Positions 1-64,000 of a DNA stretch of 64,000 bases are shown here, piece after piece. How positions within the stretch are numbered: position 1 is the first letter of the stretch; the number at the start of each line of letters is the position of its first letter. The position numbers and the translations under genes are program-made. A model generated the notes under the pieces. That model was not told where the DNA came from and did no database searches. It saw only the letters and a list, made by a program, of their open reading frames with translations. Source of the stretch: a virus; IMG/VR virus record IMGVR_UViG_3300046318_000491, positions 1 through 64,000 of that record; one strand, written 5' to 3'.

Positions 1-224
1 CCATCGATAGTCACTGAAGTATTAGTAAGAAAGTTGCTGTAGTCCTTGCGTGGCTCTCTGGTATTGAAATGATAAAGCACTTCATCTTTATCAAGCAGAT
101 AGATAGGCGATGGCATCCCTGTTGGATACTTAGTAAATAGGCCCTTAACATTTACCATGTAGTAAATCATGGATTCTGTTTTACCGACAAGCTTTGCTAT
201 TTCACGTACTGTTATTAATTCCAT
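1..224 (-). CDS. Putative helix-turn-helix DNA-binding protein (runs off the window edge)
   Basis: Hand translation MELITVREIAKLVGKTESMIYYMV... resembles an excisionase/MerR-type HTH. TATGCT lies 6 nt before the ATG. Absent from the ORF track because it is truncated. Confidence 0.55.
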   Translation of the reverse strand, partial: MELITVREIAKLVGKTESMIYYMVNVKGLFTKYPTGMPSPIYLLDKDEVLYHFNTREPRKDYSNFLTNTSVTID

Positions 225-237
225 ACCCTCAGCATAC

Positions 238-279
238 AGAAAACGGGCCTACACCGCAACAGTAGTAGACCCGTTTCTG
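238..279 (-). terminator. Stem-loop, probable intrinsic terminator
   Basis: Minus strand GAAACGGGTCTAC...GTAGGCCCGTTT followed by TCTG, downstream of 320..757. Confidence 0.55.
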
Positions 280-319
280 CAACTCCGCTAAGGCAACCGT
301 TAGGTTACGGAGTTAACCC

Positions 320-757
320 TTACTTCTTTTTCGGGGTTGGCTTCTTTGGAGTAGTGCCAGAAGTCGACGGCTTTGCCGGAGACTTCTTAGGCGCTGGCTT
401 CTTTGCAACAGGAGTATCAGCAAGATCCTTCTTGATAGCTTCCTTCTTTGCAGTAGTCTTTGCAACTGGCTTCTTTGCAACTGGCTTAGTCTTTGTTGCC
501 GCCTTCTGCTTTTCAGCCACTGCCTTAGCATAAGCAATCTTGTTGTCTGCACACTTGCACTTACCAGAACCGCAGACACAATCTGCCTTACCGCTGGTAG
601 TTGCTGGGACAATCTGAACAGTCACCTTCTTAGGTGCTGACTCAATGATCTTGTCAAACAACTCTGACTCATTGATCAACTTAAAACGTGGGCCATGCTC
701 ATTAGGCATCGGCTTGTTTCCACGCAATAGCTTTCGTACTTGATTAAAGATTCCCAT
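320..757 (-). CDS. Hypothetical protein with Cys cluster and Lys/Pro/Ala-rich histone-H1-like tail
   Basis: CVCGSGKCKC followed by KPVAKK/KKPAPKK/PKKPTPKKK repeats. Confidence 0.7.
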   Translation of the reverse strand: MGIFNQVRKLLRGNKPMPNEHGPRFKLINESELFDKIIESAPKKVTVQIVPATTSGKADCVCGSGKCKCADNKIAYAKAVAEKQKAATKTKPVAKKPVAKTTAKKEAIKKDLADTPVAKKPAPKKSPAKPSTSGTTPKKPTPKKK

Positions 758-986
758 CTTCCATACCCTTCCATATATCTTCCAGTTGATCTACGTCAAC
801 AACTGGATCGATCTTATCAATAATGCTCCAGATGTACTCACCTAGAGTTTCTCCTACTCGAACATCAAGAACATCATAATCAATCAGAATCTGTAGATGT
901 GCCTCGATCTGTCGAGCTGCTTCTTCCTTCATCATTATTACCACACTCCTTGCATTCACAGTACCACTTTTTATCGTAGTATTCAA
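744..986 (-). CDS. Hypothetical protein
   Basis: 80 aa ORF with AGAAGG RBS, overlapping the next gene in operon fashion. Confidence 0.6.
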   Translation of the reverse strand: MNTTIKSGTVNARSVVIMMKEEAARQIEAHLQILIDYDVLDVRVGETLGEYIWSIIDKIDPVVDVDQLEDIWKGMEDGNL

Positions 987-1046
987 CTACCTTCTTACAA
1001 TCTTTGTGATGACCCGTCATGCACCATCCACAAAGTTGTCCCCTCA

Positions 1047-1568
1047 TTATGTAACCTTTAGCATGCAGTCGTCACATAAAAGGAAAGACATGGTGCCAGT
1101 TAAAATATCCGACTTCTTATCCTTGTTCAACAGAACAGGCATAACCTTAGCTTCTTCCTCGCACATCTCGCACTTCATCTCAACCAGCCAGTCAAGCTTG
1201 ATTCCCTTCTCCTGAGCAGATAACAATCCCTGCCCTAAAGCATGAAGCCAACCTTCACCTCGAGTACTTCTTAGGAACACTCTTAAGTCTGAAGCCTTCA
1301 ATACAGCAAAAGGTCGCTGACATGGACAACGCTGAGCATTAGGAGAACAACTCATAATCCCAGTCATTCGATCTCGCTTGTGTCGCTTTACTGGATGTCC
1401 ACAAACACAGACTCGATGATCTAATCCTTCACGACTTACGTCAGTGAAGTCCATAAGTTCTCGACCTTCTTCAGGCGAAGAACTTAGAAACGCAAATGGA
1501 TCCTTTGCATTAGCAAATTCATCCTCTTCAATTTCATTTTCTTCCATAGAGCTATTATCCAACTTCAT
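1047..1568 (-). CDS. Cys-rich putative zinc-binding protein
   Basis: CVCGH..H, CxxxxxxCPC, CEMC and CDDC motifs; GAAGGAG RBS. Confidence 0.7.
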   Translation of the reverse strand: MKLDNSSMEENEIEEDEFANAKDPFAFLSSSPEEGRELMDFTDVSREGLDHRVCVCGHPVKRHKRDRMTGIMSCSPNAQRCPCQRPFAVLKASDLRVFLRSTRGEGWLHALGQGLLSAQEKGIKLDWLVEMKCEMCEEEAKVMPVLLNKDKKSDILTGTMSFLLCDDCMLKVT

Positions 1569-2003
1569 CTCCTTCTTGTCAAGTCAAGACTATCACTATA
1601 AAAAACAGACTATTTTCATATTCTCATATTGTAGACTATGGTTTCAGTCGGCGTAGAGAAAATTTCTTACGCGCGTACTAAAAATATAGTTAACAATATA
1701 AATATAGTATATAGTTTTTAAGGGGTATTATCAAGATTTCACCAATAATTTCCAACACTTTATTTGATAATAACCATTTCAACCTATTATCACTCTCTTC
1801 ATAAGAACGTCTATTTCTTTGATAGTACCTTCACACATTTTTTTCTCTCCCAACGATAGTCGCCAATATCGAAATAGACCGATAGTTTTTCTTGTACGTA
1901 CAAAATCGTTACCAAACTTCCAACGAACCTTCGTTCGAAGTTGCACCTAAAAATCATGAAATTCTTAAAACTAACCTTCACAACTCAGACGTAAAATAGT
2001 TTC
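1569..2003. other. AT-rich divergent intergenic region with oriented pentamer repeats and palindromes (candidate origin/control region)
   Basis: ACTAT repeats on the left and ATAGT repeats on the right of palindrome TACGCGCGTA (1668-1677); second palindrome TTGTACGTACAA (1892-1903). Confidence 0.35.
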
Positions 2004-2246
2004 ATGAAGGTTTACGGAATCCCCTCCCCCGACACCAGGGATCCACTTCGTCGCGCTCTAGATCAGATAGACCTCTGCACATTAGTTGTACAGGAGGCAC
2101 ACTTTGAAGTTGAACCTCCAGAGAACCCAGAGCACAAGGCTGACCTTCTGATAGCCGTTGAAGCCCTAGCACTTGAAGTAATGGACCTTTTGCACACAAC
2201 GCGAGTCTATGTTTGGGGTAAAGACGAAGAAGACGAGGACCTCTAG
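2004..2246 (+). CDS. Hypothetical protein
   Basis: 80 aa acidic ORF; TAAAAT 6 nt before the ATG (leaderless). Confidence 0.65.
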   Translation: MKVYGIPSPDTRDPLRRALDQIDLCTLVVQEAHFEVEPPENPEHKADLLIAVEALALEVMDLLHTTRVYVWGKDEEDEDL

Positions 2247-2322
2247 ATCCCTTATAATTAGTACTAGGGAGAGACTACTTACCTTTCAGGCGTGTCTCAA
2301 TGTTACAAAATCCGTACAAAGC

Positions 2323-2354
2323 AAAAGGACTGTCCAATAGGACAGCCCTTTATT
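2323..2354. terminator. Bidirectional intrinsic terminator
   Basis: AAAAGGACTGTCC-AATA-GGACAGCCCTTT between convergent genes. Confidence 0.65.
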
Positions 2355-2375
2355 CTGCTACGCCGATGCTTAAGG

Positions 2376-2507
2376 CTACTTACGGCGATGGATCTGCTTC
2401 CGAGTCTGCACAGCAGCTACCACAAAGGCACTCAAAAAAGTCACGAGTACGGTCACAACAGCGCCGATCCAGAACGAAGTCCAATCTAGGACAAACGAAA
2501 TTTCCAT
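2376..2507 (-). CDS. Small single-pass membrane protein
   Basis: MEISFVLDWTSFWIGAVVTVLVTFLSAFVVAAVQTRKQIHRRK; GAAGGA RBS supports the ATG at 2507 rather than 2558. Confidence 0.6.
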   Translation of the reverse strand: MEISFVLDWTSFWIGAVVTVLVTFLSAFVVAAVQTRKQIHRRK

Positions 2508-2558
2508 ATTCTTTCCTTCCTTCACAACCAACCTACCACAGCCTAGAGGTTTAATCAA

Positions 2559-4397
2559 GTGAAAAAACTAAAACTGTTTCTATCTATCTCTTTAGCCTTA
2601 AGCCCAGTATTCTTTGCAGCCCCTGCAATGGCAGATGAACCAGCCTCCGCAGAGCCTGTAGTTGTTGTAGTGACTACCCCAGGTGGAGATGACTCTTCAT
2701 ACCAGATCCCCCTGACAACCACTGTAACCTTTGACGGAGTGCAGTACAGCAACGTCTACGCTACAACTAACTCAGTCATCACATTCGGACAGCCAGACGG
2801 AACCTACTGGACCTACCCACAGACCCCATCTATCAGCCTCTACTCAATGGACTGGGTGGTCTACCCTAACCAGCGTGCAGACGAACACTTAATCATCCGC
2901 GCATCTGATGGAGGTTTCCAAGTTGATATTTCGGCTCGTCCGATCTGGCTACAGAATGCTACAGAACCAACGAACATTAATATTGTTGCCGCCATCAACA
3001 TTGACGGAACAGTAGCCATCTCATACTCCCTCACGGGTCCAGCCTACGAAGGTCAGACCCGTACTGGCGTACGTCTAACTAATGGCCAGATCGCTACCCT
3101 TGAAGAGTATGGCGTTGTTCAGGTGGAGACTCCGCCAGTACTAACTCCAGAGCCCGTAGTGCCAACACCTGAACCAACAGTGACACCGGAACCAACCCCC
3201 ACCACAACCCCAACACCGGAGCCAACACCCACACAGGAACCGACCCCAACACCAACCCCAGAAGTAACACCTTCACCTGAACCAACTCCTACTGTAGAAC
3301 CCACCCCTCAGCCTACTACACCACCACCATTTATCCCAGAGGGAGCTACCTTACTAGGCGAGGGTTCATCTATTGAAGTCATTGCTCCAGCAGGGCAGAG
3401 GATTGTAAGCGTCACTGCTTGGTATGGTGACCCTAATGATGGCTCTCGAGGCGTCGAAGTTTCATCAGAACTGACTCAGTTAGCCAGCGGACAGACCTCC
3501 GTAGTCATTGATTCAGACAACAGATACGGTGACCCAGCGGGTGGCACAGTAAAGGTTCTCATCTTTGTTGTTGCCTATGAAAACATACCGACTCCAGAAC
3601 CTACTCCAACTCCAACCCCAGAGCCGACCCCTACGGTTCCACCAGTTGTAATTCCGGAACCTACCCCTACTCCGACTCCACAGCCAGAGCCAACTTTGCC
3701 TCCAGAACCAAGTCCGTCGCCAGAACCGCAACCAGAGCCAGCACCAGAACCGACTCCCACTCCAGAGCCACCAGTAGAGCCAGAACCAGAGCCACCGGTA
3801 CCAGTGGAACCAGAACCGCCAGTAGTAGAACCTGAACCACCTGCTGTTGAACCGACACCTGAACCTCCTATAGTAGAGCCTGAACCTATACCAGAGCCTA
3901 CACCAGAAGAGCCAGCTAAGGAAGAAGAGATTACTTCTGCCGAACAGCTTCCAGAAATCATCAGCGCCGAACTTCTAACGAAGATTGACCTTACCGAGAT
4001 TGTTGCAACTGACCTTACCGAAGCACAGGCAGACGCTCTGAAAGAAGCAGCTCTCGAAACATTCGAGACAGCAGAGAAGGGCTCAGCAGAATACAAGCAA
4101 GCTCTTGATGCTCTCTATATTGCAGCCGCAGCCGATGACATTGTTATCTCAGCAGAACTTGCAGCCATCCCAGGTGCTGAAGCCTTGGTTGACGCAATTA
4201 ACTTCATGTCAAACGTTGGAGCGGATATGTCTCCAGAGCAACGTGAAGAGTCAGAGAAGGTAGTTGTCACAGCCGTTGTTGCTGGTAATGCTGCAATCGC
4301 AGCAGCAGCTTCTGCTGCAGGTGCAGCCACAGGAGCGGCAGGCAGTTCAGGCGGAGGCGCATCGGGCGGCTCATCAGCAGGAAGAAGGAACAAGTAA
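2559..4397 (+). CDS. Secreted/surface Pro-rich protein with nidogen-like N-domain and Cys-free SUEL-lectin-like domain
   Basis: Signal peptide ending in AMA; [22 protein letters not shown]; two long (PT/PE)n linkers; A.YGDP...N.YGDPxxGTxKxL lectin-like motif; Ala-rich hydrophobic C-terminus ending RRNK. Confidence 0.65.
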
Positions 4398-4624
4398 TGA
4401 AAGAAAAAACAATGCTCATCCTTGCATCAGGAGTCATGCTAGCAATTCTCTTTGCAATCATTGGCGACTATGTAGTGGCAGCAATTGAAACCCAAACAAC
4501 TGGTGAAGCCGTAGAAGTTTCATCAGATGTTATGACCCTAGTACAGACAGCCCTCGGCGGTATCATCGGTATCCTCGGTGGCTACTTCGGAGCTAAAGCA
4601 ACCAACAAGAAAGAAGAAGACTAA
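4397..4624 (+). CDS. Two-TM membrane protein (holin-like)
   Basis: Two hydrophobic helices and a charged C-terminus; coupled TAATG; upstream of the endolysin. Confidence 0.55.
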   Translation: MKEKTMLILASGVMLAILFAIIGDYVVAAIETQTTGEAVEVSSDVMTLVQTALGGIIGILGGYFGAKATNKKEED

Positions 4625-4815
4625 TGAAGAACTTCCTCGTATCACTCTTCAAAGACATCATTGATCAGGCATGGACCCTACTCGGTATGGTCGTTGCATG
4701 GCTTGTACTTGAAGGATCCGCCAAGGAACTGACCGGAAATCTCATTCTCGTAGTACTTGCAATCTGGGTAATCACTTTCCCACTTCGCTACGAGAAACCA
4801 GAAGCCGATGAGTAA
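4624..4815 (+). CDS. Two-TM membrane protein (holin-like)
   Basis: Two hydrophobic segments; coupled TAATG. Confidence 0.55.
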   Translation: MKNFLVSLFKDIIDQAWTLLGMVVAWLVLEGSAKELTGNLILVVLAIWVITFPLRYEKPEADE

Positions 4816-4984
4816 CCTAGACCACGAAGCCTATCTAGCAGCTCATTATGCCCTAGGTAAGGTCGAGGTCGAACAGGGGTTTATCCTCACATCCCAGGAG
4901 CGCAGCCGGTTCCTAAAGAACTTTGTCATGGACTATTTACGCTCTAAGTCACTAAAAGATGACTCTGGTAAAATTGAGCCATGA
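4808..4984 (+). CDS. Hypothetical 58-aa protein (below ORF-track cutoff)
   Basis: MSNLDHEAYLAAHYALGKVEVEQGFILTSQERSRFLKNFVMDYLRSKSLKDDSGKIEP; overlaps both neighbours and fills the gap exactly. Confidence 0.6.
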   Translation: MSNLDHEAYLAAHYALGKVEVEQGFILTSQERSRFLKNFVMDYLRSKSLKDDSGKIEP

Positions 4985-5229
4985 AGAAGATCTCCCGCTT
5001 TCTTCGGTACCTGCAGTTCTACTTTGAGCCTAACTCAAAAGCTCTTCATGCCGAAGCATTCATTGCCGCCCGTACCCACTTTGCAACTATGCCAATGCGT
5101 ACGAAGCTAAGGCCGTACCCAACCCCAGCGGACTATGAGTACAGGAGACTTCAGTTCCAGGCTTACCAGCGTGGATACATAAACGCCTACCGTACTAGGT
5201 ATGCACAAGACAAACTAGCTACTCACTAA
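4981..5229 (+). CDS. Hypothetical protein
   Basis: 82 aa ORF; TAAAAT 6 nt before the ATG. Confidence 0.65.
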   Translation: MKKISRFLRYLQFYFEPNSKALHAEAFIAARTHFATMPMRTKLRPYPTPADYEYRRLQFQAYQRGYINAYRTRYAQDKLATH

Positions 5230-5238
5230 GGAGAGATC

Positions 5239-6042
5239 ATGGCAGCACCAAAGGCAGCAGCAAAGCCAAAACAGTACGTACAGTACACAGACTATTTCGG
5301 TAAGAAGCTACGTGGCGATGAGTTCGGCAACCTAGCACCATACCGCAACGGACGTCCTCACCGCGGTGGCGACTGGGCCCCGAAGGAACTAGCACCAATC
5401 AAAGCATTCTGCGACGGTAAAGTAACCAACGTATTCTGGTCAAACGTTCTTGGCTGGGTAGTTGAAGTTCTCGCAGCAGATGGCGTCTACACTCAGTACT
5501 CACACATCGCACCTAAGACCGTTGAGGTTGACAAGGGCGAAGTTATCAAGATGGGTGACGTTATCGGCAAGGTCGGCGGCGGACGTAAGACCCCGAGTGG
5601 CAGCGCCAGCACGGGTGCCCATTTGCACGTTGCAATGGGTAAAGTAAAAGACTGCCACCTAGCAGATCGTTCAAAGCTTCTAGACCCGTTCAAGCACATT
5701 GATGCTCACTCAAAGCCAGCTCCAGCAGCCGCAGCAGCTCCAGTTGCAGCAGCCGCAGCAGCTCCAACTTCAAACGAACCAGCAGCCGCAGCCCCCGCAG
5801 TAGCTGCTCCGGTTGACGACCACTCAGAGATTCTAAAGATTGATCTCTCAGCTAAGCCAAAGATTAAGCCAGGAGACAAGGGTCCTTACGTTGCTTACGT
5901 TCAGGCTAAGTTCGGTCAGACTCCTACTGGCGTTTATGACGGCAAGCTAAAGAAGTCAGTCATCAAGCTTCAGAAGGACAACAAGTATGTTGCTGATGGT
6001 GTCTTCGGAAACCTAACCTGGGCTAAGGTAATCAACCTATAG
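5239..6042 (+). CDS. Endolysin: M23 peptidase plus C-terminal peptidoglycan-binding domain
   Basis: HRGGD (HxxxD), YSH and GAHLH (HxH) zinc motifs; Ala/Pro linker; LQK...DGVFGNLTW PG_binding_1-like end; AAGGAG RBS. Confidence 0.9.
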   Translation: MAAPKAAAKPKQYVQYTDYFGKKLRGDEFGNLAPYRNGRPHRGGDWAPKELAPIKAFCDGKVTNVFWSNVLGWVVEVLAADGVYTQYSHIAPKTVEVDKGEVIKMGDVIGKVGGGRKTPSGSASTGAHLHVAMGKVKDCHLADRSKLLDPFKHIDAHSKPAPAAAAAPVAAAAAAPTSNEPAAAAPAVAAPVDDHSEILKIDLSAKPKIKPGDKGPYVAYVQAKFGQTPTGVYDGKLKKSVIKLQKDNKYVADGVFGNLTWAKVINL

Positions 6043-6058
6043 GCTTAAACCTCAAATA

Positions 6059-6093
6059 AGAAACCCCCTGCTAAACACAGGGGGCTTTCTTTT
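6059..6093. terminator. Bidirectional intrinsic terminator
   Basis: AGAAACCCCCTG-CTAAACA-CAGGGGGCTTTCTTT between convergent genes. Confidence 0.8.
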
Positions 6094-6397
6094 AAAACTT
6101 AGGGTTGTCCCCTGAGTCACCGAATGGATCGTCTTCATCATCGTCAAATCGGACTTCCATTGCATCATCTAGGTTCATTAACGCATTAGCAATCATTTGC
6201 TGGAACTCGGAGTTCACATTACTAATGCTTTTCTCACGAATATAGAATTCATATATCTCGGCCTTGTAGATAATCTTGGCCATTCGCTTACGATCCCTAG
6301 GACTTAAGTTCTTAAATACCTGGTTCTGAGCGATATTCAGCATAATCTCCGTCATATGACGGTTCTTCTGCACCTTGCGGACGCTACGCTCGTTCAT
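6092..6397 (-). CDS. Hypothetical protein
   Basis: 101 aa ORF with GAAAGG RBS. Confidence 0.7.
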   Translation of the reverse strand: MNERSVRKVQKNRHMTEIMLNIAQNQVFKNLSPRDRKRMAKIIYKAEIYEFYIREKSISNVNSEFQQMIANALMNLDDAMEVRFDDDEDDPFGDSGDNPKF

Positions 6398-6586
6398 TAT
6401 TAAGTGCCTTTCCGCATTTAAATACGTTTACTACAACGTATCCTATCTCACGAACCAACGTTTTCTTTACACTTAGAATATTTTATCTAAATGTAGCAGT
6501 CTTTTGTAAAGTACAACTATGTTTTTTACTACAGAACCCAACTGCTTTTCAGAATGTAGCAGTTTATTTCTATTAGTCAAGCAAGT

Positions 6587-6769
6587 TTATTCTAGGCGAC
6601 GGTCAATCTTAAGAATAAGCGCCTCTAGTTGCTCAGCAGTGTTCTGGTCCGTAGTGGCCTCTAAGATATCAGCGATGTCGTTAATATTCTCTTTTAGGCC
6701 AGCCTTGAAACCATCTTCCCATTGCTGGTGTTCTAACTTACTTTGAAAGTGCGGAGGTAGATTTGTCAT
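6587..6769 (-). CDS. Hypothetical protein
   Basis: 60 aa; TAAAAT 6 nt before the ATG. Confidence 0.65.
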   Translation of the reverse strand: MTNLPPHFQSKLEHQQWEDGFKAGLKENINDIADILEATTDQNTAEQLEALILKIDRRLE

Positions 6770-6799
6770 ACCATCATTTTAATATAAGAACTAAATGGT

Positions 6800-6985
6800 C
6801 TATTCGTACTGAAAGATAATCAGCACGCCATCCTTATCTAGGAAGTAAACATCATCCCAGCTAGTGTAGTTAATTATACCAAGAGAGTGTAAATATGCAA
6901 ACGTCTCCCTACGACCAGCATAGACAACCTCATCCTTAATTTCCCTGAATGGTAGTGGAGGAGGCTTAGCAGGACCACGTTTCAC
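6800..6985 (-). CDS. Hypothetical protein
   Basis: 61 aa; GTG start coupled to the upstream stop. Confidence 0.55.
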   Translation of the reverse strand: MKRGPAKPPPLPFREIKDEVVYAGRRETFAYLHSLGIINYTSWDDVYFLDKDGVLIIFQYE

Positions 6986-7158
6986 TATTCAGCAGTTTCA
7001 TCTTCAAGGTCAAAGACGATACTCCAGAACTCTATGTCCGACATAAGATTCTCTAACTTGCGACCAATCTCTTCTAGGTCACTAGCAGCCTTATTGACCT
7101 TAGCGTCAATTTCCTGCCACTCATTATAGATCCACTCACTGCTGTCGTTATTCTCCAT
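6985..7158 (-). CDS. Hypothetical 57-aa acidic protein (below ORF-track cutoff)
   Basis: MENNDSSEWIYNEWQEIDAKVNKAASDLEEIGRKLENLMSDIEFWSIVFDLEDETAE; fills the gap between flanking genes. Confidence 0.6.
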   Translation of the reverse strand: MENNDSSEWIYNEWQEIDAKVNKAASDLEEIGRKLENLMSDIEFWSIVFDLEDETAE

Positions 7159-7471
7159 CATGGCTTTTAAATTCCTCTGCTAGGTCTTGAATGGTCATTT
7201 TAATTGCGGAAGCACTGCTGTCTCGTCCGGTTCGTTCTCCAACGATACCAATCAAGATACCATCATCATACCCAGCTTCCCATGCTTCTCTAACTTCAGG
7301 GGAGCATTCCTCAGCTTTATAAAGCTTTTCATCAGTAGCAAGATGAAATAAGCCTTCAATCTCTTCTACACTCTTGGCCCAGCGAAATTCTACAAATAGA
7401 CCTCCACCATCTTCACCGGCATCTTCTTCCCAGATCTGACAACGAAACAGTTTATGTTCTGGAGTTAGCAT
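7148..7471 (-). CDS. Hypothetical protein
   Basis: 107 aa with GAGAGGA RBS. Confidence 0.7.
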   Translation of the reverse strand: MLTPEHKLFRCQIWEEDAGEDGGGLFVEFRWAKSVEEIEGLFHLATDEKLYKAEECSPEVREAWEAGYDDGILIGIVGERTGRDSSASAIKMTIQDLAEEFKSHDGE

Positions 7472-7516
7472 TGCTTCCTCTCTTTCTTTTATCCATACCT
7501 GCGTTTATTAGTTTAG

Positions 7517-7597
7517 TCTCGGTGGCGGGGCTCGAACCCGCAAGTCTTGCGACGACTGATTTTAAGTCAGTTGCGTATACCATTCCGCCACACCGAG
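7517..7597 (-). tRNA. tRNA-Leu(TAA)
   Basis: CTCGGTG/CACCGAG acceptor stem, anticodon arm ACTGA-CTTAAAA-TCAGT, long variable arm, GGTTCGAGCCC T arm; CCA not encoded. Confidence 0.95.
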
Positions 7598-7603
7598 TTA
7601 GTG

Positions 7604-8131
7604 CTAGTCTTGCTTGGCTTTTCGGTAACGCTCTCTATGGTAAGCGTTATAGCCTTCTCTATCGTTTTCTCGTTCCCTACGCTTAGACTCCCTATCAGAG
7701 TCTCTCTTACATAGAATGCAGGTATTGTATTTAGGGTGCGTGTTCTCTGGAGTTCTAGGGTGTCCACGCTTACAGGTAGCTTCCTGGCTTGGAATCCTTA
7801 CAACATTTCGCCCCTTATTGATTGCATCTCTAGCATTGTCCTTAGGGGTGCCAAGAGACAAGTGATTAGGATTCACACACGAGCGAGTATCACACGAATG
7901 CATTACGTGACTTTTAGCATCTGAAAGTACTCCATCATTCTTAGCAAGAGCCCACGAGATCTTATGCGCAGATACACCACTACCTCGTACAGCAAAAGAG
8001 CCATAGCCCTTACTATTTAGAGACGCAGTCCAAAGCCAGCAAGAGTCTATATCTTTTATATCTACCTTTGCCCAAAACCTAGCTAGGGCTTCAGGATCTA
8101 AATTCAACTGCGTCATTTCAAACGACCCCAA
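7604..8131 (-). CDS. HNH homing endonuclease
   Basis: CWLWT...GYG, AHKISW, VMHSCDTRSCVNPNHL and a C-terminal CKRGH...CILC; the start may be 8116. Confidence 0.9.
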   Translation of the reverse strand: MGSFEMTQLNLDPEALARFWAKVDIKDIDSCWLWTASLNSKGYGSFAVRGSGVSAHKISWALAKNDGVLSDAKSHVMHSCDTRSCVNPNHLSLGTPKDNARDAINKGRNVVRIPSQEATCKRGHPRTPENTHPKYNTCILCKRDSDRESKRRERENDREGYNAYHRERYRKAKQD

Positions 8132-8316
8132 TCACTTTTTAACCACATACGTTCATGAATGTAGTACAACACAAAATTAATTACATTAGATACGACTGTT
8201 AATGAAAACGCAAAAGACCAACTTTCAGTCATGGCGTATCCAATCAGAAGGGTACTTATAATTGCTACTACCCGCCAAGTCAACGACTTAGCTAATGAGC
8301 GCTTCTTAGTTATCAA
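8113..8316 (-). CDS. DUF2061-like small membrane protein
   Basis: RSLAKSLTWR...YYIHERMW signature. Confidence 0.8.
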   Translation of the reverse strand: MITKKRSLAKSLTWRVVAIISTLLIGYAMTESWSFAFSLTVVSNVINFVLYYIHERMWLKSDWGRLK

Positions 8317-8317
8317 T

Positions 8318-8413
8318 TTATAGCTTTCTATTTATAGCAATTATGACAACTGCAATGATGGCCCCAACAAGGTACCCCCACGCGCTACCAAAAGTGTTTA
8401 CCATAAAATTCAT
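8318..8413 (-). CDS. 31-aa membrane peptide
   Basis: MNFMVNTFGSAWGYLVGAIIAVVIIAINRKL; TTGACA upstream; ends 1 nt before the next start. Confidence 0.5.
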   Translation of the reverse strand: MNFMVNTFGSAWGYLVGAIIAVVIIAINRKL

Positions 8414-8451
8414 ACTGTACTACTTTCATATAGGTGTCAACTGTAGTTCCG

Positions 8452-8525
8452 TCGAGGCTGTGGGACTTGAACCCACGACGACCGAATTATGAGTTCGGGG
8501 CTCTAACCAGCTGAGCTAAGCCTCG
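8452..8525 (-). tRNA. tRNA with CAT anticodon (Ile2/lysidine type or elongator Met; not initiator)
   Basis: CGAGGCT/AGCCTCG acceptor stem fully paired, CCGAA-CTCATAA-TTCGG anticodon arm, GGTTCAAGTCC T arm. Confidence 0.92.
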
Positions 8526-8543
8526 TTTTAAAAACCATAACAT

Positions 8544-8579
8544 AAAAAAACCGGATAACCTAATCGGCTATCCGGCTTT
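8544..8579 (-). terminator. Intrinsic terminator
   Basis: Minus strand GCCGGATAGCC...GGTTATCCGG followed by TTTTTTT. Confidence 0.75.
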
Positions 8580-8589
8580 AGTTTCTGTA

Positions 8590-9126
8590 CTAGACAGTGA
8601 CTGGTCTACGCGGACCTTGATCTAATTCTACGTGGAAGATATTTTCCGGCAGTACATAGCGGAAAGGACCGCCATCAGCAATAGGTTTGATGTTGTACTT
8701 ATACTCTTCGGTCGGAGGGAAGATAATAATTTCGCCTGCTTTAGGTCGAATCTCGAATTCCTGGTCAACGAAGTTAATTTCGCCACCCTCGTAGTTATCG
8801 TTGATAACAATCAAAACTGACATGTAGCAGCGCTCATCTTCATGCTTTCGAGCCCAAAGTAGCGCATTGTGCTCACCTGGCTCACGGCGCTGTATCTGGC
8901 TAAAGCTACGAATAATATAAAGCTCAGGGTCGAAGATCTCTTCCAGTCTCTCTCGAACTGCAGATACTAGACCAAGGCTTTCAATCGTTACGCCATCTCG
9001 ACCACGCTTGAACCAGTCAGCATCAGTCTTAGTGCTGCACATCTCCATAATGGCGTTTACTTCTTCAGGGGTCAGGAAGTTCTCTCTGATAAAGATCCCA
9101 GGGTGTACTTCTACGGACGCATCCAT
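8590..9126 (-). CDS. 2OG-Fe(II) oxygenase-fold protein with degenerate iron ligands
   Basis: INDNYEGGEINF...PKAGEIIIFP core present, but HxD and the distal His are not recognisable. Confidence 0.75.
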   Translation of the reverse strand: MDASVEVHPGIFIRENFLTPEEVNAIMEMCSTKTDADWFKRGRDGVTIESLGLVSAVRERLEEIFDPELYIIRSFSQIQRREPGEHNALLWARKHEDERCYMSVLIVINDNYEGGEINFVDQEFEIRPKAGEIIIFPPTEEYKYNIKPIADGGPFRYVLPENIFHVELDQGPRRPVTV

Positions 9127-9182
9127 ATTAATCCTCTATACGTATTGGCTTAGCTCTCCCCCTCAATTTTACCGCATATTGG

Positions 9183-9812
9183 CTATGCCATGTCTGCTAA
9201 GACTTTATCCTTAAAACCATAGAATAAAGTCAACCCTTTACGGACTCCCGAGGTCACAGTCTCCACTTCATGCATATGGTCCATATCGCCCTTGAAGTAG
9301 ATTAAAGAGGCCTTGCTAGGGGTATGACGAAGTTCTTGCTTAGGAAACCAAAGGTCTCCACCAGAGAAATCTACTCCGCCGCCAGTAGTTAGATACAGCA
9401 CTCCCGAGTACTCCATGACTATAGAGATGTCGTCTTCACGAATACTGCCATCCGTTGTATACATATCTGAGTGCAGCCCCTGACCAGGTCCAGTCGAGTA
9501 CTCTGTATAGCTTGCTTGAACTAGAGTAAGGTCACTGCCATAATTAGCCTCTAGAAGTAGCCTAGCTCTATCGTATATCTCAGTAATTAGATAGATAGCT
9601 TTGTTATCTTCTTCATTACTTGTTAGCCGAGCAGCAGGGTTATCTGCATTAATTCTGGAGGCTACCCGGTAGTTTCGGTAACCTAAGGCACATCGATGAC
9701 TAGCGCATACAGGAGAAGGCGTAGATACTTTATCTAAATACCGCTCTACAATTTCATTCTCTTCTTGGCTTAAGAAGTCAACCTCTATAGATAGGTTACC
9801 GTTGTTGACCAT
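9183..9812 (-). CDS. Prolyl-4-hydroxylase-like 2OG-Fe(II) oxygenase
   Basis: HSD...YL...FSGGDLWFP...HEV...R. Confidence 0.88.
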   Translation of the reverse strand: MVNNGNLSIEVDFLSQEENEIVERYLDKVSTPSPVCASHRCALGYRNYRVASRINADNPAARLTSNEEDNKAIYLITEIYDRARLLLEANYGSDLTLVQASYTEYSTGPGQGLHSDMYTTDGSIREDDISIVMEYSGVLYLTTGGGVDFSGGDLWFPKQELRHTPSKASLIYFKGDMDHMHEVETVTSGVRKGLTLFYGFKDKVLADMA

Positions 9813-9879
9813 AACTTTAACGTTTCTCGCTGATTGATATCACTTAGCACTAGTCTACAACTAGCATTAAACTATAGAT

Positions 9880-10596
9880 ATGCTGACTAAGCCAATACCT
9901 AAAATACTATGGCAGACCCATGAGTGGGACTACCACGAGCTTCCGGAAGCACTACTAGCTACTTCTATGACGTGGAAGAACCTAAACCCTACCTGGGAGT
10001 ACATATATGCAAGCGCCACTGACAGAGCTAGGCAAGTACAACGCTTTAACGAAAAGCTATATAAGTTCTATCTATTGTCAGATAAAGTAACTCAAGCTGA
10101 CATTTGGCGATATGTTTCGGTTTACTTGCATGGAGGATTCTATGCTGACATGGATTCTATATGTAGTATGCCTCTAGACTACATGCTCGAGCAATACAGA
10201 ATAAATGAAGAAATAGTAGCAACAAGCCCAAATAATCAAGAAGGGCTTAACAATGCTAATTTTGGTGCTATACAGGGGAGTGAGATACTTCAGTCAGTGA
10301 TTAAGGGGGTTATAGATATGCACGAGAATTTGGACTATTACAACATTCTTATACGCTCCGAGTCCAAAGAAGACTTCTGGGACTGCATTAAAAAAGAAAT
10401 AAGAACATCGCCATATAACTACACCCAAGAACTTAATAGTAGTTTGGATAAAGTTTGTTTTGCAGATGACTGGTGCCATCACGGCAAAGACCTTAAACAT
10501 AGATTAGACATAGACCACACAGTTGACTACTACGGCAAAGTTGTTCTGTACTCTACGTTGGCTGTAGAAAAGGGTTGGCGCACTTACTACAGTTAG
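9880..10596 (+). CDS. Glycosyltransferase, GT32/OCH1-like (DXD)
   Basis: IPKILWQT, ADIWRY...GGFYADMD. Confidence 0.88.
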   Translation: MLTKPIPKILWQTHEWDYHELPEALLATSMTWKNLNPTWEYIYASATDRARQVQRFNEKLYKFYLLSDKVTQADIWRYVSVYLHGGFYADMDSICSMPLDYMLEQYRINEEIVATSPNNQEGLNNANFGAIQGSEILQSVIKGVIDMHENLDYYNILIRSESKEDFWDCIKKEIRTSPYNYTQELNSSLDKVCFADDWCHHGKDLKHRLDIDHTVDYYGKVVLYSTLAVEKGWRTYYS

Positions 10597-10622
10597 TAGC
10601 TAGTCGTTACTACTTTAACTTT

Positions 10623-11240
10623 TTAATAAAGGGCTAGTGCCGACTGCTTAGTTACCCACATTGCCAAAGAGTATCTAGTCTCTAGGACTTCATCTACTTC
10701 GTGGTAGCCACCCTCTTTACAAGGGAAGATAATTAAGTCACCCTCTTCAGGGCAGTAGGTGTAGCCATGGTCAACGAATGAAATCTTGCCGCCACCTTTT
10801 GTCATGGTGTTTAGGTAGACTATCGAGCTGTAGCTCAGGTGCGAACTGAAGCCTTCGTCATGATCACTATGTAGATTAATACTACCGCCAGGGTAGTACT
10901 TAGCCATACGAAACTCATTAACGTAAAGCTCATCGCTGCCACCAAAAGCATTCTGCATCTCGCGGATAACTCTATTAAACTGCTCAACAACCTCTGCCCT
11001 AGGCTGCTCATCAAGAGTGTCTAAGTCATGCAAAGTCCTCATGCTATGACGCTTTAGTTCAATCTCGCGCACATCAGTGGGGCGTTCTACATCTTTACCA
11101 AACTCTAGATAAACCATCTGCTCGGAGTCATACTGAAACTCCTTTGGTTTATTAGCTTCCAGCTCGTCGATATATCCAATCATCGACCTAGCCTCTTCTG
11201 GACTAAGGAAGCCTTTTATAAGTTTGATAGGGGCGTCCAC
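10623..11240 (-). CDS. Prolyl-4-hydroxylase-like 2OG-Fe(II) oxygenase
   Basis: HSD...YLN...GGKISF...HEV...RYS. Confidence 0.88.
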   Translation of the reverse strand: MDAPIKLIKGFLSPEEARSMIGYIDELEANKPKEFQYDSEQMVYLEFGKDVERPTDVREIELKRHSMRTLHDLDTLDEQPRAEVVEQFNRVIREMQNAFGGSDELYVNEFRMAKYYPGGSINLHSDHDEGFSSHLSYSSIVYLNTMTKGGGKISFVDHGYTYCPEEGDLIIFPCKEGGYHEVDEVLETRYSLAMWVTKQSALALY

Positions 11241-12004
11241 TATCTTGCGCTATCTTCTATCACTGCAGTAAGGCCGAAGTCAGCAGATTCAATAGGCTCT
11301 AGGCTTTCTAGTCTTGCTATGCCACCAGCAACAATAAGGATGTTAGTCTTTCGACCTTCTTCTAAGTCCTCGACATCTGCTAAGACTGCCACCCTGTCAA
11401 ATACTTCTTTAGAGTAGTCAAAGTGCTTGGATGCAAAAGCCCCCTGAGTAGCCAGTGCATCTACTGCATTAATAACCACAACGCCATCATCTGACAACAA
11501 GTCATATAGAGCTGAATAGAAGTTCAAGGCAGATTGCTTTGTTGGTGCTAGGTAGTCCATATACACATCACAAAGGATTAAGTCGAAGGCTAAGTAACGA
11601 TCCTTCATAATAGTTCCAATGTTGGCAGCATCCGCATAGATAAGTTCTATGTTCGTATCAGCAGCCAACGGGAAGTGCTCCTGTGTAAAAGTAATGACGT
11701 CTTCTTCTACTTCTACTACTACCTGCTTAGAGCCAGGTCGAGTGGCCTCAATGTACCTAGGGATGGATAAAGCCCCGCCGCCTAGGTGTAGTACAGAGAT
11801 AGGCTGACCAGCAGGGAAGAAGTGATCAGTAAGGTAAGCCACGCGCTTGGCATAGTCAAAGTTGAGCTTAGGTTCACCGTCAAGGTCAAGGTTAGAGTGA
11901 TAGAAGCCATCTATGACAAGCGTCCAGCCAGGGTACCTCTCATGACGAGCAAAGCTAATCACTGGCCCGCCATTACGCAAGTTACGAGAAGCTAGGGTTT
12001 CCAT
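11240..12004 (-). CDS. Spermidine-synthase-like SAM-dependent transferase
   Basis: VLHLGGGALSIPRY, VVEVE, ADA, FDLILCD, LSDDGVVVIN. Confidence 0.8.
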   Translation of the reverse strand: METLASRNLRNGGPVISFARHERYPGWTLVIDGFYHSNLDLDGEPKLNFDYAKRVAYLTDHFFPAGQPISVLHLGGGALSIPRYIEATRPGSKQVVVEVEEDVITFTQEHFPLAADTNIELIYADAANIGTIMKDRYLAFDLILCDVYMDYLAPTKQSALNFYSALYDLLSDDGVVVINAVDALATQGAFASKHFDYSKEVFDRVAVLADVEDLEEGRKTNILIVAGGIARLESLEPIESADFGLTAVIEDSAR

Positions 12005-12117
12005 TACTTCTTAGGCTCTTTCTTAATAACCTTTATGCCAGCACTGTCTTTCATGCGATCCGCGAACTCAGTGCTAACTTCTGCTTCTGACTTAGAGTCA
12101 TTTATACCTTTAGTCAT
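12004..12117 (-). CDS. 37-aa peptide directly downstream of the ADP-ribosyltransferase
   Basis: MTKGINDSKSEAEVSTEFADRMKDSAGIKVIKKEPKK; ATG overlaps the ART stop and TAA overlaps the next ATG. Confidence 0.55.
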   Translation of the reverse strand: MTKGINDSKSEAEVSTEFADRMKDSAGIKVIKKEPKK

Positions 12118-13555
12118 TTACTGCCTCCGCTTCTACGTAGTAGTTGTACGCATCTTTATCGGTTCTATCCTGCTTGACACGGCGGATAGCTTTAACCTTT
12201 AACTTAGTGCCTCTAGCTAACAGTACTTCTTTTTCCCTATTACTGGTACTGAATTCATCCGGAACACCTAGGGCTTTAGATCCCGCAGGTAGATCAATAG
12301 CAAAAAATACGTTGGCACTGCTACTTAATATCTGCTCATTAGAAGGACTGTACTTAGTACTTGTTGCTCCAGTAGCGCCTGACCCCGGACCGAACAGGTC
12401 ATGGGCGACAGATGGATTATTGCTTGTTGACATATAACCATCGTCACTGAAGATATCTCCAACTTGCAGGTTCTTCATAACCTCAGCCCAGTCAGTACCA
12501 TTAAACCCGGTAGTTCCCGGGGCATGTCCAATCACCCCTCTAAATACTCGAGCCGGAGAGTCTAGGACACCATTCTCTTCAATAGCACTATCTAGGTCAA
12601 CCACTTCTTTTTCTAGATGAACTCGAAGAGTATCGCTAGCTTCTCCAGTTCGAAGTAGTTTATTGATGTAGGAGTAGTCCGTTCCGGTATATCCCTTAAT
12701 AGCGACTCTTTGATCGCGGGTAAACATATCAGCATCCATGGCAGACACGGGGGCTTCTAAGTTTTCGTATGAAATCTGCTCGCTAGTCAGGTTAGTGTCT
12801 AGGAGAGAGGAGCCTCCCTTACCTTGAACTCCGCTGGAATCATTCCAACCCTCCGCTGCATCCACTGCTCCACGCTCCTCAGCAGTCTTATCAACGACAT
12901 CCACTTCACCTGGAGTGTCTTGCTTAGGGCGATAGAGCATTTCTTCAGTGTAAGCACCTTCACCAGATGAAGGGTCAGCCAGTAGATCCTTAGCCTTAAT
13001 TTTCATAGAGATAACGTCGCCATCTCCCGCATAGTCCTCAGCAAGCATGAACAGAGAGGTGACCCAATCGCCAGGGTTAATAGTATCTACACCCTTAGGA
13101 ACTCCACGGTAAACAGTAATCTCTTGTTCAGGATCAAAGCCTAGGTCTGTAAGCGGAGTATCCTCAGCGGCATTCTTCTGAGCCTCTCCGTACTCCTTAA
13201 AGATTCCAGTATTCTGATCATTGGCGATCTTTCCATCAGCAGCGTCCAGCCTCTTAGCTTCAATAAGCCCCGGAGAATCTGCAGGAATGATTGCTTTAAC
13301 GGCTTGAAAGTCCTCGGATGGTACCTCAATTATTTTACCGCCTACAGTAGGGTGGTCGTCTGAGACCTTAACAAGAGCAACGCCAGGCCTAGATCCGCCC
13401 TCAAAAGAACCATGGCCCTTTATAGGCCCAAAGTTTGGGTGCATAGTATCAAACATGACAGAGCCACCCATTTTAATCCATTGGCCATACTTGTCACGAA
13501 TCTGAAAACGCCAGAACCCCTCGTTAGCGCCATCTCCTCCAGGAAGATCAACCAT
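12110..13555 (-). CDS. ADP-ribosyltransferase (VIP2/C2-like R-S-E clade), multidomain
   Basis: YTG..Y..INKLLR, VFRG, GYMSTS and EKEVLLARG motifs; an additional internal YRG...GDWVT...AEDYA domain. Confidence 0.88.
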   Translation of the reverse strand: MVDLPGGDGANEGFWRFQIRDKYGQWIKMGGSVMFDTMHPNFGPIKGHGSFEGGSRPGVALVKVSDDHPTVGGKIIEVPSEDFQAVKAIIPADSPGLIEAKRLDAADGKIANDQNTGIFKEYGEAQKNAAEDTPLTDLGFDPEQEITVYRGVPKGVDTINPGDWVTSLFMLAEDYAGDGDVISMKIKAKDLLADPSSGEGAYTEEMLYRPKQDTPGEVDVVDKTAEERGAVDAAEGWNDSSGVQGKGGSSLLDTNLTSEQISYENLEAPVSAMDADMFTRDQRVAIKGYTGTDYSYINKLLRTGEASDTLRVHLEKEVVDLDSAIEENGVLDSPARVFRGVIGHAPGTTGFNGTDWAEVMKNLQVGDIFSDDGYMSTSNNPSVAHDLFGPGSGATGATSTKYSPSNEQILSSSANVFFAIDLPAGSKALGVPDEFSTSNREKEVLLARGTKLKVKAIRRVKQDRTDKDAYNYYVEAEAVND

Positions 13556-13772
13556 CTAGTCCACGCTCAATAAAGACCTCTAGGTCCTTAGAATCAAAAT
13601 GGTCACGGGTAATCCCGATTCCGGCGTCTATTTCAATGTACGAACGGTTAGCCTTAACCCAGTCCAGAATTCGCTTACGCTCTTTCATAACGCCAGCAGA
13701 CTCCCCCGCAGTTTTTCCAGCAGAGTAGCCATCTTCATACATCCAGCTGTCTGAACTTGAATTGTGCGACAT
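13548..13772 (-). CDS. Hypothetical protein
   Basis: MSHNSS start supported by AAGGAG RBS; contains the G...ERKRI motif seen in other small ORFs here. Confidence 0.65.
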   Translation of the reverse strand: MSHNSSSDSWMYEDGYSAGKTAGESAGVMKERKRILDWVKANRSYIEIDAGIGITRDHFDSKDLEVFIERGLDG

Positions 13773-13874
13773 GGGTATCTCCTTATGGGGGCGTCTATCA
13801 CTATCTATTGTACCGGTTGCGGCGTTTACTATTCTAATGTATGATAGACACATTATCCATATACAAGGAGAGTT

Positions 13875-14174
13875 ATGAAAATTCGACCAGAAGCAGGAAA
13901 GCTACGCGGAGTGCGCATCATGGAAGACCCTAAGGGTCTCTTGATGGATACGTTCATGGATATGAATGGCCAGACTCAGTACGGCTATCTAATTCTTGCA
14001 GCAGAGGGAAGCCCAGCTGTTTACGACGGCTTAGATTGGCACCCAATCTGCGACGACATGGATGCATCAGAGATGCTTTCTCTTGCAGATAGGCAGATGG
14101 AAGCAATCAAAGCCGTAGCTCTAGATAGTCCAGAGTACGCAAAGATGCTGTCTATCTTCTCAGTAGTTCACTAA
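13875..14174 (+). CDS. Hypothetical protein
   Basis: 99 aa with AAGGAG RBS. Confidence 0.7.
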   Translation: MKIRPEAGKLRGVRIMEDPKGLLMDTFMDMNGQTQYGYLILAAEGSPAVYDGLDWHPICDDMDASEMLSLADRQMEAIKAVALDSPEYAKMLSIFSVVH

Positions 14175-14183
14175 CAACTAACT

Positions 14184-14879
14184 ATGCAGGTTATTGACCA
14201 TGGTCACTCTATAATCGAGTACCAAGACGTTATAGAAAACCCTTACGACCTTATCTCGGTAATAGAGAACCTAGACAACGATAGTGGCGTCTATCAAGTT
14301 CTACCGAGATTTCAGGAGTGGAGGGAAGGTCATGTTCAACCTGATGGCGTATGGCGAGCTATCAACATCAAAGGGCGAAACAAGATAGTCCAGTGGTCAG
14401 AAACTAATGACGCTCCCGAGCTTAAGGGAGTCCGCGAGCGCGTCTCTGCTGAAGTTATAGATCGCATTTGGCTACCACTCTGCCAATCCATCAAAGACTA
14501 CTCCGAGCGAGTAGGAGCTGAAGTTCCCGAGATAGTCACACGCAATCTTGATATACGTGTCTACGCTACAGGGGAGAGCCTAGGCCCTCACCAAGACACC
14601 AACCATGATGGTGACTTCACTCACTACAGTTTGGTTATCTACTACAACGACGATTATGAAGGCGGGGAACTTCGTTTTCCAGATCTAGGGATAGAGATAA
14701 AGCCTAGGGCAGGCACCATCGTGGCTTTCCCTGCAACCGCGCTCCACGAGGCATTAGCAACCACTAAGGGCGAGAAGTGGCACACTCCTTGTTTCTGGTA
14801 CGCAGATGCATCTATAGTTACAGCTGGCAAAGAGCCACCTAGTTTAGATCGATTTAAAAAGGTTCTAAAGAATCTGTAG
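14184..14879 (+). CDS. Prolyl-4-hydroxylase-like 2OG-Fe(II) oxygenase
   Basis: HQD...YYNDDYEGGELRFP...HEA...K. Confidence 0.9.
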   Translation: MQVIDHGHSIIEYQDVIENPYDLISVIENLDNDSGVYQVLPRFQEWREGHVQPDGVWRAINIKGRNKIVQWSETNDAPELKGVRERVSAEVIDRIWLPLCQSIKDYSERVGAEVPEIVTRNLDIRVYATGESLGPHQDTNHDGDFTHYSLVIYYNDDYEGGELRFPDLGIEIKPRAGTIVAFPATALHEALATTKGEKWHTPCFWYADASIVTAGKEPPSLDRFKKVLKNL

Positions 14880-15632
14880 CTACTCTAGCCAAGGTTCGTA
14901 GATATCTGACTCTAGCTCGCTAAAGTCTTCAACATTAAGTGCAATTACTAAGGAAGCCATTAAAGGCGACATAATTGAAGCCTCACTACTTCTAGGGTGC
15001 ATCTTTGGTAGCAAGTCATTGTCTGTAGTGTACTTAGAGTTCTTAGGCTTACCAGTCTTAACTAGGTGCAAAAAGGCGTTCACGCGGCCCATAGCCCACG
15101 AGTTTCGGTTCTGGTCCGGGCGGTGTGAACTAGAGAAGGCTCCAGCACCTCGACGATAAACAGCCTTCAACTTTGCAAGAGTTACCTTACGTCCGTTAGG
15201 TGCCTTCTCGTTGTGTGCAGCAACCTTCTTCTCAAGAGACTTAGTAATTGACTCAGTGAAGGTTACCCCCTTACCAGAGTCGGCAGATCCTTCTTTGTTC
15301 TTGTCAGAACCCTTAATCTGATCTTTCTTGGGAGCGGGCTTGGATCCAGCGGTTGCAGTTACAGCTCCATCTGGTAGCACTGCAAAACGGCATAAGCCAC
15401 CCTCCTCAACTTCAGCCGCGATAATGGAGCAACCATTAGGGGCGTTATAGAAGACACAGTTGCCGCACTTAACGCCAATAGCGGCATTCTCCTCATTCTC
15501 GGACGCAGGAGTATAGCCAGCCCAGATTCCAGTATTGTCGTCGTTAAACTTCCCATACTTATCAGCTATAAGCTGTAGAGCGTCAGCTAGCTCTTGCTCC
15601 TCGGGAACTAGGGTGTGAGAGTGGTTTTCCAT
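14880..15632 (-). CDS. HiPIP-like four-Cys domain fused to a basic helical domain
   Basis: C-x2-C-x8-C-x12-C; LKAVYRRGAGAF...HRP...WAMGRVNAF. Confidence 0.6.
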   Translation of the reverse strand: MENHSHTLVPEEQELADALQLIADKYGKFNDDNTGIWAGYTPASENEENAAIGVKCGNCVFYNAPNGCSIIAAEVEEGGLCRFAVLPDGAVTATAGSKPAPKKDQIKGSDKNKEGSADSGKGVTFTESITKSLEKKVAAHNEKAPNGRKVTLAKLKAVYRRGAGAFSSSHRPDQNRNSWAMGRVNAFLHLVKTGKPKNSKYTTDNDLLPKMHPRSSEASIMSPLMASLVIALNVEDFSELESDIYEPWLE

Positions 15633-15672
15633 GTATTAATTGTACCGCCACCCCCACTTAGTCATTATAAAG

Positions 15673-15705
15673 AAAAACCCCTCCCAGCAAGCAGGAGGGG
15701 CTTCT
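15673..15705 (-). terminator. Intrinsic terminator
   Basis: Minus strand GCCCCTCCTGCTTGCTGGGAGGGG-TTTTT after the NlpC/P60 gene. Confidence 0.75.
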
Positions 15706-15717
15706 CTGACCGTAACT

Positions 15718-16482
15718 TTAGTTATTGGTCTCAATTACACGAGTGTATGTCACAACGGTGTTGCCGTTGCCTTTTGCCCACTGGCTTATAGACACAATTG
15801 CTGTCTTTTCTCCTCGTTTTCCACCAGCGTGTATCATCTCATTTGGTCCCACGTATATACCAACGTGGTACGCGGATTTAGAGCCCTCGTATGTAAAGGC
15901 TACTATGTCTCCGATTTTTGGTTCCTTGACCAACTCTCCCGAGTTCTTCTGCAGGGAGGCACGGTGTTCTAGTGTATATCCAATCTTTCCATACATCCAA
16001 AGGACGAGACCTGAACAGTCCCAGCCATCTGGAGTGGATCCACTGAATGCGTACCAGGTCCTACCGACCTGCTTCTTTACTAGTGCTACCGCTTGATTCA
16101 GTTCTTTAGTATCTTTGGCGACACGCTCTAGTCGAGCAATCTCCGCTTCTAGCTTCTCCTGTGTAGAGAGAGCGTCTGACTGAATCTTATCTTTCTCTGC
16201 CTTCTCCCGAGCCATCCATTCCATCGAACCCATTACAGGCTCTCCGGTTTCGATGATTGGTCCAGCCTTTACGGCAGATACCTTCACGGGACCAGCCAAA
16301 GTAGCTTTCATCTTTACGATGCCACTAACCTTTGGCCCTTGAGCAGTTCTTACTTGTGTTACCTGTGTTACTTGTGTTGCTTGGTCCACCGTTGCACTTG
16401 CTTGGGCGGAGGTTCCAAACGGGGGTTTGGTACCTGTAATCATCACTAGTGCTAGTGCACTAATTGCAATGAGCTTTTTCAT
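15718..16482 (-). CDS. Secreted NlpC/P60 (C40) cell-wall peptidase
   Basis: Signal peptide, coiled coil, DCSGLV, YHVGIY and IHA catalytic motifs. Confidence 0.92.
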   Translation of the reverse strand: MKKLIAISALALVMITGTKPPFGTSAQASATVDQATQVTQVTQVRTAQGPKVSGIVKMKATLAGPVKVSAVKAGPIIETGEPVMGSMEWMAREKAEKDKIQSDALSTQEKLEAEIARLERVAKDTKELNQAVALVKKQVGRTWYAFSGSTPDGWDCSGLVLWMYGKIGYTLEHRASLQKNSGELVKEPKIGDIVAFTYEGSKSAYHVGIYVGPNEMIHAGGKRGEKTAIVSISQWAKGNGNTVVTYTRVIETNN

Positions 16483-16618
16483 TGGCAGCCTACCTTTCAG
16501 AATTTGAATACCTTAGTACTCGGCTGTTTATTGTCAAAGTGACATTGGTTCTTATATTCAGTTATGCAAAAACCCTAGCATACGAGTCGCCTCGTGCGCA
16601 AAGGGTATTAATATTTTA
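16483..16618 (-). promoter_or_regulatory. Promoter plus structured 5' leader of the NlpC/P60 gene
   Basis: TGG-TAAAAT (-10 at 16613-16618) followed by several complementary segments, one adjacent to the GAAAGG RBS. Confidence 0.45.
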
Positions 16619-16639
16619 CCACGAATTAGGGTAGGAGGG

Positions 16640-16894
16640 TTACTTTTTACGCTTAAGTGTAGCAGGCTTTAGGCTTTTTAGCTTATTTACCCAAGGCTTG
16701 TCAGCATACTTGAACCACTCGTAAGTGAAGATACACGCGGCTATTAGAAGCCCTAGGGACTCTGCCTGGACGATGTAATAGGTAGAAGGGTCTACCAAGT
16801 ATGTCTCCCACGGGAAGTTGTAGTAGACCACAGGGAAGGCAATCGCATTGCCAAATACCACCGAGGTCACGATGCTCTTGTATATGTTTTCCAT
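16640..16894 (-). CDS. Two-TM membrane protein
   Basis: Two hydrophobic segments and a basic tail. Confidence 0.65.
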   Translation of the reverse strand: MENIYKSIVTSVVFGNAIAFPVVYYNFPWETYLVDPSTYYIVQAESLGLLIAACIFTYEWFKYADKPWVNKLKSLKPATLKRKK

Positions 16895-16947
16895 TTCATC
16901 TCTTTCTTTAAGGGATAGTTAGACAGTACTGCATAGTCTAAGTTTTG

Positions 16948-17418
16948 TCAAGTATTAAGCATCTTTAACTCAGTGACCGGACGTAGGTAGTCCTTAGGCA
17001 CAAAGTAGGCAGGGGGGCGTCCATTAGGCGCTTTTGACCAATAATCATTCTTTGCATAGGAGCCAAGAGCGTACCCCTGAATTGTCAGGGTTGGAAGGGT
17101 TCCGGTCACTAGGACATAGTAATCATTGTCAGGATCTGCAGAGCGAACAATCAGGCTGTTTGAGTGGCTAGGAGTCCACCTAACCTGAATGTTATGACCT
17201 AAGTCAGGGTTCTTAAAGGTATCAATTCCGCCATTCCAGTAGATACCTAACGCCTTGGCTACGCACAGCTCGGCTCCAGCGCCTTCTATATCTTCAGTCC
17301 AACTAAGGTTTACACCGCCATGGGCATTCTGACTCCCCCTACTTAGGGCGGTCATTCTACGCAGCTTACCTATTTCAGCTGCCATGGCATATTCGTGCCA
17401 GTCTAATGTAATCTCCAT
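16948..17418 (-). CDS. Hypothetical phage protein, possibly PD-(D/E)XK nuclease-like
   Basis: EGAGAE..VAKALG...PD....QVR pattern. Confidence 0.5.
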   Translation of the reverse strand: MEITLDWHEYAMAAEIGKLRRMTALSRGSQNAHGGVNLSWTEDIEGAGAELCVAKALGIYWNGGIDTFKNPDLGHNIQVRWTPSHSNSLIVRSADPDNDYYVLVTGTLPTLTIQGYALGSYAKNDYWSKAPNGRPPAYFVPKDYLRPVTELKMLNT

Positions 17419-17495
17419 AATTCAGAGCCTATAGCAAAGCTACATAAAGTGCAAATAGCATAGTTTAAACACTAGAACAACTATTCTATAAAAAG

Positions 17496-17795
17496 CTAGA
17501 TCCCACATTCCGTAAGGCACTCAATGCGAGTCACCCCAGAGGTACGTCTATTGGTAAAAGTATTATCTTCGGTGGCTACATCAGAGGTCCAAATAAACAT
17601 AGGACCGCCTACCTCAGCCGTAACAGCTATAAAAGGGAACCACTCTCGGTCTTTACGCATTTCAGTTGCATCCGTACCCGGATTGCGCTTTGCACGTTTA
17701 GTGTCATAGTCAATAAGATAGGAGCTGTTTTCGGTAGTGACCTTGAACATTCCACTGGTAACCCCAGTTAGGTTTATTTGATTACTCGAGCTCAT
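17496..17795 (-). CDS. Hypothetical protein
   Basis: 99 aa; overlaps the upstream gene. Confidence 0.65.
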   Translation of the reverse strand: MSSSNQINLTGVTSGMFKVTTENSSYLIDYDTKRAKRNPGTDATEMRKDREWFPFIAVTAEVGGPMFIWTSDVATEDNTFTNRRTSGVTRIECLTECGI

Positions 17796-18066
17796 GATCT
17801 AAGTCTACTGCCTCTACGCAGCACCCATCACAGCCATGAACGCCACGGCCCCCATACTCAAGCCCAACCTCATCCGGATCAGGGTGCCCAACACCGTGCG
17901 CACATATACGCTCCATAAGACCTATATCCTCACGCCACTTCTGAGGAGCACTTTTTAGCGGGTGATCTGACCAATTGTGGATCGAGCAATATTTTTTAAG
18001 ACAGGTGCCATAGTCATGTACATTATTCAGCTTTTGATTGAAGCTTGTTATGTAAGTCTCAGGCAT
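17782..18066 (-). CDS. Cys/His-rich putative metal-binding protein
   Basis: C....CSIH..SDH, ERICAHGVGHPDPD, HGCDGCC. Confidence 0.7.
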   Translation of the reverse strand: MPETYITSFNQKLNNVHDYGTCLKKYCSIHNWSDHPLKSAPQKWREDIGLMERICAHGVGHPDPDEVGLEYGGRGVHGCDGCCVEAVDLDHELE

Positions 18067-18241
18067 GGTCCATATCCCTTATAGCCTGAACAATAAACCC
18101 GATATGCAGAGCATGCTCTGGGTTAGATCGCATTAGCTCTTTGGCTTGCTTTTCTAGGGCTGCAATAATATCTAGCCGCTCAAACTCGCGGCCGTTCTTT
18201 AGAAGGTCTAAATCTCTCTTAGTTAAAGTATTACTTGACAT
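18059..18241 (-). CDS. Hypothetical protein
   Basis: 60 aa; coupled to neighbours. Confidence 0.6.
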   Translation of the reverse strand: MSSNTLTKRDLDLLKNGREFERLDIIAALEKQAKELMRSNPEHALHIGFIVQAIRDMDHA

Positions 18242-19248
18242 CAGGCCTCCAAAAGGTTTTTAAAGTATGGCTTTGATTCTATGGCTTTAAGTATCTCCAG
18301 CGGATCCCTGTCATGAGGAATACAGATATGAGTATGCTTTTTTAGATATGTAACATAAGTATAGGAGTGTATTGATTTATCTGGAACACCACCAAAGTTT
18401 CTATATAAAGGGGTGAGAAGCTCTACTAAAAGCCCACCGTCATTCATAAAGAAACTATTGTAAAGCCCAGAACTTGTAGCTGAGGCTATAGTTTTAGCAC
18501 TTGCCATATATTTGATTTGATCTGAAAAACTTGGAAAATCTTCCGGGACTATGATTTCAAATCCAAGGTCTTTAAAGTACTGCTCAACGAGCTCTTCATT
18601 GTGGATTCTTTTATCATCTTTAAATACTATATGTTCAGGAAAAACTATACCCTCTGGTTCTATCCCGGGATCAGCATGCTTTCTTGTTAGGTATACTTTC
18701 TTCTCTGCAGCTGGTCTATCTTCCCCGACGACTAGGTCCAAAAGAAGATCCATAACTTCTTTTAATTCAACAGGGGAAGTTTTACTATTTCTACGTTGAA
18801 TATAGTAAAAATTATTTATTTCTAGATATGTTCTTAACTCATTAGGTAGATGATTGTTCTGCGTATCGACGCAAACTACCACATAGTTAATGTTATTTTT
18901 ATCTAGCAATTTAAAAAACAAAGAATAAATTGAACCCATATTCTTATTTTGAATATTTACGTAGGTGTCAAAATCTCCTTTACTAAAGACAAATAACACA
19001 TCTTTATTTATTTTATGTTCACGCCATATGTTAGTAATAGTATTTGCGAGAGCATGAAAGAAGTTATCTTGTAAGGTAATTAAAAATTTCTTTTCTGGAC
19101 CAACTATGGAAACCTTAGTCCCGTAAAACTTTGATTCATCAGAATTAATAAAAAACTCATCCCCGCTACTGGCTACATACCTGAATTTATTATCCATAAA
19201 TTCCACGTATTGCTGAGAAACAAAAGGTGCCAGGTCAGATGTAAGCAT
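18241..19248 (-). CDS. Glycosyltransferase, GT61 (DUF563)-like
   Basis: KVYLTR...RIHNE...GFEIIVPE...FSDQI...SSGLYNSFFM; AT-rich; TAGGAT 6 nt before the ATG. Confidence 0.8.
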   Translation of the reverse strand: MLTSDLAPFVSQQYVEFMDNKFRYVASSGDEFFINSDESKFYGTKVSIVGPEKKFLITLQDNFFHALANTITNIWREHKINKDVLFVFSKGDFDTYVNIQNKNMGSIYSLFFKLLDKNNINYVVVCVDTQNNHLPNELRTYLEINNFYYIQRRNSKTSPVELKEVMDLLLDLVVGEDRPAAEKKVYLTRKHADPGIEPEGIVFPEHIVFKDDKRIHNEELVEQYFKDLGFEIIVPEDFPSFSDQIKYMASAKTIASATSSGLYNSFFMNDGGLLVELLTPLYRNFGGVPDKSIHSYTYVTYLKKHTHICIPHDRDPLEILKAIESKPYFKNLLEA

Positions 19249-19267
19249 ATTTAAATCCTATCAGGAT

Positions 19268-19519
19268 CTACTTCTTTTTCTTACTACTCTTTACAATAGG
19301 TTCAATGTCTTCAACTGGAGCTTTAGCCTGAAGATGACGCTCATATTCAATACTGCCGTAGGCGTCTACGAACTGGTACATCCACTCCATACCAGTAGTA
19401 GCGTGCGTCATAAGGTCTACGACATGAGCTTTCTTGCTCCCAAAGTCACGCTCCAGGGTGTTCTTCATAACTGTAGAAATTACTGCTACAAACTCTTCAG
19501 GTGTTAGATACTTATCCAT
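19268..19519 (-). CDS. Hypothetical protein
   Basis: MDKYL start chosen from the AAAGGA RBS. Confidence 0.6.
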   Translation of the reverse strand: MDKYLTPEEFVAVISTVMKNTLERDFGSKKAHVVDLMTHATTGMEWMYQFVDAYGSIEYERHLQAKAPVEDIEPIVKSSKKKK

Positions 19520-19787
19520 TTTGGTTCCTTTCATTTGCATCAAAGTCTACCCACTCATTATGGGTAGAGTCAAAGTCTCCATGATCCCCCGTGATACTTT
19601 TTATAGCCATATCAATCACTCCGTAAAAAGTAGGACCAGTCCCATATGCTTCATCATCTATATCGTACTCCCAGTGAGTGGGTTGACCTAGTGATTTTAC
19701 TTTAGTAATAGTTATTACTACCTTATCCGAGTAGTCGAGGATATGATGGCAATTCTTTAGCTGGCAGTTAGGGCAATCAGGTTTCAT
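19512..19787 (-). CDS. Hypothetical protein with CxxC motif
   Basis: MKPDCPNC start coupled to the upstream stop. Confidence 0.6.
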   Translation of the reverse strand: MKPDCPNCQLKNCHHILDYSDKVVITITKVKSLGQPTHWEYDIDDEAYGTGPTFYGVIDMAIKSITGDHGDFDSTHNEWVDFDANERNQNG

Positions 19788-20068
19788 TAGAAAGCCTCGC
19801 ATTCAGGACAACCAATATTATCCTCGTACGGGCGTAGCTCATTTACGATACGTACTGCCATCTGAAGACCGAATGCATAACGAGAGTAGGCATTTTTATC
19901 TTTAGTAGATTCCATACACTCAGCAAATTCCATCATCTGCCCAGCGCGACGTTCAAGCTCAGCAATAATCTTGCCACGTTCCGACTGGGCACCAAGAATT
20001 TGGTTTTCCATAGTCAGCTCGTCATACTCGTCAAGAGTCAGCTTGTGAATTGGCTCTTTCTTACTCAT
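19787..20068 (-). CDS. Hypothetical protein
   Basis: 93 aa; GGAG RBS; C-terminal CPEC. Confidence 0.65.
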   Translation of the reverse strand: MSKKEPIHKLTLDEYDELTMENQILGAQSERGKIIAELERRAGQMMEFAECMESTKDKNAYSRYAFGLQMAVRIVNELRPYEDNIGCPECEAF

Positions 20069-20438
20069 TTGTTTCTCCCTTAATGCTATCTTTCAACCAT
20101 TCCAATCGGTCCGCGACTTCAGGTAAATCGCTATTTTCAATAAACTCTTCTATCAACTTGATAACGCGTTCAATCTGCTCTTTACGGATACGCTGTTCCC
20201 ACTCTTCAAACAAGTGGACCTTACTCTGGGGCTTGATCAAAGGGTTATTGATCCAGTGCTCACGAGCATCATACTCTTCCTGACCGATTGATTTAATGAT
20301 GGCATCTTCAACCTCCATTGACCAATCCATGTACTCACGCATGGCCTTACGTTTTGCAGCAGTAGCGATCTGCTCGTCATCTAGACCATCATAGATAGCG
20401 TCATCTGAATTGTCCCAGTCCTTTTCCCAACTAGCCAT
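20061..20438 (-). CDS. Hypothetical protein
   Basis: 125 aa; coupled to neighbours. Confidence 0.65.
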   Translation of the reverse strand: MASWEKDWDNSDDAIYDGLDDEQIATAAKRKAMREYMDWSMEVEDAIIKSIGQEEYDAREHWINNPLIKPQSKVHLFEEWEQRIRKEQIERVIKLIEEFIENSDLPEVADRLEWLKDSIKGETNE

Positions 20439-20907
20439 TATGAGTCACCCAGAAATAGCTACACTTTTCACAGCAAGGTTCATTACTTTTATCAATCACT
20501 GATGACTTGAAGTCATAATAGTAAGCATCATCCTTGCGGTACAAGTTTGCCTTGTGTGTAGTAGTAACGCGACTCATGATGGCTCGGTCATTGAACCAGC
20601 CAGGTAGCCCATTACCCCAATTAGCAATAGTTGCTACACGAAGGGCCATAAGGTTCTCCTTGTTCTTATCAGTCTTGATCCCACGGCGGTCAGCCTCACG
20701 AATCATCGCAAGAGTATAGTCGAATAGAGCATTCTCGTGACCGCGCCACATCTTTACAGCAGGGTGATTACGCCACCCAGCTTTAGGATCTGGGTTATTA
20801 AGGACCTTAAGAATCTGATAGCACTCTAGGATCTGCTTGTTCAATCGCTTTGAGTCCAGCACACTAGCTGTTTTATCAAAGTCTTTATAAGGTAGGAATG
20901 TTTGCAT
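20431..20907 (-). CDS. Pyrimidine-dimer DNA glycosylase / endonuclease V family (MSMEG_6728-like)
   Basis: MQTFLPY...LDSKRLNKQILECYQIL...HPAVKMWRGHE. Confidence 0.88.
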   Translation of the reverse strand: MQTFLPYKDFDKTASVLDSKRLNKQILECYQILKVLNNPDPKAGWRNHPAVKMWRGHENALFDYTLAMIREADRRGIKTDKNKENLMALRVATIANWGNGLPGWFNDRAIMSRVTTTHKANLYRKDDAYYYDFKSSVIDKSNEPCCEKCSYFWVTHNG

Positions 20908-20909
20908 TA

Positions 20910-21131
20910 TTAGACAGCACGACTTTCTAGAGGCAGCTCGACATATTGAACAGGCCGTGCTCTACGAGCAAGAACCTTACGAACATAGCGATCAGCAGAT
21001 TTTACATTACGAGCATACTTCAGCGGGACCCATATGGCACTTGGTTCTGACTTTCCTTGAACCCAGCCAGCGTTTCTAGATTCCCAGTCTCGTTTAAAAC
21101 GGAACTCTACATACGGTAGATCATTACTCAT
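20910..21131 (-). CDS. Hypothetical protein
   Basis: 73 aa in operon. Confidence 0.6.
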   Translation of the reverse strand: MSNDLPYVEFRFKRDWESRNAGWVQGKSEPSAIWVPLKYARNVKSADRYVRKVLARRARPVQYVELPLESRAV

Positions 21132-21687
21132 TATTATTTCCTTTCAGATTATTACTTAGGTACTCAAAACAGTAGAGACTCATCTTGGCATCCCAGCCAG
21201 CATCGTGAGCATCCTCATAGCCAATTTTTTCGATTGCATATTCTTTAGAGCGTTTTTTCCATGACTCAAAGTTTAGATTGTCTTTACCGTCAAGCGTAAA
21301 GCAAAGAGCATTTAGGTCAACAGTCCTACGAGAAAATAGCGAGTAGGTAGCCGGAAGGGTTTTACGAACGAATGGCATATCAAATGCTCCAACATTCCAA
21401 CCAACCGGAACGGTCTTAGTACGACGTTTAGGGCTAGCTCCCTGACCAACTAGGAAATCGTATACATTACGATCAACTTCTTCAAAGTTAACCGAAGACG
21501 GCAACATCTCCCGAGTAAAGCCAGGGACAGCCACGGCTTCCTCATCCCACAGCATTTCACCGGGATTGATCATTGCTGAGTAGGACGCACCATTTGCTAG
21601 CGCAAGACCAATTTGGAGCAGACGTCCACCTCGGTCTAACTCGCTACTTGACATCTCACCGTCAAGTCCTACGTACATAAAGCTCAT
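21124..21687 (-). CDS. DEDDh 3'-5' exonuclease
   Basis: LDGE, WNVGAFD and HDAGWD motifs. Confidence 0.85.
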   Translation of the reverse strand: MSFMYVGLDGEMSSSELDRGGRLLQIGLALANGASYSAMINPGEMLWDEEAVAVPGFTREMLPSSVNFEEVDRNVYDFLVGQGASPKRRTKTVPVGWNVGAFDMPFVRKTLPATYSLFSRRTVDLNALCFTLDGKDNLNFESWKKRSKEYAIEKIGYEDAHDAGWDAKMSLYCFEYLSNNLKGNNNE

Positions 21688-21699
21688 TTTCTTTTCTTT

Positions 21700-22248
21700 C
21701 TATCCAATAAACTCTAATGTACCAGCTACAACCATTTCTGTCAACTTCTTGTTTGTTTTGAGATCAACCTCGCGCCAGTGGCCTTCACCTTCATAGTAGA
21801 AGAGGTCTGCCTTATTGTCCTGATACCAACCAATTTCCATGTGCGGGATAGGAATTGAGGGCTCTTCCGATGGGATTAGTTCATTACGAAGTGTTGCTAG
21901 ATCTACATCTTCAAGCTTTGCCCCATGAATATCCGTAACTACAGGAATAGCTTTAGGATCAAGCTTCTCCCATTTGTTATTTGCGTGAGGCTCAACCTTC
22001 ATTGCGTAGATAATTCCATTTTTCTTACGAAGCTGAATAATGTCATTATCATTAGGGGCTAGCTTGTTTGCCCAAGAGTTAACAAATTCAGTTGTCAGAT
22101 CAACAGTAGACGCAGTTGGGGCCAGAGAGCTCCAAGTAGTCCCATTCCAAAATCCAACGTCGCCAACGTTGGGCCCTGAGGATCCAACATGTAGGTGAGT
22201 ACCTAGCGCACTTCCGATATCTGTACCACGGTGTTCTCTAGTCTTCAT
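21700..22248 (-). CDS. Hypothetical protein
   Basis: Start MKTREH chosen from the GGAGG RBS; avoids a long overlap with 22238..22426. Confidence 0.6.
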   Translation of the reverse strand: MKTREHRGTDIGSALGTHLHVGSSGPNVGDVGFWNGTTWSSLAPTASTVDLTTEFVNSWANKLAPNDNDIIQLRKKNGIIYAMKVEPHANNKWEKLDPKAIPVVTDIHGAKLEDVDLATLRNELIPSEEPSIPIPHMEIGWYQDNKADLFYYEGEGHWREVDLKTNKKLTEMVVAGTLEFIG

Positions 22249-22426
22249 CTTCCACCTCCACAAAATCAAAAATTTGCTTTCTAAGTCGATCATGTAACTT
22301 ACTTGCATAAGCACTAGCATCCCACATCTGAGTATTCCCATAGTGAATCTCAGCAAGCTTTAATGCGGTCAGTAGACGATACACGTCGTCCTGAGGGATA
22401 TCAATATTTATTAGAGTCTTAGTCAT
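22238..22426 (-). CDS. Hypothetical protein
   Basis: 62 aa; coupled to the protease stop. Confidence 0.6.
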   Translation of the reverse strand: MTKTLINIDIPQDDVYRLLTALKLAEIHYGNTQMWDASAYASKLHDRLRKQIFDFVEVEDED

Positions 22427-23601
22427 TACTTGATCCTTACAGTTAGGCTAGGCTGTCCAGTCCCTAATGAACCAACAGCACTAACTCGATAATAACCAGC
22501 TATTGCAACATCTGCAAATATATCTGCAGTATTAGTAGTGACGACGACAGTCCATGTACTTCCAGTAACACTGCTCTCGATCTTGTAGCCAATAATTCCA
22601 GAGGTAGGGGCATTTGTCGGAGCAGACCACGAAAGCTTATAACCCGTTGCGCTCTTACTTGCAAATACTCCAGAGACCTTACCTGGAAGAGTAGTACCAA
22701 TTATCTTAGGTGTGCTCGGTACAGTAATGCTAGCAACTCCACCTAAGAAAGATGTATTTAGTAAATAGTTGCCATTACTTGATTTAGCGTCTACAACTAC
22801 ATCCCTGAGGGCACCAGCACGAAGTGCTTGCGCAACTTCAGCCGGCTTAGCAGTTGGATTCTTTTCTAGGTATAAGGCAGCTACACCAGCAACGTGTGGC
22901 GAGGCCATTGAGGTTCCGGTCATGGTCTTGAATGCTGATGGATTCTGCCAGTCCTCCGAGTCAATCAACCCACCAGGAGCAAAGATATCTACGCAGTCAC
23001 CAAATGCAGAGGTATTTGTACGCTGATCATTTTTATTGATACCAGCAACAGTGAATGCATTAGGAGTGCCAGATGGGCTCCACTTACATGCATCAGTGTT
23101 TGTATTAGAAGCAGCAACTACTGCAAGGATTCCAGCAGCATAAAGACGATCAATAGCTGCATCTACAGTCGGGCTCTTACCAACAGTGACGCTGATATTT
23201 ACAACAGCAGGTCCTTTATTGAGTGTAAGAACCTTGTCGATGCCAGCAACTAGATCTTTAGGATAGACAACACCCTTACAGTCTGCAATTTTAATAGAGA
23301 CAATTTTTACATTCTTAGCTACGCCAAACTCAGAGGATCCAATGATTCCGGCAACGTGCGTACCGTGACCGTGACAGTCGACATCGCCAGAGGCGCGTCC
23401 ACCAAACCCAGGGTCAGTAGATACAACTCCAGTATCTAGAACGTAAGCAGTAACCCCAGCACCAGTGTAGGCAACAGAGTAGTTACCATCAATGGCACCA
23501 TCTAGACGGTCTAGGCCCCATGAAGAGACAGCGGCATAGGCAGGAACAGCAGTTAAGCTAAGTGAAGCAATCAAGGCTCCAATAATTATCTTTTTATTCA
23601 T
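22426..23601 (-). CDS. Secreted S8 subtilisin-like serine protease with C-terminal FN3-like domain
   Basis: Signal peptide; LDTG, HGTHVAG and GTSMASPHVAG triad; LSWSAP...YRVSAV. Confidence 0.93.
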   Translation of the reverse strand: MNKKIIIGALIASLSLTAVPAYAAVSSWGLDRLDGAIDGNYSVAYTGAGVTAYVLDTGVVSTDPGFGGRASGDVDCHGHGTHVAGIIGSSEFGVAKNVKIVSIKIADCKGVVYPKDLVAGIDKVLTLNKGPAVVNISVTVGKSPTVDAAIDRLYAAGILAVVAASNTNTDACKWSPSGTPNAFTVAGINKNDQRTNTSAFGDCVDIFAPGGLIDSEDWQNPSAFKTMTGTSMASPHVAGVAALYLEKNPTAKPAEVAQALRAGALRDVVVDAKSSNGNYLLNTSFLGGVASITVPSTPKIIGTTLPGKVSGVFASKSATGYKLSWSAPTNAPTSGIIGYKIESSVTGSTWTVVVTTNTADIFADVAIAGYYRVSAVGSLGTGQPSLTVRIK

Positions 23602-23636
23602 GCCCTAACTATAAGCACATAAAAACTATTTGTCAA
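23602..23636 (-). promoter_or_regulatory. Sigma-70-type promoter, leaderless
   Basis: TTGACA-17 nt-TATAGT-6 nt-ATG. Confidence 0.75.
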
Positions 23637-24519
23637 GTAGAACATCATCGACACACGCGTAGGTGTTTTCAATGGTCCCATCATTGACTATATATAGGGA
23701 AAAGAAGTAAGAGTCTAAGGCTGTTTCCGAGATATGATCATTTGCAGGCCCAACGCCTTCCCGGGAAATACGCCAAACCTCACCGCCTAGCGTTTTGATT
23801 GCATCAGCCTCATTAGGGAATCGGACATCTGCAAAGACTATCTTTGATCCATCTTCGACAGAGTTAAGCGCAGTATCTACCCAGAAGTTTTCCCCAAACA
23901 TTTCACGCCCAACTTCAGTCCCCATGCGCTGCATAAGCCCACGAATATTAGGACTAACCTCTTTAAGAGTCTCCCACCCCATGAGATCAACAGCCGTGGC
24001 TAGATTCATACTATAGCTATCTACATCAATTTCTGGGTTAAGTCGGTACAATGCTTCTCGCATCGGATCTGCAAATGACATTTTTGTATAGCCATGCTTA
24101 TCAACTAGTCGAGCAGCAATGGTATCTTTACCAACCCTAGCCCAACCAGATAATCCAATAACTTCTACACGCGGAACTAGAGCACCATTTTTTAGGACCA
24201 TCAGAGGAAGGCCTAAAGCTCTAGCAACAGCAACCTCTAGTGATGCCCCTTTAGAGTTTTGCCAACCAGGAAGAACGCAGAGCATATCCACATCCATAAC
24301 ATGAGGCAGGTCACGCTTCATATAGTAAGACCAAAGCTTATTAGGCGAGTCAGGGGTACCAGCTGACTGCAGCGCTTCTTGAACGGTGGCACCATCGTTA
24401 TGAGCTGGGTTGATTACTTCATAGCCAAGCTTCTCTAATTGATGCTCTGCTTCAAAAAATGCGGGGAAGTTAAAATCTTTCATGCCGCTCATTGGTCCAG
24501 CGATATAGATTTTAGTCAT
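23626..24519 (-). CDS. DUF4406 (nucleoside deoxyribosyltransferase-like) fused to deoxynucleoside monophosphate kinase
   Basis: IYIAGPMSG...NPA...LPGW..SKGA.LE; GLSGWARVGKDT P-loop, LMQRMGTEVGR, DVRFPNE. Confidence 0.88.
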   Translation of the reverse strand: MTKIYIAGPMSGMKDFNFPAFFEAEHQLEKLGYEVINPAHNDGATVQEALQSAGTPDSPNKLWSYYMKRDLPHVMDVDMLCVLPGWQNSKGASLEVAVARALGLPLMVLKNGALVPRVEVIGLSGWARVGKDTIAARLVDKHGYTKMSFADPMREALYRLNPEIDVDSYSMNLATAVDLMGWETLKEVSPNIRGLMQRMGTEVGREMFGENFWVDTALNSVEDGSKIVFADVRFPNEADAIKTLGGEVWRISREGVGPANDHISETALDSYFFSLYIVNDGTIENTYACVDDVLLDK

Positions 24520-24522
24520 TTT

Positions 24523-24867
24523 TTACCCGTCTGAAAGTAAGTACTCCAGTAAATCTGGATTGTCTCTAATCAATACTAGTAGAGATTCTTCCCAAACCCC
24601 AATGAAATAATGCTCCCAGGTATCAAAGTTATCACTTTTTTTAGGCGTCACAGATGTATCGTAGACGTTTCTAGCAGCATGCATTAATTCATGCCAAAGA
24701 GTCAGCTGCTGCCTACTATGTGAAATATCTTTATCGATAACAATTAGATTTTCTGTATCCAAAGTATAGCCAAAAGTCCCGTCGTTAAGCATGCCATCGT
24801 CATGGCGAGAGCGTTCAATGATGTCAAACCATTGGCTACCGACTCTTACTTTAAGAGGTATATTCAT
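24523..24867 (-). CDS. Phage HExxH metallopeptidase-like protein
   Basis: TLWHELMHA motif. Confidence 0.7.
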   Translation of the reverse strand: MNIPLKVRVGSQWFDIIERSRHDDGMLNDGTFGYTLDTENLIVIDKDISHSRQQLTLWHELMHAARNVYDTSVTPKKSDNFDTWEHYFIGVWEESLLVLIRDNPDLLEYLLSDG

Positions 24868-24892
24868 CTCTGGCCTTAATAAGTAAAGAAGA

Positions 24893-25519
24893 CTAGTCTA
24901 CCGGATTTTCATTAAGCCTTTTTTTAGAGAAAGCGGTACCTACATACCTGATTCCCGACGTAACAGTAGCTACTCCATGTAGATACTCTTCTGTACCAGG
25001 GTGCATAACTAAACTACCAGCCTCTGGTTTTATTGCTATTTCCAAGTTTGGATAGTATATTTGACCACCTTCATAGTCATCATTTAGATATAGAACCATC
25101 CCATGAGGCGTGTCGACTCCCACCTTGAGACCAGGTAGGGAGTCATAGTGAGGTAGCATATCCCCTAATGTCTTCATAACATTTATCACGCTAGCTTTTA
25201 TAAAAAAATCTGCTCTATCTGATCCGTATAAATCAGCGTAAAGATTTTCTAATTTTGTATTGATATTTTCTATAGCTGTTCTCACCGATGGGCTATCGTA
25301 TTTACCTAGAAATACATAAGGCTTTTCTCCAGGGTTTACTTGATTATCATTAGTGTAGCCAACTAAATCTTCATTATCATAGTGATTTGCCAAAGAATCT
25401 ACTACTGCTGATATCAATGTTGCAGTCTGATCCTTAGATAAAAAATTTTTTACATAGACAATCTCTGTAGCAGATATGTCGTTAGAAAATTTAGATATGT
25501 CTATAGTATTAGGATGCAT
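24893..25519 (-). CDS. Prolyl-4-hydroxylase-like 2OG-Fe(II) oxygenase
   Basis: HYD...YLNDDYEGGQIYYP...HGV...RY; start 25519 or 25540. Confidence 0.9.
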   Translation of the reverse strand: MHPNTIDISKFSNDISATEIVYVKNFLSKDQTATLISAVVDSLANHYDNEDLVGYTNDNQVNPGEKPYVFLGKYDSPSVRTAIENINTKLENLYADLYGSDRADFFIKASVINVMKTLGDMLPHYDSLPGLKVGVDTPHGMVLYLNDDYEGGQIYYPNLEIAIKPEAGSLVMHPGTEEYLHGVATVTSGIRYVGTAFSKKRLNENPVD

Positions 25520-26117
25520 TAGCCATAAAGTATCTGCCATAGTCGGTATAAGGAATTACTGTAGAGTCGATCCACCAGTCCTCGTGGGGGTGGCGCTGGA
25601 CTAGTTGATAGCCATAGCTAGAGAGAATTGCTCTCTGAGCATCACGATCAGCGGTATTTTTATAATTATTTAGACTATCATGTTCGAATTGAATAACTGT
25701 AAATCTATATGTACTAAGCGGTAGATTAACTAGACCTTTTAAGCACAGAGAGCCAGGGCCAATTTCTCTACCTAAGTCGTCATAGCCAGCATCCATATCT
25801 ACCTGAAGGTAGTCAATTTGCTTAGGAAAGTTATTTTCCTCAAAGTACTTGCGAAAATCAAAGGTAGTTGCATCGTGAAGAATGCACGGATTAGCTCGAT
25901 TAGCATTAAACTCCTCGGCAAACTCAGGTACGACATCAAAAGAAACTCCCGACCAGTGGAACCTATTCTCTAATAGCCAAGTATTGCTGCCTCTCTTAGA
26001 ATGAAAAGCACCAAGCTCTACGTACGTGCCATAAGTTTTCTCATCTAGGACACTGATAACGAAAGACTCATTTCCTCCGCCGCCGCTATTGCTATCTGGG
26101 TACACCTGGTAATTCAT
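25509..26117 (-). CDS. FkbM-like SAM-dependent methyltransferase
   Basis: YVELGA...SNT..LE...W.G, IDYLQVD, IQFEH. Confidence 0.8.
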   Translation of the reverse strand: MNYQVYPDSNSGGGGNESFVISVLDEKTYGTYVELGAFHSKRGSNTWLLENRFHWSGVSFDVVPEFAEEFNANRANPCILHDATTFDFRKYFEENNFPKQIDYLQVDMDAGYDDLGREIGPGSLCLKGLVNLPLSTYRFTVIQFEHDSLNNYKNTADRDAQRAILSSYGYQLVQRHPHEDWWIDSTVIPYTDYGRYFMANAS

Positions 26118-26404
26118 TAGAGGTCCTTCGAAATAAGTTCAATTGCACGATTCAACCCAGTAACAAGCTTAAGGTCTTCTATAGAAGAGACACTAGCCAG
26201 CTCTGCTCTAAGAATGTCAATTATTTTTACTTTGGTATCCTCTACCGCAAGCTCGTAACCAAAGGTGGTGGAAGAATCAATTGCCTCAGCAAGCGAGTTA
26301 TGCAGTACTTCTTTAGCAGCCATAGCTGCCTGCACAGCAGAACCCACTTTAGAAATAATACGGTCATCTGGATCCGGTATGTTATCAAAGTCATTAAGTG
26401 ACAT
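26117..26404 (-). CDS. Hypothetical protein
   Basis: 95 aa; coupled on both sides. Confidence 0.65.
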   Translation of the reverse strand: MSLNDFDNIPDPDDRIISKVGSAVQAAMAAKEVLHNSLAEAIDSSTTFGYELAVEDTKVKIIDILRAELASVSSIEDLKLVTGLNRAIELISKDL

Positions 26405-27099
26405 TAGGGGGCCACACGTCCGTTCTTATTAAATGTTTCATATGTAATTGGCATCTTCTCAGCGAAGAACTCCTCCATCTTTTCAGCAACCATTTCGATT
26501 TCCCGCTGAGGAAAGCTAGGGAAGTGAGTACCCTCGCGTGTAGTACGAAGGGATAGAAAGTTCATAAGAGAGCGAGCATTCATTGTCACATACATAGATG
26601 AATAGATATTTACAGGAAGTACAGCGCGAGCAACCTCACGAGCAATCCCCTTATCTAGCATCCATAGATATTCTGCATATGCGAGCTGGTTAGCATCATG
26701 AATTGAATTAACAACATCAGCAAACTGCTCAGTTGTGCCATCTTCAAAAGTGTATGCACCCGGCTTACCTACTTGAATAAGCTTACGATCAACTGAAGGC
26801 GAGTAGAAAACCGGTGAAAGCTCCTTGTAACGACCCGATTCTTCATTATAAGAAGCCATGCGGTGCCGCATAAACTCACGGAAGACAAAGATAGGAGCCT
26901 CGATAAAGAACGTAAAAGCATTGTGCTCAAATGGTGATCCGTGACGATCGCGCATTAGATAGTTGATGAGGCCGGCATCTTTGTCAGGATTCCCGGATGC
27001 TCCTGTAGAAACACGAGCTGCCATAGTAACGGCTTCATCAGATGCCATAGAGTTGATAAGCTCTACAGTCATATCACTACGAAATTTAATCTCAGTCAT
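26404..27099 (-). CDS. thyX: FAD-dependent thymidylate synthase
   Basis: HGSPFEH, RHRMASYNEESGRY, NARSLMNFLSLR. Confidence 0.97.
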   Translation of the reverse strand: MTEIKFRSDMTVELINSMASDEAVTMAARVSTGASGNPDKDAGLINYLMRDRHGSPFEHNAFTFFIEAPIFVFREFMRHRMASYNEESGRYKELSPVFYSPSVDRKLIQVGKPGAYTFEDGTTEQFADVVNSIHDANQLAYAEYLWMLDKGIAREVARAVLPVNIYSSMYVTMNARSLMNFLSLRTTREGTHFPSFPQREIEMVAEKMEEFFAEKMPITYETFNKNGRVAP

Positions 27100-27545
27100 T
27101 AGCTTTTTACTCCTGTTGATCCAAATCCACCTTCGCCACGATTAGTCTCGTCTAGTGATTCAACTTGCTCAAACTCAACAGTTAGAACTTCCTGAAAAAC
27201 CAACTGAGCAATACGGTCACCAATTTCAATCTCTACCGATCTATCGTTATCAGAGTTGTATAGGATGACACCAATTTCTCCACGATAGTTAGAGTCAATA
27301 GTCCCGGGGGCATTTAGAACTGTAAGCCCTTGCTTGAGAGCCAATCCGCTACGAGGGTGTACCAAAGCAACTACATTATCAGGAAGTGCTAGTTTGACCC
27401 CAGTCATAACTAACTTACGCTCTCCAGGATAGATAATGTCGCCACGGGCAGCACGCAGGTCTGCACCGGCATCTCCTGGCTGGCTATATGTAGGAATTAG
27501 CGCCTTATCGGTCACTGTTATTTTAACTTTATCTACGTAGGTCAT
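27099..27545 (-). CDS. dut: dUTP diphosphatase
   Basis: AGADL, PRSGLA, GTIDSNYRGE, RIAQL, RGEGGFGSTG. Confidence 0.97.
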   Translation of the reverse strand: MTYVDKVKITVTDKALIPTYSQPGDAGADLRAARGDIIYPGERKLVMTGVKLALPDNVVALVHPRSGLALKQGLTVLNAPGTIDSNYRGEIGVILYNSDNDRSVEIEIGDRIAQLVFQEVLTVEFEQVESLDETNRGEGGFGSTGVKS

Positions 27546-27593
27546 ATCTACACAGTACCATAAGCCCTGCCTTAATAGCGATAAACTATAGGA

Positions 27594-28178
27594 ATGATTA
27601 CCTACTCAAAAGAAGATATCTTAAAAGGCATACAGGATGCTAGAGATAGCGAGATTGCTGTCGTTTTTAAAGAGATGATTTTAGTAAACCCCAACTGGTC
27701 TAGCTTTATAACAATGATTGACAAGGCTTCTCGCACTCCCCCTCGAGACCTATACCTAGGTTCTCCCCTAGAAGAGCGTCTAGTCAACAGTCTTATTGTT
27801 AGAAATCTTTTTTACCTAACCGTAGGGTTCTCTGATGACAGAGATATTAGAGAAATTCAACAAGTGTATGAAACATTCAAAGATATTTTTAGCAACGAGC
27901 TTCTGCCTATATCTGCATTTGTCAACATAATTGGTGGAGAGAAGCCGGGGGAGGCTCATCATGACGAAAGAGAAACTATATTTTGGCAGTGTATAGGCAC
28001 TTCTGAGTGGACTGTATATGAAGATCCAGCCGAGGGTAAATACGAAGTAGCATCTCTTAAAATTAAAAATCAGTTTGTATTAAACCCTGGTGACATTTTG
28101 TATCTAAAAAATAGGGGAATACACTCTGTTAAAAATTATGGACCTAGAGCTGCAATCGCATTTGCGCCAGTAAAATAA
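27594..28178 (+). CDS. JmjC/cupin-like 2OG oxygenase
   Basis: HHD...WQCIG...W.V...LNPGDILYL...IHSV. Confidence 0.8.
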   Translation: MITYSKEDILKGIQDARDSEIAVVFKEMILVNPNWSSFITMIDKASRTPPRDLYLGSPLEERLVNSLIVRNLFYLTVGFSDDRDIREIQQVYETFKDIFSNELLPISAFVNIIGGEKPGEAHHDERETIFWQCIGTSEWTVYEDPAEGKYEVASLKIKNQFVLNPGDILYLKNRGIHSVKNYGPRAAIAFAPVK

Positions 28179-28210
28179 AAAACCCCGCACCTTCCCGGGC
28201 ACGGGGTTTT
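28177..28210. terminator. Bidirectional intrinsic terminator
   Basis: AAAAAACCCCGCACC-TTCCC-GGGCACGGGGTTTT. Confidence 0.8.
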
Positions 28211-28279
28211 GCCAATGACGCAACCTAGACCGGAATCCAGCCCTGTTCACTAGATGGCGCTAGCTTTTCAATTGCATCG

Positions 28280-28354
28280 TGACTTCTAGGGTCTCGATCC
28301 CTACACACCCCTAACCCATCTCGCGAAGATGGCGATGTGGCTCCATACGAAGTC
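28280..28354 (-). ncRNA. Putative tRNA-like non-coding RNA (no D-stem)
   Basis: GACTTC/GAAGTC acceptor-like stem, TAGGG-ATCGAGA-CCCTA T-arm-like hairpin, CACATC/GGTGTG and CCATCT/AGATGG helices; TAAAAT upstream. Confidence 0.5.
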
Positions 28355-28390
28355 TGTTCATGTAACATTTTAACCAAGTGCAAAGCACCG

Positions 28391-28463
28391 AGCCTCAAGC
28401 AGGAATTGAACCCGCGACATCAATATTACAAGTATTGCGCTCTACCAACTGAGCTATTGAGGC
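28391..28463 (-). tRNA. tRNA-Thr(TGT)
   Basis: GCCTCAA/TTGAGGC acceptor stem, CAATA-CTTGTAA-TATTG anticodon arm, GGTTCAATTCC T arm. Confidence 0.95.
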
Positions 28464-28578
28464 TTATTAGCACTAGGGTCCTTCAACCGTCCGGAACAGG
28501 GTTCCTAGCACTTGCCCTACCGCACTTTGGGCCATTTACCTACCACGCCCATATGTCGTGTTTCGGAGTGCGGAATCG

Positions 28579-28893
28579 TGGAGATGCGGGGAATTGAACC
28601 CCGGTCCGATCAAAAACAAACTATTCTTCTACAAGCTTAGGCTTTACCAGCCACGGTACTACAGCTGCGGGATCTTAAGGTCTCCTGCTGCAACCCTTTA
28701 GTGGTTCTATTTATTTAAAACCTGACTGCCCAGCTAGAACTACTGCTTTGTCAGGGGCACGGGGCTACTATTAGGCAGCTAGTGCGAATGCTGAACGTGA
28801 GTTTGCATTTATTGCTTTGCCCGATTTAAGAGGTACAGGCTTCTCTGCGTGCTTCACTAGTTTGTCGAATGACCGTCGAAACCTGTCATCCCC
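28579..28893 (-). ncRNA. ssrA: tmRNA
   Basis: 5' GGGGATG / 3' CATCTCC-A acceptor with G3:U wobble, GGTTCAATTCC T arm; tag frame 28806-28771 reads ANSRSAFALAA followed by two stops. Confidence 0.96.
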
Positions 28894-28966
28894 TCTATTT
28901 AGTTATAAATCTATAGTAACACATCAATCCCTAATAGCAACACTAAATACCATATAGAATCTTTTT

Positions 28967-29641
28967 ATGACTAACTTTGATAGATTAGAAGAGGTACGCG
29001 CCGGAATCGAGCACGTGCGTAATGGTGGCTTGGCTGTAGTTTTCAAGAACCTATTCCCAGAGGTACCTAGCTGGGAGGACTTTATTAACCATGCTCAGCA
29101 TGAGATAACTACTCCTCCAGGAAATATCCCTGCATGGCCATACGAAGAACGGTTCATCAATGGCGTACTACTTAGAAATCTTTTTTACTTAATGGTCTCT
29201 AACCCAAGCGATCAAGTTTTTCCTCAGACTAAAGCTGTACGAGAAGTTTTTGATGAACTTCTAGAAGATAATATTTGGCCAGTTAGTGCATTTGTAAACT
29301 TCCTTGGTGGAGAAAAGCCGATCGAGCCCCACTGCGACTACCGTGAGACAGTCTATTGGCAGTGTCAAGGTAAGGTCACTTGGAAGATATACAAGCGTGA
29401 AAACGTAGAACAAGGATCACCATATGGTATTCAACCAGAAATGGAACTTCACCTAGAGCCAGGTGACGTTATCTTTGTAGGATTCTTAGTAGGTCACTCA
29501 GTCGTAACGCCAGGGCCTCGCGCTGCAATTGGCTTCCAGCATAAGCAGGATGACCAAGGGCGTTTTGATGAAGGCAACAAAATTGTTAAGAAGCACTATG
29601 AAGATCTAGGTGTAGAGGTCGACTACAGTCGAAACTCTTAG
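28967..29641 (+). CDS. JmjC/cupin-like 2OG oxygenase (paralog of 27594..28178)
   Basis: HCD...WQCQG...W.I...LEPGDVIFV...HSV. Confidence 0.8.
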   Translation: MTNFDRLEEVRAGIEHVRNGGLAVVFKNLFPEVPSWEDFINHAQHEITTPPGNIPAWPYEERFINGVLLRNLFYLMVSNPSDQVFPQTKAVREVFDELLEDNIWPVSAFVNFLGGEKPIEPHCDYRETVYWQCQGKVTWKIYKRENVEQGSPYGIQPEMELHLEPGDVIFVGFLVGHSVVTPGPRAAIGFQHKQDDQGRFDEGNKIVKKHYEDLGVEVDYSRNS

Positions 29642-30756
29642 TTTTTATCTAGGAACTCAATAAAAGTTTCAGCAATATGACGGTGCTGATGCGCCCCCAT
29701 ATGGGCATAGTCAATGCCATTAATATCATCTAAGCCTCTATAAAAATTAACGCCATAAGTGCTCATAAGCTCTTGGTGGCACTCCACTACTGGATGCTCT
29801 TTATTAGGACTATTTCTAAACTGTAGACCTAGAAAAACTTCACCTGCAATTTCTCTATCTGGATTCTGTACCCAGCAGTCTACATCTATATCTACCAGAT
29901 TGGTGTAGTTCTTAGGGAACAGCTCCTTGACTTCAAGTAAGAAGGAGAGTATAGAAGTGTCCCAGGTGCTCCATGCAAACTTAATTCCATGAGAGCGGCA
30001 ATACTGTTCTAAAAACAAGATGCTCTGCATAGACTCAAAAACTGCAATATCAGCAGGAAGTACATCGGCTGCTTCATGAGGCTTTTTAGAATAGGTTGGA
30101 GTCATGCTAGGTGGTAGTGCTTGATCTAGGTGTATCTCTAAAATTCTTGTAAAGTCATCAGAGCCTGGGTATCGAGAATCACGGTGCCCGTTTCCGCCGT
30201 ATATGAGCTGACCGCTATTTGTTGCTAAAGTCATTCTATAAAAGTCGGGAAATAGGCAGCATAGGATTTCTGGATGACCATGCTCATCAAAATAGGAGAG
30301 AATATTTCTTACAATCCACTGAACTGAAGCCCCCTGCTTTGAAATATTGGCATAAGACTTTCCAAGCTGATTAGCAAGGGTAGACCCCCAAATTACCTCT
30401 TCTGGTATCCCGGTGCCAAAAGTATTAGAGCATCCAGCAAAAACAACTTCTGCTGTACCATCAAACTCAGCGGATCGATACCCAATAGAGTTCATGCGGT
30501 ACGTGTTTACTTTGTCAGTATATATAGGCGTATTATCTTCATCAAATCTTAAAAAAAGCTTATCTTCCCAGGGGAGCCCTAGTTCTTCAAACTGATGCTT
30601 ACTTGCCTCAAAAAAGACTTGATTCTCTATTTCGGTACTAAAGATTTTTCTCAAAGTTTTTTCATTATATGAAATCCTTGAATTACCGGGCCTAAGCAGC
30701 TTAAGCGAGAAACCATCCTCATTACGGGAATGCTTGTTATTATCTCTGTCTCTCAT
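29638..30756 (-). CDS. SGNH/GDSL-hydrolase-like protein
   Basis: NSIGYRS, FAGCSNTFG (block I), C-terminal D..HMGAHQH. Confidence 0.7.
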   Translation of the reverse strand: MRDRDNNKHSRNEDGFSLKLLRPGNSRISYNEKTLRKIFSTEIENQVFFEASKHQFEELGLPWEDKLFLRFDEDNTPIYTDKVNTYRMNSIGYRSAEFDGTAEVVFAGCSNTFGTGIPEEVIWGSTLANQLGKSYANISKQGASVQWIVRNILSYFDEHGHPEILCCLFPDFYRMTLATNSGQLIYGGNGHRDSRYPGSDDFTRILEIHLDQALPPSMTPTYSKKPHEAADVLPADIAVFESMQSILFLEQYCRSHGIKFAWSTWDTSILSFLLEVKELFPKNYTNLVDIDVDCWVQNPDREIAGEVFLGLQFRNSPNKEHPVVECHQELMSTYGVNFYRGLDDINGIDYAHMGAHQHRHIAETFIEFLDKN

Positions 30757-30765
30757 GCGTTAATT

Positions 30766-30867
30766 CTAATAGATATATTTTTTCTTTGAAGCGTTCTTCT
30801 TAGAGAACCGCTTTTTCCTATACGCAGCAATATATTTAGATATTAGGTATTTTATCTTGATAATCAT
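30766..30867 (-). CDS. 33-aa basic peptide ending KYIY
   Basis: MIIKIKYLISKYIAAYRKKRFSKKNASKKKYIY, between the carbamoyltransferase and the SGNH gene. Confidence 0.55.
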   Translation of the reverse strand: MIIKIKYLISKYIAAYRKKRFSKKNASKKKYIY

Positions 30868-30876
30868 AGCTAAATA

Positions 30877-32331
30877 CTAATCCTGACTGCCTAGATTAGA
30901 AGTGATCTTATATTTATAGGTTAGCTCCCACTTAGCTATATCCTCTAAATCATTAAGTAGTGGTTGGCCTTTTATGTTCAGACTGGTATTCAAAAGCATA
31001 GGGACACCCGTGATTTCATAAAACTTCTTAAGAACTGCATAGAGCCCTGGGTGCTGATTAGCATTTACTGTTTGAACCCTTGAAGTACCATCGTAGTGAA
31101 CTACAGATGGTACCAGTTCTGGTTTAAGACATCTAGGAGTGAATTGCATATATGGAGATACATAGTACATATCAAACCACTCGGACGCGTGTTCTTCCAT
31201 AACAATTGGGGCAAAGGGCCTGAATAGTTCACGCTTCTTTATCTTGTTTACTTTGTCCTTGATCTCAGGGTCTCGCGGATCAGCAAGGATGCTCCTATTA
31301 CCTAAAGCTCTAGGACCGAACTCAGCCCTACCGCTAGCAACTGGAGCTATTTTGTTCTCCATAAGTGCGTCTATGATTCTATCTACGGGGTACTCCCCAG
31401 GGATATTAGTGCCTAGATAGGGCCCATGCCAGTCAAGTTTCTTCTGGTGAACCGCCGCCGCTGCCCCTAGCGACGAACCAGCATCCCCTGGATTAGGCAT
31501 AATCCAAATATCCCTAAATAGTTTCCAGAGACGAGTATTAGCCTTACTGTTTAGGGCACAACCACCCATAAAAACTAGATTACTTTTACCAGTCAAAGAC
31601 TGAGCATCCCACATAAACTCCCAGAGTCGATCTTCATATACCTCTTGGACCGCAGCTGCGATGTCAAATCTGTCCTGATCGCTGATATCTTGGCCCCAGT
31701 CGTATATCCCTTTGTGGAAGTTATACTTCTGCGTATATGTAGACGAGAAATATGATGCCACCTTGTCGTAATACTTTTTAGAGTCACCATAGGCTGCCAT
31801 CCCCATCATGATATATTCTTCTTCGTTTGGCTTCAGCCCGATCAGCTGAGTGAACGCAGAATAGAACAGTCCATAGCTAAATGGATATTTCCATCGCTTG
31901 ACTTGCTTAAGAGAGTCACCTTCACCAACCCAAATTGAGCTAGTAGTGAACTCTCCTATCGCATCTAGAACGACAACAACTGCATCATCGAATGGCGAGG
32001 TGTAGTAGCCAGCCGCAGCATGCGAATGATGGTGATAAGCAACATAAGTAGGGATGCCTTTTAGCTCAGGCATACTTTTGTAAAATGGTTTTCCGCCACC
32101 TAGCCCGCCTCGCGAAAAGATGCGCCAATTCTTCAGCCAGCGATCTTCATAGTAAGCAATTTGATCTGGTAGACCATAGCTCAATGCTTCTAACAACAGT
32201 TCACGGTTAGTGAACCAATCATTTTTTACTTTAGAGTAGCGCTCGGCATGAGCAGCAAATATAATTTTTCCATCTTCAAGTACAGATACAGAAGCATCGT
32301 GGGAAGTCTCATTGATGCCAAGTATTCTCAT
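30877..32331 (-). CDS. O-carbamoyltransferase (NodU/CmcH/TobZ family)
   Basis: HDAS, ERYS..K, HHHSHAA, DAIGE, GGCALN, EFGPRALGNRS, FRPFAP, LLNTSLN. Confidence 0.95.
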   Translation of the reverse strand: MRILGINETSHDASVSVLEDGKIIFAAHAERYSKVKNDWFTNRELLLEALSYGLPDQIAYYEDRWLKNWRIFSRGGLGGGKPFYKSMPELKGIPTYVAYHHHSHAAAGYYTSPFDDAVVVVLDAIGEFTTSSIWVGEGDSLKQVKRWKYPFSYGLFYSAFTQLIGLKPNEEEYIMMGMAAYGDSKKYYDKVASYFSSTYTQKYNFHKGIYDWGQDISDQDRFDIAAAVQEVYEDRLWEFMWDAQSLTGKSNLVFMGGCALNSKANTRLWKLFRDIWIMPNPGDAGSSLGAAAAVHQKKLDWHGPYLGTNIPGEYPVDRIIDALMENKIAPVASGRAEFGPRALGNRSILADPRDPEIKDKVNKIKKRELFRPFAPIVMEEHASEWFDMYYVSPYMQFTPRCLKPELVPSVVHYDGTSRVQTVNANQHPGLYAVLKKFYEITGVPMLLNTSLNIKGQPLLNDLEDIAKWELTYKYKITSNLGSQD

Positions 32332-32340
32332 GGAACTATT

Positions 32341-32574
32341 CTATAGCTCTATACCAGAGTTAGTGGCTCGCCAAACACTAGGAGCGTGGTTGTCTTCAAC
32401 AGCAAGTTTTGCAGTTGGGTCCTCATATAAACGCAAAATATGAATACACGGGTCAGATTCCTCGAACTCTAAGTCCTCTGCCTCTGATGTGGGTAGCCCA
32501 TCATGCGTATAGCAAACGGCTGGACCAACCCATCCAGCAGTGATTCCAGTTTGAAGCCAAGTATCGAAGTCCAT
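32341..32574 (-). CDS. Hypothetical protein
   Basis: MDFDTW start from the AGGAG RBS; C.THDG.P motif. Confidence 0.65.
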   Translation of the reverse strand: MDFDTWLQTGITAGWVGPAVCYTHDGLPTSEAEDLEFEESDPCIHILRLYEDPTAKLAVEDNHAPSVWRATNSGIEL

Positions 32575-32638
32575 TTGCTCTCCTAAAATTAAACCCTCCA
32601 CCCAGAATAGGGCAAAGGGTCTAATTTGTCAAATAGGA

Positions 32639-32923
32639 CTACTGGTATTTTTCTTCTTCAGGCTTTGATTCACCAAGACCGTCAGCAGTTGCTTTAGGGT
32701 CTTTCACATTGAAGGCAGCATTAATTTCTTCAGCAGTTAGTTTGCCATCATCGATGTAGGCACGAGCTAGACGCTCAACTACGGCTGCTACAGCACCAGC
32801 ACCTGCCATTAGGCAAGCCTGTGCAAGGCCAACACCAACGATAGATCCAGTACCAATAACGCTAAGCGCGGTGGCGATAAATACCGCCATAATTCGGTAT
32901 ACGATACCTAGAACAGTTTTCAT
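32639..32923 (-). CDS. Membrane protein (holin-like)
   Basis: Hydrophobic N-half and DDGKLT..EINAAF tail. Confidence 0.6.
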   Translation of the reverse strand: MKTVLGIVYRIMAVFIATALSVIGTGSIVGVGLAQACLMAGAGAVAAVVERLARAYIDDGKLTAEEINAAFNVKDPKATADGLGESKPEEEKYQ

Positions 32924-32980
32924 TTTTCTCCCGGGATAGAGGTTAGTTAATTAAGCCTCTCTCCCAAGGGCATGAAATTA

Positions 32981-33295
32981 TTATAGCATTTTAGCGATAT
33001 TGCGAGTGCGAAGGCGTCGCATCATACGCCGACGGTCCATTTGAGTCATGCCTCCCCAGATACCCTGTAAATCAAGGCGCTCTAGCGCAAAGCCAGCGCA
33101 TTCCAGCTTATAAGGGCATTCAGCACAGATTGCTTTAGCCTCTCGCTCATTGGAGTAATACTCGAACTTAGCGATTATGGCATCAGAATGATCGACAGGG
33201 AAAAATATATCCGGGTCTGTTTGACTGCATAAAGGGTCACCATTGTCTGTAAAGTTAGGGAAACCCTCTAAGTATCCAATGCTATCAAAATCCAT
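32981..33295 (-). CDS. whiB: WhiB-family Fe-S transcription factor
   Basis: CSQTDPDIFFP...CAECPYKLEC...GIWGG...RR. Confidence 0.93.
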   Translation of the reverse strand: MDFDSIGYLEGFPNFTDNGDPLCSQTDPDIFFPVDHSDAIIAKFEYYSNEREAKAICAECPYKLECAGFALERLDLQGIWGGMTQMDRRRMMRRLRTRNIAKML

Positions 33296-33319
33296 GGCGA
33301 GAGCCTTCCTAGTGCATAG

Positions 33320-33505
33320 TTATCTGTTCGTATGCTGGAACCCAGAACCTTTAAAAGTAATTGGCGGAGCACTGAACACTCTCAATAGTTTACCTTCGCA
33401 ACCCTCTTCAGCGCAAGTCGATCTAGTAGAAGGTTCGGTAATACTTCGGATCTCGGAGTATTTATGCTCCGGGTTCAAGTCACATTTAAATTCGTAAGTA
33501 GGCAT
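33320..33505 (-). CDS. FmdB-like zinc-ribbon protein
   Basis: MPTYEFKC...C....C...RVFS..PITFKGSGF. Confidence 0.85.
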   Translation of the reverse strand: MPTYEFKCDLNPEHKYSEIRSITEPSTRSTCAEEGCEGKLLRVFSAPPITFKGSGFQHTNR

Positions 33506-33524
33506 GGGTACAAGTTTACAGGGT

Positions 33525-33555
33525 AAAAGAAAACCCCTACCGAAGTAGGGGGTCT
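33525..33555 (-). terminator. Intrinsic terminator after nrdF
   Basis: Minus strand CCCCTAC-TTCG-GTAGGGG followed by TTTTCTTTT. Confidence 0.85.
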
Positions 33556-33565
33556 CTCATCTGAA

Positions 33566-36654
<3,089 letters not shown>

Positions 36655-37064
36655 AGCTGCTCTAGCCTTTCAGTTATTTCCATAATGTCATCTGGCGTTC
36701 CTAGTATCTCTGCTCGGTATAGCAACGGAACGCCCGTCTTTGCTACAACGACATCTGCGGCTAAGCAATAGTGCTCACCAAAGTTGGTGTTACCAGTGCC
36801 GATGACCCCGCGGATAAGGTCTCTGTTTTGTTGCAAATTTAAAAACTTTACTACTTGACGTGGAACTGCTTTTTCATACTCTCCCCCGCCATAGGTAGGA
36901 AGGATCAAAACATATTCACGTTTTACAAGCAGAGGGCTCTCTGCATCCCACTTAAGTGGAATTTGTACAAGACTAGTCAGAAAAGAGAACTTTTCTGCAA
37001 AGCGCTTAGTGTTTCCAGACGCGCTGGAGAAATAGACGATGTCGTACATAACATCAGCCTACTA

Positions 37065-37292
37065 CTAGTTAACTGATAAAGCACCTAATTTGTCAGGGCG
37101 GAAGCCTGACCAGTGGTCGTCGCCAGCGATAACGATTGGTGCAGCTTGATAACCAAGAGTTTTTACCATTTCATATGCAGCTTCATCCTGGCTAAGGTCA
37201 ATAACGGAGTACTCAACGTTATTTTTGTCTAAAACCTTTTTTGTACTTTCACATTGAACGCAAGATGGAAGTGTATAAACGGTTACAGACAT
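37065..37292 (-). CDS. nrdH: Glutaredoxin-like NrdH
   Basis: CVQC and WSGFRPD. Confidence 0.96.
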   Translation of the reverse strand: MSVTVYTLPSCVQCESTKKVLDKNNVEYSVIDLSQDEAAYEMVKTLGYQAAPIVIAGDDHWSGFRPDKLGALSVN

Positions 37293-37413
37293 TAGGAGAG
37301 CCTTTCAGGGCATAGAGTTATAAGCCAAATCCTGACGATTTTTCCAAAATTTCTCTGGTTCGTCAGGAGGCGGATTACTAGTATAAGTCAAAAAATGACG
37401 AGCGATTTTTTCG

Positions 37414-37644
37414 CTAAAAAAAGAATACAGCGTCCGCGATCTCTTTGCAAATCGGGCAAAGTTTTAAACGCTCAGGGTTTTTTGAAGGGATAAAAATTTT
37501 TCCACATAGGGCCTCAACAGGGGTTCCCATTATGTAGCCCTCCGTCACAGATGCGGCCTCAGCGTAATGAGCCAGTTCATCGTTGTTTTCAGAATCCGTG
37601 TCCTGGTCTAGGTTAGTTTCTACCAGATCTAAAACCTGAGTCAT
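37414..37644 (-). CDS. DUF3039-like actinobacterial protein
   Basis: AHY...G.PVEALCGK...CPIC. Confidence 0.8.
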   Translation of the reverse strand: MTQVLDLVETNLDQDTDSENNDELAHYAEAASVTEGYIMGTPVEALCGKIFIPSKNPERLKLCPICKEIADAVFFF

Positions 37645-38594
37645 ACAGCCTCCAGCATTGATAGCACCTTTGATTTTGGAATTGTAGCAAGGTGGCTACT
37701 TAAATCATTTGTACCATAAGAGATAACAAAATTAGAACCGTGCTCTACTAGTCCAGCAGCAAATTCAATGCCATTAATTTCAAACTGAAATTCCGGCGAG
37801 ATCGCAATCAGATCCCCTAGCTGGTTGTAGCGAACAAACTGATGCGTATAGAACTTCTGCTTACCAGCCTGTACCGCAAATGTCCTACGGCTCTGATACG
37901 TGACATTCTTGACGTAGAGAACGTGTACAACAGCGAGGTAAGTGCCATCGCCTAAGTCGTGAAGATTAGTATTCCCCCGAAGACCGCTGAGCTTTTTGTT
38001 TGAATTAAATTTATTGATTAAAGTACTGTCTTTAATTATAGCAGTGGGGCCGTAAATATACTCAAAGTTGGGATTAGGTTCGTAGGGGGCCATCCAGTTT
38101 TTCTCTGGCTTGGCATATTCTGGACCGTCATACTTCTCAACTAGAGTAGCCAAATTCTTTTTATGATCATATTTATATAGAGCCACACGAGCAACTGGAG
38201 TATGGCCTTTTTCCATCATGATGCCAGTAAAGTACCAAGAGCCATTACGCCAAAAAAGTTTTGCATCTTCAATCCCTCGTTCTAATAAAAACTCAGATTG
38301 AGCAAACTCTACTTGTCGTAAATTTTTAAAATTTAGCTGATCGTCAAGCTCAGTGAACCACACTTGATTTTTAATCTCACCCTGATTGGTGACCTCTAAG
38401 TACCCAGTGTCTAGATAGATAACGTAATTACTGGAGCGAATTGTTATGGCATAGCCCTCGATTGGAGAATATGCAATTGAAGGGTTAAAGGCAGACCAGG
38501 TTTTTACATCAGGATCTACTAATCTGCGAATCTGTCTGGTGGCCCCGCCCAGTTTCGCAATAGTAGGGTATGTTTGCTTAATTTTATTTTTCAT
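37641..38594 (-). CDS. Beta-propeller glycoside hydrolase/phosphorylase-like protein (GH43/GH130-like)
   Basis: FNPSI, GIEDAKL, EKNW.P, IEFAAGL, ISYG..D. Confidence 0.7.
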   Translation of the reverse strand: MKNKIKQTYPTIAKLGGATRQIRRLVDPDVKTWSAFNPSIAYSPIEGYAITIRSSNYVIYLDTGYLEVTNQGEIKNQVWFTELDDQLNFKNLRQVEFAQSEFLLERGIEDAKLFWRNGSWYFTGIMMEKGHTPVARVALYKYDHKKNLATLVEKYDGPEYAKPEKNWMAPYEPNPNFEYIYGPTAIIKDSTLINKFNSNKKLSGLRGNTNLHDLGDGTYLAVVHVLYVKNVTYQSRRTFAVQAGKQKFYTHQFVRYNQLGDLIAISPEFQFEINGIEFAAGLVEHGSNFVISYGTNDLSSHLATIPKSKVLSMLEAV

Positions 38595-39400
38595 ACATAA
38601 ATCACTGCCGGATAGCGATCCTTAACGTCAGATATCTTTTTTGCAACTGCAAATAGATTATCCCCCATATCAGCCAAGTCCAAGTTATATCCAGCACCCC
38701 TGAGGCGCTCTACGTCATCCAAGAACGGGTCTTCAAAGGTATTCTCGGTCCAGATATCGACCTGAAATCCTGCAGCCTCTAGGACACTTTTAAGGGTTCT
38801 TTTGCTGTACTCGTAGTTGTGTCGGTACGGGTTTCGGTCCTTATGATATTGCATGTAGAAATATGGCTCATAGCCACGTAGAATCTTCCACAAGCCCTGA
38901 GTACTGCAAGAGTTAGGGGTACTTAGGATTAATGTCCCATCCACCTTCAGTACACGATTAAGCTCAGATAGCATAAACATGGGGTCTACATCTAAGTGCT
39001 CTAATACCTCGGAGCATAGAATGGAGTCATATAGTTCATCCTCTACGGGCAATGTGGTGGACTCGAGATCCACTGCCATGTAAGTAGCCGTCAAAGAGGT
39101 AGAACCAAATACAATGCTCAGCTCTCCTTTTATTGGCATAGACAGATCAAAATTAGTGACATCTACCGTGACTCCAGGAGCTAATTTAGCTAAGGCTACA
39201 GGGATTATAGAGCTAGTGCCGACCTCCAACATACGGCCCCCTAGAGGGTTGCTTAATAAAATTTCTAGTGTTCTAGCATGACGTCTAGCATGAGTAGCAT
39301 GGTAGTGCTCATCGGTGCCATATCCCGACTCTTCTTTTATTAAACTTTGCAGGGTACTTGCAATTTTCTTATCTACCCCAAGATACGGTAGTGAAATCAT
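38591..39400 (-). CDS. Class I SAM-dependent methyltransferase
   Basis: MLEVGT, YDSILCSEVLEHL, RVLKVDGTLILSTPN. Confidence 0.88.
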   Translation of the reverse strand: MISLPYLGVDKKIASTLQSLIKEESGYGTDEHYHATHARRHARTLEILLSNPLGGRMLEVGTSSIIPVALAKLAPGVTVDVTNFDLSMPIKGELSIVFGSTSLTATYMAVDLESTTLPVEDELYDSILCSEVLEHLDVDPMFMLSELNRVLKVDGTLILSTPNSCSTQGLWKILRGYEPYFYMQYHKDRNPYRHNYEYSKRTLKSVLEAAGFQVDIWTENTFEDPFLDDVERLRGAGYNLDLADMGDNLFAVAKKISDVKDRYPAVIYV

Positions 39401-39492
39401 CTTTAATCCCTAAATGTGCCTCTAAGGTGCTCATCTTACCACACTGTAAATGCTGTAAAATAAGTATTGACTGTATCTCCCGAAAGTGCGTA

Positions 39493-39855
39493 ATGAGTAC
39501 ACCTGCTGGTCTTTATAACATCATAGCCGATCAGGGCTCTACTTTCTCGCGCACAATCGTATGGCGAGATCCAGCCAAGAAACCAATCTTGATGGAAGGC
39601 TACAAAGCCCGAATGCACGTCAGAACCTCAGTGGATGCTTCCGATACAGTCCTCGTACTCACCACTGAGAATGGTCGAATTAGTCTTCACCGAACTAATG
39701 GTCAGATTACTTTAACCATAGACGATGACACGATGGCTGCTATTCCTGAAGACAAGTACGTATATGACTTAGAGCTGCTTGGCCCTACTGCTTCACTATA
39801 CGTATACAAATTACTAACAGGCAATTTTGTTGTCCGAGCAGAGGTGACTCGATAA
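39493..39855 (+). CDS. Virion structural adaptor (BppU N-terminal-like Ig-fold) protein
   Basis: DQGSTF...GY.ARM.VR...LTTENG.I...YVYDLEL...G.F.V..EVT; ATG at 39493 preferred; paralog of 61505..61870. Confidence 0.65.
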   Translation: MSTPAGLYNIIADQGSTFSRTIVWRDPAKKPILMEGYKARMHVRTSVDASDTVLVLTTENGRISLHRTNGQITLTIDDDTMAAIPEDKYVYDLELLGPTASLYVYKLLTGNFVVRAEVTR

Positions 39856-40172
39856 TGGCTGGAGATGTTCCAAGCAGTGTCGCGACGGGAAGATATGTCC
39901 GTCAAATTGTCGTTTCCGCTCCAGGTCCACAGGGCCCTGGTGGTGTTGATGGCGTTCAAGCCGATGACATTGTTGCTTTGGTTTCATATCGTCATACTCA
40001 AAACACCCCACTCACTACGTGGACAGTAAACCACAACTTAAACTTCTACCCAAATGTAACAGTGTTCAATAGTGCTGGAAATCAGGTAGAGGGAAATGTA
40101 ATACACACTGATGCAACATCCCTAACCATAACTTTCTCGACAACCGTGTCGGGAAAAGCTCATCTCTCATAA
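39855..40172 (+). CDS. Small virion structural protein
   Basis: PGPQGP; WTVNHNL..YPNVTV beta module shared with the C-terminus of the next gene. Confidence 0.6.
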   Translation: MAGDVPSSVATGRYVRQIVVSAPGPQGPGGVDGVQADDIVALVSYRHTQNTPLTTWTVNHNLNFYPNVTVFNSAGNQVEGNVIHTDATSLTITFSTTVSGKAHLS

Positions 40173-40182
40173 GGAAAAATAA

Positions 40183-42276
40183 ATGGCTCGCCAATTTCTA
40201 ACTGGGCTCAATCTAAATAAGAATGAGCTTCTAAATGCAAAAATCCAAAACCTCTCGACCACAGACATTGCTGCTATCAGCAGTCCTACAGCTGGTCAAC
40301 TCGCTTTTGACACCGACCTACACCAGCTCAAGGTATATAGCGGCACCGCATGGCTAGCTCTAGCTGCTGGCGGTAATGTACAGGAGGCAATCACAGCCGC
40401 TATTGATGCATTGACTACAGATGACATCGAAGAGGGCTCCACTAATCTCTATTACGAGACCGGCCGCGCTAAGACCGACGCTGCAGCCCTTCTAACTAGT
40501 GCAACTAAGACCAACATCACCATCACTGGTGACGGTGATGGTCTCACAATCACAGCTGAGAACGGTGTTGCTGACTCAACCACTGACGACCTTACTGAAG
40601 GTACTACTAACAAGTACTTCACCGACCAGCGTGCAATCGACGCTGTTGGTGGCTCAGCTAGTTCCGCAAATGACCCGAACACCGTTGTAAAGCGTGATGG
40701 CTCCGGGAATTTTGCAGCTGGACAGATCACAGCGAATGAGATTGTAGTTCAAACTGCCGGTAGCATCTTCGAGGACTCTGCCCTTAACATTACATCGACC
40801 AGTGGAAATGACATCAACATTTCTGCTAACCAAGACGTAAACATCACCTCGGCTAACGGCGACATTGTTCTTAACCCTGATGGCAACCTATACAAGGGCT
40901 CAGTAGGTTCTACTAACGAGATTATTACTCAGAGCAGACTTGACTCATACATCGGTGACAACACTGTAAACGGTTCGACTGGTAACACTGTTGCTGACCG
41001 AATTGGCTCAGTCACTGGTAACCTAACCACGCACATCAACGACACCTCTGCTCACGGCACTACCGGAGATGTTGTTGGTACCTCAGACTCCCAGAGTCTA
41101 ACCAATAAGACTCTCGGAACTGGCACAGTTCTTAGCGCTAACGTAGATGCTAACACCTACACCATTACCGACCTAGGTACCCCTTCAAACGACTCTGATG
41201 CCGCTACCAAGCTCTATGTAGACGACACAGTACTTGACCACGCCGCTGCGACAAGCGGAATTCACGGGGTTACAGGTAACATAGTTGGCACCTCAGACAA
41301 TCAGACCCTAACCAACAAGAATTTTGGTTCAGGTAACGTACTTACTGCAGATCTAGATGCTGATGGCAGCACCATTACCAACCTACCTACACCTACTAAC
41401 TCGGGCGACGCAGCAACAAAGGGCTACGTTGACAATGCAGTTGCAGGTCTAACTTGGAAGCCAGCAGTTCACTTGCTTGCAACTTCTAACGTTGCTTTGA
41501 CTGGAGATAACGAGACCCTCGTTATTGACGGCCACACTGCGCTAGGTGTTGATGAAGTTGGTTACCGAATCTTGCTAACCGCTCAGACAACAGACTCACA
41601 AAACGGTATCTATGTATACGCAGACACCGGGACTACATATACCCTCACACGTTCTGCAGATGCAGATGTCTACACCGAACTAAAGGGTGCAACTGTATTC
41701 GTCCAGGAAGGCACCACTTACGGACAGTCGGCATGGACTCAAGGCAACACATACCTAACTGACTTTACTGCTCAAGATTGGGTACAGTTCTCTGGTGCAG
41801 CTCAGATTGTGGCAGGCGCTGGTCTAACCAAGGATGGAAACACTCTTGATGTAGTTGGAACCACCAACCGCATCACCGTGCACGCTGACAACATTGACAT
41901 TTCTACAAGCTATGTCGGTCAGTCAAGCATTACAACCCTTGGAACCATTACCACTGGTGTTTGGAATGGTACTGACATTGCTGTCGCAGATGGTGGTACT
42001 GGTGCTTCAACAGCTGCTGGTGCTCGTCAGAACCTTGGTGCAACCACTAAGTACACAGAGGCTAACCCAGAGCTAATCGTTTCAAGCGGTGAAGTCACTT
42101 GGACCGTAACCCACAACCTAGGTATTCGTACTGTAGTTGTTCAGGTTTATGACACTGTAGGATTTGACTCAGTGGAGGTTGACGTAGAGCGCACCAACAC
42201 CAATACTGTCACTCTCCAGTGGCCAGCATCAGCAACTGTAGATGCAGGATCATACCAAGTAGTAATCATCGGTTAA
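40183..42276 (+). CDS. Tail-fibre-like structural protein
   Basis: Thr/Gly/Asp-rich; TDDL.EG.TN.YFT, QTLTNK and DAATK.YVD fibre motifs; RILL.AQT....NGIY. Confidence 0.75.
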   Translation: MARQFLTGLNLNKNELLNAKIQNLSTTDIAAISSPTAGQLAFDTDLHQLKVYSGTAWLALAAGGNVQEAITAAIDALTTDDIEEGSTNLYYETGRAKTDAAALLTSATKTNITITGDGDGLTITAENGVADSTTDDLTEGTTNKYFTDQRAIDAVGGSASSANDPNTVVKRDGSGNFAAGQITANEIVVQTAGSIFEDSALNITSTSGNDINISANQDVNITSANGDIVLNPDGNLYKGSVGSTNEIITQSRLDSYIGDNTVNGSTGNTVADRIGSVTGNLTTHINDTSAHGTTGDVVGTSDSQSLTNKTLGTGTVLSANVDANTYTITDLGTPSNDSDAATKLYVDDTVLDHAAATSGIHGVTGNIVGTSDNQTLTNKNFGSGNVLTADLDADGSTITNLPTPTNSGDAATKGYVDNAVAGLTWKPAVHLLATSNVALTGDNETLVIDGHTALGVDEVGYRILLTAQTTDSQNGIYVYADTGTTYTLTRSADADVYTELKGATVFVQEGTTYGQSAWTQGNTYLTDFTAQDWVQFSGAAQIVAGAGLTKDGNTLDVVGTTNRITVHADNIDISTSYVGQSSITTLGTITTGVWNGTDIAVADGGTGASTAAGARQNLGATTKYTEANPELIVSSGEVTWTVTHNLGIRTVVVQVYDTVGFDSVEVDVERTNTNTVTLQWPASATVDAGSYQVVIIG

Positions 42277-42301
42277 CATCTAACGATTAAAAGGATCCCA
42301 G

Positions 42302-43216
42302 TTGTCTAGAAAGTTTTTAACACCAGTTGGCCTACCGAAGGGCGACACACTCCCTTCGGTAGGCTCTGCTGGCGATCTCTTTTATAAACTAGACGCGCAA
42401 AAGATCTATGTCCACAATGGCACTGAATGGGTAATTGCTCAGGGTTCTGGCGGGCAGACTACTGTTTCGGCAACAGCACCAACTGGAGCAACCGAGGGCG
42501 ACACTTGGTTTAATACCACTAACGCCAGGAGTTACGTCTACTATGACGGCGCTTGGGTAGATATTTCAGTTGGAAGTATTGGCGCTACGGGGCCTACTGG
42601 ACCGACTGGCCCCCAGGGTGATGCAGGCCCTGGCGGTATTCAGGGTGATACTGGTCCAACTGGTGCTCAGGGTGCATCGATCAACTTCGCTGGATCTGTA
42701 GCAGACTACAGCGAGCTTGACGCAATCACTGGTCAGGCTGTCAATGATGCCTACATCGTGCAGTCTGACGGCAACTTGTGGGTGTGGGATGGCGCAAACT
42801 GGAATGACGTAGGTCAGATTGTTGGACCTACGGGACCTACAGGACCTCAGGGTGCAACTGGTGCTACTGGAGCAAGCGTCACGGGACCTACAGGACCTCA
42901 AGGAGAGACAGGCGCAACAGGTGCAACTGGCCCCCAGGGTGAACCGGGCGAGGGTGGCGGCGTCAGCTCAATGGATCTGCTGACAGATGTTGCTCTAGCA
43001 GATTTACTAGATGGTGACGTACTTTTTTACAATCAAGCAAGTTCAAAATGGATCAACGTAAGCCTAGTTTCAATCCTCGCTGATCTTGGAGCTCTCCCGG
43101 GGATATCTGGCGGAGACTATAACACAACAATATTCGCTGGTACAATTGATGGTGGGCAATACAACACCACCAGCTTTGGATCGTCAATCGACGGTGGAAA
43201 TGAAGGTAGCTTCTAA
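42302..43216 (+). CDS. Collagen-like fibre protein
   Basis: Two (Gly-X-Y)n blocks (GPT/GAT/GPQ) between short GD.W/F...W beta modules. Confidence 0.8.
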
Positions 43217-46200
43217 TGGCAGTTAAAATTCAAGTACGTCGCGGAACCGCGGCTAACTGGACCTCAACCAACCCTACCCTTTCAGTAGGCGAGCTTGCGT
43301 TTGAGACTGATACCGGCAAGATAAAGGTCGGTACTGGTTCAACAGCATGGACCTCGCTTCCATATGCAGGTATGACCCCAACGGAAGTTGCTGCCGCCAT
43401 TACAGCAGCCGTTGGGAATGTTATCGATCTAGCTCCTGACGCACTGGACACTCTAAACGAGCTTGCTGCAGCAATTAATGATGACCCAGACTTTTTCAAT
43501 ACAATCTCAACTGCCCTGGGAACCAAGCAGGACAAGGTAACTGGCGTATCTGACACTGAAATTGGATATCTAGACGGCGTCACCTCGGCTATTCAGACTC
43601 AGCTAGATGGTAAGCAAGCGATTGTCTCAGGCGTGAGCTCAACCGAGATCGGGTATCTAGACGGTGTTACCTCTGGTATTCAGGGTCAGCTAGATGCCAA
43701 GGCTTCTTCCACTGACCTTTCAAACCACGCCTCCGACACCACAAGCATTCACGGTATTGCAGACACCTCGGCATTGGAGACCCAAACCGGGGCTCAGACC
43801 AAGGCTGATACAGCCGAGCAAAACGCTAAAAACTACGCAGAAGAAGTTGTAGCCAGTTTAATTGATTCAGCGCCAAACGCGTTAAATACTTTAAACGAAA
43901 TTGCTGCAGCAATTAATGATGATGCGTCATTCTTTATGTCTGTGGAGTCACGTGTTCAGGATGCTGAAACAGCTATTACAACTCACAATGCTGAGCTAGT
44001 AAACGTACACGGTATCTCTGATACTCGTGACTTGGTCTACGAGACTCAGATGATCACAGCAATTGGCACCCACAGCGATGACACAACAAACGTTCACGGT
44101 ATCGCTGATACGGCTGACATTGCACTGAAAGATAGTCCAACATTCACCGGCAGCGTGAGCCTCCCAGCTACTACAACAATTGAAACAACTGGCGGCGTTC
44201 TCCAGGTTGGCCCTACCGAGTTCGCCAAACTTAGCGAAATTACTGCAACAGCTACAGAGTTAAATACTCTTGAGGGCATTACAGCATCTACCGCTGAGCT
44301 AAATACACTTGATGGCATCACTGCCAGCACTACCGAGCTGAACACTCTAGATGGTATTACAGCATCTACAGCAGAGCTAAATATCCTTGACGGCGCGACT
44401 GTCACCGCTACAGAGTTAAATACTCTAGAGGGTATTACAGCATCTACATCAGAGTTGAACACTCTAGAGGGTATTACAGCCTCAACCGCTGAGCTAAACC
44501 TCCTCGACGGAGTCACCGCGACCACTGAAGAGTTGAACATCCTAGATGGAGTAACTGCTACTGCTGCAGAGCTAAATACTCTGGATGGTATTACCTCTAC
44601 TACTTCAGACATTAATAAACTTACTGGACTATCTACTTCTACTACAGAACTAGACTATGTTGCTGGAGTAACCTCTCCAATTCAGAATCAACTTGACGAT
44701 AAAGCACCTATTGCTAACCCTACTTTCACGGGTACAGTGGCCGGTGTCTCAAAGTCCATGGTTGGCTTAGGAAGCGTAGACAACACAGCTGACGTAGATA
44801 AGCCAGTTTCAACCGCGACTCAGGTTTTGATTAACCAGAAGGCGGCTCTAAACAGCCCGACCTTTACTGGAACTGTTTCAGGCATTACCAAGTCAATGGT
44901 TGGCCTAGGTAACGTTGACAACACTTCAGATGCAAACAAGTCAATCTCGAGTGCAACTCAGACTGCGCTTGATGCAAAAGCTTCGTCAACTGATTTGTCC
45001 ACTCACGCTTCAGACACCACAAGCGTTCACGGTATTGCCGACACTTCATTGCTTGAAACCACCTCAGGTGCTCAGGACAAGGCAGATGCAGCCGAGACAG
45101 CAGCTAACAGCTTTACAACCTCTGCAATAAACGCGCTTACAACTTCAGACATTGAAGAAGGTACAAACCTCTACTTTACCAATGAGCGTGCTCAGGATGC
45201 AATTGGTAACAACGTAGGCGATGGTCTAGCGTATAACGATGCTACTGGAGTTGTTTCTGTAGCTGCCGGTACTGGTATCCTTACCTCTCTTAGCGGCTTA
45301 GTAGATATAAACACCGCGGTAGTTGCTACTCTCGATGGAGAGCAAACTTTAACCAACAAAACTATTGACACTGCAGACAACGACATCACTGTCGTGGTTG
45401 CAGATGTCTCTGACTTGACGGCATCAGCATCTGAGCTAAACGTGCTTGACGGCATTACAGCTACAACTACCGAGCTTAACTACGTAGACGGTGTTACTGA
45501 CCCAATTCAGACTCAGCTTGATGCTAAGGCATCTCTTGCTGGTGCAACATTTACTGGAACTGTAAACGGTATTACTAAGGCCATGGTTGGTCTAAACAAT
45601 GTGAACAACACAGCGGATGCCAACAAGCCGGTATCTACTGCGACACAGACTGCGCTTGATGCAAAGCTATCACTGACCGGTGGAACTTTAACTGGTGACC
45701 TAACACTTAATGCTGCACCAACATCTGACTTACACGCTGCAACCAAAGCATATGTAGACACTCTTGCAACAGGTCTTCGAGTTAAAGATCCAGTAGTCGT
45801 AGCTACCACTACAAACCTAACTGCTACATATGACAATGGTACTGATGGTCTAGGAGCATTCCTAGAGGGCAGTTCAAACGGTGCTCTAGGTTTAATTGAT
45901 AACTATGCAGTAACTACCAACGACCGAGTATTGGTTCGTTCTCAGACTGATGCCACCGAAAACGGTATCTATTATGTAGACAGCCTAGGCTCTGGCTCGG
46001 CTAAGTGGAAGCTCATCCGTGCATCAGATGCAGATAACAGCCCTTCAGCCGAGGTTGCTGGTGGTAATTTCTGTCTAGTACAATTTGGTGACACCAATTC
46101 TAATGCCGGATTTATCATCTCAACCGTGGGAACAATAACCCTTGGTACTGATGATGTCGTGTTTACTCAGTTCAGTGCCGCTCAGAACATTCTTGCAGGA

Positions 46201-46998
46201 ACCGGAATTGTTAAAGACGGTTCAGAGATTTCAATCGATGCAGCTGTAGTTGCAACTTTAAATGGTTCTACGTTCACCGGAACTACAGTTCTACCAGTTA
46301 CTACCTCTATTGGTGCAGTTACAGGTACAGAGATCTCGTACCTAGAGGGTGTTACATCTTCAGTTCAAGACCAAATTGATACCAAGGCCCCGTCAAACAG
46401 CCCAATCTTTACTGGCGAGGTATATGTACCGCTAACTGCTGGTGTAGTTAAGTCTTCTGCCGGTGGCCTTCTATCTGCAGGAAACATTCAGCCAGCCGAT
46501 GTTGCAGGTACTGCAGTAATTACCACAGACTCTCGACTATCTAACTCTCGTACTCCGAGCGGTTCTGCTGGTGGAGACCTAACTGGTTCTTACCCAAACC
46601 CAACCTTGGCAACCTCAGGCGTAACCGCTGGTTCATACACCAATGCAAACATCACAGTGGACGCAAAGGGTCGAATCACCCTTGCATCTGATGGTGCTGG
46701 TGGCGGTGCAAGTCTTGCCGTATCAGCAACTCCTCCAACCGGGGCAACCGAGGGCGACCTATGGTTTAACAGCGAGGCAGCTGGAATCTATGCATTCTAC
46801 GACGGCTACTGGGTTCTAACCTCTGGTGAAGCTGGTCCTCAGGGCCCAGCTGGTCCTACTGGCCCTGCTGGAGAGGCACTTCCTACAGGAGGAACTACTG
46901 GCCAGTTCTTGACCAAGGCCTCGAACACTAACGGCGACGTTGAGTGGACAACCCTGCCTACTGATACCGATATAATGGTAATCATGGGTGCTTACTAA
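43216..46998 (+). CDS. Long tail-fibre protein with Mtd-N/hyaluronidase-like N-terminus
   Basis: [11 protein letters not shown]...[18 protein letters not shown]; [15 protein letters not shown] twice; 13-aa repeats; K.MVGL..VDNT.D repeats. Confidence 0.8.
44239..44667 (+). repeat. Eleven tandem 39-nt (13-aa) repeats, consensus [13 protein letters not shown]
   Basis: Read directly from the translation of 43216..46998. Confidence 0.9.
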
Positions 46999-47031
46999 CA
47001 GATAACGCACAAAACAAGAAAGTAGTAAATA

Positions 47032-47346
47032 ATGGCTACCACAACTAAAGCCCTAGCGCGAACTGCATTCGCCACAACCGAGGGCGATCTCTATACAGTG
47101 CCTACCACTGGAACTACCACCGTTGTCACCAACGTTGTTGTGGTAAATACCAGCCCTGCACAGCAGACCTTTAACCTTCTTCTAGATGGAGTCGAGCTAT
47201 TTGAGCAGACTCCTATTGCTGGCTACGGTACAATCTCCGTAGATATGAAGCAAGTTCTAGATGCAAACTCAACCGCTAAGAAGATTCGCGGTTTTGCATC
47301 AGCAACATCAGTAAAAGTCCACATTAGCGGAGTAGAGATAGCGTAA
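47032..47346 (+). CDS. Small beta-rich virion protein
   Basis: LYTVP...TVVTNVVVVN...ISGVE; located among fibre genes. Confidence 0.6.
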   Translation: MATTTKALARTAFATTEGDLYTVPTTGTTTVVTNVVVVNTSPAQQTFNLLLDGVELFEQTPIAGYGTISVDMKQVLDANSTAKKIRGFASATSVKVHISGVEIA

Positions 47347-50300
47347 TGAGTATTCAACAGTTCCCAGCGTCAGACGGTCGTTTTAACCCAACCGAGATCC
47401 TGACCGACCCAGTAAATAAACTACGTACCTCAACCGCTCAGGCGCTGATCGATACTGACTTCGAGTACGGTACCCAGCAGTCAAAGTGGGAGAACCTTGG
47501 CGTAACTAACAACCGCCCTTTTGCTGCACCCTCAGCCACTGCAATCCCTAACGTGTCTGCAATTACTATGTCTACCAATGCTCGCATTGTGACAGTTACT
47601 CTGACTACAACTACAGCCACCGTAACCAACGCGCTTTCAGCAACACCTGTTACGGGCTACGTTGAGTACACAACCTCGGCTGCTCACGGCTTTTCAACAG
47701 GTCAGTACGTAACCATCTCTGGGTCATCAGTTTCTGGATACAATGGTACTTTTCTAATCTACTCAACCCCAACTACTACAACTTTTGCAGTTGCCAACTC
47801 AGCCACCGGAATCGAAACTTGGTCGTCAGGTCAGGCAGTTTCCGGTGTTGCTCCGGTGACTGGAACTGCAGTCAACGTACAAGACACTTTCCTTGCGGCA
47901 GCTAACGGTAACTTCTTAATTGAATCAGGTGGTGGTACTGGAAGCTTTACCTACCTAGGTCGTGCCCAGAACAAGACAACTGTTACTGATATTTTGGACC
48001 CAAACAAGACTTCAATTTATGTTGCAAACCTGTACACAAATGCAAAAATTGGAGATGCTCCTACTCTTAGCGTTTCTGGGTCTAATCTAAAAGTCACCGT
48101 AACTACCACCGTCCCTCATGGTCTGTCTATTGGTAACACAATCGCCGTGACTGGTGTAACTGGAACTAATCCGCCAAACGGCTCGTACCGCGTGGCAACA
48201 GTTTCAACGCCCACTACCTTTGTCTACTACGCTGACCCTACCGAAGGCAATCCAGCAAGCTTGACAACAACAAACGCAGCTATCTATGTACGTCCGCAGG
48301 CTCAGTTCTTGCACCGTGCATTTGACGGCGGTGTTCTGTTCTCCGCTAACGCAAGTTCAAACTACGAGGCCGCTATTCGTCAGACTCGTCGTTACTTCCG
48401 CTACCAGTCTGGTAAGGGTCTTCAGATTTCATCTGGAACAATCTTTAAGCCTTACGCAACCATCGACGGTATTACTTCTTCTGGAACCACGGCAACAGTA
48501 ACCACCAAGGAACAGCACAACATTCAGCCAGGCACCTCAATTTTGGTATCAGGTGCGAACGAAACTCCTTATAACGGTGTTTTTACCGTCGCAGAGATCA
48601 CAGGGTTTAATACTTTTACATATGAGATGGAAACATCAGCTGCTGGCCCAGCCACTGGAATTGTAAACCTAAATGTTAACTCATGGTATGGCTCATCTAA
48701 CCGACTAGGCCAGTTTGACGCCCAAAACGGCGTCTTCTGGGAATTTGACGGTCAGGGTCTCTATGCTGTAAAGCGTTCATCTACCCAGCAGCTTTCTGGT
48801 CGATCAACCGTGACTCAAGGCTCTAACGTAGTAACCAGAACTAGCGCGTCTTTCCCTACTTCATACTCAAGTCAGCTAATTCCTGGTGACTATGTAGTAA
48901 TTCGCGGGCAGTCATACAGAGTTACTGCAGTTGATGATATATCAGCCACCCCTAACTTCACTATTTCACCTTCATATCGCGCTGCAAGCGCCTCCCACGT
49001 CAGTATCTCAAAGACTATTGATACCCGCATCCCTCAGTCAGAGTTCAACCTAGACAAGGTCGATGGTACCGGCCCTTCAGGCTACACTGTTGATTTGACC
49101 AAGATGCAGATGTTCTACATTGACTACTCTTGGTACGGTGCTGGCTTTATCCGCTGGGGACTTCGCGGTGAAGATGGCAACGTGTTCTATGTTCACAAGA
49201 TGAAGAACAACAATGTTAACAACGAAGCATACATGCGTTCTGGAAACCTTCCAGCTCGCTATGAATCATCAACCTTGCCTCCAACAACTCGTGTAGACGC
49301 GAGCCTTTCAGACACTGATACTACTATGACAGTTCTGGATACTTCGGCTTTCCCTACAGCTGGAACTCTAGTTATTCGCCCTAGCACCACAGATAACCAG
49401 GCGGGACTACTTCACGAGTACGTGAACTATACCGGCAAGACTGCTACAACTTTTACTGGACTAACTCGTGGAGGCGCTGGAGCAACTAGCGTTGCATCTA
49501 CTTGGACTATTGGTTCAAACACTGGCACTGTTGCAAGTGCTTCTGGACTTCAGATTGGCCAGCGTGTATTCTCTAGTACATCACCTAGCCCAGTACCAGA
49601 CGGTGCTTTTATTACAGGCATTTCTGGAACCGTTATCACCCTAAATACTGCAATTACCGGGTCAAACCCGACTCTAATTTTTGCTCCTATGGGTGCCACG
49701 GCTCAGACATATACTCACGTTGATACTGCACCTACATCAGTAGAGCTGGCGTTCCCTTCATTTGCACCATCTATCTCCCACTGGGGTACTTCGGTAATTA
49801 TGGATGGTCGTTTCGATGATGACGCGTCCCTTATCTTCACCTACGGTCAGACTGGAACAGTGTCAATCCCTGCCAACGCATCGAAGGCGCTATTCTCAAT
49901 CCGTCTAGCTCCTTCAGTAGATAACGGTATTAGTGCTAACTTCGGACAGCGCGAGATCATCAACCGCATGCAGCTAAAGATGAACAGCCTCGGTGTGACC
50001 ACAACCTCAGCATCCACGAATTACCTAGTGCGTGCTTACTTGAATGCAGTACCATCTGCAGGAGTTACTTGGACCACTCCAAACTTCTACGAGACCGGAA
50101 CTGCTAACTCATCGCTAGCTCAGATTGCTGACTACCGCGCTAACGGAAACGTTACTGTCTCTGGTGGTGAAATTACTGGTGGTTTCTTGTCTCAGGGTAC
50201 CGACTCAATTGAATTGAACCGTCTACGCGACCTTGGTAACTGTATTCTTGGCGGTGGAGGTACAACCTCAAACAGTGGCATCTACCCAGACGGCCCAGAC

Positions 50301-50384
50301 ACACTTACCATCGTTGTAACTAACCTATCAACAGCTACCGCGTCATTTAGCGGTCGTCTAGCATGGACAGAGGCACAGGCATAA
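47346..50384 (+). CDS. Large virion structural protein with repeated beta-barrel modules
   Basis: Three T....HG...G..V.ISG.....YNG.F.V repeats; RQTRRYFRYQSGK; IDYSWYGAG. Confidence 0.7.
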   Translation: MSIQQFPASDGRFNPTEILTDPVNKLRTSTAQALIDTDFEYGTQQSKWENLGVTNNRPFAAPSATAIPNVSAITMSTNARIVTVTLTTTTATVTNALSATPVTGYVEYTTSAAHGFSTGQYVTISGSSVSGYNGTFLIYSTPTTTTFAVANSATGIETWSSGQAVSGVAPVTGTAVNVQDTFLAAANGNFLIESGGGTGSFTYLGRAQNKTTVTDILDPNKTSIYVANLYTNAKIGDAPTLSVSGSNLKVTVTTTVPHGLSIGNTIAVTGVTGTNPPNGSYRVATVSTPTTFVYYADPTEGNPASLTTTNAAIYVRPQAQFLHRAFDGGVLFSANASSNYEAAIRQTRRYFRYQSGKGLQISSGTIFKPYATIDGITSSGTTATVTTKEQHNIQPGTSILVSGANETPYNGVFTVAEITGFNTFTYEMETSAAGPATGIVNLNVNSWYGSSNRLGQFDAQNGVFWEFDGQGLYAVKRSSTQQLSGRSTVTQGSNVVTRTSASFPTSYSSQLIPGDYVVIRGQSYRVTAVDDISATPNFTISPSYRAASASHVSISKTIDTRIPQSEFNLDKVDGTGPSGYTVDLTKMQMFYIDYSWYGAGFIRWGLRGEDGNVFYVHKMKNNNVNNEAYMRSGNLPARYESSTLPPTTRVDASLSDTDTTMTVLDTSAFPTAGTLVIRPSTTDNQAGLLHEYVNYTGKTATTFTGLTRGGAGATSVASTWTIGSNTGTVASASGLQIGQRVFSSTSPSPVPDGAFITGISGTVITLNTAITGSNPTLIFAPMGATAQTYTHVDTAPTSVELAFPSFAPSISHWGTSVIMDGRFDDDASLIFTYGQTGTVSIPANASKALFSIRLAPSVDNGISANFGQREIINRMQLKMNSLGVTTTSASTNYLVRAYLNAVPSAGVTWTTPNFYETGTANSSLAQIADYRANGNVTVSGGEITGGFLSQGTDSIELNRLRDLGNCILGGGGTTSNSGIYPDGPDTLTIVVTNLSTATASFSGRLAWTEAQA

Positions 50385-51241
50385 TGGCTATTAATTTTCC
50401 TGCAGAACCAGAAGTAGGAGATGTTTACTCCTATAACAATCGTTCTTGGACATGGTCCGGCGAAGTTTGGACTCCTAACCGCCCGCAGTACACCGCAGAT
50501 CGAGACATCATTTCAGATGCCGATGGGTACCTTGTAGCTGCCACCACCACGTCAACCGAAATTGGTTACGTGGCTGGTGTCACCTCATCTGTGCAGGACC
50601 AGCTCGATGATAAGGCTCCTTTAGCTAGTCCAACACTTACCGGCGCACCTACAGCTCCGACTGCAACTGCAGATCAGACTGATACGCAGATTGCTACTAC
50701 GGCTTTTGTAATTGGCCAGGCTTCCTCATCGACACCAGCTGCTAACGGGACAGCTGCAACTGGAACTTCAAAGAAATATGCTCGTGCAGACCACGTTCAC
50801 GCAACTGACACCACTCTTGCACCTAAGGCAGCTCCTACTTTTACGGGTGTTGTCACAGTGGCTGCTGATGGAATTGCCTTCACTGACGGGACCCAAACTA
50901 AGCAGGGCGTGCCATCTTTAACTACAATCAAGGCAGCGATTACCGCTAATGCAACTACATCTACGCTAAGCAATGCACTAACCTACCGCGACTCTTTAGT
51001 CCCAATAGCGGGAGCCTGGTCGGTTACCATTGATGCGGATACCACTAACTCAATCACTTTCCCGATTGGGACCTCGATTGATTTCTATCAGAGCTCCGGT
51101 ACCGGAGCTAGCTTTGTGCAAGGCGCTGGTGTAACCCTACTTAAAACTCCGGGTCTAAACTTCCGCACTACTTACTCATCTGCTACAATAACCAAGGTTG
51201 CTAACAACACTTGGCTTGTGTACGGCGACTTATCAGCTTAA
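50384..51241 (+). CDS. Short fibre protein
   Basis: MAINFP...W.W.G..W start coupled at TAATG; PTAPT...TQIATTAFV; YARADHVH; C-terminal FPIG...W.VYGDL domain. Confidence 0.7.
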   Translation: MAINFPAEPEVGDVYSYNNRSWTWSGEVWTPNRPQYTADRDIISDADGYLVAATTTSTEIGYVAGVTSSVQDQLDDKAPLASPTLTGAPTAPTATADQTDTQIATTAFVIGQASSSTPAANGTAATGTSKKYARADHVHATDTTLAPKAAPTFTGVVTVAADGIAFTDGTQTKQGVPSLTTIKAAITANATTSTLSNALTYRDSLVPIAGAWSVTIDADTTNSITFPIGTSIDFYQSSGTGASFVQGAGVTLLKTPGLNFRTTYSSATITKVANNTWLVYGDLSA

Positions 51242-51266
51242 TTTTATTAAGGTAGAATGACATACT

Positions 51267-52628
51267 ATGAGCAAAAGAACTGGTAGACACTCCGCGCAGC
51301 AAAACGACTTTTTGCAGCCTAGTGCCGTAACTATAACTAACGCATATAACGTTGGCACTAACCGCCCGTATCTATTGACTGCCACTGGCACTAATGGTCA
51401 GGGTGGCGCTGTTGCACTAGTATGGACTCTACCGGGAGACTCACCTGCTGCTCTTAGCTATGACATAACATCTAGCCCAGCTACAGTCACAAAAAATACC
51501 ACTAGCCTACCAACAGGTGGATCTCCTTTTATTTTTGAAGGTCTAGCATCTGGTGTTTCATATACCTTTACTGTAATTGCAAAGAATAATGCTGGCAGCT
51601 CTCTGCCGACAACATCAGGATCAGTGGCTGTATCAACAGTTCCCGCAGCTCCAAGTGCCCCTACAGTACGAAGTGTCACAAACGAGCAGATTGACTATGT
51701 AACCATCACAGCTCCTTCAGCTAATGGTGGTTCTAATATTCTTGCAACCGCAGGCTATTCCTGGGAGAGCAATGATGGTAAATCAGGCAACCGTGACGCA
51801 ACTGGAGAATTTGCTGTTGGTCAGGAAGCAAATACATCTCAGCAATATCGAGTTAAAGCTAATAACTCCAACGGATCATCAGATTGGTCTGCCTATTCTG
51901 GTGCCGTAACCACCCCCCCTTACTTTCCTCCATACTTTCCACCTTACTTCCCTCCGTTCTTCCCTTACTTCCCTCCATACTTCCCACCTTACTTCCCACC
52001 GTTCTTCCCTTACTTCCCTCCGTTCTTCCCTTACTTCCCACCGTTCTTCCCGTTCTTCCCGTTCTTCCCACCGTTCTTCCCTTACTTCCCTCCGTTCTTC
52101 CCTTACTTCCCACCGTTCTTCCCGTTCTTCCCACCTCGCTTCGGATGTATTGAAGCAGAGACTTTGATCGAGACAGCCAACGGTCCTGTAGCGGCTAAGG
52201 ACTTGAAGGTAGGAGACACTATCCTCTCAATGTCACTAGAAGAGCTAGGCGCTGAGCAGATGACTCCTATCGAGTTCACTATCGGAGATAGCTTGACTTT
52301 CGGAGCTGAAGGCTTGGTTGACACTACAATCACCGCGATTGTAGAAAGTGTAAAGACTGGAATTGTCTACTTCAACGGCAAGAAGGAGTCTCGCTACTCT
52401 AGCCAGCAGCCAGTGTTTATTAAGTCAAACGGCGAATTCCACGTTCGTATGGCTGGAAACCTAGTAATTGGCGACACTCTAGTTCAGGTAAATGCCGATG
52501 GCACATACCAGGAAGAGATGATTACCGAGACAACCGTGCTACACGGCGAGTTCACCGTCTACCAGTTCACATGTTCCCCGCACCACTGGTTCATTGCTGG
52601 TGGGTATCTAGTCCACAACAAGCTCTAA
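51267..52628 (+). CDS. FN3-FN3 / Pro-Tyr-Phe repeat / Hint-domain protein
   Basis: YTFTVIAKNNAG and YRVKANNSNG FN3 ends; 74-aa P/Y/F tract; G|CIEAETLI...DLKVGD...VYQF...FIAGGYLVHN Hint motifs. Confidence 0.85.
   Translation: MSKRTGRHSAQQNDFLQPSAVTITNAYNVGTNRPYLLTATGTNGQGGAVALVWTLPGDSPAALSYDITSSPATVTKNTTSLPTGGSPFIFEGLASGVSYTFTVIAKNNAGSSLPTTSGSVAVSTVPAAPSAPTVRSVTNEQIDYVTITAPSANGGSNILATAGYSWESNDGKSGNRDATGEFAVGQEANTSQQYRVKANNSNGSSDWSAYSGAVTTPPYFPPYFPPYFPPFFPYFPPYFPPYFPPFFPYFPPFFPYFPPFFPFFPFFPPFFPYFPPFFPYFPPFFPFFPPRFGCIEAETLIETANGPVAAKDLKVGDTILSMSLEELGAEQMTPIEFTIGDSLTFGAEGLVDTTITAIVESVKTGIVYFNGKKESRYSSQQPVFIKSNGEFHVRMAGNLVIGDTLVQVNADGTYQEEMITETTVLHGEFTVYQFTCSPHHWFIAGGYLVHNKL
51915..52136 (+). repeat. 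Tandem PPYF/PPFF/PYF/PFF coding repeat (20 units plus PP)
   Basis: 12 tetramer and 8 trimer units; 34 Pro, 30 Phe, 10 Tyr. Confidence 0.97.
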
Positions 52629-52637
52629 AAATAAAAG

Positions 52638-52667
52638 AATAAGGCCCTACGGGGCCTTATTTTTTTT
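52638..52667 (+). terminator. Intrinsic terminator
   Basis: AATAAGGCCC-TACG-GGGCCTTATT followed by a T run. Confidence 0.85.
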
Positions 52668-52729
52668 GCCAAATTATACTATTAGTGCTAGACTCATTTA
52701 AGCCAGAGTAAAACCGACATGGGAGAATA

Positions 52730-53482
52730 ATGGATTCCAACCAAGGACAAAATGATTGGTTCACTAAAGACCGATCAGAAACAGCTAGTAATAGATCAGC
52801 TGATCGCCAGCTAGGGCCAATAAAGGTAGCAAATCCAGCCCTCGGCATCAATGTGTATAGCGGAGCCATAACTAAAGAGCAGGGTCAAGCATACATCCAA
52901 ATCTTAGAGTCTAAGCTGAACGGTCAAACCAGATACGAATGGCAGGGCGCACGAGTTACTTCATCTGATGAAGTCGCTCTATACGCCCGTAATGCCTTGG
53001 ACTTTAAAGTTAGTTCTAACAATCTAGGACTTAAAGACGCTGATAACGCGGAGCTTTATGACATTCACGAGCGAATATTTCAAGCGATTCGCCGCTGTGT
53101 AGACGACTACGGACGCATCTGGGGAGTCGGCATTGCGTCCTACGAGTCCTTCAACTTTGTAAAATATGACGGTCCTGGAACCCACTTCAAGATCCATGCT
53201 GACCACGGGCCTACTTACGTATGCACTATCTCAGTTTGCGTATATCTAAATGACGACTACGAAGGCGGGGAAATCCATTTCCCTAGGTTTGATGGCCTAA
53301 CTATTAAGCCAAAGGCCGGAGATATTGTAGTATTCCCCTCGACCTATATCTATGAACATGCATCTTTAGATATGGTTAGTGGCATTAAGTATGCAGTAGT
53401 AGTCATGACTGACTACAATGATCGTGATGGCGTGAACCATCGAGTATCGCCTACAATTCAAGCATACGAGCTTAAGTACTAA
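52730..53482 (+). CDS. Prolyl-4-hydroxylase-like 2OG-Fe(II) oxygenase (array 1/10)
   Basis: HAD...YLNDDYEGGE...HAS...KY. Confidence 0.9.
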   Translation: MDSNQGQNDWFTKDRSETASNRSADRQLGPIKVANPALGINVYSGAITKEQGQAYIQILESKLNGQTRYEWQGARVTSSDEVALYARNALDFKVSSNNLGLKDADNAELYDIHERIFQAIRRCVDDYGRIWGVGIASYESFNFVKYDGPGTHFKIHADHGPTYVCTISVCVYLNDDYEGGEIHFPRFDGLTIKPKAGDIVVFPSTYIYEHASLDMVSGIKYAVVVMTDYNDRDGVNHRVSPTIQAYELKY

Positions 53483-53483
53483 A

Positions 53484-54056
53484 TTGAGCAATAACATTAA
53501 GGTCTACGAGAATTTTGTTTCTGCGCAGGAAATAGATTTTCTACTGAGCTTTTTTATTGACTACAGTGATAACTTCGAGCTGATAAATAACTCAGTGAAT
53601 CTACTTGGATTTGGTCAAGACAATTTCCCAGCCTCCTCCCTGTTCAATAATCCTAATAGTTTTTCGGACATTCTTCCTCAGGAAAAAATTAAGTTTATAC
53701 AGGACTACTACAAACGTGTAGAAACTACAGTGGGCTCCGATATTGCTAAAGACATAAGCATGTCAGCACTATGGTTTGTGAAAACTATGGAAGGCGGGTT
53801 TCCGGAGCACGGCGATAATGAACCAGACGCCATCTATCAGTACGAGCAGACATGTATTTTATATCTAAACGACTGCGAGAATGGTGGAGAAATAGTGCTC
53901 CCGGAGTTCGACTACAGCTTTTTACCAAAAGCGGGATCCTTACTATCATTCCCAGCAAATTACGTACATGCAGTTCTACCCGTGTCTCACCCGAGGTATA
54001 CGATGCCTAGCTGGCTTACCGAGAATAAGGCATATTCTTTAGACAATTACGTATAA
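53484..54056 (+). CDS. Prolyl-4-hydroxylase-like 2OG-Fe(II) oxygenase (array 2/10)
   Basis: HGD...YLNDCENGGE...HAV...RY. Confidence 0.87.
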   Translation: MSNNIKVYENFVSAQEIDFLLSFFIDYSDNFELINNSVNLLGFGQDNFPASSLFNNPNSFSDILPQEKIKFIQDYYKRVETTVGSDIAKDISMSALWFVKTMEGGFPEHGDNEPDAIYQYEQTCILYLNDCENGGEIVLPEFDYSFLPKAGSLLSFPANYVHAVLPVSHPRYTMPSWLTENKAYSLDNYV

Positions 54057-54151
54057 ATACCAGGTATTTAGTGAATAATTTTTAGTTTTAGTGTAGAGTT
54101 AAGCCATAAATAGGTTTAACCTATAGCTGACCATAGCGATAGAAGGAACAT

Positions 54152-54901
54152 ATGGAACCGGAACACATTAGCGGGCCTGATGAAGAAATGCAAAAGCAGA
54201 TGGACGATCACAATGTCCGCCTTAAGGCTTGGTACACCATAGATGAGCAAACTTGGAGTTCTGCCGAAGAGGTATCCCCTGGAACCGGCATATGGGTTTA
54301 TCATGATGTTCTACCAAAGAGCCTAAATATCATTGACCGTTTAGAGAATGTTTTGAATGATGAAACTAACTCATACAACTACGCTGATGCAATGGTGGGA
54401 TACGGCATTAAGATGCCGGAATATCGAGACTGCTTCGATTTTAAATACAAGAAAAGCGATATTGCAGAGGATCAAAGTGAAGCAGGGCTAGCCCTTCACT
54501 CTTTAGCCGACGACACTTACTCCCGCCAGGTGCAAGCTGTAAAGCACTACACAAAGCACTACAATATCGGCGAACTACGCTACTGGGAAGCAACTAACTA
54601 CATTAAGTACGGCCCGGGTCAGCATTTCCAGGAACACCATGACCACGGGTTCTCTTACAACTGCGTAGTCTCTATTGTAGCTTTCCCTAATGATGATTAC
54701 GAAGGCGGGGAATTATACTTCCGACTACATAATGTAACCATTAAGCCAAAGGCTGGTGACATCTACGTATTCCCTTCAAACTTTATGTATCCACACCGGG
54801 CTATGCCTGTCAAGTCTGGTACAAAGTATTCAATGGTTACAATGCTCGACTACTCGGATAAGTATCACAAGCCGGGATTCTATGAAGAAACTGGAAGTTA
54901 A
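54152..54901 (+). CDS. Prolyl-4-hydroxylase-like 2OG-Fe(II) oxygenase (array 3/10)
   Basis: HHD...NDDYEGGE...HRA...KY. Confidence 0.9.
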   Translation: MEPEHISGPDEEMQKQMDDHNVRLKAWYTIDEQTWSSAEEVSPGTGIWVYHDVLPKSLNIIDRLENVLNDETNSYNYADAMVGYGIKMPEYRDCFDFKYKKSDIAEDQSEAGLALHSLADDTYSRQVQAVKHYTKHYNIGELRYWEATNYIKYGPGQHFQEHHDHGFSYNCVVSIVAFPNDDYEGGELYFRLHNVTIKPKAGDIYVFPSNFMYPHRAMPVKSGTKYSMVTMLDYSDKYHKPGFYEETGS

Positions 54902-55656
54902 TGAGTTCGATTAAGGTCTACAAAGGCTACCCAAACACTGCCACAGTAGCGCCGCTACCGGCAGCCCGCGACTGGATGGATAAGTCTCATGACAAGCACG
55001 CCTACATGTGCTTCCCAATGGCACTAACCAACCGTCTTGGCTGGGGCATTTCATTCCCTGAAGATATTGTTTTTATCTGGGATGGCATTGATGATACGAC
55101 TCCAGACCACGTTAAGGTTTTAAAGGGTCAAGAGTGGGCAAACTCAAAGCGCGGTAACGCCACGCTTAGCTTCGAGACAGGTCTTATTTTTAAGACAGAC
55201 CCAGACGTGACGTTGTTAACTATGCCCGTCCCAAACCAGTTCATTGCTGGTACACAGTGTTTTACCACTCTGATCAGTACGTCGTTCTATATGCCACCGC
55301 TTCCAATTGCCTGGAAGCTGACAGAGGCTAACAAAGAAATTACAATCCCCGCTGGTACGCCTGTTGCAGCACTGCTCCCTATTTCACTAGGCCACCTAGA
55401 GAATGATTACGTTATGGAGCTTAACAAGGAGATCTTAGACAACTCGTACTGGCAGGAGTTGCAGAAATACGGTGATGCAGCTCAGGCTAAAAATGCAATA
55501 GGCGACTGGTCCAAGATGTACCGAGACGCCGTTGACTACAAAGGAGATAAAGTGGGAGCCCACGAAACTAAATCAATCAAGCTTAAGACTGTGACATGCC
55601 CGTTCACCGGTCAAACCTATGAAGTAGAGGATGACTCGGTTGAGCCTAACGAATAA
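54901..55656 (+). CDS. DUF6065-like protein
   Basis: P....RDWMD.....HAY.C.PM...N..GW; PVPN; no HxD...H oxygenase motif. Confidence 0.65.
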   Translation: MSSIKVYKGYPNTATVAPLPAARDWMDKSHDKHAYMCFPMALTNRLGWGISFPEDIVFIWDGIDDTTPDHVKVLKGQEWANSKRGNATLSFETGLIFKTDPDVTLLTMPVPNQFIAGTQCFTTLISTSFYMPPLPIAWKLTEANKEITIPAGTPVAALLPISLGHLENDYVMELNKEILDNSYWQELQKYGDAAQAKNAIGDWSKMYRDAVDYKGDKVGAHETKSIKLKTVTCPFTGQTYEVEDDSVEPNE

Positions 55657-56380
55657 GATTAAGTTTGTCATGAATAGGCCTTGGCTGACAAAAGACAGTC
55701 CGTCAGCACCAGGGCCAACCATTAAAACTATTCCTGACTGGTATCGCAAGGCGGATAGATTTGCTATTAATCCCCACACTAACGAGCCCTGGATCAATCC
55801 TCAGGATGGCGGAAAGGTCCCTACTTGGAAGGCTTGTCCAGCAGTCTTTGACATCATGGGAACCGGATACGTCTACAAGACCCCGTGCGATGTAGAAGTT
55901 TACGAAGAAAATGGCGAGATCAAGATCAAGATAGAAGATCAGTACAACAAGGATTTTGTTGGAGATCGCATGCCTATGCCTCAGTTTGTTCCGCCTCAGG
56001 GGTACCACGAAAAGCACTTTGCATGGTGGTCTGACTGGGCAGTAGTACTGCCAGAAGGGTATAGTGCTCTGTATACTCAACCATTTAATAGGTTTGAGCT
56101 GCCATTTCTAACAACCAGCGGTATTATTGACAATGATAAGGTCCACCTTCCTGGAACTATGCCCTTTTTTATTGTCAAGGGATTTACAGGGGTAATCCCG
56201 GCAGGAACTCCTTATGCTCAGATTCTCCCTTTTAAGCGTGAAGACTGGACATCAGAACTACAGACAAACATCAGCTACGAGCAGATGATGAAGAACAACA
56301 TGGAAAACAGTAATAAATATCGAGTACCTAATGGTGGCGTCTACCAGAAGGAAGTATGGACTCGCCGAGTCTACGAGTAA
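55631..56380 (+). CDS. DUF6065-related protein
   Basis: PDWY...TWKACP...D....GY...P.GYS.L...P.N...PF...GIID.D...IPAGTP.AQI.PFKRE.W; shares IPAGTP with the upstream gene. Confidence 0.6.
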   Translation: MTRLSLTNKIKFVMNRPWLTKDSPSAPGPTIKTIPDWYRKADRFAINPHTNEPWINPQDGGKVPTWKACPAVFDIMGTGYVYKTPCDVEVYEENGEIKIKIEDQYNKDFVGDRMPMPQFVPPQGYHEKHFAWWSDWAVVLPEGYSALYTQPFNRFELPFLTTSGIIDNDKVHLPGTMPFFIVKGFTGVIPAGTPYAQILPFKREDWTSELQTNISYEQMMKNNMENSNKYRVPNGGVYQKEVWTRRVYE

Positions 56381-56394
56381 GGTAGGATAGCAAT

Positions 56395-57069
56395 ATGACC
56401 GAACAAGAATTAGCTAACAGCCACCGCGGAGCACCTCGCGTCTCTATCACCCCTTCGGGGTATTATGGTGATTCACCGGACAATATTGTCACACTAGAAA
56501 ACTTCATGACTGAAGAAGAGATCGTGGCTCTAGATACTTTTATCCGTAGTAACACGGAGTGGGACGTCACTGAAACTCACTATAACGAAGAGGGTACAGT
56601 AATTTATGACTCGGATTACTGGAAGGATCGAGTAGCAACTTACACGACTATCGATCGGGTAGACCCAGAAATCCCTGCAATTATTGAGGGTATGGTCGAG
56701 CGACTAAAGGTAGAAGTAGATAAATTTTTTAAGGTAGATGCTATGCCTACCAGTCCAGCATTGGTCCGCTGGCTTCCGGGAATGCTGCAGCAGCCTCACG
56801 CTGATAAAGAGCTGCACCAAGGAAACGATAGAGGCAAGCCAAATGACTTTCCATACTATGACCTAGCAGGCCTTTTTTATATCAATGATGACTATGAGGG
56901 GGGCGAGTTGTATTTCCCTAATCAAGGGATTCAGTTTAAGCCTAAGCGCGGAGCTGCCTACTTCTTTCCTGGAGATTTAAATTATATTCATGGTGTAACC
57001 GAGATTACCTCTGGAACTAGATATACTTGCCCATTTTTCTGGACAATTGTAAAGCATGTCGACGCTTGA
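56395..57069 (+). CDS. Prolyl-4-hydroxylase-like 2OG-Fe(II) oxygenase (array 4/10)
   Basis: HAD...YINDDYEGGE...HGV...RY; TAGGAT 6 nt before the ATG. Confidence 0.9.
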   Translation: MTEQELANSHRGAPRVSITPSGYYGDSPDNIVTLENFMTEEEIVALDTFIRSNTEWDVTETHYNEEGTVIYDSDYWKDRVATYTTIDRVDPEIPAIIEGMVERLKVEVDKFFKVDAMPTSPALVRWLPGMLQQPHADKELHQGNDRGKPNDFPYYDLAGLFYINDDYEGGELYFPNQGIQFKPKRGAAYFFPGDLNYIHGVTEITSGTRYTCPFFWTIVKHVDA

Positions 57070-57688
57070 ACCATATGAGATAGCCCCCCTGGTTTTTGTA
57101 TATCCAGGGGTCTATAAAGACGCGCCCACTCTAGTAGATGCACTAGAAAATGGACCAAAAGGGATCAACTACTCGATTTACGACTGGGAGCCATGGGAAG
57201 GTAGAGGCAAGCATGCCACTATAAACCCAGGGCTGCAAGTCAAACTAGAAGAAGACGACAATGTTTTTGATGCGGTCAGATCTTTCGTTTCGGCGTATGA
57301 TGAAATTTTTGCTGATTATATTTCTAGAAAAAACATACAATTAAGCGGTCCAGTGATGTCTAATATTGCATGCAATTATTATGAAGAGGGAGCATCCATG
57401 GGGTTTCATACCGATTCCGATCCTGAAGACGAGCAAGCTCCTTACTACTCCATTACAGTAAATTGCTACCTAAATGATGACTACGAGGGCGGAGACTTAG
57501 TCTTTAACCTCTCTACTGAAGAAAACGCAGAGACTGTTAGATACACACCAAAAGCTGGCGACTTTGTTGTCATCCCCGCCTCACCGCCATATTTACACAA
57601 ATCTGAAAAAATTATCTCTGGTAAAAAGTATTTTTCGCACCGAGTAGTGACTGAAGATAAAAAGCCAATATGGCAGTTAGGAGTCTAG
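57056..57688 (+). CDS. Prolyl-4-hydroxylase-like 2OG-Fe(II) oxygenase (array 5/10)
   Basis: HTD...YLNDDYEGGD...HKS...KY. Confidence 0.9.
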   Translation: MSTLEPYEIAPLVFVYPGVYKDAPTLVDALENGPKGINYSIYDWEPWEGRGKHATINPGLQVKLEEDDNVFDAVRSFVSAYDEIFADYISRKNIQLSGPVMSNIACNYYEEGASMGFHTDSDPEDEQAPYYSITVNCYLNDDYEGGDLVFNLSTEENAETVRYTPKAGDFVVIPASPPYLHKSEKIISGKKYFSHRVVTEDKKPIWQLGV

Positions 57689-58453
57689 GTGGATATCAAG
57701 GTTTTATATCCAAAGATCCATATCTACAGTGGACTTCTTGGTGACTCTCAGGAGTTAATAGCCACCCTACGCGACGTATACGATTGGAGCGGTTGGTATA
57801 CTTTTGGAGATCTAGCAGTAGTGCAGATAGATCGTCGAAATTTTGATACGTTTCCCTCGCGTGAAGACTGGGACCTGGTAGAGCAATCTATTGAAAAGCC
57901 AAACGCAGCTGCCTCTTCTATTATCAATGCTTTCTACAGTGCCACTAGCCACTATGTAGATGTCAACAACGTTAGCCCAGTTAGCTGGAACTTTAACTCT
58001 CCAGCTGTCTGCATGTATAACACTAATGCCGGGGCGTCTGAAGACGTTGCTATGCACTACCACACTGACTTCCAGCAAGAAAAAAGAGATGAACCAGGGT
58101 TTAAGCCTTACATCACCTGCACTATGTACCTAAATGACGATTATGAAGGTGGAGAGATCGAGTTTAAAGTACTACAGTCAGATGGCTCATTCGATCGCGT
58201 CTCATATAAGCCAAAAGCAGGGGATATTTTAGTTTTCCCTTCCGATGAACCGTACTACCACGGAGTAAATCTAACCACCAAGGGTAAAAAGTACTTTGTA
58301 CGGTCTTTCTGGGACTACTACTTCCCGGGAACTGAAGAGTGGCACGAGGGTTTAAAAACCTACGGAGAAGAGACTTGGCTTAAAATGGAACAGGATCGCG
58401 AAAAAGCCGAAAGAACTACTGGACGCTACAACCTAATGAATAGGGGTAACTAA
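57689..58453 (+). CDS. Prolyl-4-hydroxylase-like 2OG-Fe(II) oxygenase (array 6/10)
   Basis: HTD...YLNDDYEGGE...HGV...KY. Confidence 0.9.
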   Translation: MDIKVLYPKIHIYSGLLGDSQELIATLRDVYDWSGWYTFGDLAVVQIDRRNFDTFPSREDWDLVEQSIEKPNAAASSIINAFYSATSHYVDVNNVSPVSWNFNSPAVCMYNTNAGASEDVAMHYHTDFQQEKRDEPGFKPYITCTMYLNDDYEGGEIEFKVLQSDGSFDRVSYKPKAGDILVFPSDEPYYHGVNLTTKGKKYFVRSFWDYYFPGTEEWHEGLKTYGEETWLKMEQDREKAERTTGRYNLMNRGN

Positions 58454-59178
58454 TGTTTGATTCAATAGACGCCTCTACCTTTATTTACTACAAAGATGAA
58501 GAGAATACTCTTTCTAAACTAGGCGTTACTAAGAACAGAATTGTTGAAGTCCCTAACTTCATAGACGCTGATACTGCTAAAAAGTTAGTTGACTACTTTG
58601 ATAATGGCCCGGAGACCTGGGATTTTATAGCCTTCTACCATTCATACGGGATGGGCCTTAACCCCGACCCTAAGGAATTAGCTGTATTTGATCTCGATCC
58701 AAACGTATTTGACAAAATAAACGCCGGAACTAAGACTTTAGTCGAGCTCATATTCGAGCAGAGGGTTAAAGCAAATACGGCTCATGCTCAGAAATGGGTA
58801 GAAGGCGGTTTTGCAAATCCGCACTCGGACAATTCAGATGAAGATGGTAACCCCACCGCGTTTGAGATAAACAAATACGTAGCTATTTTGTACTTAAATG
58901 ATAGCTATGAAGGCGGAGAACTCTACTTCCCTGAGCACGGTCTAGAGATCAGACCAAATAAGTACTCTTTATATGTTTTACCTGGGGGGATAGAGAATAT
59001 ACATGGAGTGCGCGAGATACTTTCTGGGGAAAGGCATACCATGCTCTCTTTCTGGGACTTTGCAGACGCTGAATACTCAGAGGAGCGCAAGGCTGAATGG
59101 GCTGCCGAGCTCAAAGAAGTCAGAGCCTCACAGGCGGAGCAGCGTATAGAATGGAAGAATGGAAATAAATATGTTTAA
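58453..59178 (+). CDS. Prolyl-4-hydroxylase-like 2OG-Fe(II) oxygenase (array 7/10)
   Basis: HSD...YLNDSYEGGE...HGV...RH. Confidence 0.9.
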   Translation: MFDSIDASTFIYYKDEENTLSKLGVTKNRIVEVPNFIDADTAKKLVDYFDNGPETWDFIAFYHSYGMGLNPDPKELAVFDLDPNVFDKINAGTKTLVELIFEQRVKANTAHAQKWVEGGFANPHSDNSDEDGNPTAFEINKYVAILYLNDSYEGGELYFPEHGLEIRPNKYSLYVLPGGIENIHGVREILSGERHTMLSFWDFADAEYSEERKAEWAAELKEVRASQAEQRIEWKNGNKYV

Positions 59179-59986
59179 TTCAGAAGAACTACTGACAGAT
59201 CTGCCCACTCCAACGGAGATCTATCCGCGCATATTTGTGTACAAAGCAGCATTTAAAAACCCGCTAGAGTTTATTGAAAAAGTAAAGCAACTGCCTACAT
59301 GGCAGTCTTGGTGGACTTTCGGAGATATGGCTAGCGTCCCCGGAATCGAATATACCAAGTTTGACACTAAGCCTACCTACGAAGAGTGGGAGGCATTTAT
59401 TGCTGGATACGTGGAAGATACAAAAGGCAAGCCGGGCTGGGACTTATCTCCTTATGTAGATAAGTTATTCTACAAGGCTACAGAAGATCACATGAAGAAG
59501 TATCCTCTAGAGATACCCAACTGGTCCCACCAAAAGCCATCTATTGCAAAATACGTAGCCCTAGGCGGGGTAGATGATGACAAATACTCCATGCACTACC
59601 ACACTGACTTCCAGCGAGAAAAGGCTGATGCCCCAGGGCTTAAGTATGCCCTAACCTGTACTATGTATTTAAATGATGACTACGAGGGCGGGGAGCTTAC
59701 GTTTAAGATAGCAAACGGCTCGGGCGGTTTCGACACTATTGACTACAAGCCAGGGGCTGGCGACGTAGTGGTTTTTCCTTCGGTAGAGCCGTACTTCCAT
59801 GGAGTGAAGCAGATTACCTCGGGAGATCGATACTTTATTAGGACTTTTTGGACCAGTGAATTTGCTGGCACCCCTGAGTGGCTTGCAAATCAAGAAAAGT
59901 ATGGTAAAGAAGTTTGGGCTCAGATGGAGAAAGAGCGCGAGAGCGCCTTCAGACGCGGCGAGTCCACAGACATATACAATGATTAG
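59159..59986 (+). CDS. Prolyl-4-hydroxylase-like 2OG-Fe(II) oxygenase (array 8/10)
   Basis: HTD...YLNDDYEGGE...HGV...RY; start may be 59171. Confidence 0.9.
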   Translation: MEINMFNSEELLTDLPTPTEIYPRIFVYKAAFKNPLEFIEKVKQLPTWQSWWTFGDMASVPGIEYTKFDTKPTYEEWEAFIAGYVEDTKGKPGWDLSPYVDKLFYKATEDHMKKYPLEIPNWSHQKPSIAKYVALGGVDDDKYSMHYHTDFQREKADAPGLKYALTCTMYLNDDYEGGELTFKIANGSGGFDTIDYKPGAGDVVVFPSVEPYFHGVKQITSGDRYFIRTFWTSEFAGTPEWLANQEKYGKEVWAQMEKERESAFRRGESTDIYND

Positions 59987-60026
59987 CGAGTATACTTATA
60001 TTCTAACTATTAAGAATGGGTTATAA

Positions 60027-60710
60027 ATGTTTCCAGAACCAGTATGGCTTAAGGATGACGTTGTCACGTTCCCAGGATTTTTAGATCCTGAAGAGTGCCA
60101 GAAAATTATCGACTTCTTTGAAGATCAAGGTAAAGAGTATTGGATGCAGACATGCTTCTATGACTCCCTTGGTATGGCTCTCGTCTCGGACGTTGATGCG
60201 CTAGAACGCTCGGGCCTAGAGGACATCCATAAAGACTACTTCCGCTGGCTACCAGAGCACATTCGTGCTGCAGTGGAGTTGGCATACGACCGAGGAATTA
60301 AGCTAAACAGTGCTCATGCTCAGAAGTGGCCTAAGGGCGCTTTCGCTCGCTGGCACTCAGACAGCTCGGACATTGACGGCAACCCAACCGCGTGGCGCGA
60401 CAACAAGTTTGCTAGTGTTCTTTACCTAAATGACAACTATGAAGGCGGAGAGCTAGAGTTCCGTGACCACAACCTAAGCGTAAAGCTTCCTCAGGGTAGT
60501 TTGATTGCTTTTCCAGGTGGAGTAGAGAATATCCACCGCATCAACGAAATTATGGATGGCACAAGATTCACCATCGTAGGTTTCTGGGACTACATCGACT
60601 CTGTCTATACAGAAGAAGAATTGGCTCAACGCGAGGCCGAAATCGCTTATGAGCGAACTCGCCAGGATGAGCAAAAGCGCCAGTGGGCTGCCGGTAATAA
60701 AAACGCCTAA
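60027..60710 (+). CDS. Prolyl-4-hydroxylase-like 2OG-Fe(II) oxygenase (array 9/10)
   Basis: HSD...YLNDNYEGGE...HRI...RF. Confidence 0.9.
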   Translation: MFPEPVWLKDDVVTFPGFLDPEECQKIIDFFEDQGKEYWMQTCFYDSLGMALVSDVDALERSGLEDIHKDYFRWLPEHIRAAVELAYDRGIKLNSAHAQKWPKGAFARWHSDSSDIDGNPTAWRDNKFASVLYLNDNYEGGELEFRDHNLSVKLPQGSLIAFPGGVENIHRINEIMDGTRFTIVGFWDYIDSVYTEEELAQREAEIAYERTRQDEQKRQWAAGNKNA

Positions 60711-60726
60711 TTAGCTTGGGAGAGCC

Positions 60727-61416
60727 ATGATTGATGAATCAAGAGTAACAATTTACGCTGATCGCATCTTCTATTTCGAGGGGATTTTAGACAACCCGGA
60801 GTATGCGATTAATATGCATCAAGTCATGGATGAGATGCTTAACTCAGATACGGGTGAAGTTTTTCACAAGCTGGTGCCTTGGCAGACCTCTGACGCAGTT
60901 CCTCACGTCTATGGGACAAAGCGTATGACCACACGCGAAAACTTAGAATCTACATCAAATCAAGAAGTTAAAGATTTTTATATAAAAGTAGATTCAATAT
61001 TTGACGAAGCGGGCAGATATTATTTTGAAAAGCTAGGGCTAGACTACCAAAACGGTAAGTTAATGACTGACTATGCAATGTTTCATTACAACACCGGCCA
61101 AGAGATGGGACCTCATGTTGATGACAACTACGAGCCTCTAGTTGATCCAATTTGTACTGGTCTAATTTACCTAAATGACGATAAAGACGGTGGAGACCTT
61201 TGGTTTCCAGAGCAAGACGTTCTAATAAAGGCAGTGCCTGGGAGCATGGTAATTTTTCCATGCGTTAAGCCTTTCTTCCATGCATCTACTAAGTTAAAGC
61301 AAGGTATCAAATACCACATTGGAACTGGATGGAAGCGTCATCGAACCCCCGCGGAGATAGAAGCATTAGGGCCAGACTATGGAGCCGATGCTCACCGTGG
61401 TATGGCAATGGAGTAA
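60727..61416 (+). CDS. Prolyl-4-hydroxylase-like 2OG-Fe(II) oxygenase (array 10/10)
   Basis: HVD...YLNDDKDGGD...HAS...KY. Confidence 0.9.
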   Translation: MIDESRVTIYADRIFYFEGILDNPEYAINMHQVMDEMLNSDTGEVFHKLVPWQTSDAVPHVYGTKRMTTRENLESTSNQEVKDFYIKVDSIFDEAGRYYFEKLGLDYQNGKLMTDYAMFHYNTGQEMGPHVDDNYEPLVDPICTGLIYLNDDKDGGDLWFPEQDVLIKAVPGSMVIFPCVKPFFHASTKLKQGIKYHIGTGWKRHRTPAEIEALGPDYGADAHRGMAME

Positions 61417-61504
61417 TATATCTTATTTACTAAAAAAGCCAAATCAATAAGGCTTGCAGTAGTAGGGTAAAATATAAGGGACCACCTATAATTTAGGGAC
61501 TTCC

Positions 61505-61869
61505 GTGTATTGCGCAACCACAAACGTTTATGACATTATTGTCGACCAAGGTGCTACCTTGTTACGCTCTATTGGCCTAAAAAGCTCGGCTAAACAGGTA
61601 GTCACGCTTACTGGGTATACCGGGGTCATGGAAGTTCGCTCCCAAAAAACAGAATCTACTGAAGTAGTCTTAACGTTGACTACATCAAACGGCGGCCTCG
61701 AGATCAATCCCTCTGCCGGAACCGTTCTTATTATTGCATCTCCTGCTCAGACTGCAGGGCTTACTCCAGGTAAATATGTCTACGATTTAGAGATGACAGA
61801 GACCTCGACGGGGATAGTTACTAAAGTAATTCAGGGCAATCTAACAGTTAGACCAGAGGTCACTAAATA

Positions 61870-61870
<1 letters not shown>
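61505..61870 (+). CDS. Virion structural adaptor protein (paralog of 39493..39855)
   Basis: DQGAT...GYTG.M.VR...LTTSNG...YVYDLEM...G...V.PEVT. Confidence 0.65.

Positions 61871-64000
<2,130 letters not shown>

Follow-up and report, generated by a model that had tools for sequence, protein, structure and literature searches.

We identified a candidate fibre-tailoring module in a lake phage of Actinobacteria (IMG/VR virus record IMGVR_UViG_3300046318_000491, here G000), within a window of 64,000 nucleotides corresponding to positions 1 to 64,000 of that record. A gene of the fibre operon that encodes a long proline/tyrosine/phenylalanine tract is followed by an array of oxygenase genes and, judging from sequence, these oxygenases would modify the Pro/aromatic tracts of fibre proteins, a reading to which we assign a probability of about 0.6. 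Comparison of related phages supports the tract protein and its adjacent oxygenases as a conserved unit that passes from one phage lineage to another, and the module is one of aquatic actinophages. We found no published description of such a tract-plus-oxygenase module.

Domain architecture of the tract protein

Tract protein 1 (P0001; 51267..52628, + strand; 453 aa) comprises a conserved N-terminal peptide, two FN3 domains, the tract, an RFG|Cys junction and a bacterial intein-like (BIL/Hint) domain ending in VHNKL. The FN3 domains, the tract, the RFG|Cys junction and the Hint domain, as well as the array behind them, had been described in the original prediction and were recovered in the same places. 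The first FN3 domain passed the Pfam threshold (29 bits, cut-off 25), while the second was recognised with a family profile, positions 38-194 of which align with the tandem-FN3 titin structure 3lpw. Residues 217-290 (74 aa; 51915..52136, + strand) are exclusively Pro, Tyr or Phe, arranged in PPYF, PPFF, PYF and PFF units and followed by RFG and Cys294; the underlying DNA is an imperfect tandem repeat with a period of 12/21. In nearly all loci an Mtd_N fibre gene precedes the tract gene, which is part of the fibre operon.

The Hint domain (52146..52628, + strand) begins at the Cys294 nucleophile and ends in His-Asn-Lys-Leu. Its Pfam matches were weak (Hint_2, 17.2 bits against a cut-off of 28.4; Intein_splicing, 13.7 bits), and the family profile matched the solved structures of the BIL domain 2lwy (E 7e-9) and of mini-inteins (3e-8). 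With BIL or Hedgehog-type Hint domains it shares the C-terminal position of the fold, the N-terminal Cys nucleophile and the lack of a Cys/Ser/Thr at +1, and in such proteins the upstream polypeptide is expected to be cleaved or transferred through a thioester. The phage family differs from them in its block B, in the frequent loss of the His-Asn pair and in the absence of the domain from most tract proteins. Of 113 full-length relatives, 109 have Cys as the first residue and 4 have Ser, but block B of P0001 reads S-S-Q-Q instead of Thr-x-x-His, and among Hint-bearing relatives the His position is occupied by Gln in 77% and by His in 22%. The terminal His-Asn, present in P0001 (VHN-KL), is kept by only ~47% of them.

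A Hint domain was found in only 7 of the 69 complete tract ORFs of the sample drawn by tract DNA pattern, and many relatives carry a short acidic tail instead and still keep the full array. The tract extends precisely to the Hint Cys or, otherwise, to a conserved acidic tail, G|(Y/I/M)S-IDP. Since most relatives are without it, the Hint domain is accessory; its rarity, the loss of His-Asn in half of the bearers and the prevailing block-B Gln would make release of a product by Hint at most a local elaboration. The original prediction, which had treated the domain as an integral part of the system and as a possible means of product release, is not borne out on this point.

The oxygenase array and its flanks

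The tract gene is separated from the array by a hairpin (52638..52661) that resembles an intrinsic terminator on both strands, with a 10-bp stem containing five GC pairs and flanked by an A-run and a T-run; the predicted terminator is thus real. Just 5' of the array there is a promoter-like site, identified by consensus match alone (TTGCCA-17-TAGACT with a TG extension; 52666..52694, + strand).

The array itself (52730-61416) consists of twelve co-oriented genes on the + strand with gaps of -20 to +95 nt, of which ten encode P4H-type 2OG/Fe(II) oxygenases and two encode DUF6065-type proteins. Nine of the ten oxygenases passed the PF13640 (2OG-FeII_Oxy_3) threshold (29-51 bits, cut-off 27), while the divergent g8 (53484..54056) had no Pfam match and was recovered with the profile of the other nine (E 5.6e-15). 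The HxD..H..R/K motif, comprising the iron triad and the basic 2OG-binding residue, is intact in all ten, as had been predicted, and is kept in 361 of 368 oxygenase homologues of related loci, although the paralogs are only 21-45% identical to each other. The best match of the paralog profile was the Bacillus anthracis P4H (E 1.2e-14 over ~180 residues, profile positions 23-200 of 216), followed by PKHD hydroxylases, P3H1, algal P4H, the lysyl hydroxylase LH3, entry 5c5t ('Prolyl 4-hydroxylase', which we take to be the PBCV-1 enzyme) and PHD2. By profile similarity, the nearest relatives of the array enzymes are peptidyl-prolyl and lysyl hydroxylases.

The array opens with g2 (52730..53482), whose orthogroup occurs with PPxF and PPHF tracts and is missing with PPGFF tracts, and continues through g8 to g1 (54152..54901), which is present in nearly all Pro-Pro-type loci. 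Behind the DUF6065 genes lie g0 (56395..57069), the most widely conserved oxygenase, found with both Pro-Pro and FGFTP tracts, and an oxygenase (57056..57688) that forms a singleton orthogroup within our sample. They are followed by g13 (57689..58453), g4 (58453..59178) and g6 (59159..59986); g13 is an old duplicate of g6 (42% identity), and g4 is 44% identical to g3 (60027..60710). The latter and the last gene, g15 (60727..61416), were both assigned to PF13640 and to orthogroups.

Both DUF6065-like genes that had been proposed were confirmed, one as a family member and one as a remote relative. P0122 (54901..55656, + strand) matched PF19541 with 107.7 bits (cut-off 26.6). P0123 (55670..56380, + strand) had no Pfam match and was linked to DUF6065 by hhalign (70%, E 3.9e-5; Atlas 0.98), and DUF6065 occurs in 12-23% of the members of its Atlas neighbours; its ORF opens at 55631, and 55670 is the probable true start. 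The AF2 model of P0122 (pLDDT 83) is a dUTPase-like beta-barrel that aligned to dUTPases with VIA-align Z scores of 10.2-10.3 and a Foldseek E of 5e-5, at an identity of 9-17%. On the basis of this model, we assign the DUF6065 proteins a dUTPase-like fold and do not class them as dUTPase enzymes. By fold they are not oxygenases. No homologue of the tract protein or of DUF6065 was found in cultured phages.

Downstream of the array we found a small conserved ORF without family assignment (61505..61870, + strand; 121 aa), which in 21 related loci precedes the gene for the collagen-like protein, and then the expected collagen-like fibre, which starts at 61870 on the + strand and extends past the window end at 64000 to genome position 65793 (1307 aa; PF01391, E 5e-72). 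Beyond the window, tract protein 2 (65801-66658; 285 aa) combines an N-domain, a 37-aa PPYF tract and a PASTA domain, so that its tract is an internal linker ahead of PASTA. In other loci the second tract protein has a PASTA-like-tract-Hint architecture.

Conservation and covariation across related phages

The comparison covered ~150 related phage fragments, and one sample, of 55 phage contigs, was fetched solely via the tract DNA pattern. The same gene order, with oxygenases co-oriented downstream of the tract gene, was observed in 76 of 80 protein-found loci. Among the pattern-found loci, 49 of 55 had at least two oxygenases directly downstream of the tract gene, and oxygenase density was 0.68 per kb downstream versus 0.010 per kb upstream (~65-fold); the proposed adjacency of repeat protein and array is therefore beyond chance. 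Relatives of G000 that lack the tract gene had no PF13640 gene at all.

The size and make-up of the array follow how much proline, and possibly how much tyrosine, the tract contains. Loci with Pro-Pro tracts had 3-8 adjacent oxygenases (median 6), the first of them within 150 bp in 41 of 49 cases, and the P0122-type DUF6065 in 49 of 49. The 23 loci with low-proline FG-type tracts had 0-2 oxygenases, none of them closer than 3.5 kb, and lacked the P0122-type gene in every case; the P0123-type gene is also kept beside many FG-type tract genes. The g6/g13 clade tracks tract tyrosine, being present in 13 of 15 loci with Tyr-rich tracts versus 1 of 22 with Tyr-poor tracts. Tract type and oxygenase count differ together even where genomes share 95-100% identity in their capsid proteins: on near-identical capsid backbones, G035, G031 and G030 have 8-11 oxygenases and G037 and G027 have 1-2. 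The module was found in three capsid lineages. These loci are not phylogenetically independent, and linkage alone could make much of the covariation, because the tract gene adjoins the array and a single recombination exchanges both.

Candidate substrates and rival explanations

These orphan phage oxygenases probably have the tract as their target, because sizeable arrays accompany proline-rich tracts only. Points against this reading are that a terminator and a promoter-like site lie between tract gene and array, and that the P4Hs described so far use X-Pro-Gly, poly-Pro or PAPK-type sequences, none being known to us that acts on Pro-Pro-aromatic-Phe. The putative substrates would be fibre-module proteins with a low-complexity tract in which (P)P-x-F is repeated 10-25 times, in G000 the FN3-FN3-tract-Hint protein of the window and the N-domain-tract-PASTA protein just beyond it. 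The candidate enzymes, diverged P4H-type 2OG/Fe(II) oxygenases with intact motifs, are encoded between both, and each paralog may have a sequence context of its own in which it hydroxylates proline and perhaps adjacent residues, with the two dUTPase-fold DUF6065 proteins as possible accessory factors. The Hint domain here would probably cleave or transfer at Gly293|Cys294 and so remove a C-terminal handle, the place of which would be taken by the short acidic tail in most relatives. The product would be a spacer of increased stiffness, solubility or protease resistance, possibly glycosylatable, displaying FN3 or PASTA binding domains towards the cell wall of Actinobacteria. We infer the enzyme-substrate relation, the chemistry, the virion location and the Hint cleavage from sequence.

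Alternatively, the oxygenases could be auxiliary genes with host or metabolic targets that travel with the tract gene by linkage only, which we regard as unlikely. Possible targets would be 2OG drawdown, modification of nucleic acids or of ribosome/EF-Tu, or small molecules, with oxygenases piling up in the fibre region, which is hypervariable. A promoter-like site of its own follows the terminator ahead of the array, seven extra copies in G000 lie outside the fibre module, and multiple diverged PF13640 copies per genome, with no role assigned, have long been known from T4-like cyanophages (Sullivan et al. 2010, PMC3037559; S-SZBM1, PMC9146016), where they are scattered among metabolic and repair genes, one homologue lying among RNR, CpeT and PDF genes. 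Linkage, however, leaves unexplained why array size, DUF6065 and the Tyr-associated clade follow tract chemistry, why the downstream bias is 65-fold and why the unit is intact across three capsid lineages.

That the enzymes are collagen-type prolyl or lysyl hydroxylases of the phage G-X-Y fibres, with the tract protein a mere neighbour, seems very improbable, even though the 1307-aa fibre begins 450 bp past the array, many Pro-Pro-type arrays have collagen-like ORFs downstream and the nearest solved relatives include collagen P4H, P3H1 and LH3. Collagen and oxygenases dissociate both ways: the near-complete G007, G008, G010 and G011 have 12-31 collagen matches and zero PF13640, and in the PPGFF-type G030, G032, G033 and G035, 10-14 oxygenases are accompanied by 0-1 collagen matches. 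Moreover, the array always abuts the tract gene, while the position of the collagen gene varies, so the collagen fibres, which had been named as alternative substrates, are disfavoured. We give least credence to modification of the host envelope or of a released peptide by the oxygenases and DUF6065 proteins, a reading in which a tract freed by Hint or a protease would be secreted or injected rather than kept on the virion. Bacterial Hint domains often process secreted or polymorphic proteins, and the sharp end of the tract at the Hint Cys or the acidic tail resembles handle removal, but the location of the tract gene behind the Mtd_N fibre gene, FN3 domains typical of virion decoration and the use of the same tract as an internal linker before PASTA all argue against it.

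Comparison with known systems

Plant extensins, PRPs (Pro-Pro-x-Tyr) and mussel foot protein 1 are structural or adhesive proteins with Pro-Pro plus aromatic repeats, which are hydroxylated by P4H-type enzymes and later glycosylated or cross-linked. They differ from the phage proteins in being eukaryotic and dependent on the secretory pathway, and Phe, dominant in the phage tract, is not prominent in them. According to the summary in PMC3634087, Chlorovirus PBCV-1 has a prolyl 4-hydroxylase and, as substrates of that enzyme, its own Pro-rich repeats, (-Pro-Ala-Pro-Lys-)n. G000 likewise encodes P4H-type enzymes and Pro-rich tandem repeats; the monomeric PBCV-1 enzyme belongs to the same Pfam family and is reached by the phage paralog profile (E 1.3e-6). 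PBCV-1, however, a eukaryotic virus, has a single enzyme, the gene for which is not organised in a module with those of its substrates. In the phages, a single operon holds 5-10 diverged paralogs and two DUF6065 genes, the repeat is of the Pro/aromatic instead of the Pro/Ala/Lys type, and some members add a Hint domain. The B. anthracis P4H (PDB 3itq, 5iax, 5hv0), the best profile match, is a prokaryotic cytoplasmic enzyme whose assumed substrates are repeat-rich surface fibres (BclA type); it is a single gene with a collagen-like G-X-Y substrate, while the phage collagen genes dissociate from the oxygenases.

The RiPP-like layout that had been suggested stands in part. Putative dedicated tailoring enzymes are encoded beside the candidate precursor, and comparative genomics indicates that this arrangement is conserved, but the candidate substrate is a structural protein. 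The analogy is loose because of this and because the tract recurs as an internal linker of the 285-aa PASTA protein. In place of the short precursor peptide with leader and core that a RiPP cluster would have, the candidate substrate is a 453-aa (~45 kDa) multidomain fibre protein.

Oxygenase paralogs outside the array

The ten array genes are not the full oxygenase set of the phage, since seven further PF13640 paralogs occur elsewhere in G000 among early and metabolic genes. They include genes at 8590-9126 (- strand), in which Tyr replaces the distal His, 9183-9812 (- strand), 10623-11240 (- strand), 14184..14879 (+ strand) and 24893..25540 (- strand). Finally, glycosyltransferases of G000 adjoin its non-array oxygenase paralogs, and a DXD glycosyltransferase (9880-10596, + strand) is interleaved with those of 8590..11240.

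Tract protein, oxygenase array and DUF6065 genes

The gene upstream of the array (51267–52628) encodes a protein of 453 aa with a conserved N-terminal peptide. One FN3 domain passed the Pfam threshold, and a second was indicated by the family profile, which aligned at positions 38–194 with a tandem-FN3 titin structure. Residues 217–290 (74 residues) consist of Pro, Tyr and Phe only, and this tract is followed by RFG, Cys294 and a C-terminal domain of 160 residues. The Pfam Hint match of the latter domain was weak (17.2 bits against a cut-off of 28.4), while a profile of 28 relatives matched the solved bacterial intein-like domain 2lwy (E = 7e-9) and mini-inteins (around 3e-8). Pfam and family profiles together thus recovered the candidate substrate gene of the original prediction, with its FN3-FN3-tract-RFG|Cys-Hint order.

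Between this gene and the array we found a strong hairpin with a T-run (52638–52661), as expected for the terminator proposed there, and then a promoter-like site. The array (52730–61416) comprises twelve genes in one orientation, mostly overlapping or abutting. Nine of them passed PF13640, a tenth matched the profile of the other nine (E = 5.6e-15), and HxD..H..R/K was kept in all ten; with a DUF6065 match for one of the remaining two and a remote DUF6065 kinship for the other, the predicted gene content was confirmed. The paralog profile matched best, and nearly over its full length, the P4H of B. anthracis (E = 1e-14); lower-ranked matches were PKHD hydroxylases, prolyl 3-hydroxylase 1, an algal P4H, LH3, PHD2 and the P4H entry 5c5t, which we take to be the PBCV-1 enzyme. 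The full catalytic signature was present in 361 out of 368 homologues.

Identity among the array paralogs is only 21–45%, and for each of them separate orthologues occur in other phages, where the gene order is conserved. The array oxygenases are old, individually maintained genes, and we rejected the idea that the array arose by recent tandem duplication. The two closest pairs, 57689/59159 (42%) and 58453/60027 (44%), suggest that a unit of two genes was duplicated long ago.

Regarding the two remaining array genes, 54901–55656 belongs to DUF6065 and 55631–56380 (likely start 55670) is its remote relative. The AlphaFold2 model of the former (pLDDT 83) contains a beta-barrel resembling that of dUTPases (VIA-align Z of about 10, Foldseek E = 5e-5). 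This modelled fold ruled out a cupin or DSBH oxygenase, and according to the model the DUF6065 proteins are not oxygenases.

We also detected seven further PF13640 paralogs outside the array in the source genome, three of which adjoin a DXD glycosyltransferase and a methyltransferase. The DXD glycosyltransferase (Gly_transf_sug; 9880–10596, +), the methyltransferase-fold protein (11240–12004, −) and a GT61 glycosyltransferase (18241–19248, −) all lie beside or near non-array oxygenases and could act on hydroxylated residues. In one non-array paralog (8590–9126, −), which scored under the Pfam cut-off, Tyr replaces the distal iron-binding His, and this protein may have lost catalysis.

Linkage of tract and array across loci

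The evidence tying the enzymes to the tract is all comparative. We examined two samples of tract-bearing loci, the counts of which represent non-independent events because the loci are related; for this reason the p-value of the tract-type comparison is not taken as support. In the first sample (80 viral contigs retrieved with the tract-protein family alignment), oxygenases were found downstream and co-oriented in 76 contigs; three of the four exceptions (L010, L035, L080) had only 0–2 kb downstream, and one (L036) had 10 kb of oxygenase-free downstream sequence. The second sample consisted of 80 loci retrieved by a DNA pattern for PFFPPFFPFFP alone, and the 55 with at least 3 kb downstream were scored: 49 of them carried at least two oxygenases and 49 carried DUF6065-type genes, with an oxygenase density of 0.68 per kb downstream versus 0.010 per kb upstream. 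The check for adjacency of tract, oxygenases and DUF6065 genes that the original prediction had itself put forward is thereby answered.

The array varied with the type of tract. Loci with Pro-Pro tracts (PPxF/PFF, PPGFF, PPHF) had 3–8 oxygenases within 10 kb (median 6), whereas those with low-proline FG tracts (FGFTPFG, VFGFSPF) had 0–2. The first oxygenase was located at most 150 bp away in 41 out of 49 Pro-Pro loci and at least 3.5 kb away in FG loci, and DUF6065 genes of the 54901 type were present in 49/49 and 0/23 loci, respectively. Whole-contig counts of PF13640 were 7–17 with Pro-Pro tracts and 1–3 with FG tracts, and no PF13640 was counted in relatives lacking the tract gene. The oxygenase clade that includes 57689 and 59159 occurred in 13 out of 15 Tyr-rich loci and in 1 out of 22 Tyr-poor loci. 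In the FN3-domain tree, FG types occupied at least four separate positions beside Pro-Pro sisters, and the array was collapsed every time. When genomes were compared by their capsid protein, a marker unlinked to the module, those with 95–100% identity differed jointly in tract type and oxygenase number; being adjacent, tract gene and array are moved together by recombination. Three loci with His-containing PPHF tracts (L028, L075, L077) had additional oxygenase ORFs of unusual length (about 1.3 kb) that were absent with other tract types.

Candidate substrates

The tract-protein family is large and comes from uncultured phages; in almost every member, the FN3 pair is followed by a low-complexity tract of aromatic residues and proline. 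When protein representatives were searched with alignment A2, giant multi-FN3 proteins dominated the matches, and the result says nothing on prevalence. In the DNA-pattern sample, only 7 out of 69 complete tract ORFs contained the Hint domain. Among Hint-bearing relatives Cys1 was nearly invariant, the block-B His was replaced by Gln in 77%, and the terminal His-Asn was present in about half. Many Hint-less relatives keep the full array. In L004, L012, L064 and most of L201–L280, the sequence ...PPRFG|(Y/I/M)S-IDP forms a conserved junction at the end of their tract, and the strongly acidic tail behind it may be a removable handle in place of Hint. Judged by this gene content, the Hint domain is accessory to the module and not integral to it.

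A second tract protein (P0124, 285 aa; genome 65801–66658, L081:5801–6658) is encoded 1.8 kb beyond the window end. It comprises an N-domain, a 37-residue PPYF/PPFF tract as internal linker and a domain of the PASTA type (Pfam E = 2.2e-5), a type that binds peptidoglycan in Gram-positive bacteria. In other loci, a protein with PASTA-like, tract, Cys and Hint parts was found after the array. By these architectures the tract is portable between proteins, and the proposed substrates would be structural proteins flanking the enzyme genes on both sides, not a RiPP-style peptide. What stands of the predicted tailoring layout is a conserved unit of repeat protein and oxygenases, seen in both samples; the RiPP-like precursor does not.

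The original prediction had also named the collagen-like fibres of the phage as alternative substrates, and a collagen-like fibre gene does follow the array, as stated there. However, collagen-like genes were abundant in four near-complete relatives without any oxygenase and almost missing from the oxygenase-rich PPGFF genomes. Since the two dissociate both ways, the oxygenases track the tract and not collagen. In another protein of the fibre module (687 aa; genome 66728–68791, L081:6728–8788), three carbohydrate-binding modules belong to CBM_5_12 and a short stretch is collagen-like.

Phage identity and distribution of the module

The source genome is complete (153,711 bp, direct terminal repeats), and the window is its first 64 kb. 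Its major capsid protein matched best that of Actinomycetia phage DSL-LC01 (68%), followed by Microbacterium, Arthrobacter, Gordonia and Mycobacterium phages, and its head genes are not T4-like. Two whiB genes, which mark Actinobacteria-infecting phages, were found at window 33023–33235 and genome 74791–74991 (both −). Based on the capsid relatives and the whiB genes, it is by sequence a large phage of aquatic Actinobacteria; an origin from T4-like cyanophages or from pelagiphages was rejected on the same features.

The GC content of the module is in line with that of the remainder of the window. The module was present in three capsid lineages: that of the source genome; a second one, 60% identical to the capsid protein of Streptomyces phage Mildred21 and without detectable similarity to the first; and a third, only 40–42% identical to the second. 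By this distribution, the module is exchanged as one unit among phages that probably have common hosts. Among 50,697 cultured-phage records there was no match to the region (megablast), the tract protein or the DUF6065 protein (both tblastn), so there is no cultured model with the module.

Predicted function of the cassette

By sequence conservation, the module is a genuine cassette of the fibre region, conserved as well as transferable, and it is most likely a self-directed protein hydroxylation system (probability a little under 60%). As such it would be a new version of the viral and bacterial theme of a P4H plus a repeat protein. To our knowledge, Pro-Pro-aromatic-Phe is the substrate of no known P4H. 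Few unexplained genes of aquatic phages are as common as 2OG/Fe(II) oxygenases in multiple copies (PMC3037559). Cyanophages have been described with several such genes of unassigned role (PMC3037559, PMC9146016); those lie in metabolic gene contexts, in contrast to the fibre-module array described here. A P4H of PBCV-1 acts on the Pro-rich repeats of the virus itself, and among viruses, hydroxylation of their own proteins has so far been shown in a chlorovirus only (PMC3634087). Our literature search found no paper on the module or on DUF6065, and the pelagimyophage and freshwater-actinophage papers that it covered made no mention of the module.

A more elaborate and rather doubtful possibility is that phages of lake Actinobacteria modify their own fibres by a multi-enzyme pathway. 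Every diverged P4H-type paralog would hydroxylate its own residue or context of the Pro/aromatic repeat (the clade of 57689 and 59159, for example, handling units with Tyr). The role of substrate adaptor would fall to the dUTPase-fold DUF6065 proteins, perhaps with glycosyltransferases acting afterwards, and the outcome would be an extensin-like or mussel-foot-like adhesive spacer. If true, virions would be shown to undergo a post-translational chemistry of a new class, and 'orphan' phage 2OG oxygenases would have a function assigned for the first time.

For one large group of aquatic-phage 2OG/Fe(II) oxygenases, the module supplies a specific candidate substrate that can be put to the test. 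Confirmation of the hydroxylation system would mean that phages hydroxylate their own fibre proteins and that one gene family can grow to ten context-specific protein hydroxylases, and it would give DUF6065 a biological context. The module would also mark an adsorption device common to unrelated phages of the very abundant freshwater Actinobacteria, and the tract with its enzyme set could be a source of programmable peptide hydroxylases.

Additional features of the source genome

A tmRNA gene (28578–28893, −; tag peptide ANSRSAFALAA) adjoins a tRNA-Thr, and tRNA-Leu and tRNA-Met are located at 7516–8525. We identified two probable cell-wall hydrolases, an M23 peptidase that also carries a peptidoglycan-binding domain (5239–6042, +) and an NlpC/P60 peptidase (15718–16482, −). 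A 481-aa protein (12110–13555, −), with non-array oxygenases as neighbours, has a ParB C-terminal-like segment and a C-terminal half similar to Alt-like RNA-polymerase ADP-ribosyltransferase PHROGs (E = 4e-17). Finally, a 1621-aa ORF adjoining the capsid gene (genome 109706–114574, L083:9706–14571, −) matched at residues 790–1220 PHROGs annotated as portal protein and head maturation protease; a distinct portal gene was found at genome 122418–124151, and the ORF may encode a large fusion protein associated with the head.

Follow-up and report, generated by a model that had tools for sequence, protein, structure and literature searches.

The virus record IMGVR_UViG_3300046318_000491 encodes a 453-residue protein in which 74 consecutive residues are proline, phenylalanine, or tyrosine. 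This locus raises the question of whether such a tract is a genuine, selected part of a protein and, if it is, what it might do between fibronectin type III (FN3) domains and a C-terminal Hint domain, just upstream of an array of oxygenase genes. The initial annotation, made from the sequence alone, suggested either an adhesive tip or a multi-core peptide precursor. We evaluated the tract, its flanking domains, and its gene neighborhood in comparison with 80 related IMG/VR loci.

The window that was analyzed comprises positions 1 to 64,000 (64,000 nucleotides) of the record, which is a complete virus record of 154-kb. The genome contains two WhiB genes and lacks psbA, and therefore the source phage is probably an actinophage. 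Homologs of the 453-aa ORF are numerous (at least 365 in a word search and 2,663 in a full HMMER search). A related fibre gene, of highly variable length across the loci, is directly upstream of the ORF in 77 of the 80 (phmmer against the loci). Among 50,697 cultured phage records there was no match to the region, the whole protein, or the FN3 part (megablast, tblastn). The locus of cyanophage S-RSM4, which is syntenic for a 1012-aa virion protein, lacks a gene for the 453-aa ORF; that virion protein is present in just 3 of the related loci. Literature searches on PPFF repeats, phage Hint plus FN3, cyanophage Hint, and phage bacterial-intein-like (BIL) domains found no such protein described.

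Table 1. Features of the locus, with positions in the window
Feature	Position	Strand	Basis or remark
Tail-fibre-like gene upstream, 292 aa	50363..51241	+	PHROG tail-fibre families
Whole ORF, 453 aa: FN3-FN3, P/F/Y tract, Hint domain	51267..52628	+	ORF list, translation
Residues 1-216: conserved N-terminal segment plus a pair of FN3 domains	51267..51914	+	
P/F/Y tract, 74 residues (217-290), 20 units plus PP	51915..52136	+	Translation; coding strand 87% pyrimidine
Junction Arg-Phe-Gly before the Hint nucleophile	52137..52145	+	Sequence, alignment; predicted scissile bond between Gly293 and Cys294
Hint/bacterial-intein-like (BIL) domain, Cys294-Asn451	52146..52619	+	Family profile against PDB
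Lys-Leu-stop after the Hint domain	52620..52628	+	Translation; C-extein and +1 Cys/Ser/Thr absent
Three P4H-like 2OG-Fe(II) oxygenase genes	52730-53482, 53484-54056, 54152-54901	+	Pfam PF13640, PHROG 61
Two DUF6065-type genes within the oxygenase array	54901..56380	+	Pfam DUF6065, E 8e-31
Seven more P4H-like 2OG-Fe(II) oxygenase genes	56395..61416	+	Pfam PF13640 in 7/7
Tail-fibre gene with collagen repeats, extending past the window end	61870..64000	+	Pfam Collagen, E 5e-72

The P/F/Y tract and its relatives

The domains upstream of the tract were assigned with Pfam fn3 (PF00041; E 1.2e-6, 29 bits against a 25-bit cut-off). AF2 modeled this part with pLDDT >90, and its best Foldseek matches were tandem FnIII pairs (E ~1e-9 to 1e-10). 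The tract shares one ORF with the FN3 domains before it and the Hint domain after it, which fixes its reading frame. Its translation parses fully into PPYF x5, PPFF x7, PYF x5, and PFF x3 followed by PP, exactly the counts of the initial annotation. Proline accounts for 34 of the 74 residues (46%) and aromatic residues for the other 54%. In neighboring proteins P, F, and Y together make up 11.2% of residues, which gives a chance of ~1e-70 for 74 in a row, and across all frames of the whole window the runner-up among P/F/Y runs has 7 residues. The tract contains no glycine. Thus, a collagen-like triple helix, with Gly at every third residue, was rejected, and Phe-Gly repeats of the FG-nucleoporin type are absent from this tract.

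Two patterns noted in this one sequence were of more limited value. Tyrosine does become scarcer toward the C-terminal end here (in 7 of the first 10 units versus 3 of the last 10), but this is not a rule of the family. The fraction of units with Tyr in successive fifths of family tracts was 0.34, 0.37, 0.37, 0.39, and 0.30, near-even values that rule out a family-wide gradient. The variation in proline codons is real, but it is weak evidence by itself for selection at the protein level because the codons are unit-specific, with CCG used ahead of Phe (10 of 10) and either CCT or CCA ahead of Tyr. TRF detected tandem DNA units of 9, 12, and 21 nt in the tract.

The strong evidence for protein-level selection is comparative. 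An aromatic low-complexity tract with 30-50% aromatic residues is present at the same position in all 80 related loci. Homologs compared in this way, as had been proposed, carry related tracts and not unrelated linkers. The grammar of one or two prolines followed by F or Y and then F, with Tyr only in the first place, is true here and in 132 other unique P/F/Y tracts. Proline runs in these 132 tracts were of length 1 (n = 638) or length 2 (n = 630), with a single run of 3, and the aromatic pairs were FF (918) and YF (449), with no FY or YY. In 18 diverged tracts the Phe codon TTC greatly outnumbered TTT, though the remainder of these same genes has a GC3 of ~0.2. The strict family-wide grammar and the preference for TTC and TAC against an AT-rich background substantiate the earlier suggestion of selection on the protein. 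The suggestion that copy number could change was also borne out: the genes of loci L025 and L046 are 100% identical save for one 126-nt in-frame indel in the tract. Tract length changes via in-frame gain or loss of units.

Homologs also have tracts in other dialects, including PPGFF[AS], PPHF, GFTPF, YSFTP, and NFY. The sister dialects GFTPF, GFSPF, and GAFG have recurrent Phe-Gly and resemble FG-nucleoporins as FG-type aromatic low-complexity repeats, an analogy that suggests cohesive or sticky behavior. In contrast to FG-nucleoporins, the tract studied here lacks Gly and has an extracellular virion context, and there is no homology. This genome has a second gene (G000 65801-66658) with a tract in the same dialect (89 nt, 97% identity). 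There the tract is internal, with a beta-rich domain on one side and a PASTA domain on the other. In small PASTA-tract proteins the tract is the protein end, and in genomes with several tract genes all of them have the same dialect. At least three lineages include natural forms that lack the Hint domain and stop just past the tract. The tract links small binding-type domains (FN3, or PASTA in the second gene) to a C-terminal Hint domain, or else it ends the protein. The tract is therefore genuine and under selection, and it represents, in the Pro-Pro dialect, an aromatic low-complexity module found throughout this family of fibre-operon proteins from uncultured phages.

The C-terminal Hint domain

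The flanking Hint domain is a key piece of context for the tract. The family profile matched the BIL domain 2lwy (E 5.9e-11), the MJ0781 KlbA intein (7.6e-9), and other mini-inteins (1e-8 to 1e-6) in the PDB, and the single sequence matched 2lwy with E 0.01. Pfam Hint_2 scored 17 bits on this protein, under its cut-off, and Pfam Hint PF01079 gave a faint match to one homolog only. The domain was modeled by AF2 with pLDDT >90. Foldseek with the full model returned FN3 matches only, and the Hint domain was therefore assigned from sequence profiles.

Position 1 of the domain is Cys in 186 of 217 unique family domains, Ser in 21, and a gap in 10; the nucleophile here is Cys294. Block B does not have the T-x-x-H motif in this protein, which reads S-S-Q-Q-P where T-x-x-H-P is usual. 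Of the 217 domains, 215 have S or T at the first position of block B; at the His position, 127 have Q, 72 have H, and 18 have E. Given Gln in place of His, catalysis by this domain may be slow or altered. The protein has the ending of A-type BIL domains, His-Asn-Lys-Leu-stop without a +1 Cys/Ser/Thr. His-Asn endings are found in ~60% of the family, the remainder having I-S or I-A, and the commonest ending is His-Asn-Lys followed by a stop. A canonical intein was rejected because only Lys-Leu follows Asn451, with no C-extein starting with Cys/Ser/Thr. A Hedgehog Hog domain was rejected because the protein ends 2 residues past Hint and lacks the sterol-recognition region.

The closest known domain is the A-type BIL of Clostridium thermocellum (2lwy), which likewise has Cys1 and a C-terminal His-Asn and lacks a +1 Cys/Ser/Thr. 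BIL domains yield mainly cleavage products, through N- and C-cleavage (PMC7664689). Unlike 2lwy, the phage domain is at the very end of its protein, has Gln for the block B His (in this protein and in 59% of the family), and occurs in a phage fibre operon, always behind an aromatic tract. The Hog/Hint domain of Hedgehog is also C-terminal with a Gly-Cys junction, and by analogy the N-terminal product would be expected to be released via a thioester. However, the phage sequence is nearer to inteins and BIL domains, and a lipid acceptor is not implied.

The Hint domain had only weak matches among the 50,697 cultured phage records, in Erwinia jumbo phages. The only cultured-phage relative is gp112 of Erwinia jumbo phage vB_EamM_Alexandra (26% identity over 98% of the domain, E 2e-3). 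This annotated virion structural protein is fibre-like, adjoins tail-fibre genes, and also has a C-terminal Hint domain, but it differs in having a collagen-like G-X-Y stalk, a canonical T-x-x-H block B, and Thr after His-Asn with a short C-extein. Peptidase S74 of phage fibres and endosialidases is similar in function as a C-terminal self-cleaving domain, thought to aid folding. Its fold and chemistry are unrelated to those of a Hint-fold thioester former, and there was no Pfam S74 match here.

The oxygenase array and possible functions of the tract

The oxygenases encoded downstream have an invariant HxD...H in their alignment, and their profile was nearest in the PDB to prolyl hydroxylases, including P4Hs of B. 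anthracis (E 1.3e-11), Chlamydomonas (2jig, E 4.9e-8), and PBCV-1 (5c5t, E 1.7e-7). Thus, a repeat in which nearly every second residue is Pro is beside prolyl-hydroxylase-type enzymes, with ten PF13640 genes following it. The presence of these ten genes makes hydroxylation, raised in the initial annotation, a sensible test. The DUF6065 proteins in the array were modeled with AF2 pLDDT 89, and their best Foldseek matches were dUTPase folds (E 5e-5).

The explanation that we favor, with moderate confidence, is that the tract forms a stiff stalk or tail on the virion that is probably hydroxylated and whose end is freed by the Hint domain. A chain of 46% Pro and 54% aromatic residues would be unable to form helices or sheets, and it would most likely be an extended stalk or tail of the polyproline-II type, with a length of at most ~20 nm at full extension. 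Its prolines, and perhaps further residues, would be hydroxylated by the neighboring P4H-like oxygenases, making it stiffer and more soluble by analogy with extensin-type rods and the Chlorella-virus P4H system. Like BIL domains, the Hint domain would remove itself, by way of a thioester at Gly293-Cys294. This would leave a mature FN3-FN3-stalk with a free end, or with one Lys(-Leu) ligated on, that could serve as a spacer or a sticky tail of the virion. Pro-plus-Tyr repeats recall extensin rods. As in the viral and plant P4H systems (PBCV-1, Chlamydomonas, extensins), P4H-like oxygenases accompany a Pro-rich repeat protein here. However, the candidate motif (P)P[F/Y]F lacks the Ser, Lys, or Ala context of those systems, and here there are ten paralogs plus DUF6065.

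Distribution across loci is consistent with this explanation. Wherever a locus has 3 or more PP motifs and its downstream sequence extends for 2 kb or more, 2-9 P4H-like oxygenases are encoded within 8 kb, and the one locus of this group with just 2 has <3 kb of sequence. The exception is L045, which has a GF-type tract with scattered TPP and 1 oxygenase. Loci with 2 or fewer PP motifs have 0-2 oxygenases each. Sets of 3-9 oxygenases (ten here) thus follow only the Pro-Pro dialects. The FN3 tree contains at least four well-supported switches of dialect, and oxygenase content tracks 4 of 4, although a sign test of PP dialect against oxygenases on independent pairs gave only p = 0.125. The association could come from physical linkage within a recombining cassette. 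When bacterial/MAG contigs were scanned for a DNA pattern of the tract alone, long PP tracts were again located next to oxygenases and DUF6065.

A possible but clearly less probable alternative is that the tract is a low-complexity linker or tail, flexible and sticky but unmodified and akin to the repeats of FG-nucleoporins, that the oxygenases act elsewhere (on collagen-like fibres, other virion proteins, or the host), and that the synteny is only gene order. The GFTPF, YSFTP, and NFY dialects are poor in proline or lack it, with 0-2 oxygenases nearby, and yet are found at the same position, which indicates that aromatic content, rather than hydroxylatable Pro, is the common denominator. AF2 predicted no secondary structure for the tract (pLDDT 45-60), and such low confidence is compatible with plain disorder too. 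Cultured T4-like cyanophages (cyanomyoviruses) have 2OG oxygenase genes without a homolog of the 453-aa protein, and therefore phage 2OG oxygenases have other substrates too. A collagen-like fibre comes straight after the array. Furthermore, an array of ten paralogs seems excessive for a substrate made of three letters. However, collagen-like ORFs occur in both types of loci and do not predict array size. The collagen-like fibre here has 187 G-X-Y triplets with Pro in X 36 times, whereas Pro is not among the eight commonest residues at Y, the classical C-P4H site. The split between PP dialect with a large array and the other loci is almost perfect, recurs over the supported switches, and is also seen in tract-only matches without FN3 and Hint. 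These observations argue against an unmodified linker.

Another explanation, which we consider rather unlikely, is that once the Hint domain has cleaved, the tract is a hydrophobic anchor that inserts in a virion groove, pairs with matching fibre tails, or enters the host envelope. Its role would be like that of cholesterol for Hedgehog, and the Hint thioester might couple the tail covalently to a partner. The Gly-Cys junction shared with Hedgehog, the presence of just Lys-Leu past Hint, and the terminal tract of the small PASTA-tract proteins are consistent with this. A single dialect per genome would be expected if tails pair or share a partner, but gene conversion, of which the 89 nt at 97% identity could be an example, can also explain the sharing. 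Moreover, the tract is internal in the PASTA protein of this genome, and no sterol-recognition-like extension follows Hint.

A more elaborate version of the stalk, which we regard as doubtful, is a length-tunable (P)P[F/Y]F rod that is modified position by position by up to ten oxygenases and DUF6065 and that the Hint thioester ligates to a fibre protein or a Gram-positive wall amine. If so, the rod would be a previously undescribed protein material, providing covalent or 'molecular Velcro' adsorption. The role of adhesive tip suggested initially is possible.

The alternative from the initial annotation, a multi-core precursor of (cyclic) Pro-Pro-Phe-Phe peptides tailored by the oxygenases, was rejected as highly improbable. 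PPFF occurs in antamanide and cyclolinopeptide A, but the likeness is a shared tetrapeptide and nothing more. There are many tandem short units with tailoring-type enzymes adjoining, but 3- and 4-residue units are mixed continuously, without spacers or recognition or cleavage sites. Among the neighbors scanned, Pfam and PHROG found only oxygenases, DUF6065, and fibre proteins; proteases, cyclases, and exporters were absent. Folded FN3 and Hint domains in a tail-fibre operon, use of the same tract as an interdomain linker in the PASTA-domain protein, and its free replacement by PPGFF[AS] or NFY dialects also do not fit a precursor. Least probable of all is a functionless pyrimidine-rich microsatellite or assembly artefact: despite the TRF units, the unit-specific codons, and a variable copy number that short-read collapse could mimic, it is refuted by in-frame tracts in hundreds of independent assemblies with 30-70% flanking identity, by a TTC bias that opposes genome composition, and by the YF-only rule, which is not neutral because either change is one transversion.

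Phage genomes, above all those of T4-like aquatic phages, contain numerous 2OG-Fe(II) oxygenase genes with no known substrate. A Pro-Pro tract with a strict grammar that covaries with large oxygenase arrays is a concrete, testable candidate substrate for these orphan enzymes. The Hint subfamily is large, terminal, and unstudied, with >200 distinct members that have a conserved nucleophile and a block B mostly without His. It bears on how Hint chemistry proceeds without that residue, and it would extend self-processing Hint domains to virion fibre proteins. As a natural three-letter, length-variable polymer, the tract could interest protein-materials research, and change in its copy number may tune fibre reach, and hence adsorption, in abundant freshwater-type phages.

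Composition and grammar of the tract

Pfam recognized an FN3 domain in the 453-aa query protein, and an AlphaFold2 model made with 140 homologs contained two beta-sandwich domains (pLDDT >90) that Foldseek matched to tandem FnIII pairs. In the same model the tract was without secondary structure (pLDDT 45-60), and the C-terminal domain, which begins at Cys294 directly after Arg-Phe-Gly, was modelled at pLDDT >90. Translation of the tract gave 74 residues of Pro, Phe, and Tyr only, which parsed completely as PPYF x5, PPFF x7, PYF x5, PFF x3, then PP, exactly the unit counts of the initial annotation. The runner-up P/F/Y run in all frames of the window was 7 residues, and the chance of a 74-residue run is about 1e-70, based on a P+F+Y content of 11.2% of residues in neighbouring proteins. 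The coding strand of the tract is 87% pyrimidine, and Tandem Repeats Finder detected periods of 9, 12, 21, and 30 nt.

The strict grammar described in that annotation held in 132 unique pure P/F/Y tracts from the family (5,052 residues). Pro runs inside these tracts were of one residue (638 cases) or two (630), with a single run of three. Every aromatic pair was FF (918) or YF (449); there were no FY or YY pairs. Since one transversion turns TTC into TAC at either position, the presence of YF and absence of FY shows, as judged from sequence comparison, position-specific selection on the tract protein. Phe is encoded by TTC in 28 of 30 cases in the query tract and overwhelmingly so in 18 diverged tracts, in genes whose GC3 is otherwise near 0.2. 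This preference keeps long T runs out of the tract and may reflect selection to preserve the frame and ease translation. The earlier proposal of protein-level selection thus gains from the family grammar and the TTC bias, but the Pro codon variation on which it had relied is weak evidence for it: Pro codons in the query gene differ by unit (CCG precedes Phe in 10/10), which is a mark of repeat ancestry. A Tyr-rich N-terminal half is seen in the query tract but is no general rule across the family.

Dialects, lengths, and protein settings

Homologs numbered at least 365 in a word-based search, and full HMMER searching gave 2,663 matches, many of them confined to the FN3 part. In nearly all full-length relatives the corresponding site holds a P/F/Y tract, 9-94 residues long. 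Among the 80 IMG/VR loci retrieved with the family alignment (contexts were drawn from IMG/VR and MAG contigs), all 80 had an aromatic tract at the corresponding position, with 30-50% Phe/Tyr and mostly 35-139 residues. The repeat types, or dialects, comprise (P)P[F/Y]F; the hexad PPGFF[A/S]; PPHF; a Cys-containing PF[C]P form; FG-like GFTPF and GFSPF; YSFTP; and Pro-free NFY. The last occurs in the phage locus L007, whose FN3 part is closest to that of the query (60% identity). The C-terminal tail of its two tandem paralogs is an Asn-Phe/Tyr-Tyr repeat free of Pro; the Hint domain and an oxygenase array are both absent. The tract protein was not found in cultured phages, nor was any account of such a protein or tract found in the literature searched.

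Tract length differs between otherwise nearly identical genes. The genes of loci L025 and L046, from separate samples, match at 100% identity across 1,362 nt apart from one 126-nt in-frame tract indel (7 hexads), and identity in their 3-kb flanks is 99.5-100%. Differences of 15, 36, or 63 nt separate other close pairs. Slippage, as originally suggested and still reasonable, or unequal recombination would be the simplest cause of these changes; the length differences may instead be repeat collapse in short-read assembly.

The tract also occurs in other proteins. The tract DNA has a second match in the full genome record, G000 (66218-66306; 89 nt, 97% identity), within a gene for a protein that lacks the Hint domain and has a 37-residue PPYF/PPFF tract flanked by a beta-rich domain on one side and a PASTA domain (Pfam, 24.7 bits) on the other. 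The following gene encodes collagen repeats and CBM_5_12 modules. Settings in other genomes include PASTA-tract-Hint, fibre proteins of ~915 aa, a Cys-rich 725-aa protein, and small PASTA-tract proteins with the tract at the protein end. Small tract proteins on four MAG contigs from a tract-only DNA pattern scan end in P-P-x-F-K-stop; Pfam found PASTA in L100 (37.8 bits) and weakly, below the cut-off, in L112 (19.8 bits), whereas L116 and L132 gave no PASTA match. The Lys that ends these four proteins recalls the Lys after His-Asn in Hint forms. Where a genome has more than one tract gene, these share a common dialect, which could result from gene conversion or from a common partner or enzymes. 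As a module of fibre-operon proteins, the tract forms an aromatic stalk or tail that is under selection and varies in length; the multi-core precursor of the initial annotation is a poor fit to it.

Linkage to oxygenases and the fibre module

Coordinates of features in the window, the genome record G000, and related loci
Feature	Location	Strand	Remarks
Query ORF	window 51267-52628	+	453 aa; tract = residues 217-290
Query tract	window 51915-52136	+	74 residues
Second tract gene	G000 65801-66658 = L002 1084-1941		outside window
Tandem tract paralogs	L007 7923-9610		
Two DUF6065 genes	window 54901-56380		within oxygenase array
Collagen-like fibre	window 61870-64000		187 G-X-Y triplets
WhiB-family gene	window 33023-33235	-	66 bits
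WhiB-family gene	G000 74791-74991	-	66 bits
Alt-like ADP-ribosyltransferase / Nol-like carbamoyltransferase	window 12110-13555 and 30877-32331	-	PHROG scan

The query gene sits in a fibre module, with tail-fibre-like genes upstream; downstream are ten PF13640 oxygenases with the DUF6065 genes among them, and then the collagen-repeat fibre. The triplets of this fibre are dominated by G-A-T and G-P-T, with Ala (81) and Pro (36) at X and Thr (123) at Y, where Pro is outside the eight commonest residues. The profile of the ten oxygenase paralogs has an invariant H-x-D...H and lies closest to the prolyl hydroxylases (B. anthracis P4H, 1.3e-11), with further matches to PiuC, P3H1, Chlamydomonas P4H, and Chlorella-virus P4H (1.7e-7).

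A fibre gene precedes the FN3-tract gene in 77 of the 80 loci, and oxygenases are present in 72, nearly all downstream on the same strand. Where a locus has at least three PP motifs and its downstream sequence reaches at least 2 kb, 2-9 oxygenases lie within 8 kb, often beginning <100 nt away, and the sole locus with two has <3 kb of such sequence. The exception is L045, which has a GF-type tract with scattered TPP and one oxygenase. Loci with two or fewer PP motifs have 0-2. Array size is not predicted by collagen-like ORFs, which are found in loci of both types. When 185,579 species genomes were scanned at the DNA level for the tract pattern alone, long PP tracts turned up on a few MAG contigs, adjoined by P4H-like oxygenases and DUF6065; the tract proteins there have no FN3 pairs or Hint domains. 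On the tree of the FN3 part the dialect switched at least four times on well-supported branches (nine on the best tree), and oxygenase content tracked dialect in 4/4 independent pairs (p = 0.125, four pairs being too few for significance). Physical linkage of a recombining cassette could also produce the dialect-oxygenase association.

The first gene downstream of the tract gene in Pro-poor (FG-type) loci is often DUF6065, at a distance of 9-40 nt, even with few oxygenases; DUF6065 may thus accompany the tract gene more constantly. The AlphaFold2 model of DUF6065 (pLDDT 89) had a dUTPase beta-barrel as top fold match (Foldseek E 5e-5).

The source record is a complete virus of 153,711 bp with terminal repeats. 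Its two WhiB genes and the absence of psbA from the record point to a putative actinobacterial host; WhiB serves as an actinophage marker (PMC10914622). In contrast, an upstream 1012-aa virion protein has 40-45% identity to structural proteins of T4-like cyanophages.

The Hint domain and a proposed maturation of the tract

A profile built from 43 homologous C-terminal domains best matched, among solved structures, 2lwy, a bacterial intein-like (BIL) domain (E 5.9e-11), with several mini-inteins next. In 217 unique family Hint domains, residue 1 is Cys in 186 and Ser in 21, and 215 have Ser or Thr at the first position of block B. Where block B usually has His, 127 domains, the query among them, have Gln, 72 have His, and 18 have Glu. 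About 60% close with His-Asn. Together with the profile match, these residues identify the query domain as a genuine Hint domain in which the nucleophile is conserved and block B departs from the canonical form. The query ends His-Asn-Lys-Leu-stop and, because it has neither a C-extein nor a +1 nucleophile, resembles A-type BIL domains, in which cleavage is the main activity (PMC7664689). In at least three lineages Hint-less forms end just past the tract, so the N-terminal product functions in the absence of the Hint domain, which would fit if that domain normally removed itself.

The same Hint subfamily recurs in many related phages (L010, L032, L006, L035, L039, L049, L017, and L029), where two or three genes for different fibre-module proteins carry it at the C-terminus; in the window's own genome a single gene does. 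The nearest cultured case is in Erwinia jumbo phages, whose virion protein has a canonical C-terminal Hint domain but is collagen-like, unlike the P/F/Y tract of the query.

With Pro making up 46% of the tract, helices and sheets should be impossible, and its most likely conformation is an extended, polyproline-II-like rod. Synteny and co-variation suggest that the adjacent P4H-like enzymes hydroxylate the tract, making it stiffer and more soluble, as modelled on hydroxylation in extensins and the Chlorella-virus system; hydroxylation remains a reasonable test for the tract. The conserved residues and the natural Hint-less forms make it probable that the Hint domain builds a thioester at Gly293|Cys294 and is then lost, whether through hydrolysis or through BIL-type ligation of the terminal Lys(-Leu). 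Such ligation would put the Hint-form Lys at the tract end. The freed tail might serve as a spacer, a sticky tip, or an anchor, and the adhesive tip first proposed for the tract remains a reasonable idea.

Follow-up and report, generated by a model that had tools for sequence, protein, structure and literature searches.

A terminal Hint domain on a tail-fibre-region protein of an uncultured aquatic phage, and its possible role as a self-removing cap

Here we confirm that a tail-fibre-region protein from an uncultured aquatic phage ends in a genuine Hint domain of the intein/Hedgehog type, some 160 residues long. Proteins in which an aromatic/Pro tract runs into a terminal Hint domain are common in uncultured phages. 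Based on comparison of these sequences, we propose with moderate confidence that the domain is an optional, self-removing cap resembling type A BIL domains, which would undergo an N-S acyl shift at Gly293/Cys294 followed by hydrolysis.

Gene layout and the fold of the C-terminal domain

The gene (51267..52628 of the 64,000-nucleotide stretch analysed here, hereafter the window; all features below are given for the + strand) encodes 453 amino acids according to the ORF list and its translation, arranged as an N-terminal peptide, two FN3-like sandwiches, a Pro/Tyr/Phe repeat, a terminal Hint domain and Lys-Leu. For the whole protein, six full-length homologues and 13 viral loci were found, and a full-length AF2 model was made. 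The N-terminal peptide MSKRTGRHSAQQNDFLQP (residues 1-18; 51267..51320), recognized as conserved from alignment A1 and the homologue sequences, is common to the FN3-type members of the family and is possibly a virion attachment end. It is followed by two FN3-like beta-sandwich domains (residues ~20-125 and 130-213; 51324..51905), seen both as a Pfam fn3 match (E 1.2e-6, residues 42-115) and as two beta-sandwich blocks in the full-length model (pLDDT 70-90). The translated Pro/Tyr/Phe repeat comes next (residues 216-290, pLDDT <50 in the same model) and closes with PPRFG (residues 289-293; 51912..52145 in all). The predicted scissile junction, Gly293/Cys294 (52143..52148), is placed by position-1 conservation in homologues, with Cys294 encoded by TGT at 52146-52148. 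From here the Hint domain extends over 158 residues to Asn451 (52146..52619), as supported by profile, AF2, Foldseek and BFVD, leaving only Lys-Leu and the stop codon (AAG CTC TAA; 52620..52628). The GC-rich hairpin AATAAGGCCC-tacg-GGGCCTTATT and following T-run, 10 nt past the stop codon (52638..52668; scored on the - strand in the scan, the + strand T-run being read off the sequence), probably ends the fibre-gene unit as an intrinsic terminator. The gene sits in a virion/fibre module and, with its Pro/aromatic tail, adjoins a large orphan array of 2OG-oxygenases that are prolyl-hydroxylase-like.

Single-sequence Pfam matches to the C-terminal domain are weak and all below gathering scores (Hint_2, 0.0011; Intein_splicing, 0.0037; PT-HINT, 0.029). 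A profile of 10 family sequences searched against PDB sequences reaches 2lwy, the C. thermocellum BIL, at E 1.1e-8 and ~15 further inteins and BILs at E<0.002. The AF2 model of the domain is confident (pLDDT 92.2, pTM 0.87) and has 57 Foldseek matches in the PDB at E<=0.001, which, among the matches listed, are all Hint-fold chains. The best is again 2lwy (TM 0.71/0.81), accompanied by BIL2 (6y75), mini-inteins and HhC 1at0 (TM 0.69/0.75), and the top BFVD matches reach TMq 0.87-0.92. Although 2lwy ranks first by both profile and Foldseek, its margins over the mini-inteins are small. The Hint domain that the first-pass annotation had read from the letters is thus borne out by profile and structure searches, with BIL/Hog-type autoprocessing domains as its closest relatives; it has the beta-fold with blocks A, B, F and G and the position-1 nucleophile, Cys294, of the HINT superfamily. 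The Pfam Hint module PF01079 has no match in the window protein and one, at E 0.019, among 10 scanned family members. The Pretoxin HINT family, PF07591, was considered and rejected (E 0.029; 15.1 bits, where the cut-off is 27.7); nor does any domain follow the Hint that it could release.

Motifs were assigned from alignments and not by eye. Block B, usually T-x-x-H-P, is S378-S-Q-Q381-P here (52398..52412, within Y377-S-S-Q-Q-P382) and aligns to TFDHP of 2lwy; in the profile alignment the family's 'sptqp' stands opposite the same residues, and the block F/G strands stand opposite VYNF...VLVH. Blocks F and G together, VYQFTCSPHHWFIAGGYLVHN (52557..52619, from the family/2lwy alignment), hold Gln433 at block F:4 (codon 52563-52565, within V-Y-Q433-F) and end in V449-H450-N451 (52611-52619), so that the domain closes on His450-Asn451. 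Cys294 (52146), the SSQQP block B, Gln433 and the VHN end with its Lys-Leu-stop all lie where the first-pass annotation had put them. Its statement that canonical splicing is impossible also stands, because the +1 residue is Lys452, which is no nucleophile, and the C-extein is only two residues long.

Catalytic positions and distribution across the family

Conservation of Cys1, whose absence the first-pass annotation had named as refuting its reading, is complete if serine is counted as an equivalent nucleophile: position 1 is Cys in 86 and Ser in 12 of the 98 alignable homologues. The -1 residue, on the other side of the junction, varies (K, G, F, R, Y and others). At the block B Thr position, 165 of 169 domains carry Ser or Thr (S 123, T 42). 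In block B the scissile bond is normally activated by the His, whose replacement had been read as a special lesion that might leave the reaction slow or conditional, or the domain dead; that view is not supported, since Gln is the commonest residue in the family (Q 78, H 48, E 18; n=144). On the tree this position changes repeatedly among His, Gln and Glu against an unchanging nucleophile and block B Ser/Thr. Trp441, a candidate compensatory partner for Gln381, accompanies Gln at block B in 35/50 domains and is found in 4/49 domains with another residue there, an association for which the independent-pairs test rests on only 4 supported contrasts. Gln433 is likewise present in place of the usual Asp of block F, as had been noted, and is hardly unusual, with N 37, D 30, Q 22 and E 19 at block F:4 in the family and Asn in 2lwy. 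The block F:13 His, which assists Asn cyclisation, is not conserved. Across the 10 sequences of alignment A2, with relatives down to 24% identity, the catalytic signature is under selection.

The C-terminal ends are more varied. Among 135 single-domain members matched as far as the C-terminus of the domain, 82 end in His-Asn, 24 in another His/Tyr-x pair (HQ, HD, YN and others) and 29 have no His or Tyr. After His-Asn, 35 members have one Lys and nothing more, and the remainder mostly have x-Lys-...; tails after the Hint domain are mostly 1-5 residues long and at most 19.

A structural disulfide does not explain the conservation of position 1, because Ser replaces Cys there and because the potential partner, Cys436 (block F:7), is present in only 49 domains. 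Cys436 was also considered, and rejected, as a second nucleophile of the class 3 intein or Hedgehog C143 type: it lies at F:7 and not F:4, and since it alternates with Val, Thr and Ala in the family it looks like a core position. Cys436 happens to be Hint residue 143, the same number as Hedgehog C143; we treat this as coincidence because Hedgehog C143 lies at the very end of HhC. Hedgehog C143 is discussed in PMC12054796.

The Hint family is essentially viral and large (397 clusters at 50% identity, E<=1e-10), and its members share a layout in which varied, virion-type N-termini lead into a low-complexity aromatic/Pro tract and then the terminal Hint. The 40 residues before the Hint consist on average of 64% F/P/Y/W/G, compared with a background of 24%. 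The cap is also found on unrelated N-termini, whether PASTA-like, collagen-like or giant fibre-like, and Phage NCTB and Erwinia phage pEa_SNUABM_5 each contribute a tail-fibre protein to the members; atlas neighbours are Uroviricota. In 185,579 prokaryotic species genomes scanned with one peptide pattern, only 3 weak matches were found. Among deposited phages, no close homologue was found of the gene (blastn) or of its Hint domain or N-terminal part (tblastn); a search of them with family member P0039 gave no match, and Phage NCTB and pEa_SNUABM_5 were reached only from divergent family members. PHROGs has no family for the Hint domain.

Hint-less orthologues and the fate of the junction

Twelve of 32 FN3-repeat homologues have no Hint domain and stop 0-25 residues past the same ...PPRF(G) repeat end. 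Examples are ...PPRFG plus an acidic tail in P0160, ...PPRFAIRPI in P0174 and ...PPRFTAI in P0186; an acidic tail takes the place of the Hint in P0160, P0161 and L024. One Hint-less homologue lies at the same genomic position as the window gene, and L024 (without Hint) and L023 (with Hint) share a location, flanked in both by the fibre gene on one side and the same oxygenase array on the other. The gaps after Hint-less orthologues hold other genes, with no split or stand-alone Hint gene among them. The Hint is, furthermore, the least constrained part of the region and its most divergent segment between close relatives: between the window and L002, flanking genes share 85-93% identity, the FN3 part 70% and the Hint 53.5%, the kind of fast divergence that would be expected of a disposable domain.

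It is possible to draw these observations into a maturation scheme. The gene product would be the precursor of a tail-fibre-module protein, consisting of the N-terminal peptide, two FN3 domains, a 75-residue Pro/Tyr/Phe tail acting as N-extein, and a type-A-BIL-like Hint cap. After translation, Cys294 would attack the carbonyl of Gly293 in an N-S acyl shift, assisted by Ser378 and Gln381 of block B, and the resulting thioester would be resolved mainly by water. The predicted products are a mature protein of ~293 residues, with PPRFG as its new C-terminus (...FFPPRFG-COOH), and a free Hint fragment of ~160 residues. Until folding or assembly, the cap probably holds the very hydrophobic tail soluble or unengaged. 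BILs without a +1 nucleophile yield mainly cleavage products (PMC4031507, PMC7664689). Counting against the scheme, and bearing on the rate and efficiency of any cleavage, are a Gln at the block B His position and an unconserved His at block F:13. A cleaved product would resemble the natural Hint-less proteins, since these stop after the same repeat end. For the same reason plain release of a free C-terminus is favoured over cyclisation, or ligation to a lipid, amine or protein, which the first-pass annotation had offered beside it as equals. A further point against pure N-cleavage is that it would give no role to the conserved His-Asn end and the Lys that follows at +1/+2 in the 82 members ending in HN.

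Perhaps the thioester is instead transferred, the activated C-terminus of the Pro/aromatic tail being passed to a specific nucleophile such as a lysine side chain on a second virion protein, an amine or hydroxyl group in a component of the host envelope, or a lipid. The protein would thereby be covalently anchored, and the phage would possess an equivalent of the cholesterolysis seen in Hedgehog or the ubiquitin-like conjugation of BUBL. Hint domains are established to perform such chemistry, BIL2 from the BUBL1 locus of Tetrahymena (6y75) ranks second among the structural matches, HhC 1at0 matches as well, and covalent attachment would be useful in a virion/fibre module. Nevertheless, we consider transfer improbable: the domain ends at block G with no adduct-recognition region, unlike Hedgehog; neither the -1 residue nor its flank is conserved; BIL domains mostly give hydrolytic cleavage (PMC4031507); and the Hint-less orthologue-like proteins cannot perform it, yet keep their position and neighbours, which argues that any transfer chemistry is inessential to what the protein does. 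Slightly less probable again is a ligase-like Hint that joins the tail C-terminus to a defined acceptor, with the conserved His-Asn-Lys end and the block B Gln/Glu tuning the chemistry; the acceptor would again be a virion-protein Lys, a host envelope amine or a lipid, and this phage version of Hedgehog-type C-terminal modification carries a low probability in our estimate. The adjacent prolyl-hydroxylase-like oxygenase array might act on the same Pro/aromatic tail.

A Hint domain that has lost catalysis and stays attached as a folded hydrophilic end (a solubility cap, an oligomerisation element or a receptor-contact tip), with Cys1 kept for structure, would accommodate the block B His-to-Gln change, the unconserved block F:13 His, the domain's place at the far C-terminal end of a fibre-module protein, and its divergence, which is fast like that of receptor-binding tips. 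It would also suit the permanently attached acidic tail found in the same place in some orthologues: the Hint-less orthologues are evidence that the cap is dispensable, not that it is cleaved, and a permanently attached solubility domain would also fit the acidic-tail cases. We nonetheless rate it unlikely, marginally below ligation, given the invariant Cys/Ser at position 1 and Ser/Thr in ~98% at block B in relatives to 24% identity (A2), a Cys-to-Ser exchange that keeps the chemistry and would not keep a disulfide, and the alternation of H, Q and E at block B without nucleophile loss; inteins without the block B His can, moreover, remain active (PMC7664689). The His-Asn end in 82 members, followed in almost all by Lys at +1 or +2, could point to a BIL-A-type 'splicing' of the tiny tail, in which Asn451 cyclises and frees Lys-Leu, whose alpha-amine or Lys epsilon-amine attacks the thioester to leave a mature protein ending ...PPRFG-Lys-Leu. 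PMC4031507 puts forward such a route for type A BILs, but we think it very unlikely here: the released dipeptide or single Lys would diffuse away, the His-Asn pair is confined to 82/135 members with 29 lacking His/Tyr near the end, the His that would aid cyclisation is not conserved, and one or two extra residues bring no evident benefit.

Likeness to known systems and significance

Type A BIL domains, reportedly described by Amitai in 2003 and Dassa in 2004, offer the closest parallel to the proposed self-removing cap, 2lwy leading both the profile search and the structural comparison. Both have an N-terminal Cys (Cys294), a C-terminal His-Asn (His450-Asn451), no +1 nucleophile (Lys452 here) and no endonuclease. 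They also share an occurrence in variable surface-type proteins and cleavage as the expected main outcome (PMC4031507). The window Hint differs in being viral and terminal, with a two-residue tail, whereas type A BILs are bacterial and internal to secreted or surface proteins; it also has Gln for the block B His, follows an aromatic/Pro low-complexity tract, and is present or absent among orthologues. A class 1 intein was rejected on the grounds of the +1 Lys with only Lys-Leu before the stop, the S-S-Q-Q of block B opposite T-F-D-H of 2lwy, and the terminal position, the Hint-less orthologues ending after the repeat and not being contiguous intein-less alleles.

Hedgehog/Hog proteins (HhC, 1at0) likewise combine variable N-terminal cargo with a C-terminal Hint that removes itself via a Cys1 thioester, and the Gly-Cys at the window junction adds to the likeness, although the phage family does not keep Gly at -1. 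Unlike them, the window protein has no sterol or adduct recognition region after the Hint and keeps an intein-type His-Asn end. BIL2 of Tetrahymena BUBL1 (6y75/6tmm), among the top structural and profile matches, uses its thioester for purposes other than splicing, but its neighbour in the protein is a ubiquitin-like domain, which it attaches to targets; the window protein has no such cargo. Peptidase S74 ends are C-terminal domains of low-complexity fibre proteins that aid maturation and then cut themselves off (PMC7824862). The role proposed here is the same, yet fold and chemistry are unrelated (S74 is a Ser-Lys autopeptidase), making this an analogy and not ancestry. Annotated but unstudied relatives comprise BN7874_136 of Phage NCTB (labelled 'tail protein, contains intein domain'), the tail fibre gp108 of Erwinia phage pEa_SNUABM_5 and a UniProt 'Hint domain containing protein' of uncultured Caudovirales, all fibre/tail-region proteins ending in a Hint with Cys1, His-Asn and a short tail. 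BN7874_136 and gp108 differ from the window protein in a canonical T-x-x-H-P block B, in N-terminal parts that are collagen-like and in a Cys that does not immediately follow an aromatic/Pro tract, and the pEa_SNUABM_5 protein has Thr at +1.

A full-text search of the non-subscription literature turned up no description of phage virion proteins, or proteins of the fibre region, that end in a Hint domain, nor of the layout with an aromatic/Pro tract ahead of it; what is new here is the presence or absence of the cap among orthologues and the divergence of the Hint between close relatives. The Hint junction defines the substrate end of a Pro/aromatic tail beside a large orphan 2OG-oxygenase array, and because orthologous proteins vary in whether they bear the cap, the purpose of a terminal Hint can be addressed directly. 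The family is also a natural experiment on an 'essential' block B histidine, with His, Gln and Glu alternating around a constant nucleophile, and this variation could be instructive for the mechanism of inteins and for designing self-cleaving tags. Should the cleavage prove real, autoprocessing by Hint/BIL domains would be a widespread and unstudied maturation route of phage fibre-region proteins, spanning the 397 clusters of the family.

A terminal Hint domain in a fibre-region gene

The 453-aa Hint-bearing ORF at 51267-52628 (+) belongs to a 153.7-kb uncultured virus record with direct terminal repeats and completeness rated at 100%; the window covers the first 64 kb of it. The structural genes are similar to those of T4-like cyanophages (~40-44% identity), one example being a 1012-aa virion protein (47346-50384) with matches in S-RSM4, S-RIM44 and Syn1. 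On re-reading, every residue named in the first-pass annotation was correct: Cys294 at Hint position 1 (52146-52148), block B SSQQP (52398-52412), block F Gln433 (52563-52565) and a closing Val-His-Asn (52611-52619) followed by Lys-Leu-stop, all on the + strand. The Hint fold proposed there was also recovered, both by profile and by structure. Single-sequence Pfam matches were all sub-threshold (Hint_2, 0.0011; Intein_splicing, 0.0037; PT-HINT, 0.029). A profile built from ten family members had as its top PDB sequence 2lwy, a bacterial intein-like (BIL) domain of C. thermocellum (E 1.1e-8), followed by the MjaKlbA, CDC21-1, TvoVMA, TFIIB and RadA inteins and Tetrahymena BUBL1 BIL2; its block B segment aligned with TFDHP of 2lwy, and at the sequence level this profile settles the Hint identity of the domain. 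The AlphaFold2 model from the same alignment (Hint pLDDT 92.2, pTM 0.87) again returned 2lwy first in Foldseek (TM 0.71/0.81), then BIL2 (6y75), many mini-inteins and Hedgehog HhC (1at0). Modelled at full length, the protein comprises two FN3-like sandwiches, an unstructured repeat (residues 216-290, pLDDT <50) and the Hint.

The defining features place the domain in the Hint superfamily, closest to type A BILs, and its location within the protein is like that of a Hog domain. It differs from inteins, an identity we rejected, in having no +1 nucleophile, C-extein or T-x-x-H; the first two absences agree with the earlier view that canonical splicing is precluded. Hedgehog/Hog identity was rejected for want of an adduct-recognition region and a PF01079 match, and pretoxin Hint identity on the basis of a sub-threshold match and no toxin domain.

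Family architecture and catalytic signature

An exhaustive profile search yielded 2615 clusters (50% identity) with E<=0.001, of which 397 reached E<=1e-10. Family statistics were drawn from the best 150 of the 2615, in which the Hint almost always occupies the protein's extreme C-terminus, behind N-terminal parts ranging over FN3 pairs, PASTA-like domains, Cys-rich modules and giant fibre-like proteins. A low-complexity tract nearly always lies immediately upstream of it (types include FFPP, FTPFG, FFxPPx, DFTPVPP and IIATPP), and the 40 residues before the Hint average 64% F/P/Y/W/G vs a background of 24%, reaching at least 50% in 77 of 98 proteins. Several long proteins (P0029, P0080, P0090, P0104, P0109, P0119, P0129, P0142, P0149, P0151 and P0154) carry 2-6 Hint-like stretches per chain, which is a different architecture from the single terminal Hint.

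The closest viral structural models are 'Hint domain containing', 'Fibronectin type III' and 'PASTA_pknB' proteins of uncultured Caudovirales (TMq 0.87-0.92), and the family's Atlas neighbours are Uroviricota clusters. Among 185,579 prokaryotic species genomes, scanned with a single peptide pattern, only 3 weak matches appeared. Deposited phages hold only two, divergent, relatives, each adjoining tail-fibre genes: Phage NCTB BN7874_136, annotated 'tail protein, contains intein domain', and the tail-fibre protein gp108 of Erwinia phage pEa_SNUABM_5. In each of them block B is a canonical T-x-x-H-P, in contrast to SSQQP here. Three annotated 'intein domain' proteins are grouped among the tail-fibre genes of Phage NCTB (LT598654, 2915-8420), one of which, BN7874_135 (153 aa), is a stand-alone Hint-like protein that has Cys at residue 8 and ends ...VHNKVD.

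The nucleophile to which the first-pass annotation drew attention is conserved, as Cys (86) or Ser (12), in 98 of the 98 domains whose alignment covers position 1, six apparent exceptions being local alignments that begin at profile position 10 or later. The Cys-to-Ser exchange, together with the patchy occurrence of Cys436 (49 domains), speaks for chemistry, and not a disulfide, as the reason why the first residue is conserved. The block B Thr position is Ser in 123 and Thr in 42 of 169 domains; the His position is Gln in 78, His in 48 and Glu in 18, with at least 14 changes on a FastTree tree of 99 domains vs 36-43 in the shuffles listed, and only four contrasts on well-supported branches. 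These counts and the tree indicate that Gln381 is the commonest state at a position tolerating H, Q and E rather than a recent lesion, so that the special weight earlier given to the His-to-Gln change is not supported; the nucleophile is never lost. Some inteins without the block B His still splice, via compensatory changes (PMC7664689).

Among 135 single-domain members with matches reaching the Hint C-terminus, 82 end in His-Asn, and the tail after it is a single Lys in 35 and otherwise mostly x-Lys-...; 24 have other His/Tyr-x ends, and 29, resembling type B BILs, have no His/Tyr near the end (VIS, VIA, others). The F:13 His is not conserved in the family. Hint domains on phage tail proteins already appear as database annotations; with subscription journals outside the search, no paper was found on terminal Hint domains of phage fibre-region proteins, nor on the repeat-Hint cassette, the alternation of H, Q and E at block B or the presence or absence of the Hint among orthologues.

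Genomic neighbourhood

Across nine distinct viral loci, the repeat-Hint gene lies downstream of a tail-fibre-like gene in seven and upstream of a 2OG-Fe(II) oxygenase gene in six; the upstream gene has PHROG tail-fibre matches. Here twelve same-strand genes (52730-61416, +) follow directly, of which ten are oxygenase-like by mutual similarity (Pfam on one only, PF13640, E 7.5e-11) and two match phrog_7084 (54901-56380). This order beside the repeat gene is kept, with or without a Hint, in related loci L001, L002, L008, L009, L023, L024, L026 and L027, and prolyl hydroxylation of the repeat tail is an obvious candidate role for the array. Because a GC-rich, terminator-like hairpin with a T-run lies 10 nt 3' of the Hint gene's stop, between it and the array, with a promoter-like site beyond, the Hint gene is probably the end of its transcription unit.

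ORFs of 89-91 aa in other frames and on the - strand of the repeat (51859-52153; LPSVLP..., GRTGRTVGSK...) are by-products of repetitive DNA, not genes. Beyond the window, a gene for a 285-aa protein in the same genome (G000:C1:65801-66658; L022:1084-1941) has its own PPYF tract, which matches that of the Hint gene at 97% identity over 89 nt. This tract is internal, with a PASTA-like segment after it and no Hint, so the tract is able to act as a linker within a chain and not just as a tail at its end. In two viral loci, another repeat-Hint-like gene sits in tandem with the first (L006:8817-9401, L007:2265-2771). Elsewhere in the window, a 1260-aa fibre-region protein (43216-46998, +) begins with Mtd_N, the major tropism determinant N-terminus (E 1e-15), and - strand genes at 12110-13555, 22426-23601 and 30877-32331 encode an ADP-ribosyltransferase exoenzyme domain protein (PF03496, E 3e-24), a subtilase (PF00082) and a carbamoyltransferase.

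Hint-less orthologues and the predicted release of the repeat

Searching with the N-terminal 215 residues gave 32 FN3-repeat homologues, 20 with a Hint at the end and 12 without, the latter terminating 0-25 residues past a repeat end of similar type. Thus P0160 (77% identical) reads ...FFPPRFG and then a 23-residue acidic tail, P0161 ...PPRFG and an acidic tail, and P0174, P0186 and P0183 end ...PPRFAIRPI, ...PPRFTAI and ...PPRFGFRY. Locus L024 has the repeat protein with an acidic tail instead of a Hint, and L023 has the Hint (...SPR/CIEGNT...YSSEQP...VHNK); the two genes occupy the same position, with a fibre-like gene on one side and, on the other, the same array of oxygenases, whose identity to that of the window is 71-94%. 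No split Hint gene was found in the gaps after the Hint-less genes. As judged from these sequences, the Hint is an optional add-on, and a cut at Gly293/Cys294 would leave an end like those of natural Hint-less orthologues. No other part of the region diverges as much: against locus L002, identity is 85-93% in flanking genes, 70% in the FN3 part and 53.5% in the Hint, and the L002 Hint is nearer to its counterpart in L001 (76.7%), a more distant locus. Such a pattern suggests that constraint has relaxed, that modules have been exchanged, or both.

We predict, with somewhat better than even confidence, that the Hint is a type-A-BIL-like self-removing cap. If it reacts as BIL and Hog domains are established to do, Cys294 would undergo an N-S acyl shift to form a thioester, resolved mainly by hydrolysis, to release an FN3-FN3-repeat protein with a free ...PPRFG end. 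BILs lack the +1 nucleophile, type A BILs keep His-Asn, and cleavage products dominate type A (PMC4031507). Of the release, cyclisation or ligation first suggested, hydrolytic release reads best; transfer of the activated C-terminus to another nucleophile is unlikely, being weakened by the existence of Hint-less orthologues. An attached, non-catalytic domain seems a little more doubtful still, given the invariant nucleophile, and a BIL-A-type reaction that ligates the Lys-Leu tail is very improbable. Pure N-cleavage does not account for the conserved His-Asn-Lys end.

By analogy with the S74 chaperone ends (PMC7824862), a self-removing cap may serve to keep so hydrophobic a tail in solution, or unengaged, up to assembly; the acidic tails found in place of the Hint in some orthologues suggest a purpose of this kind too.
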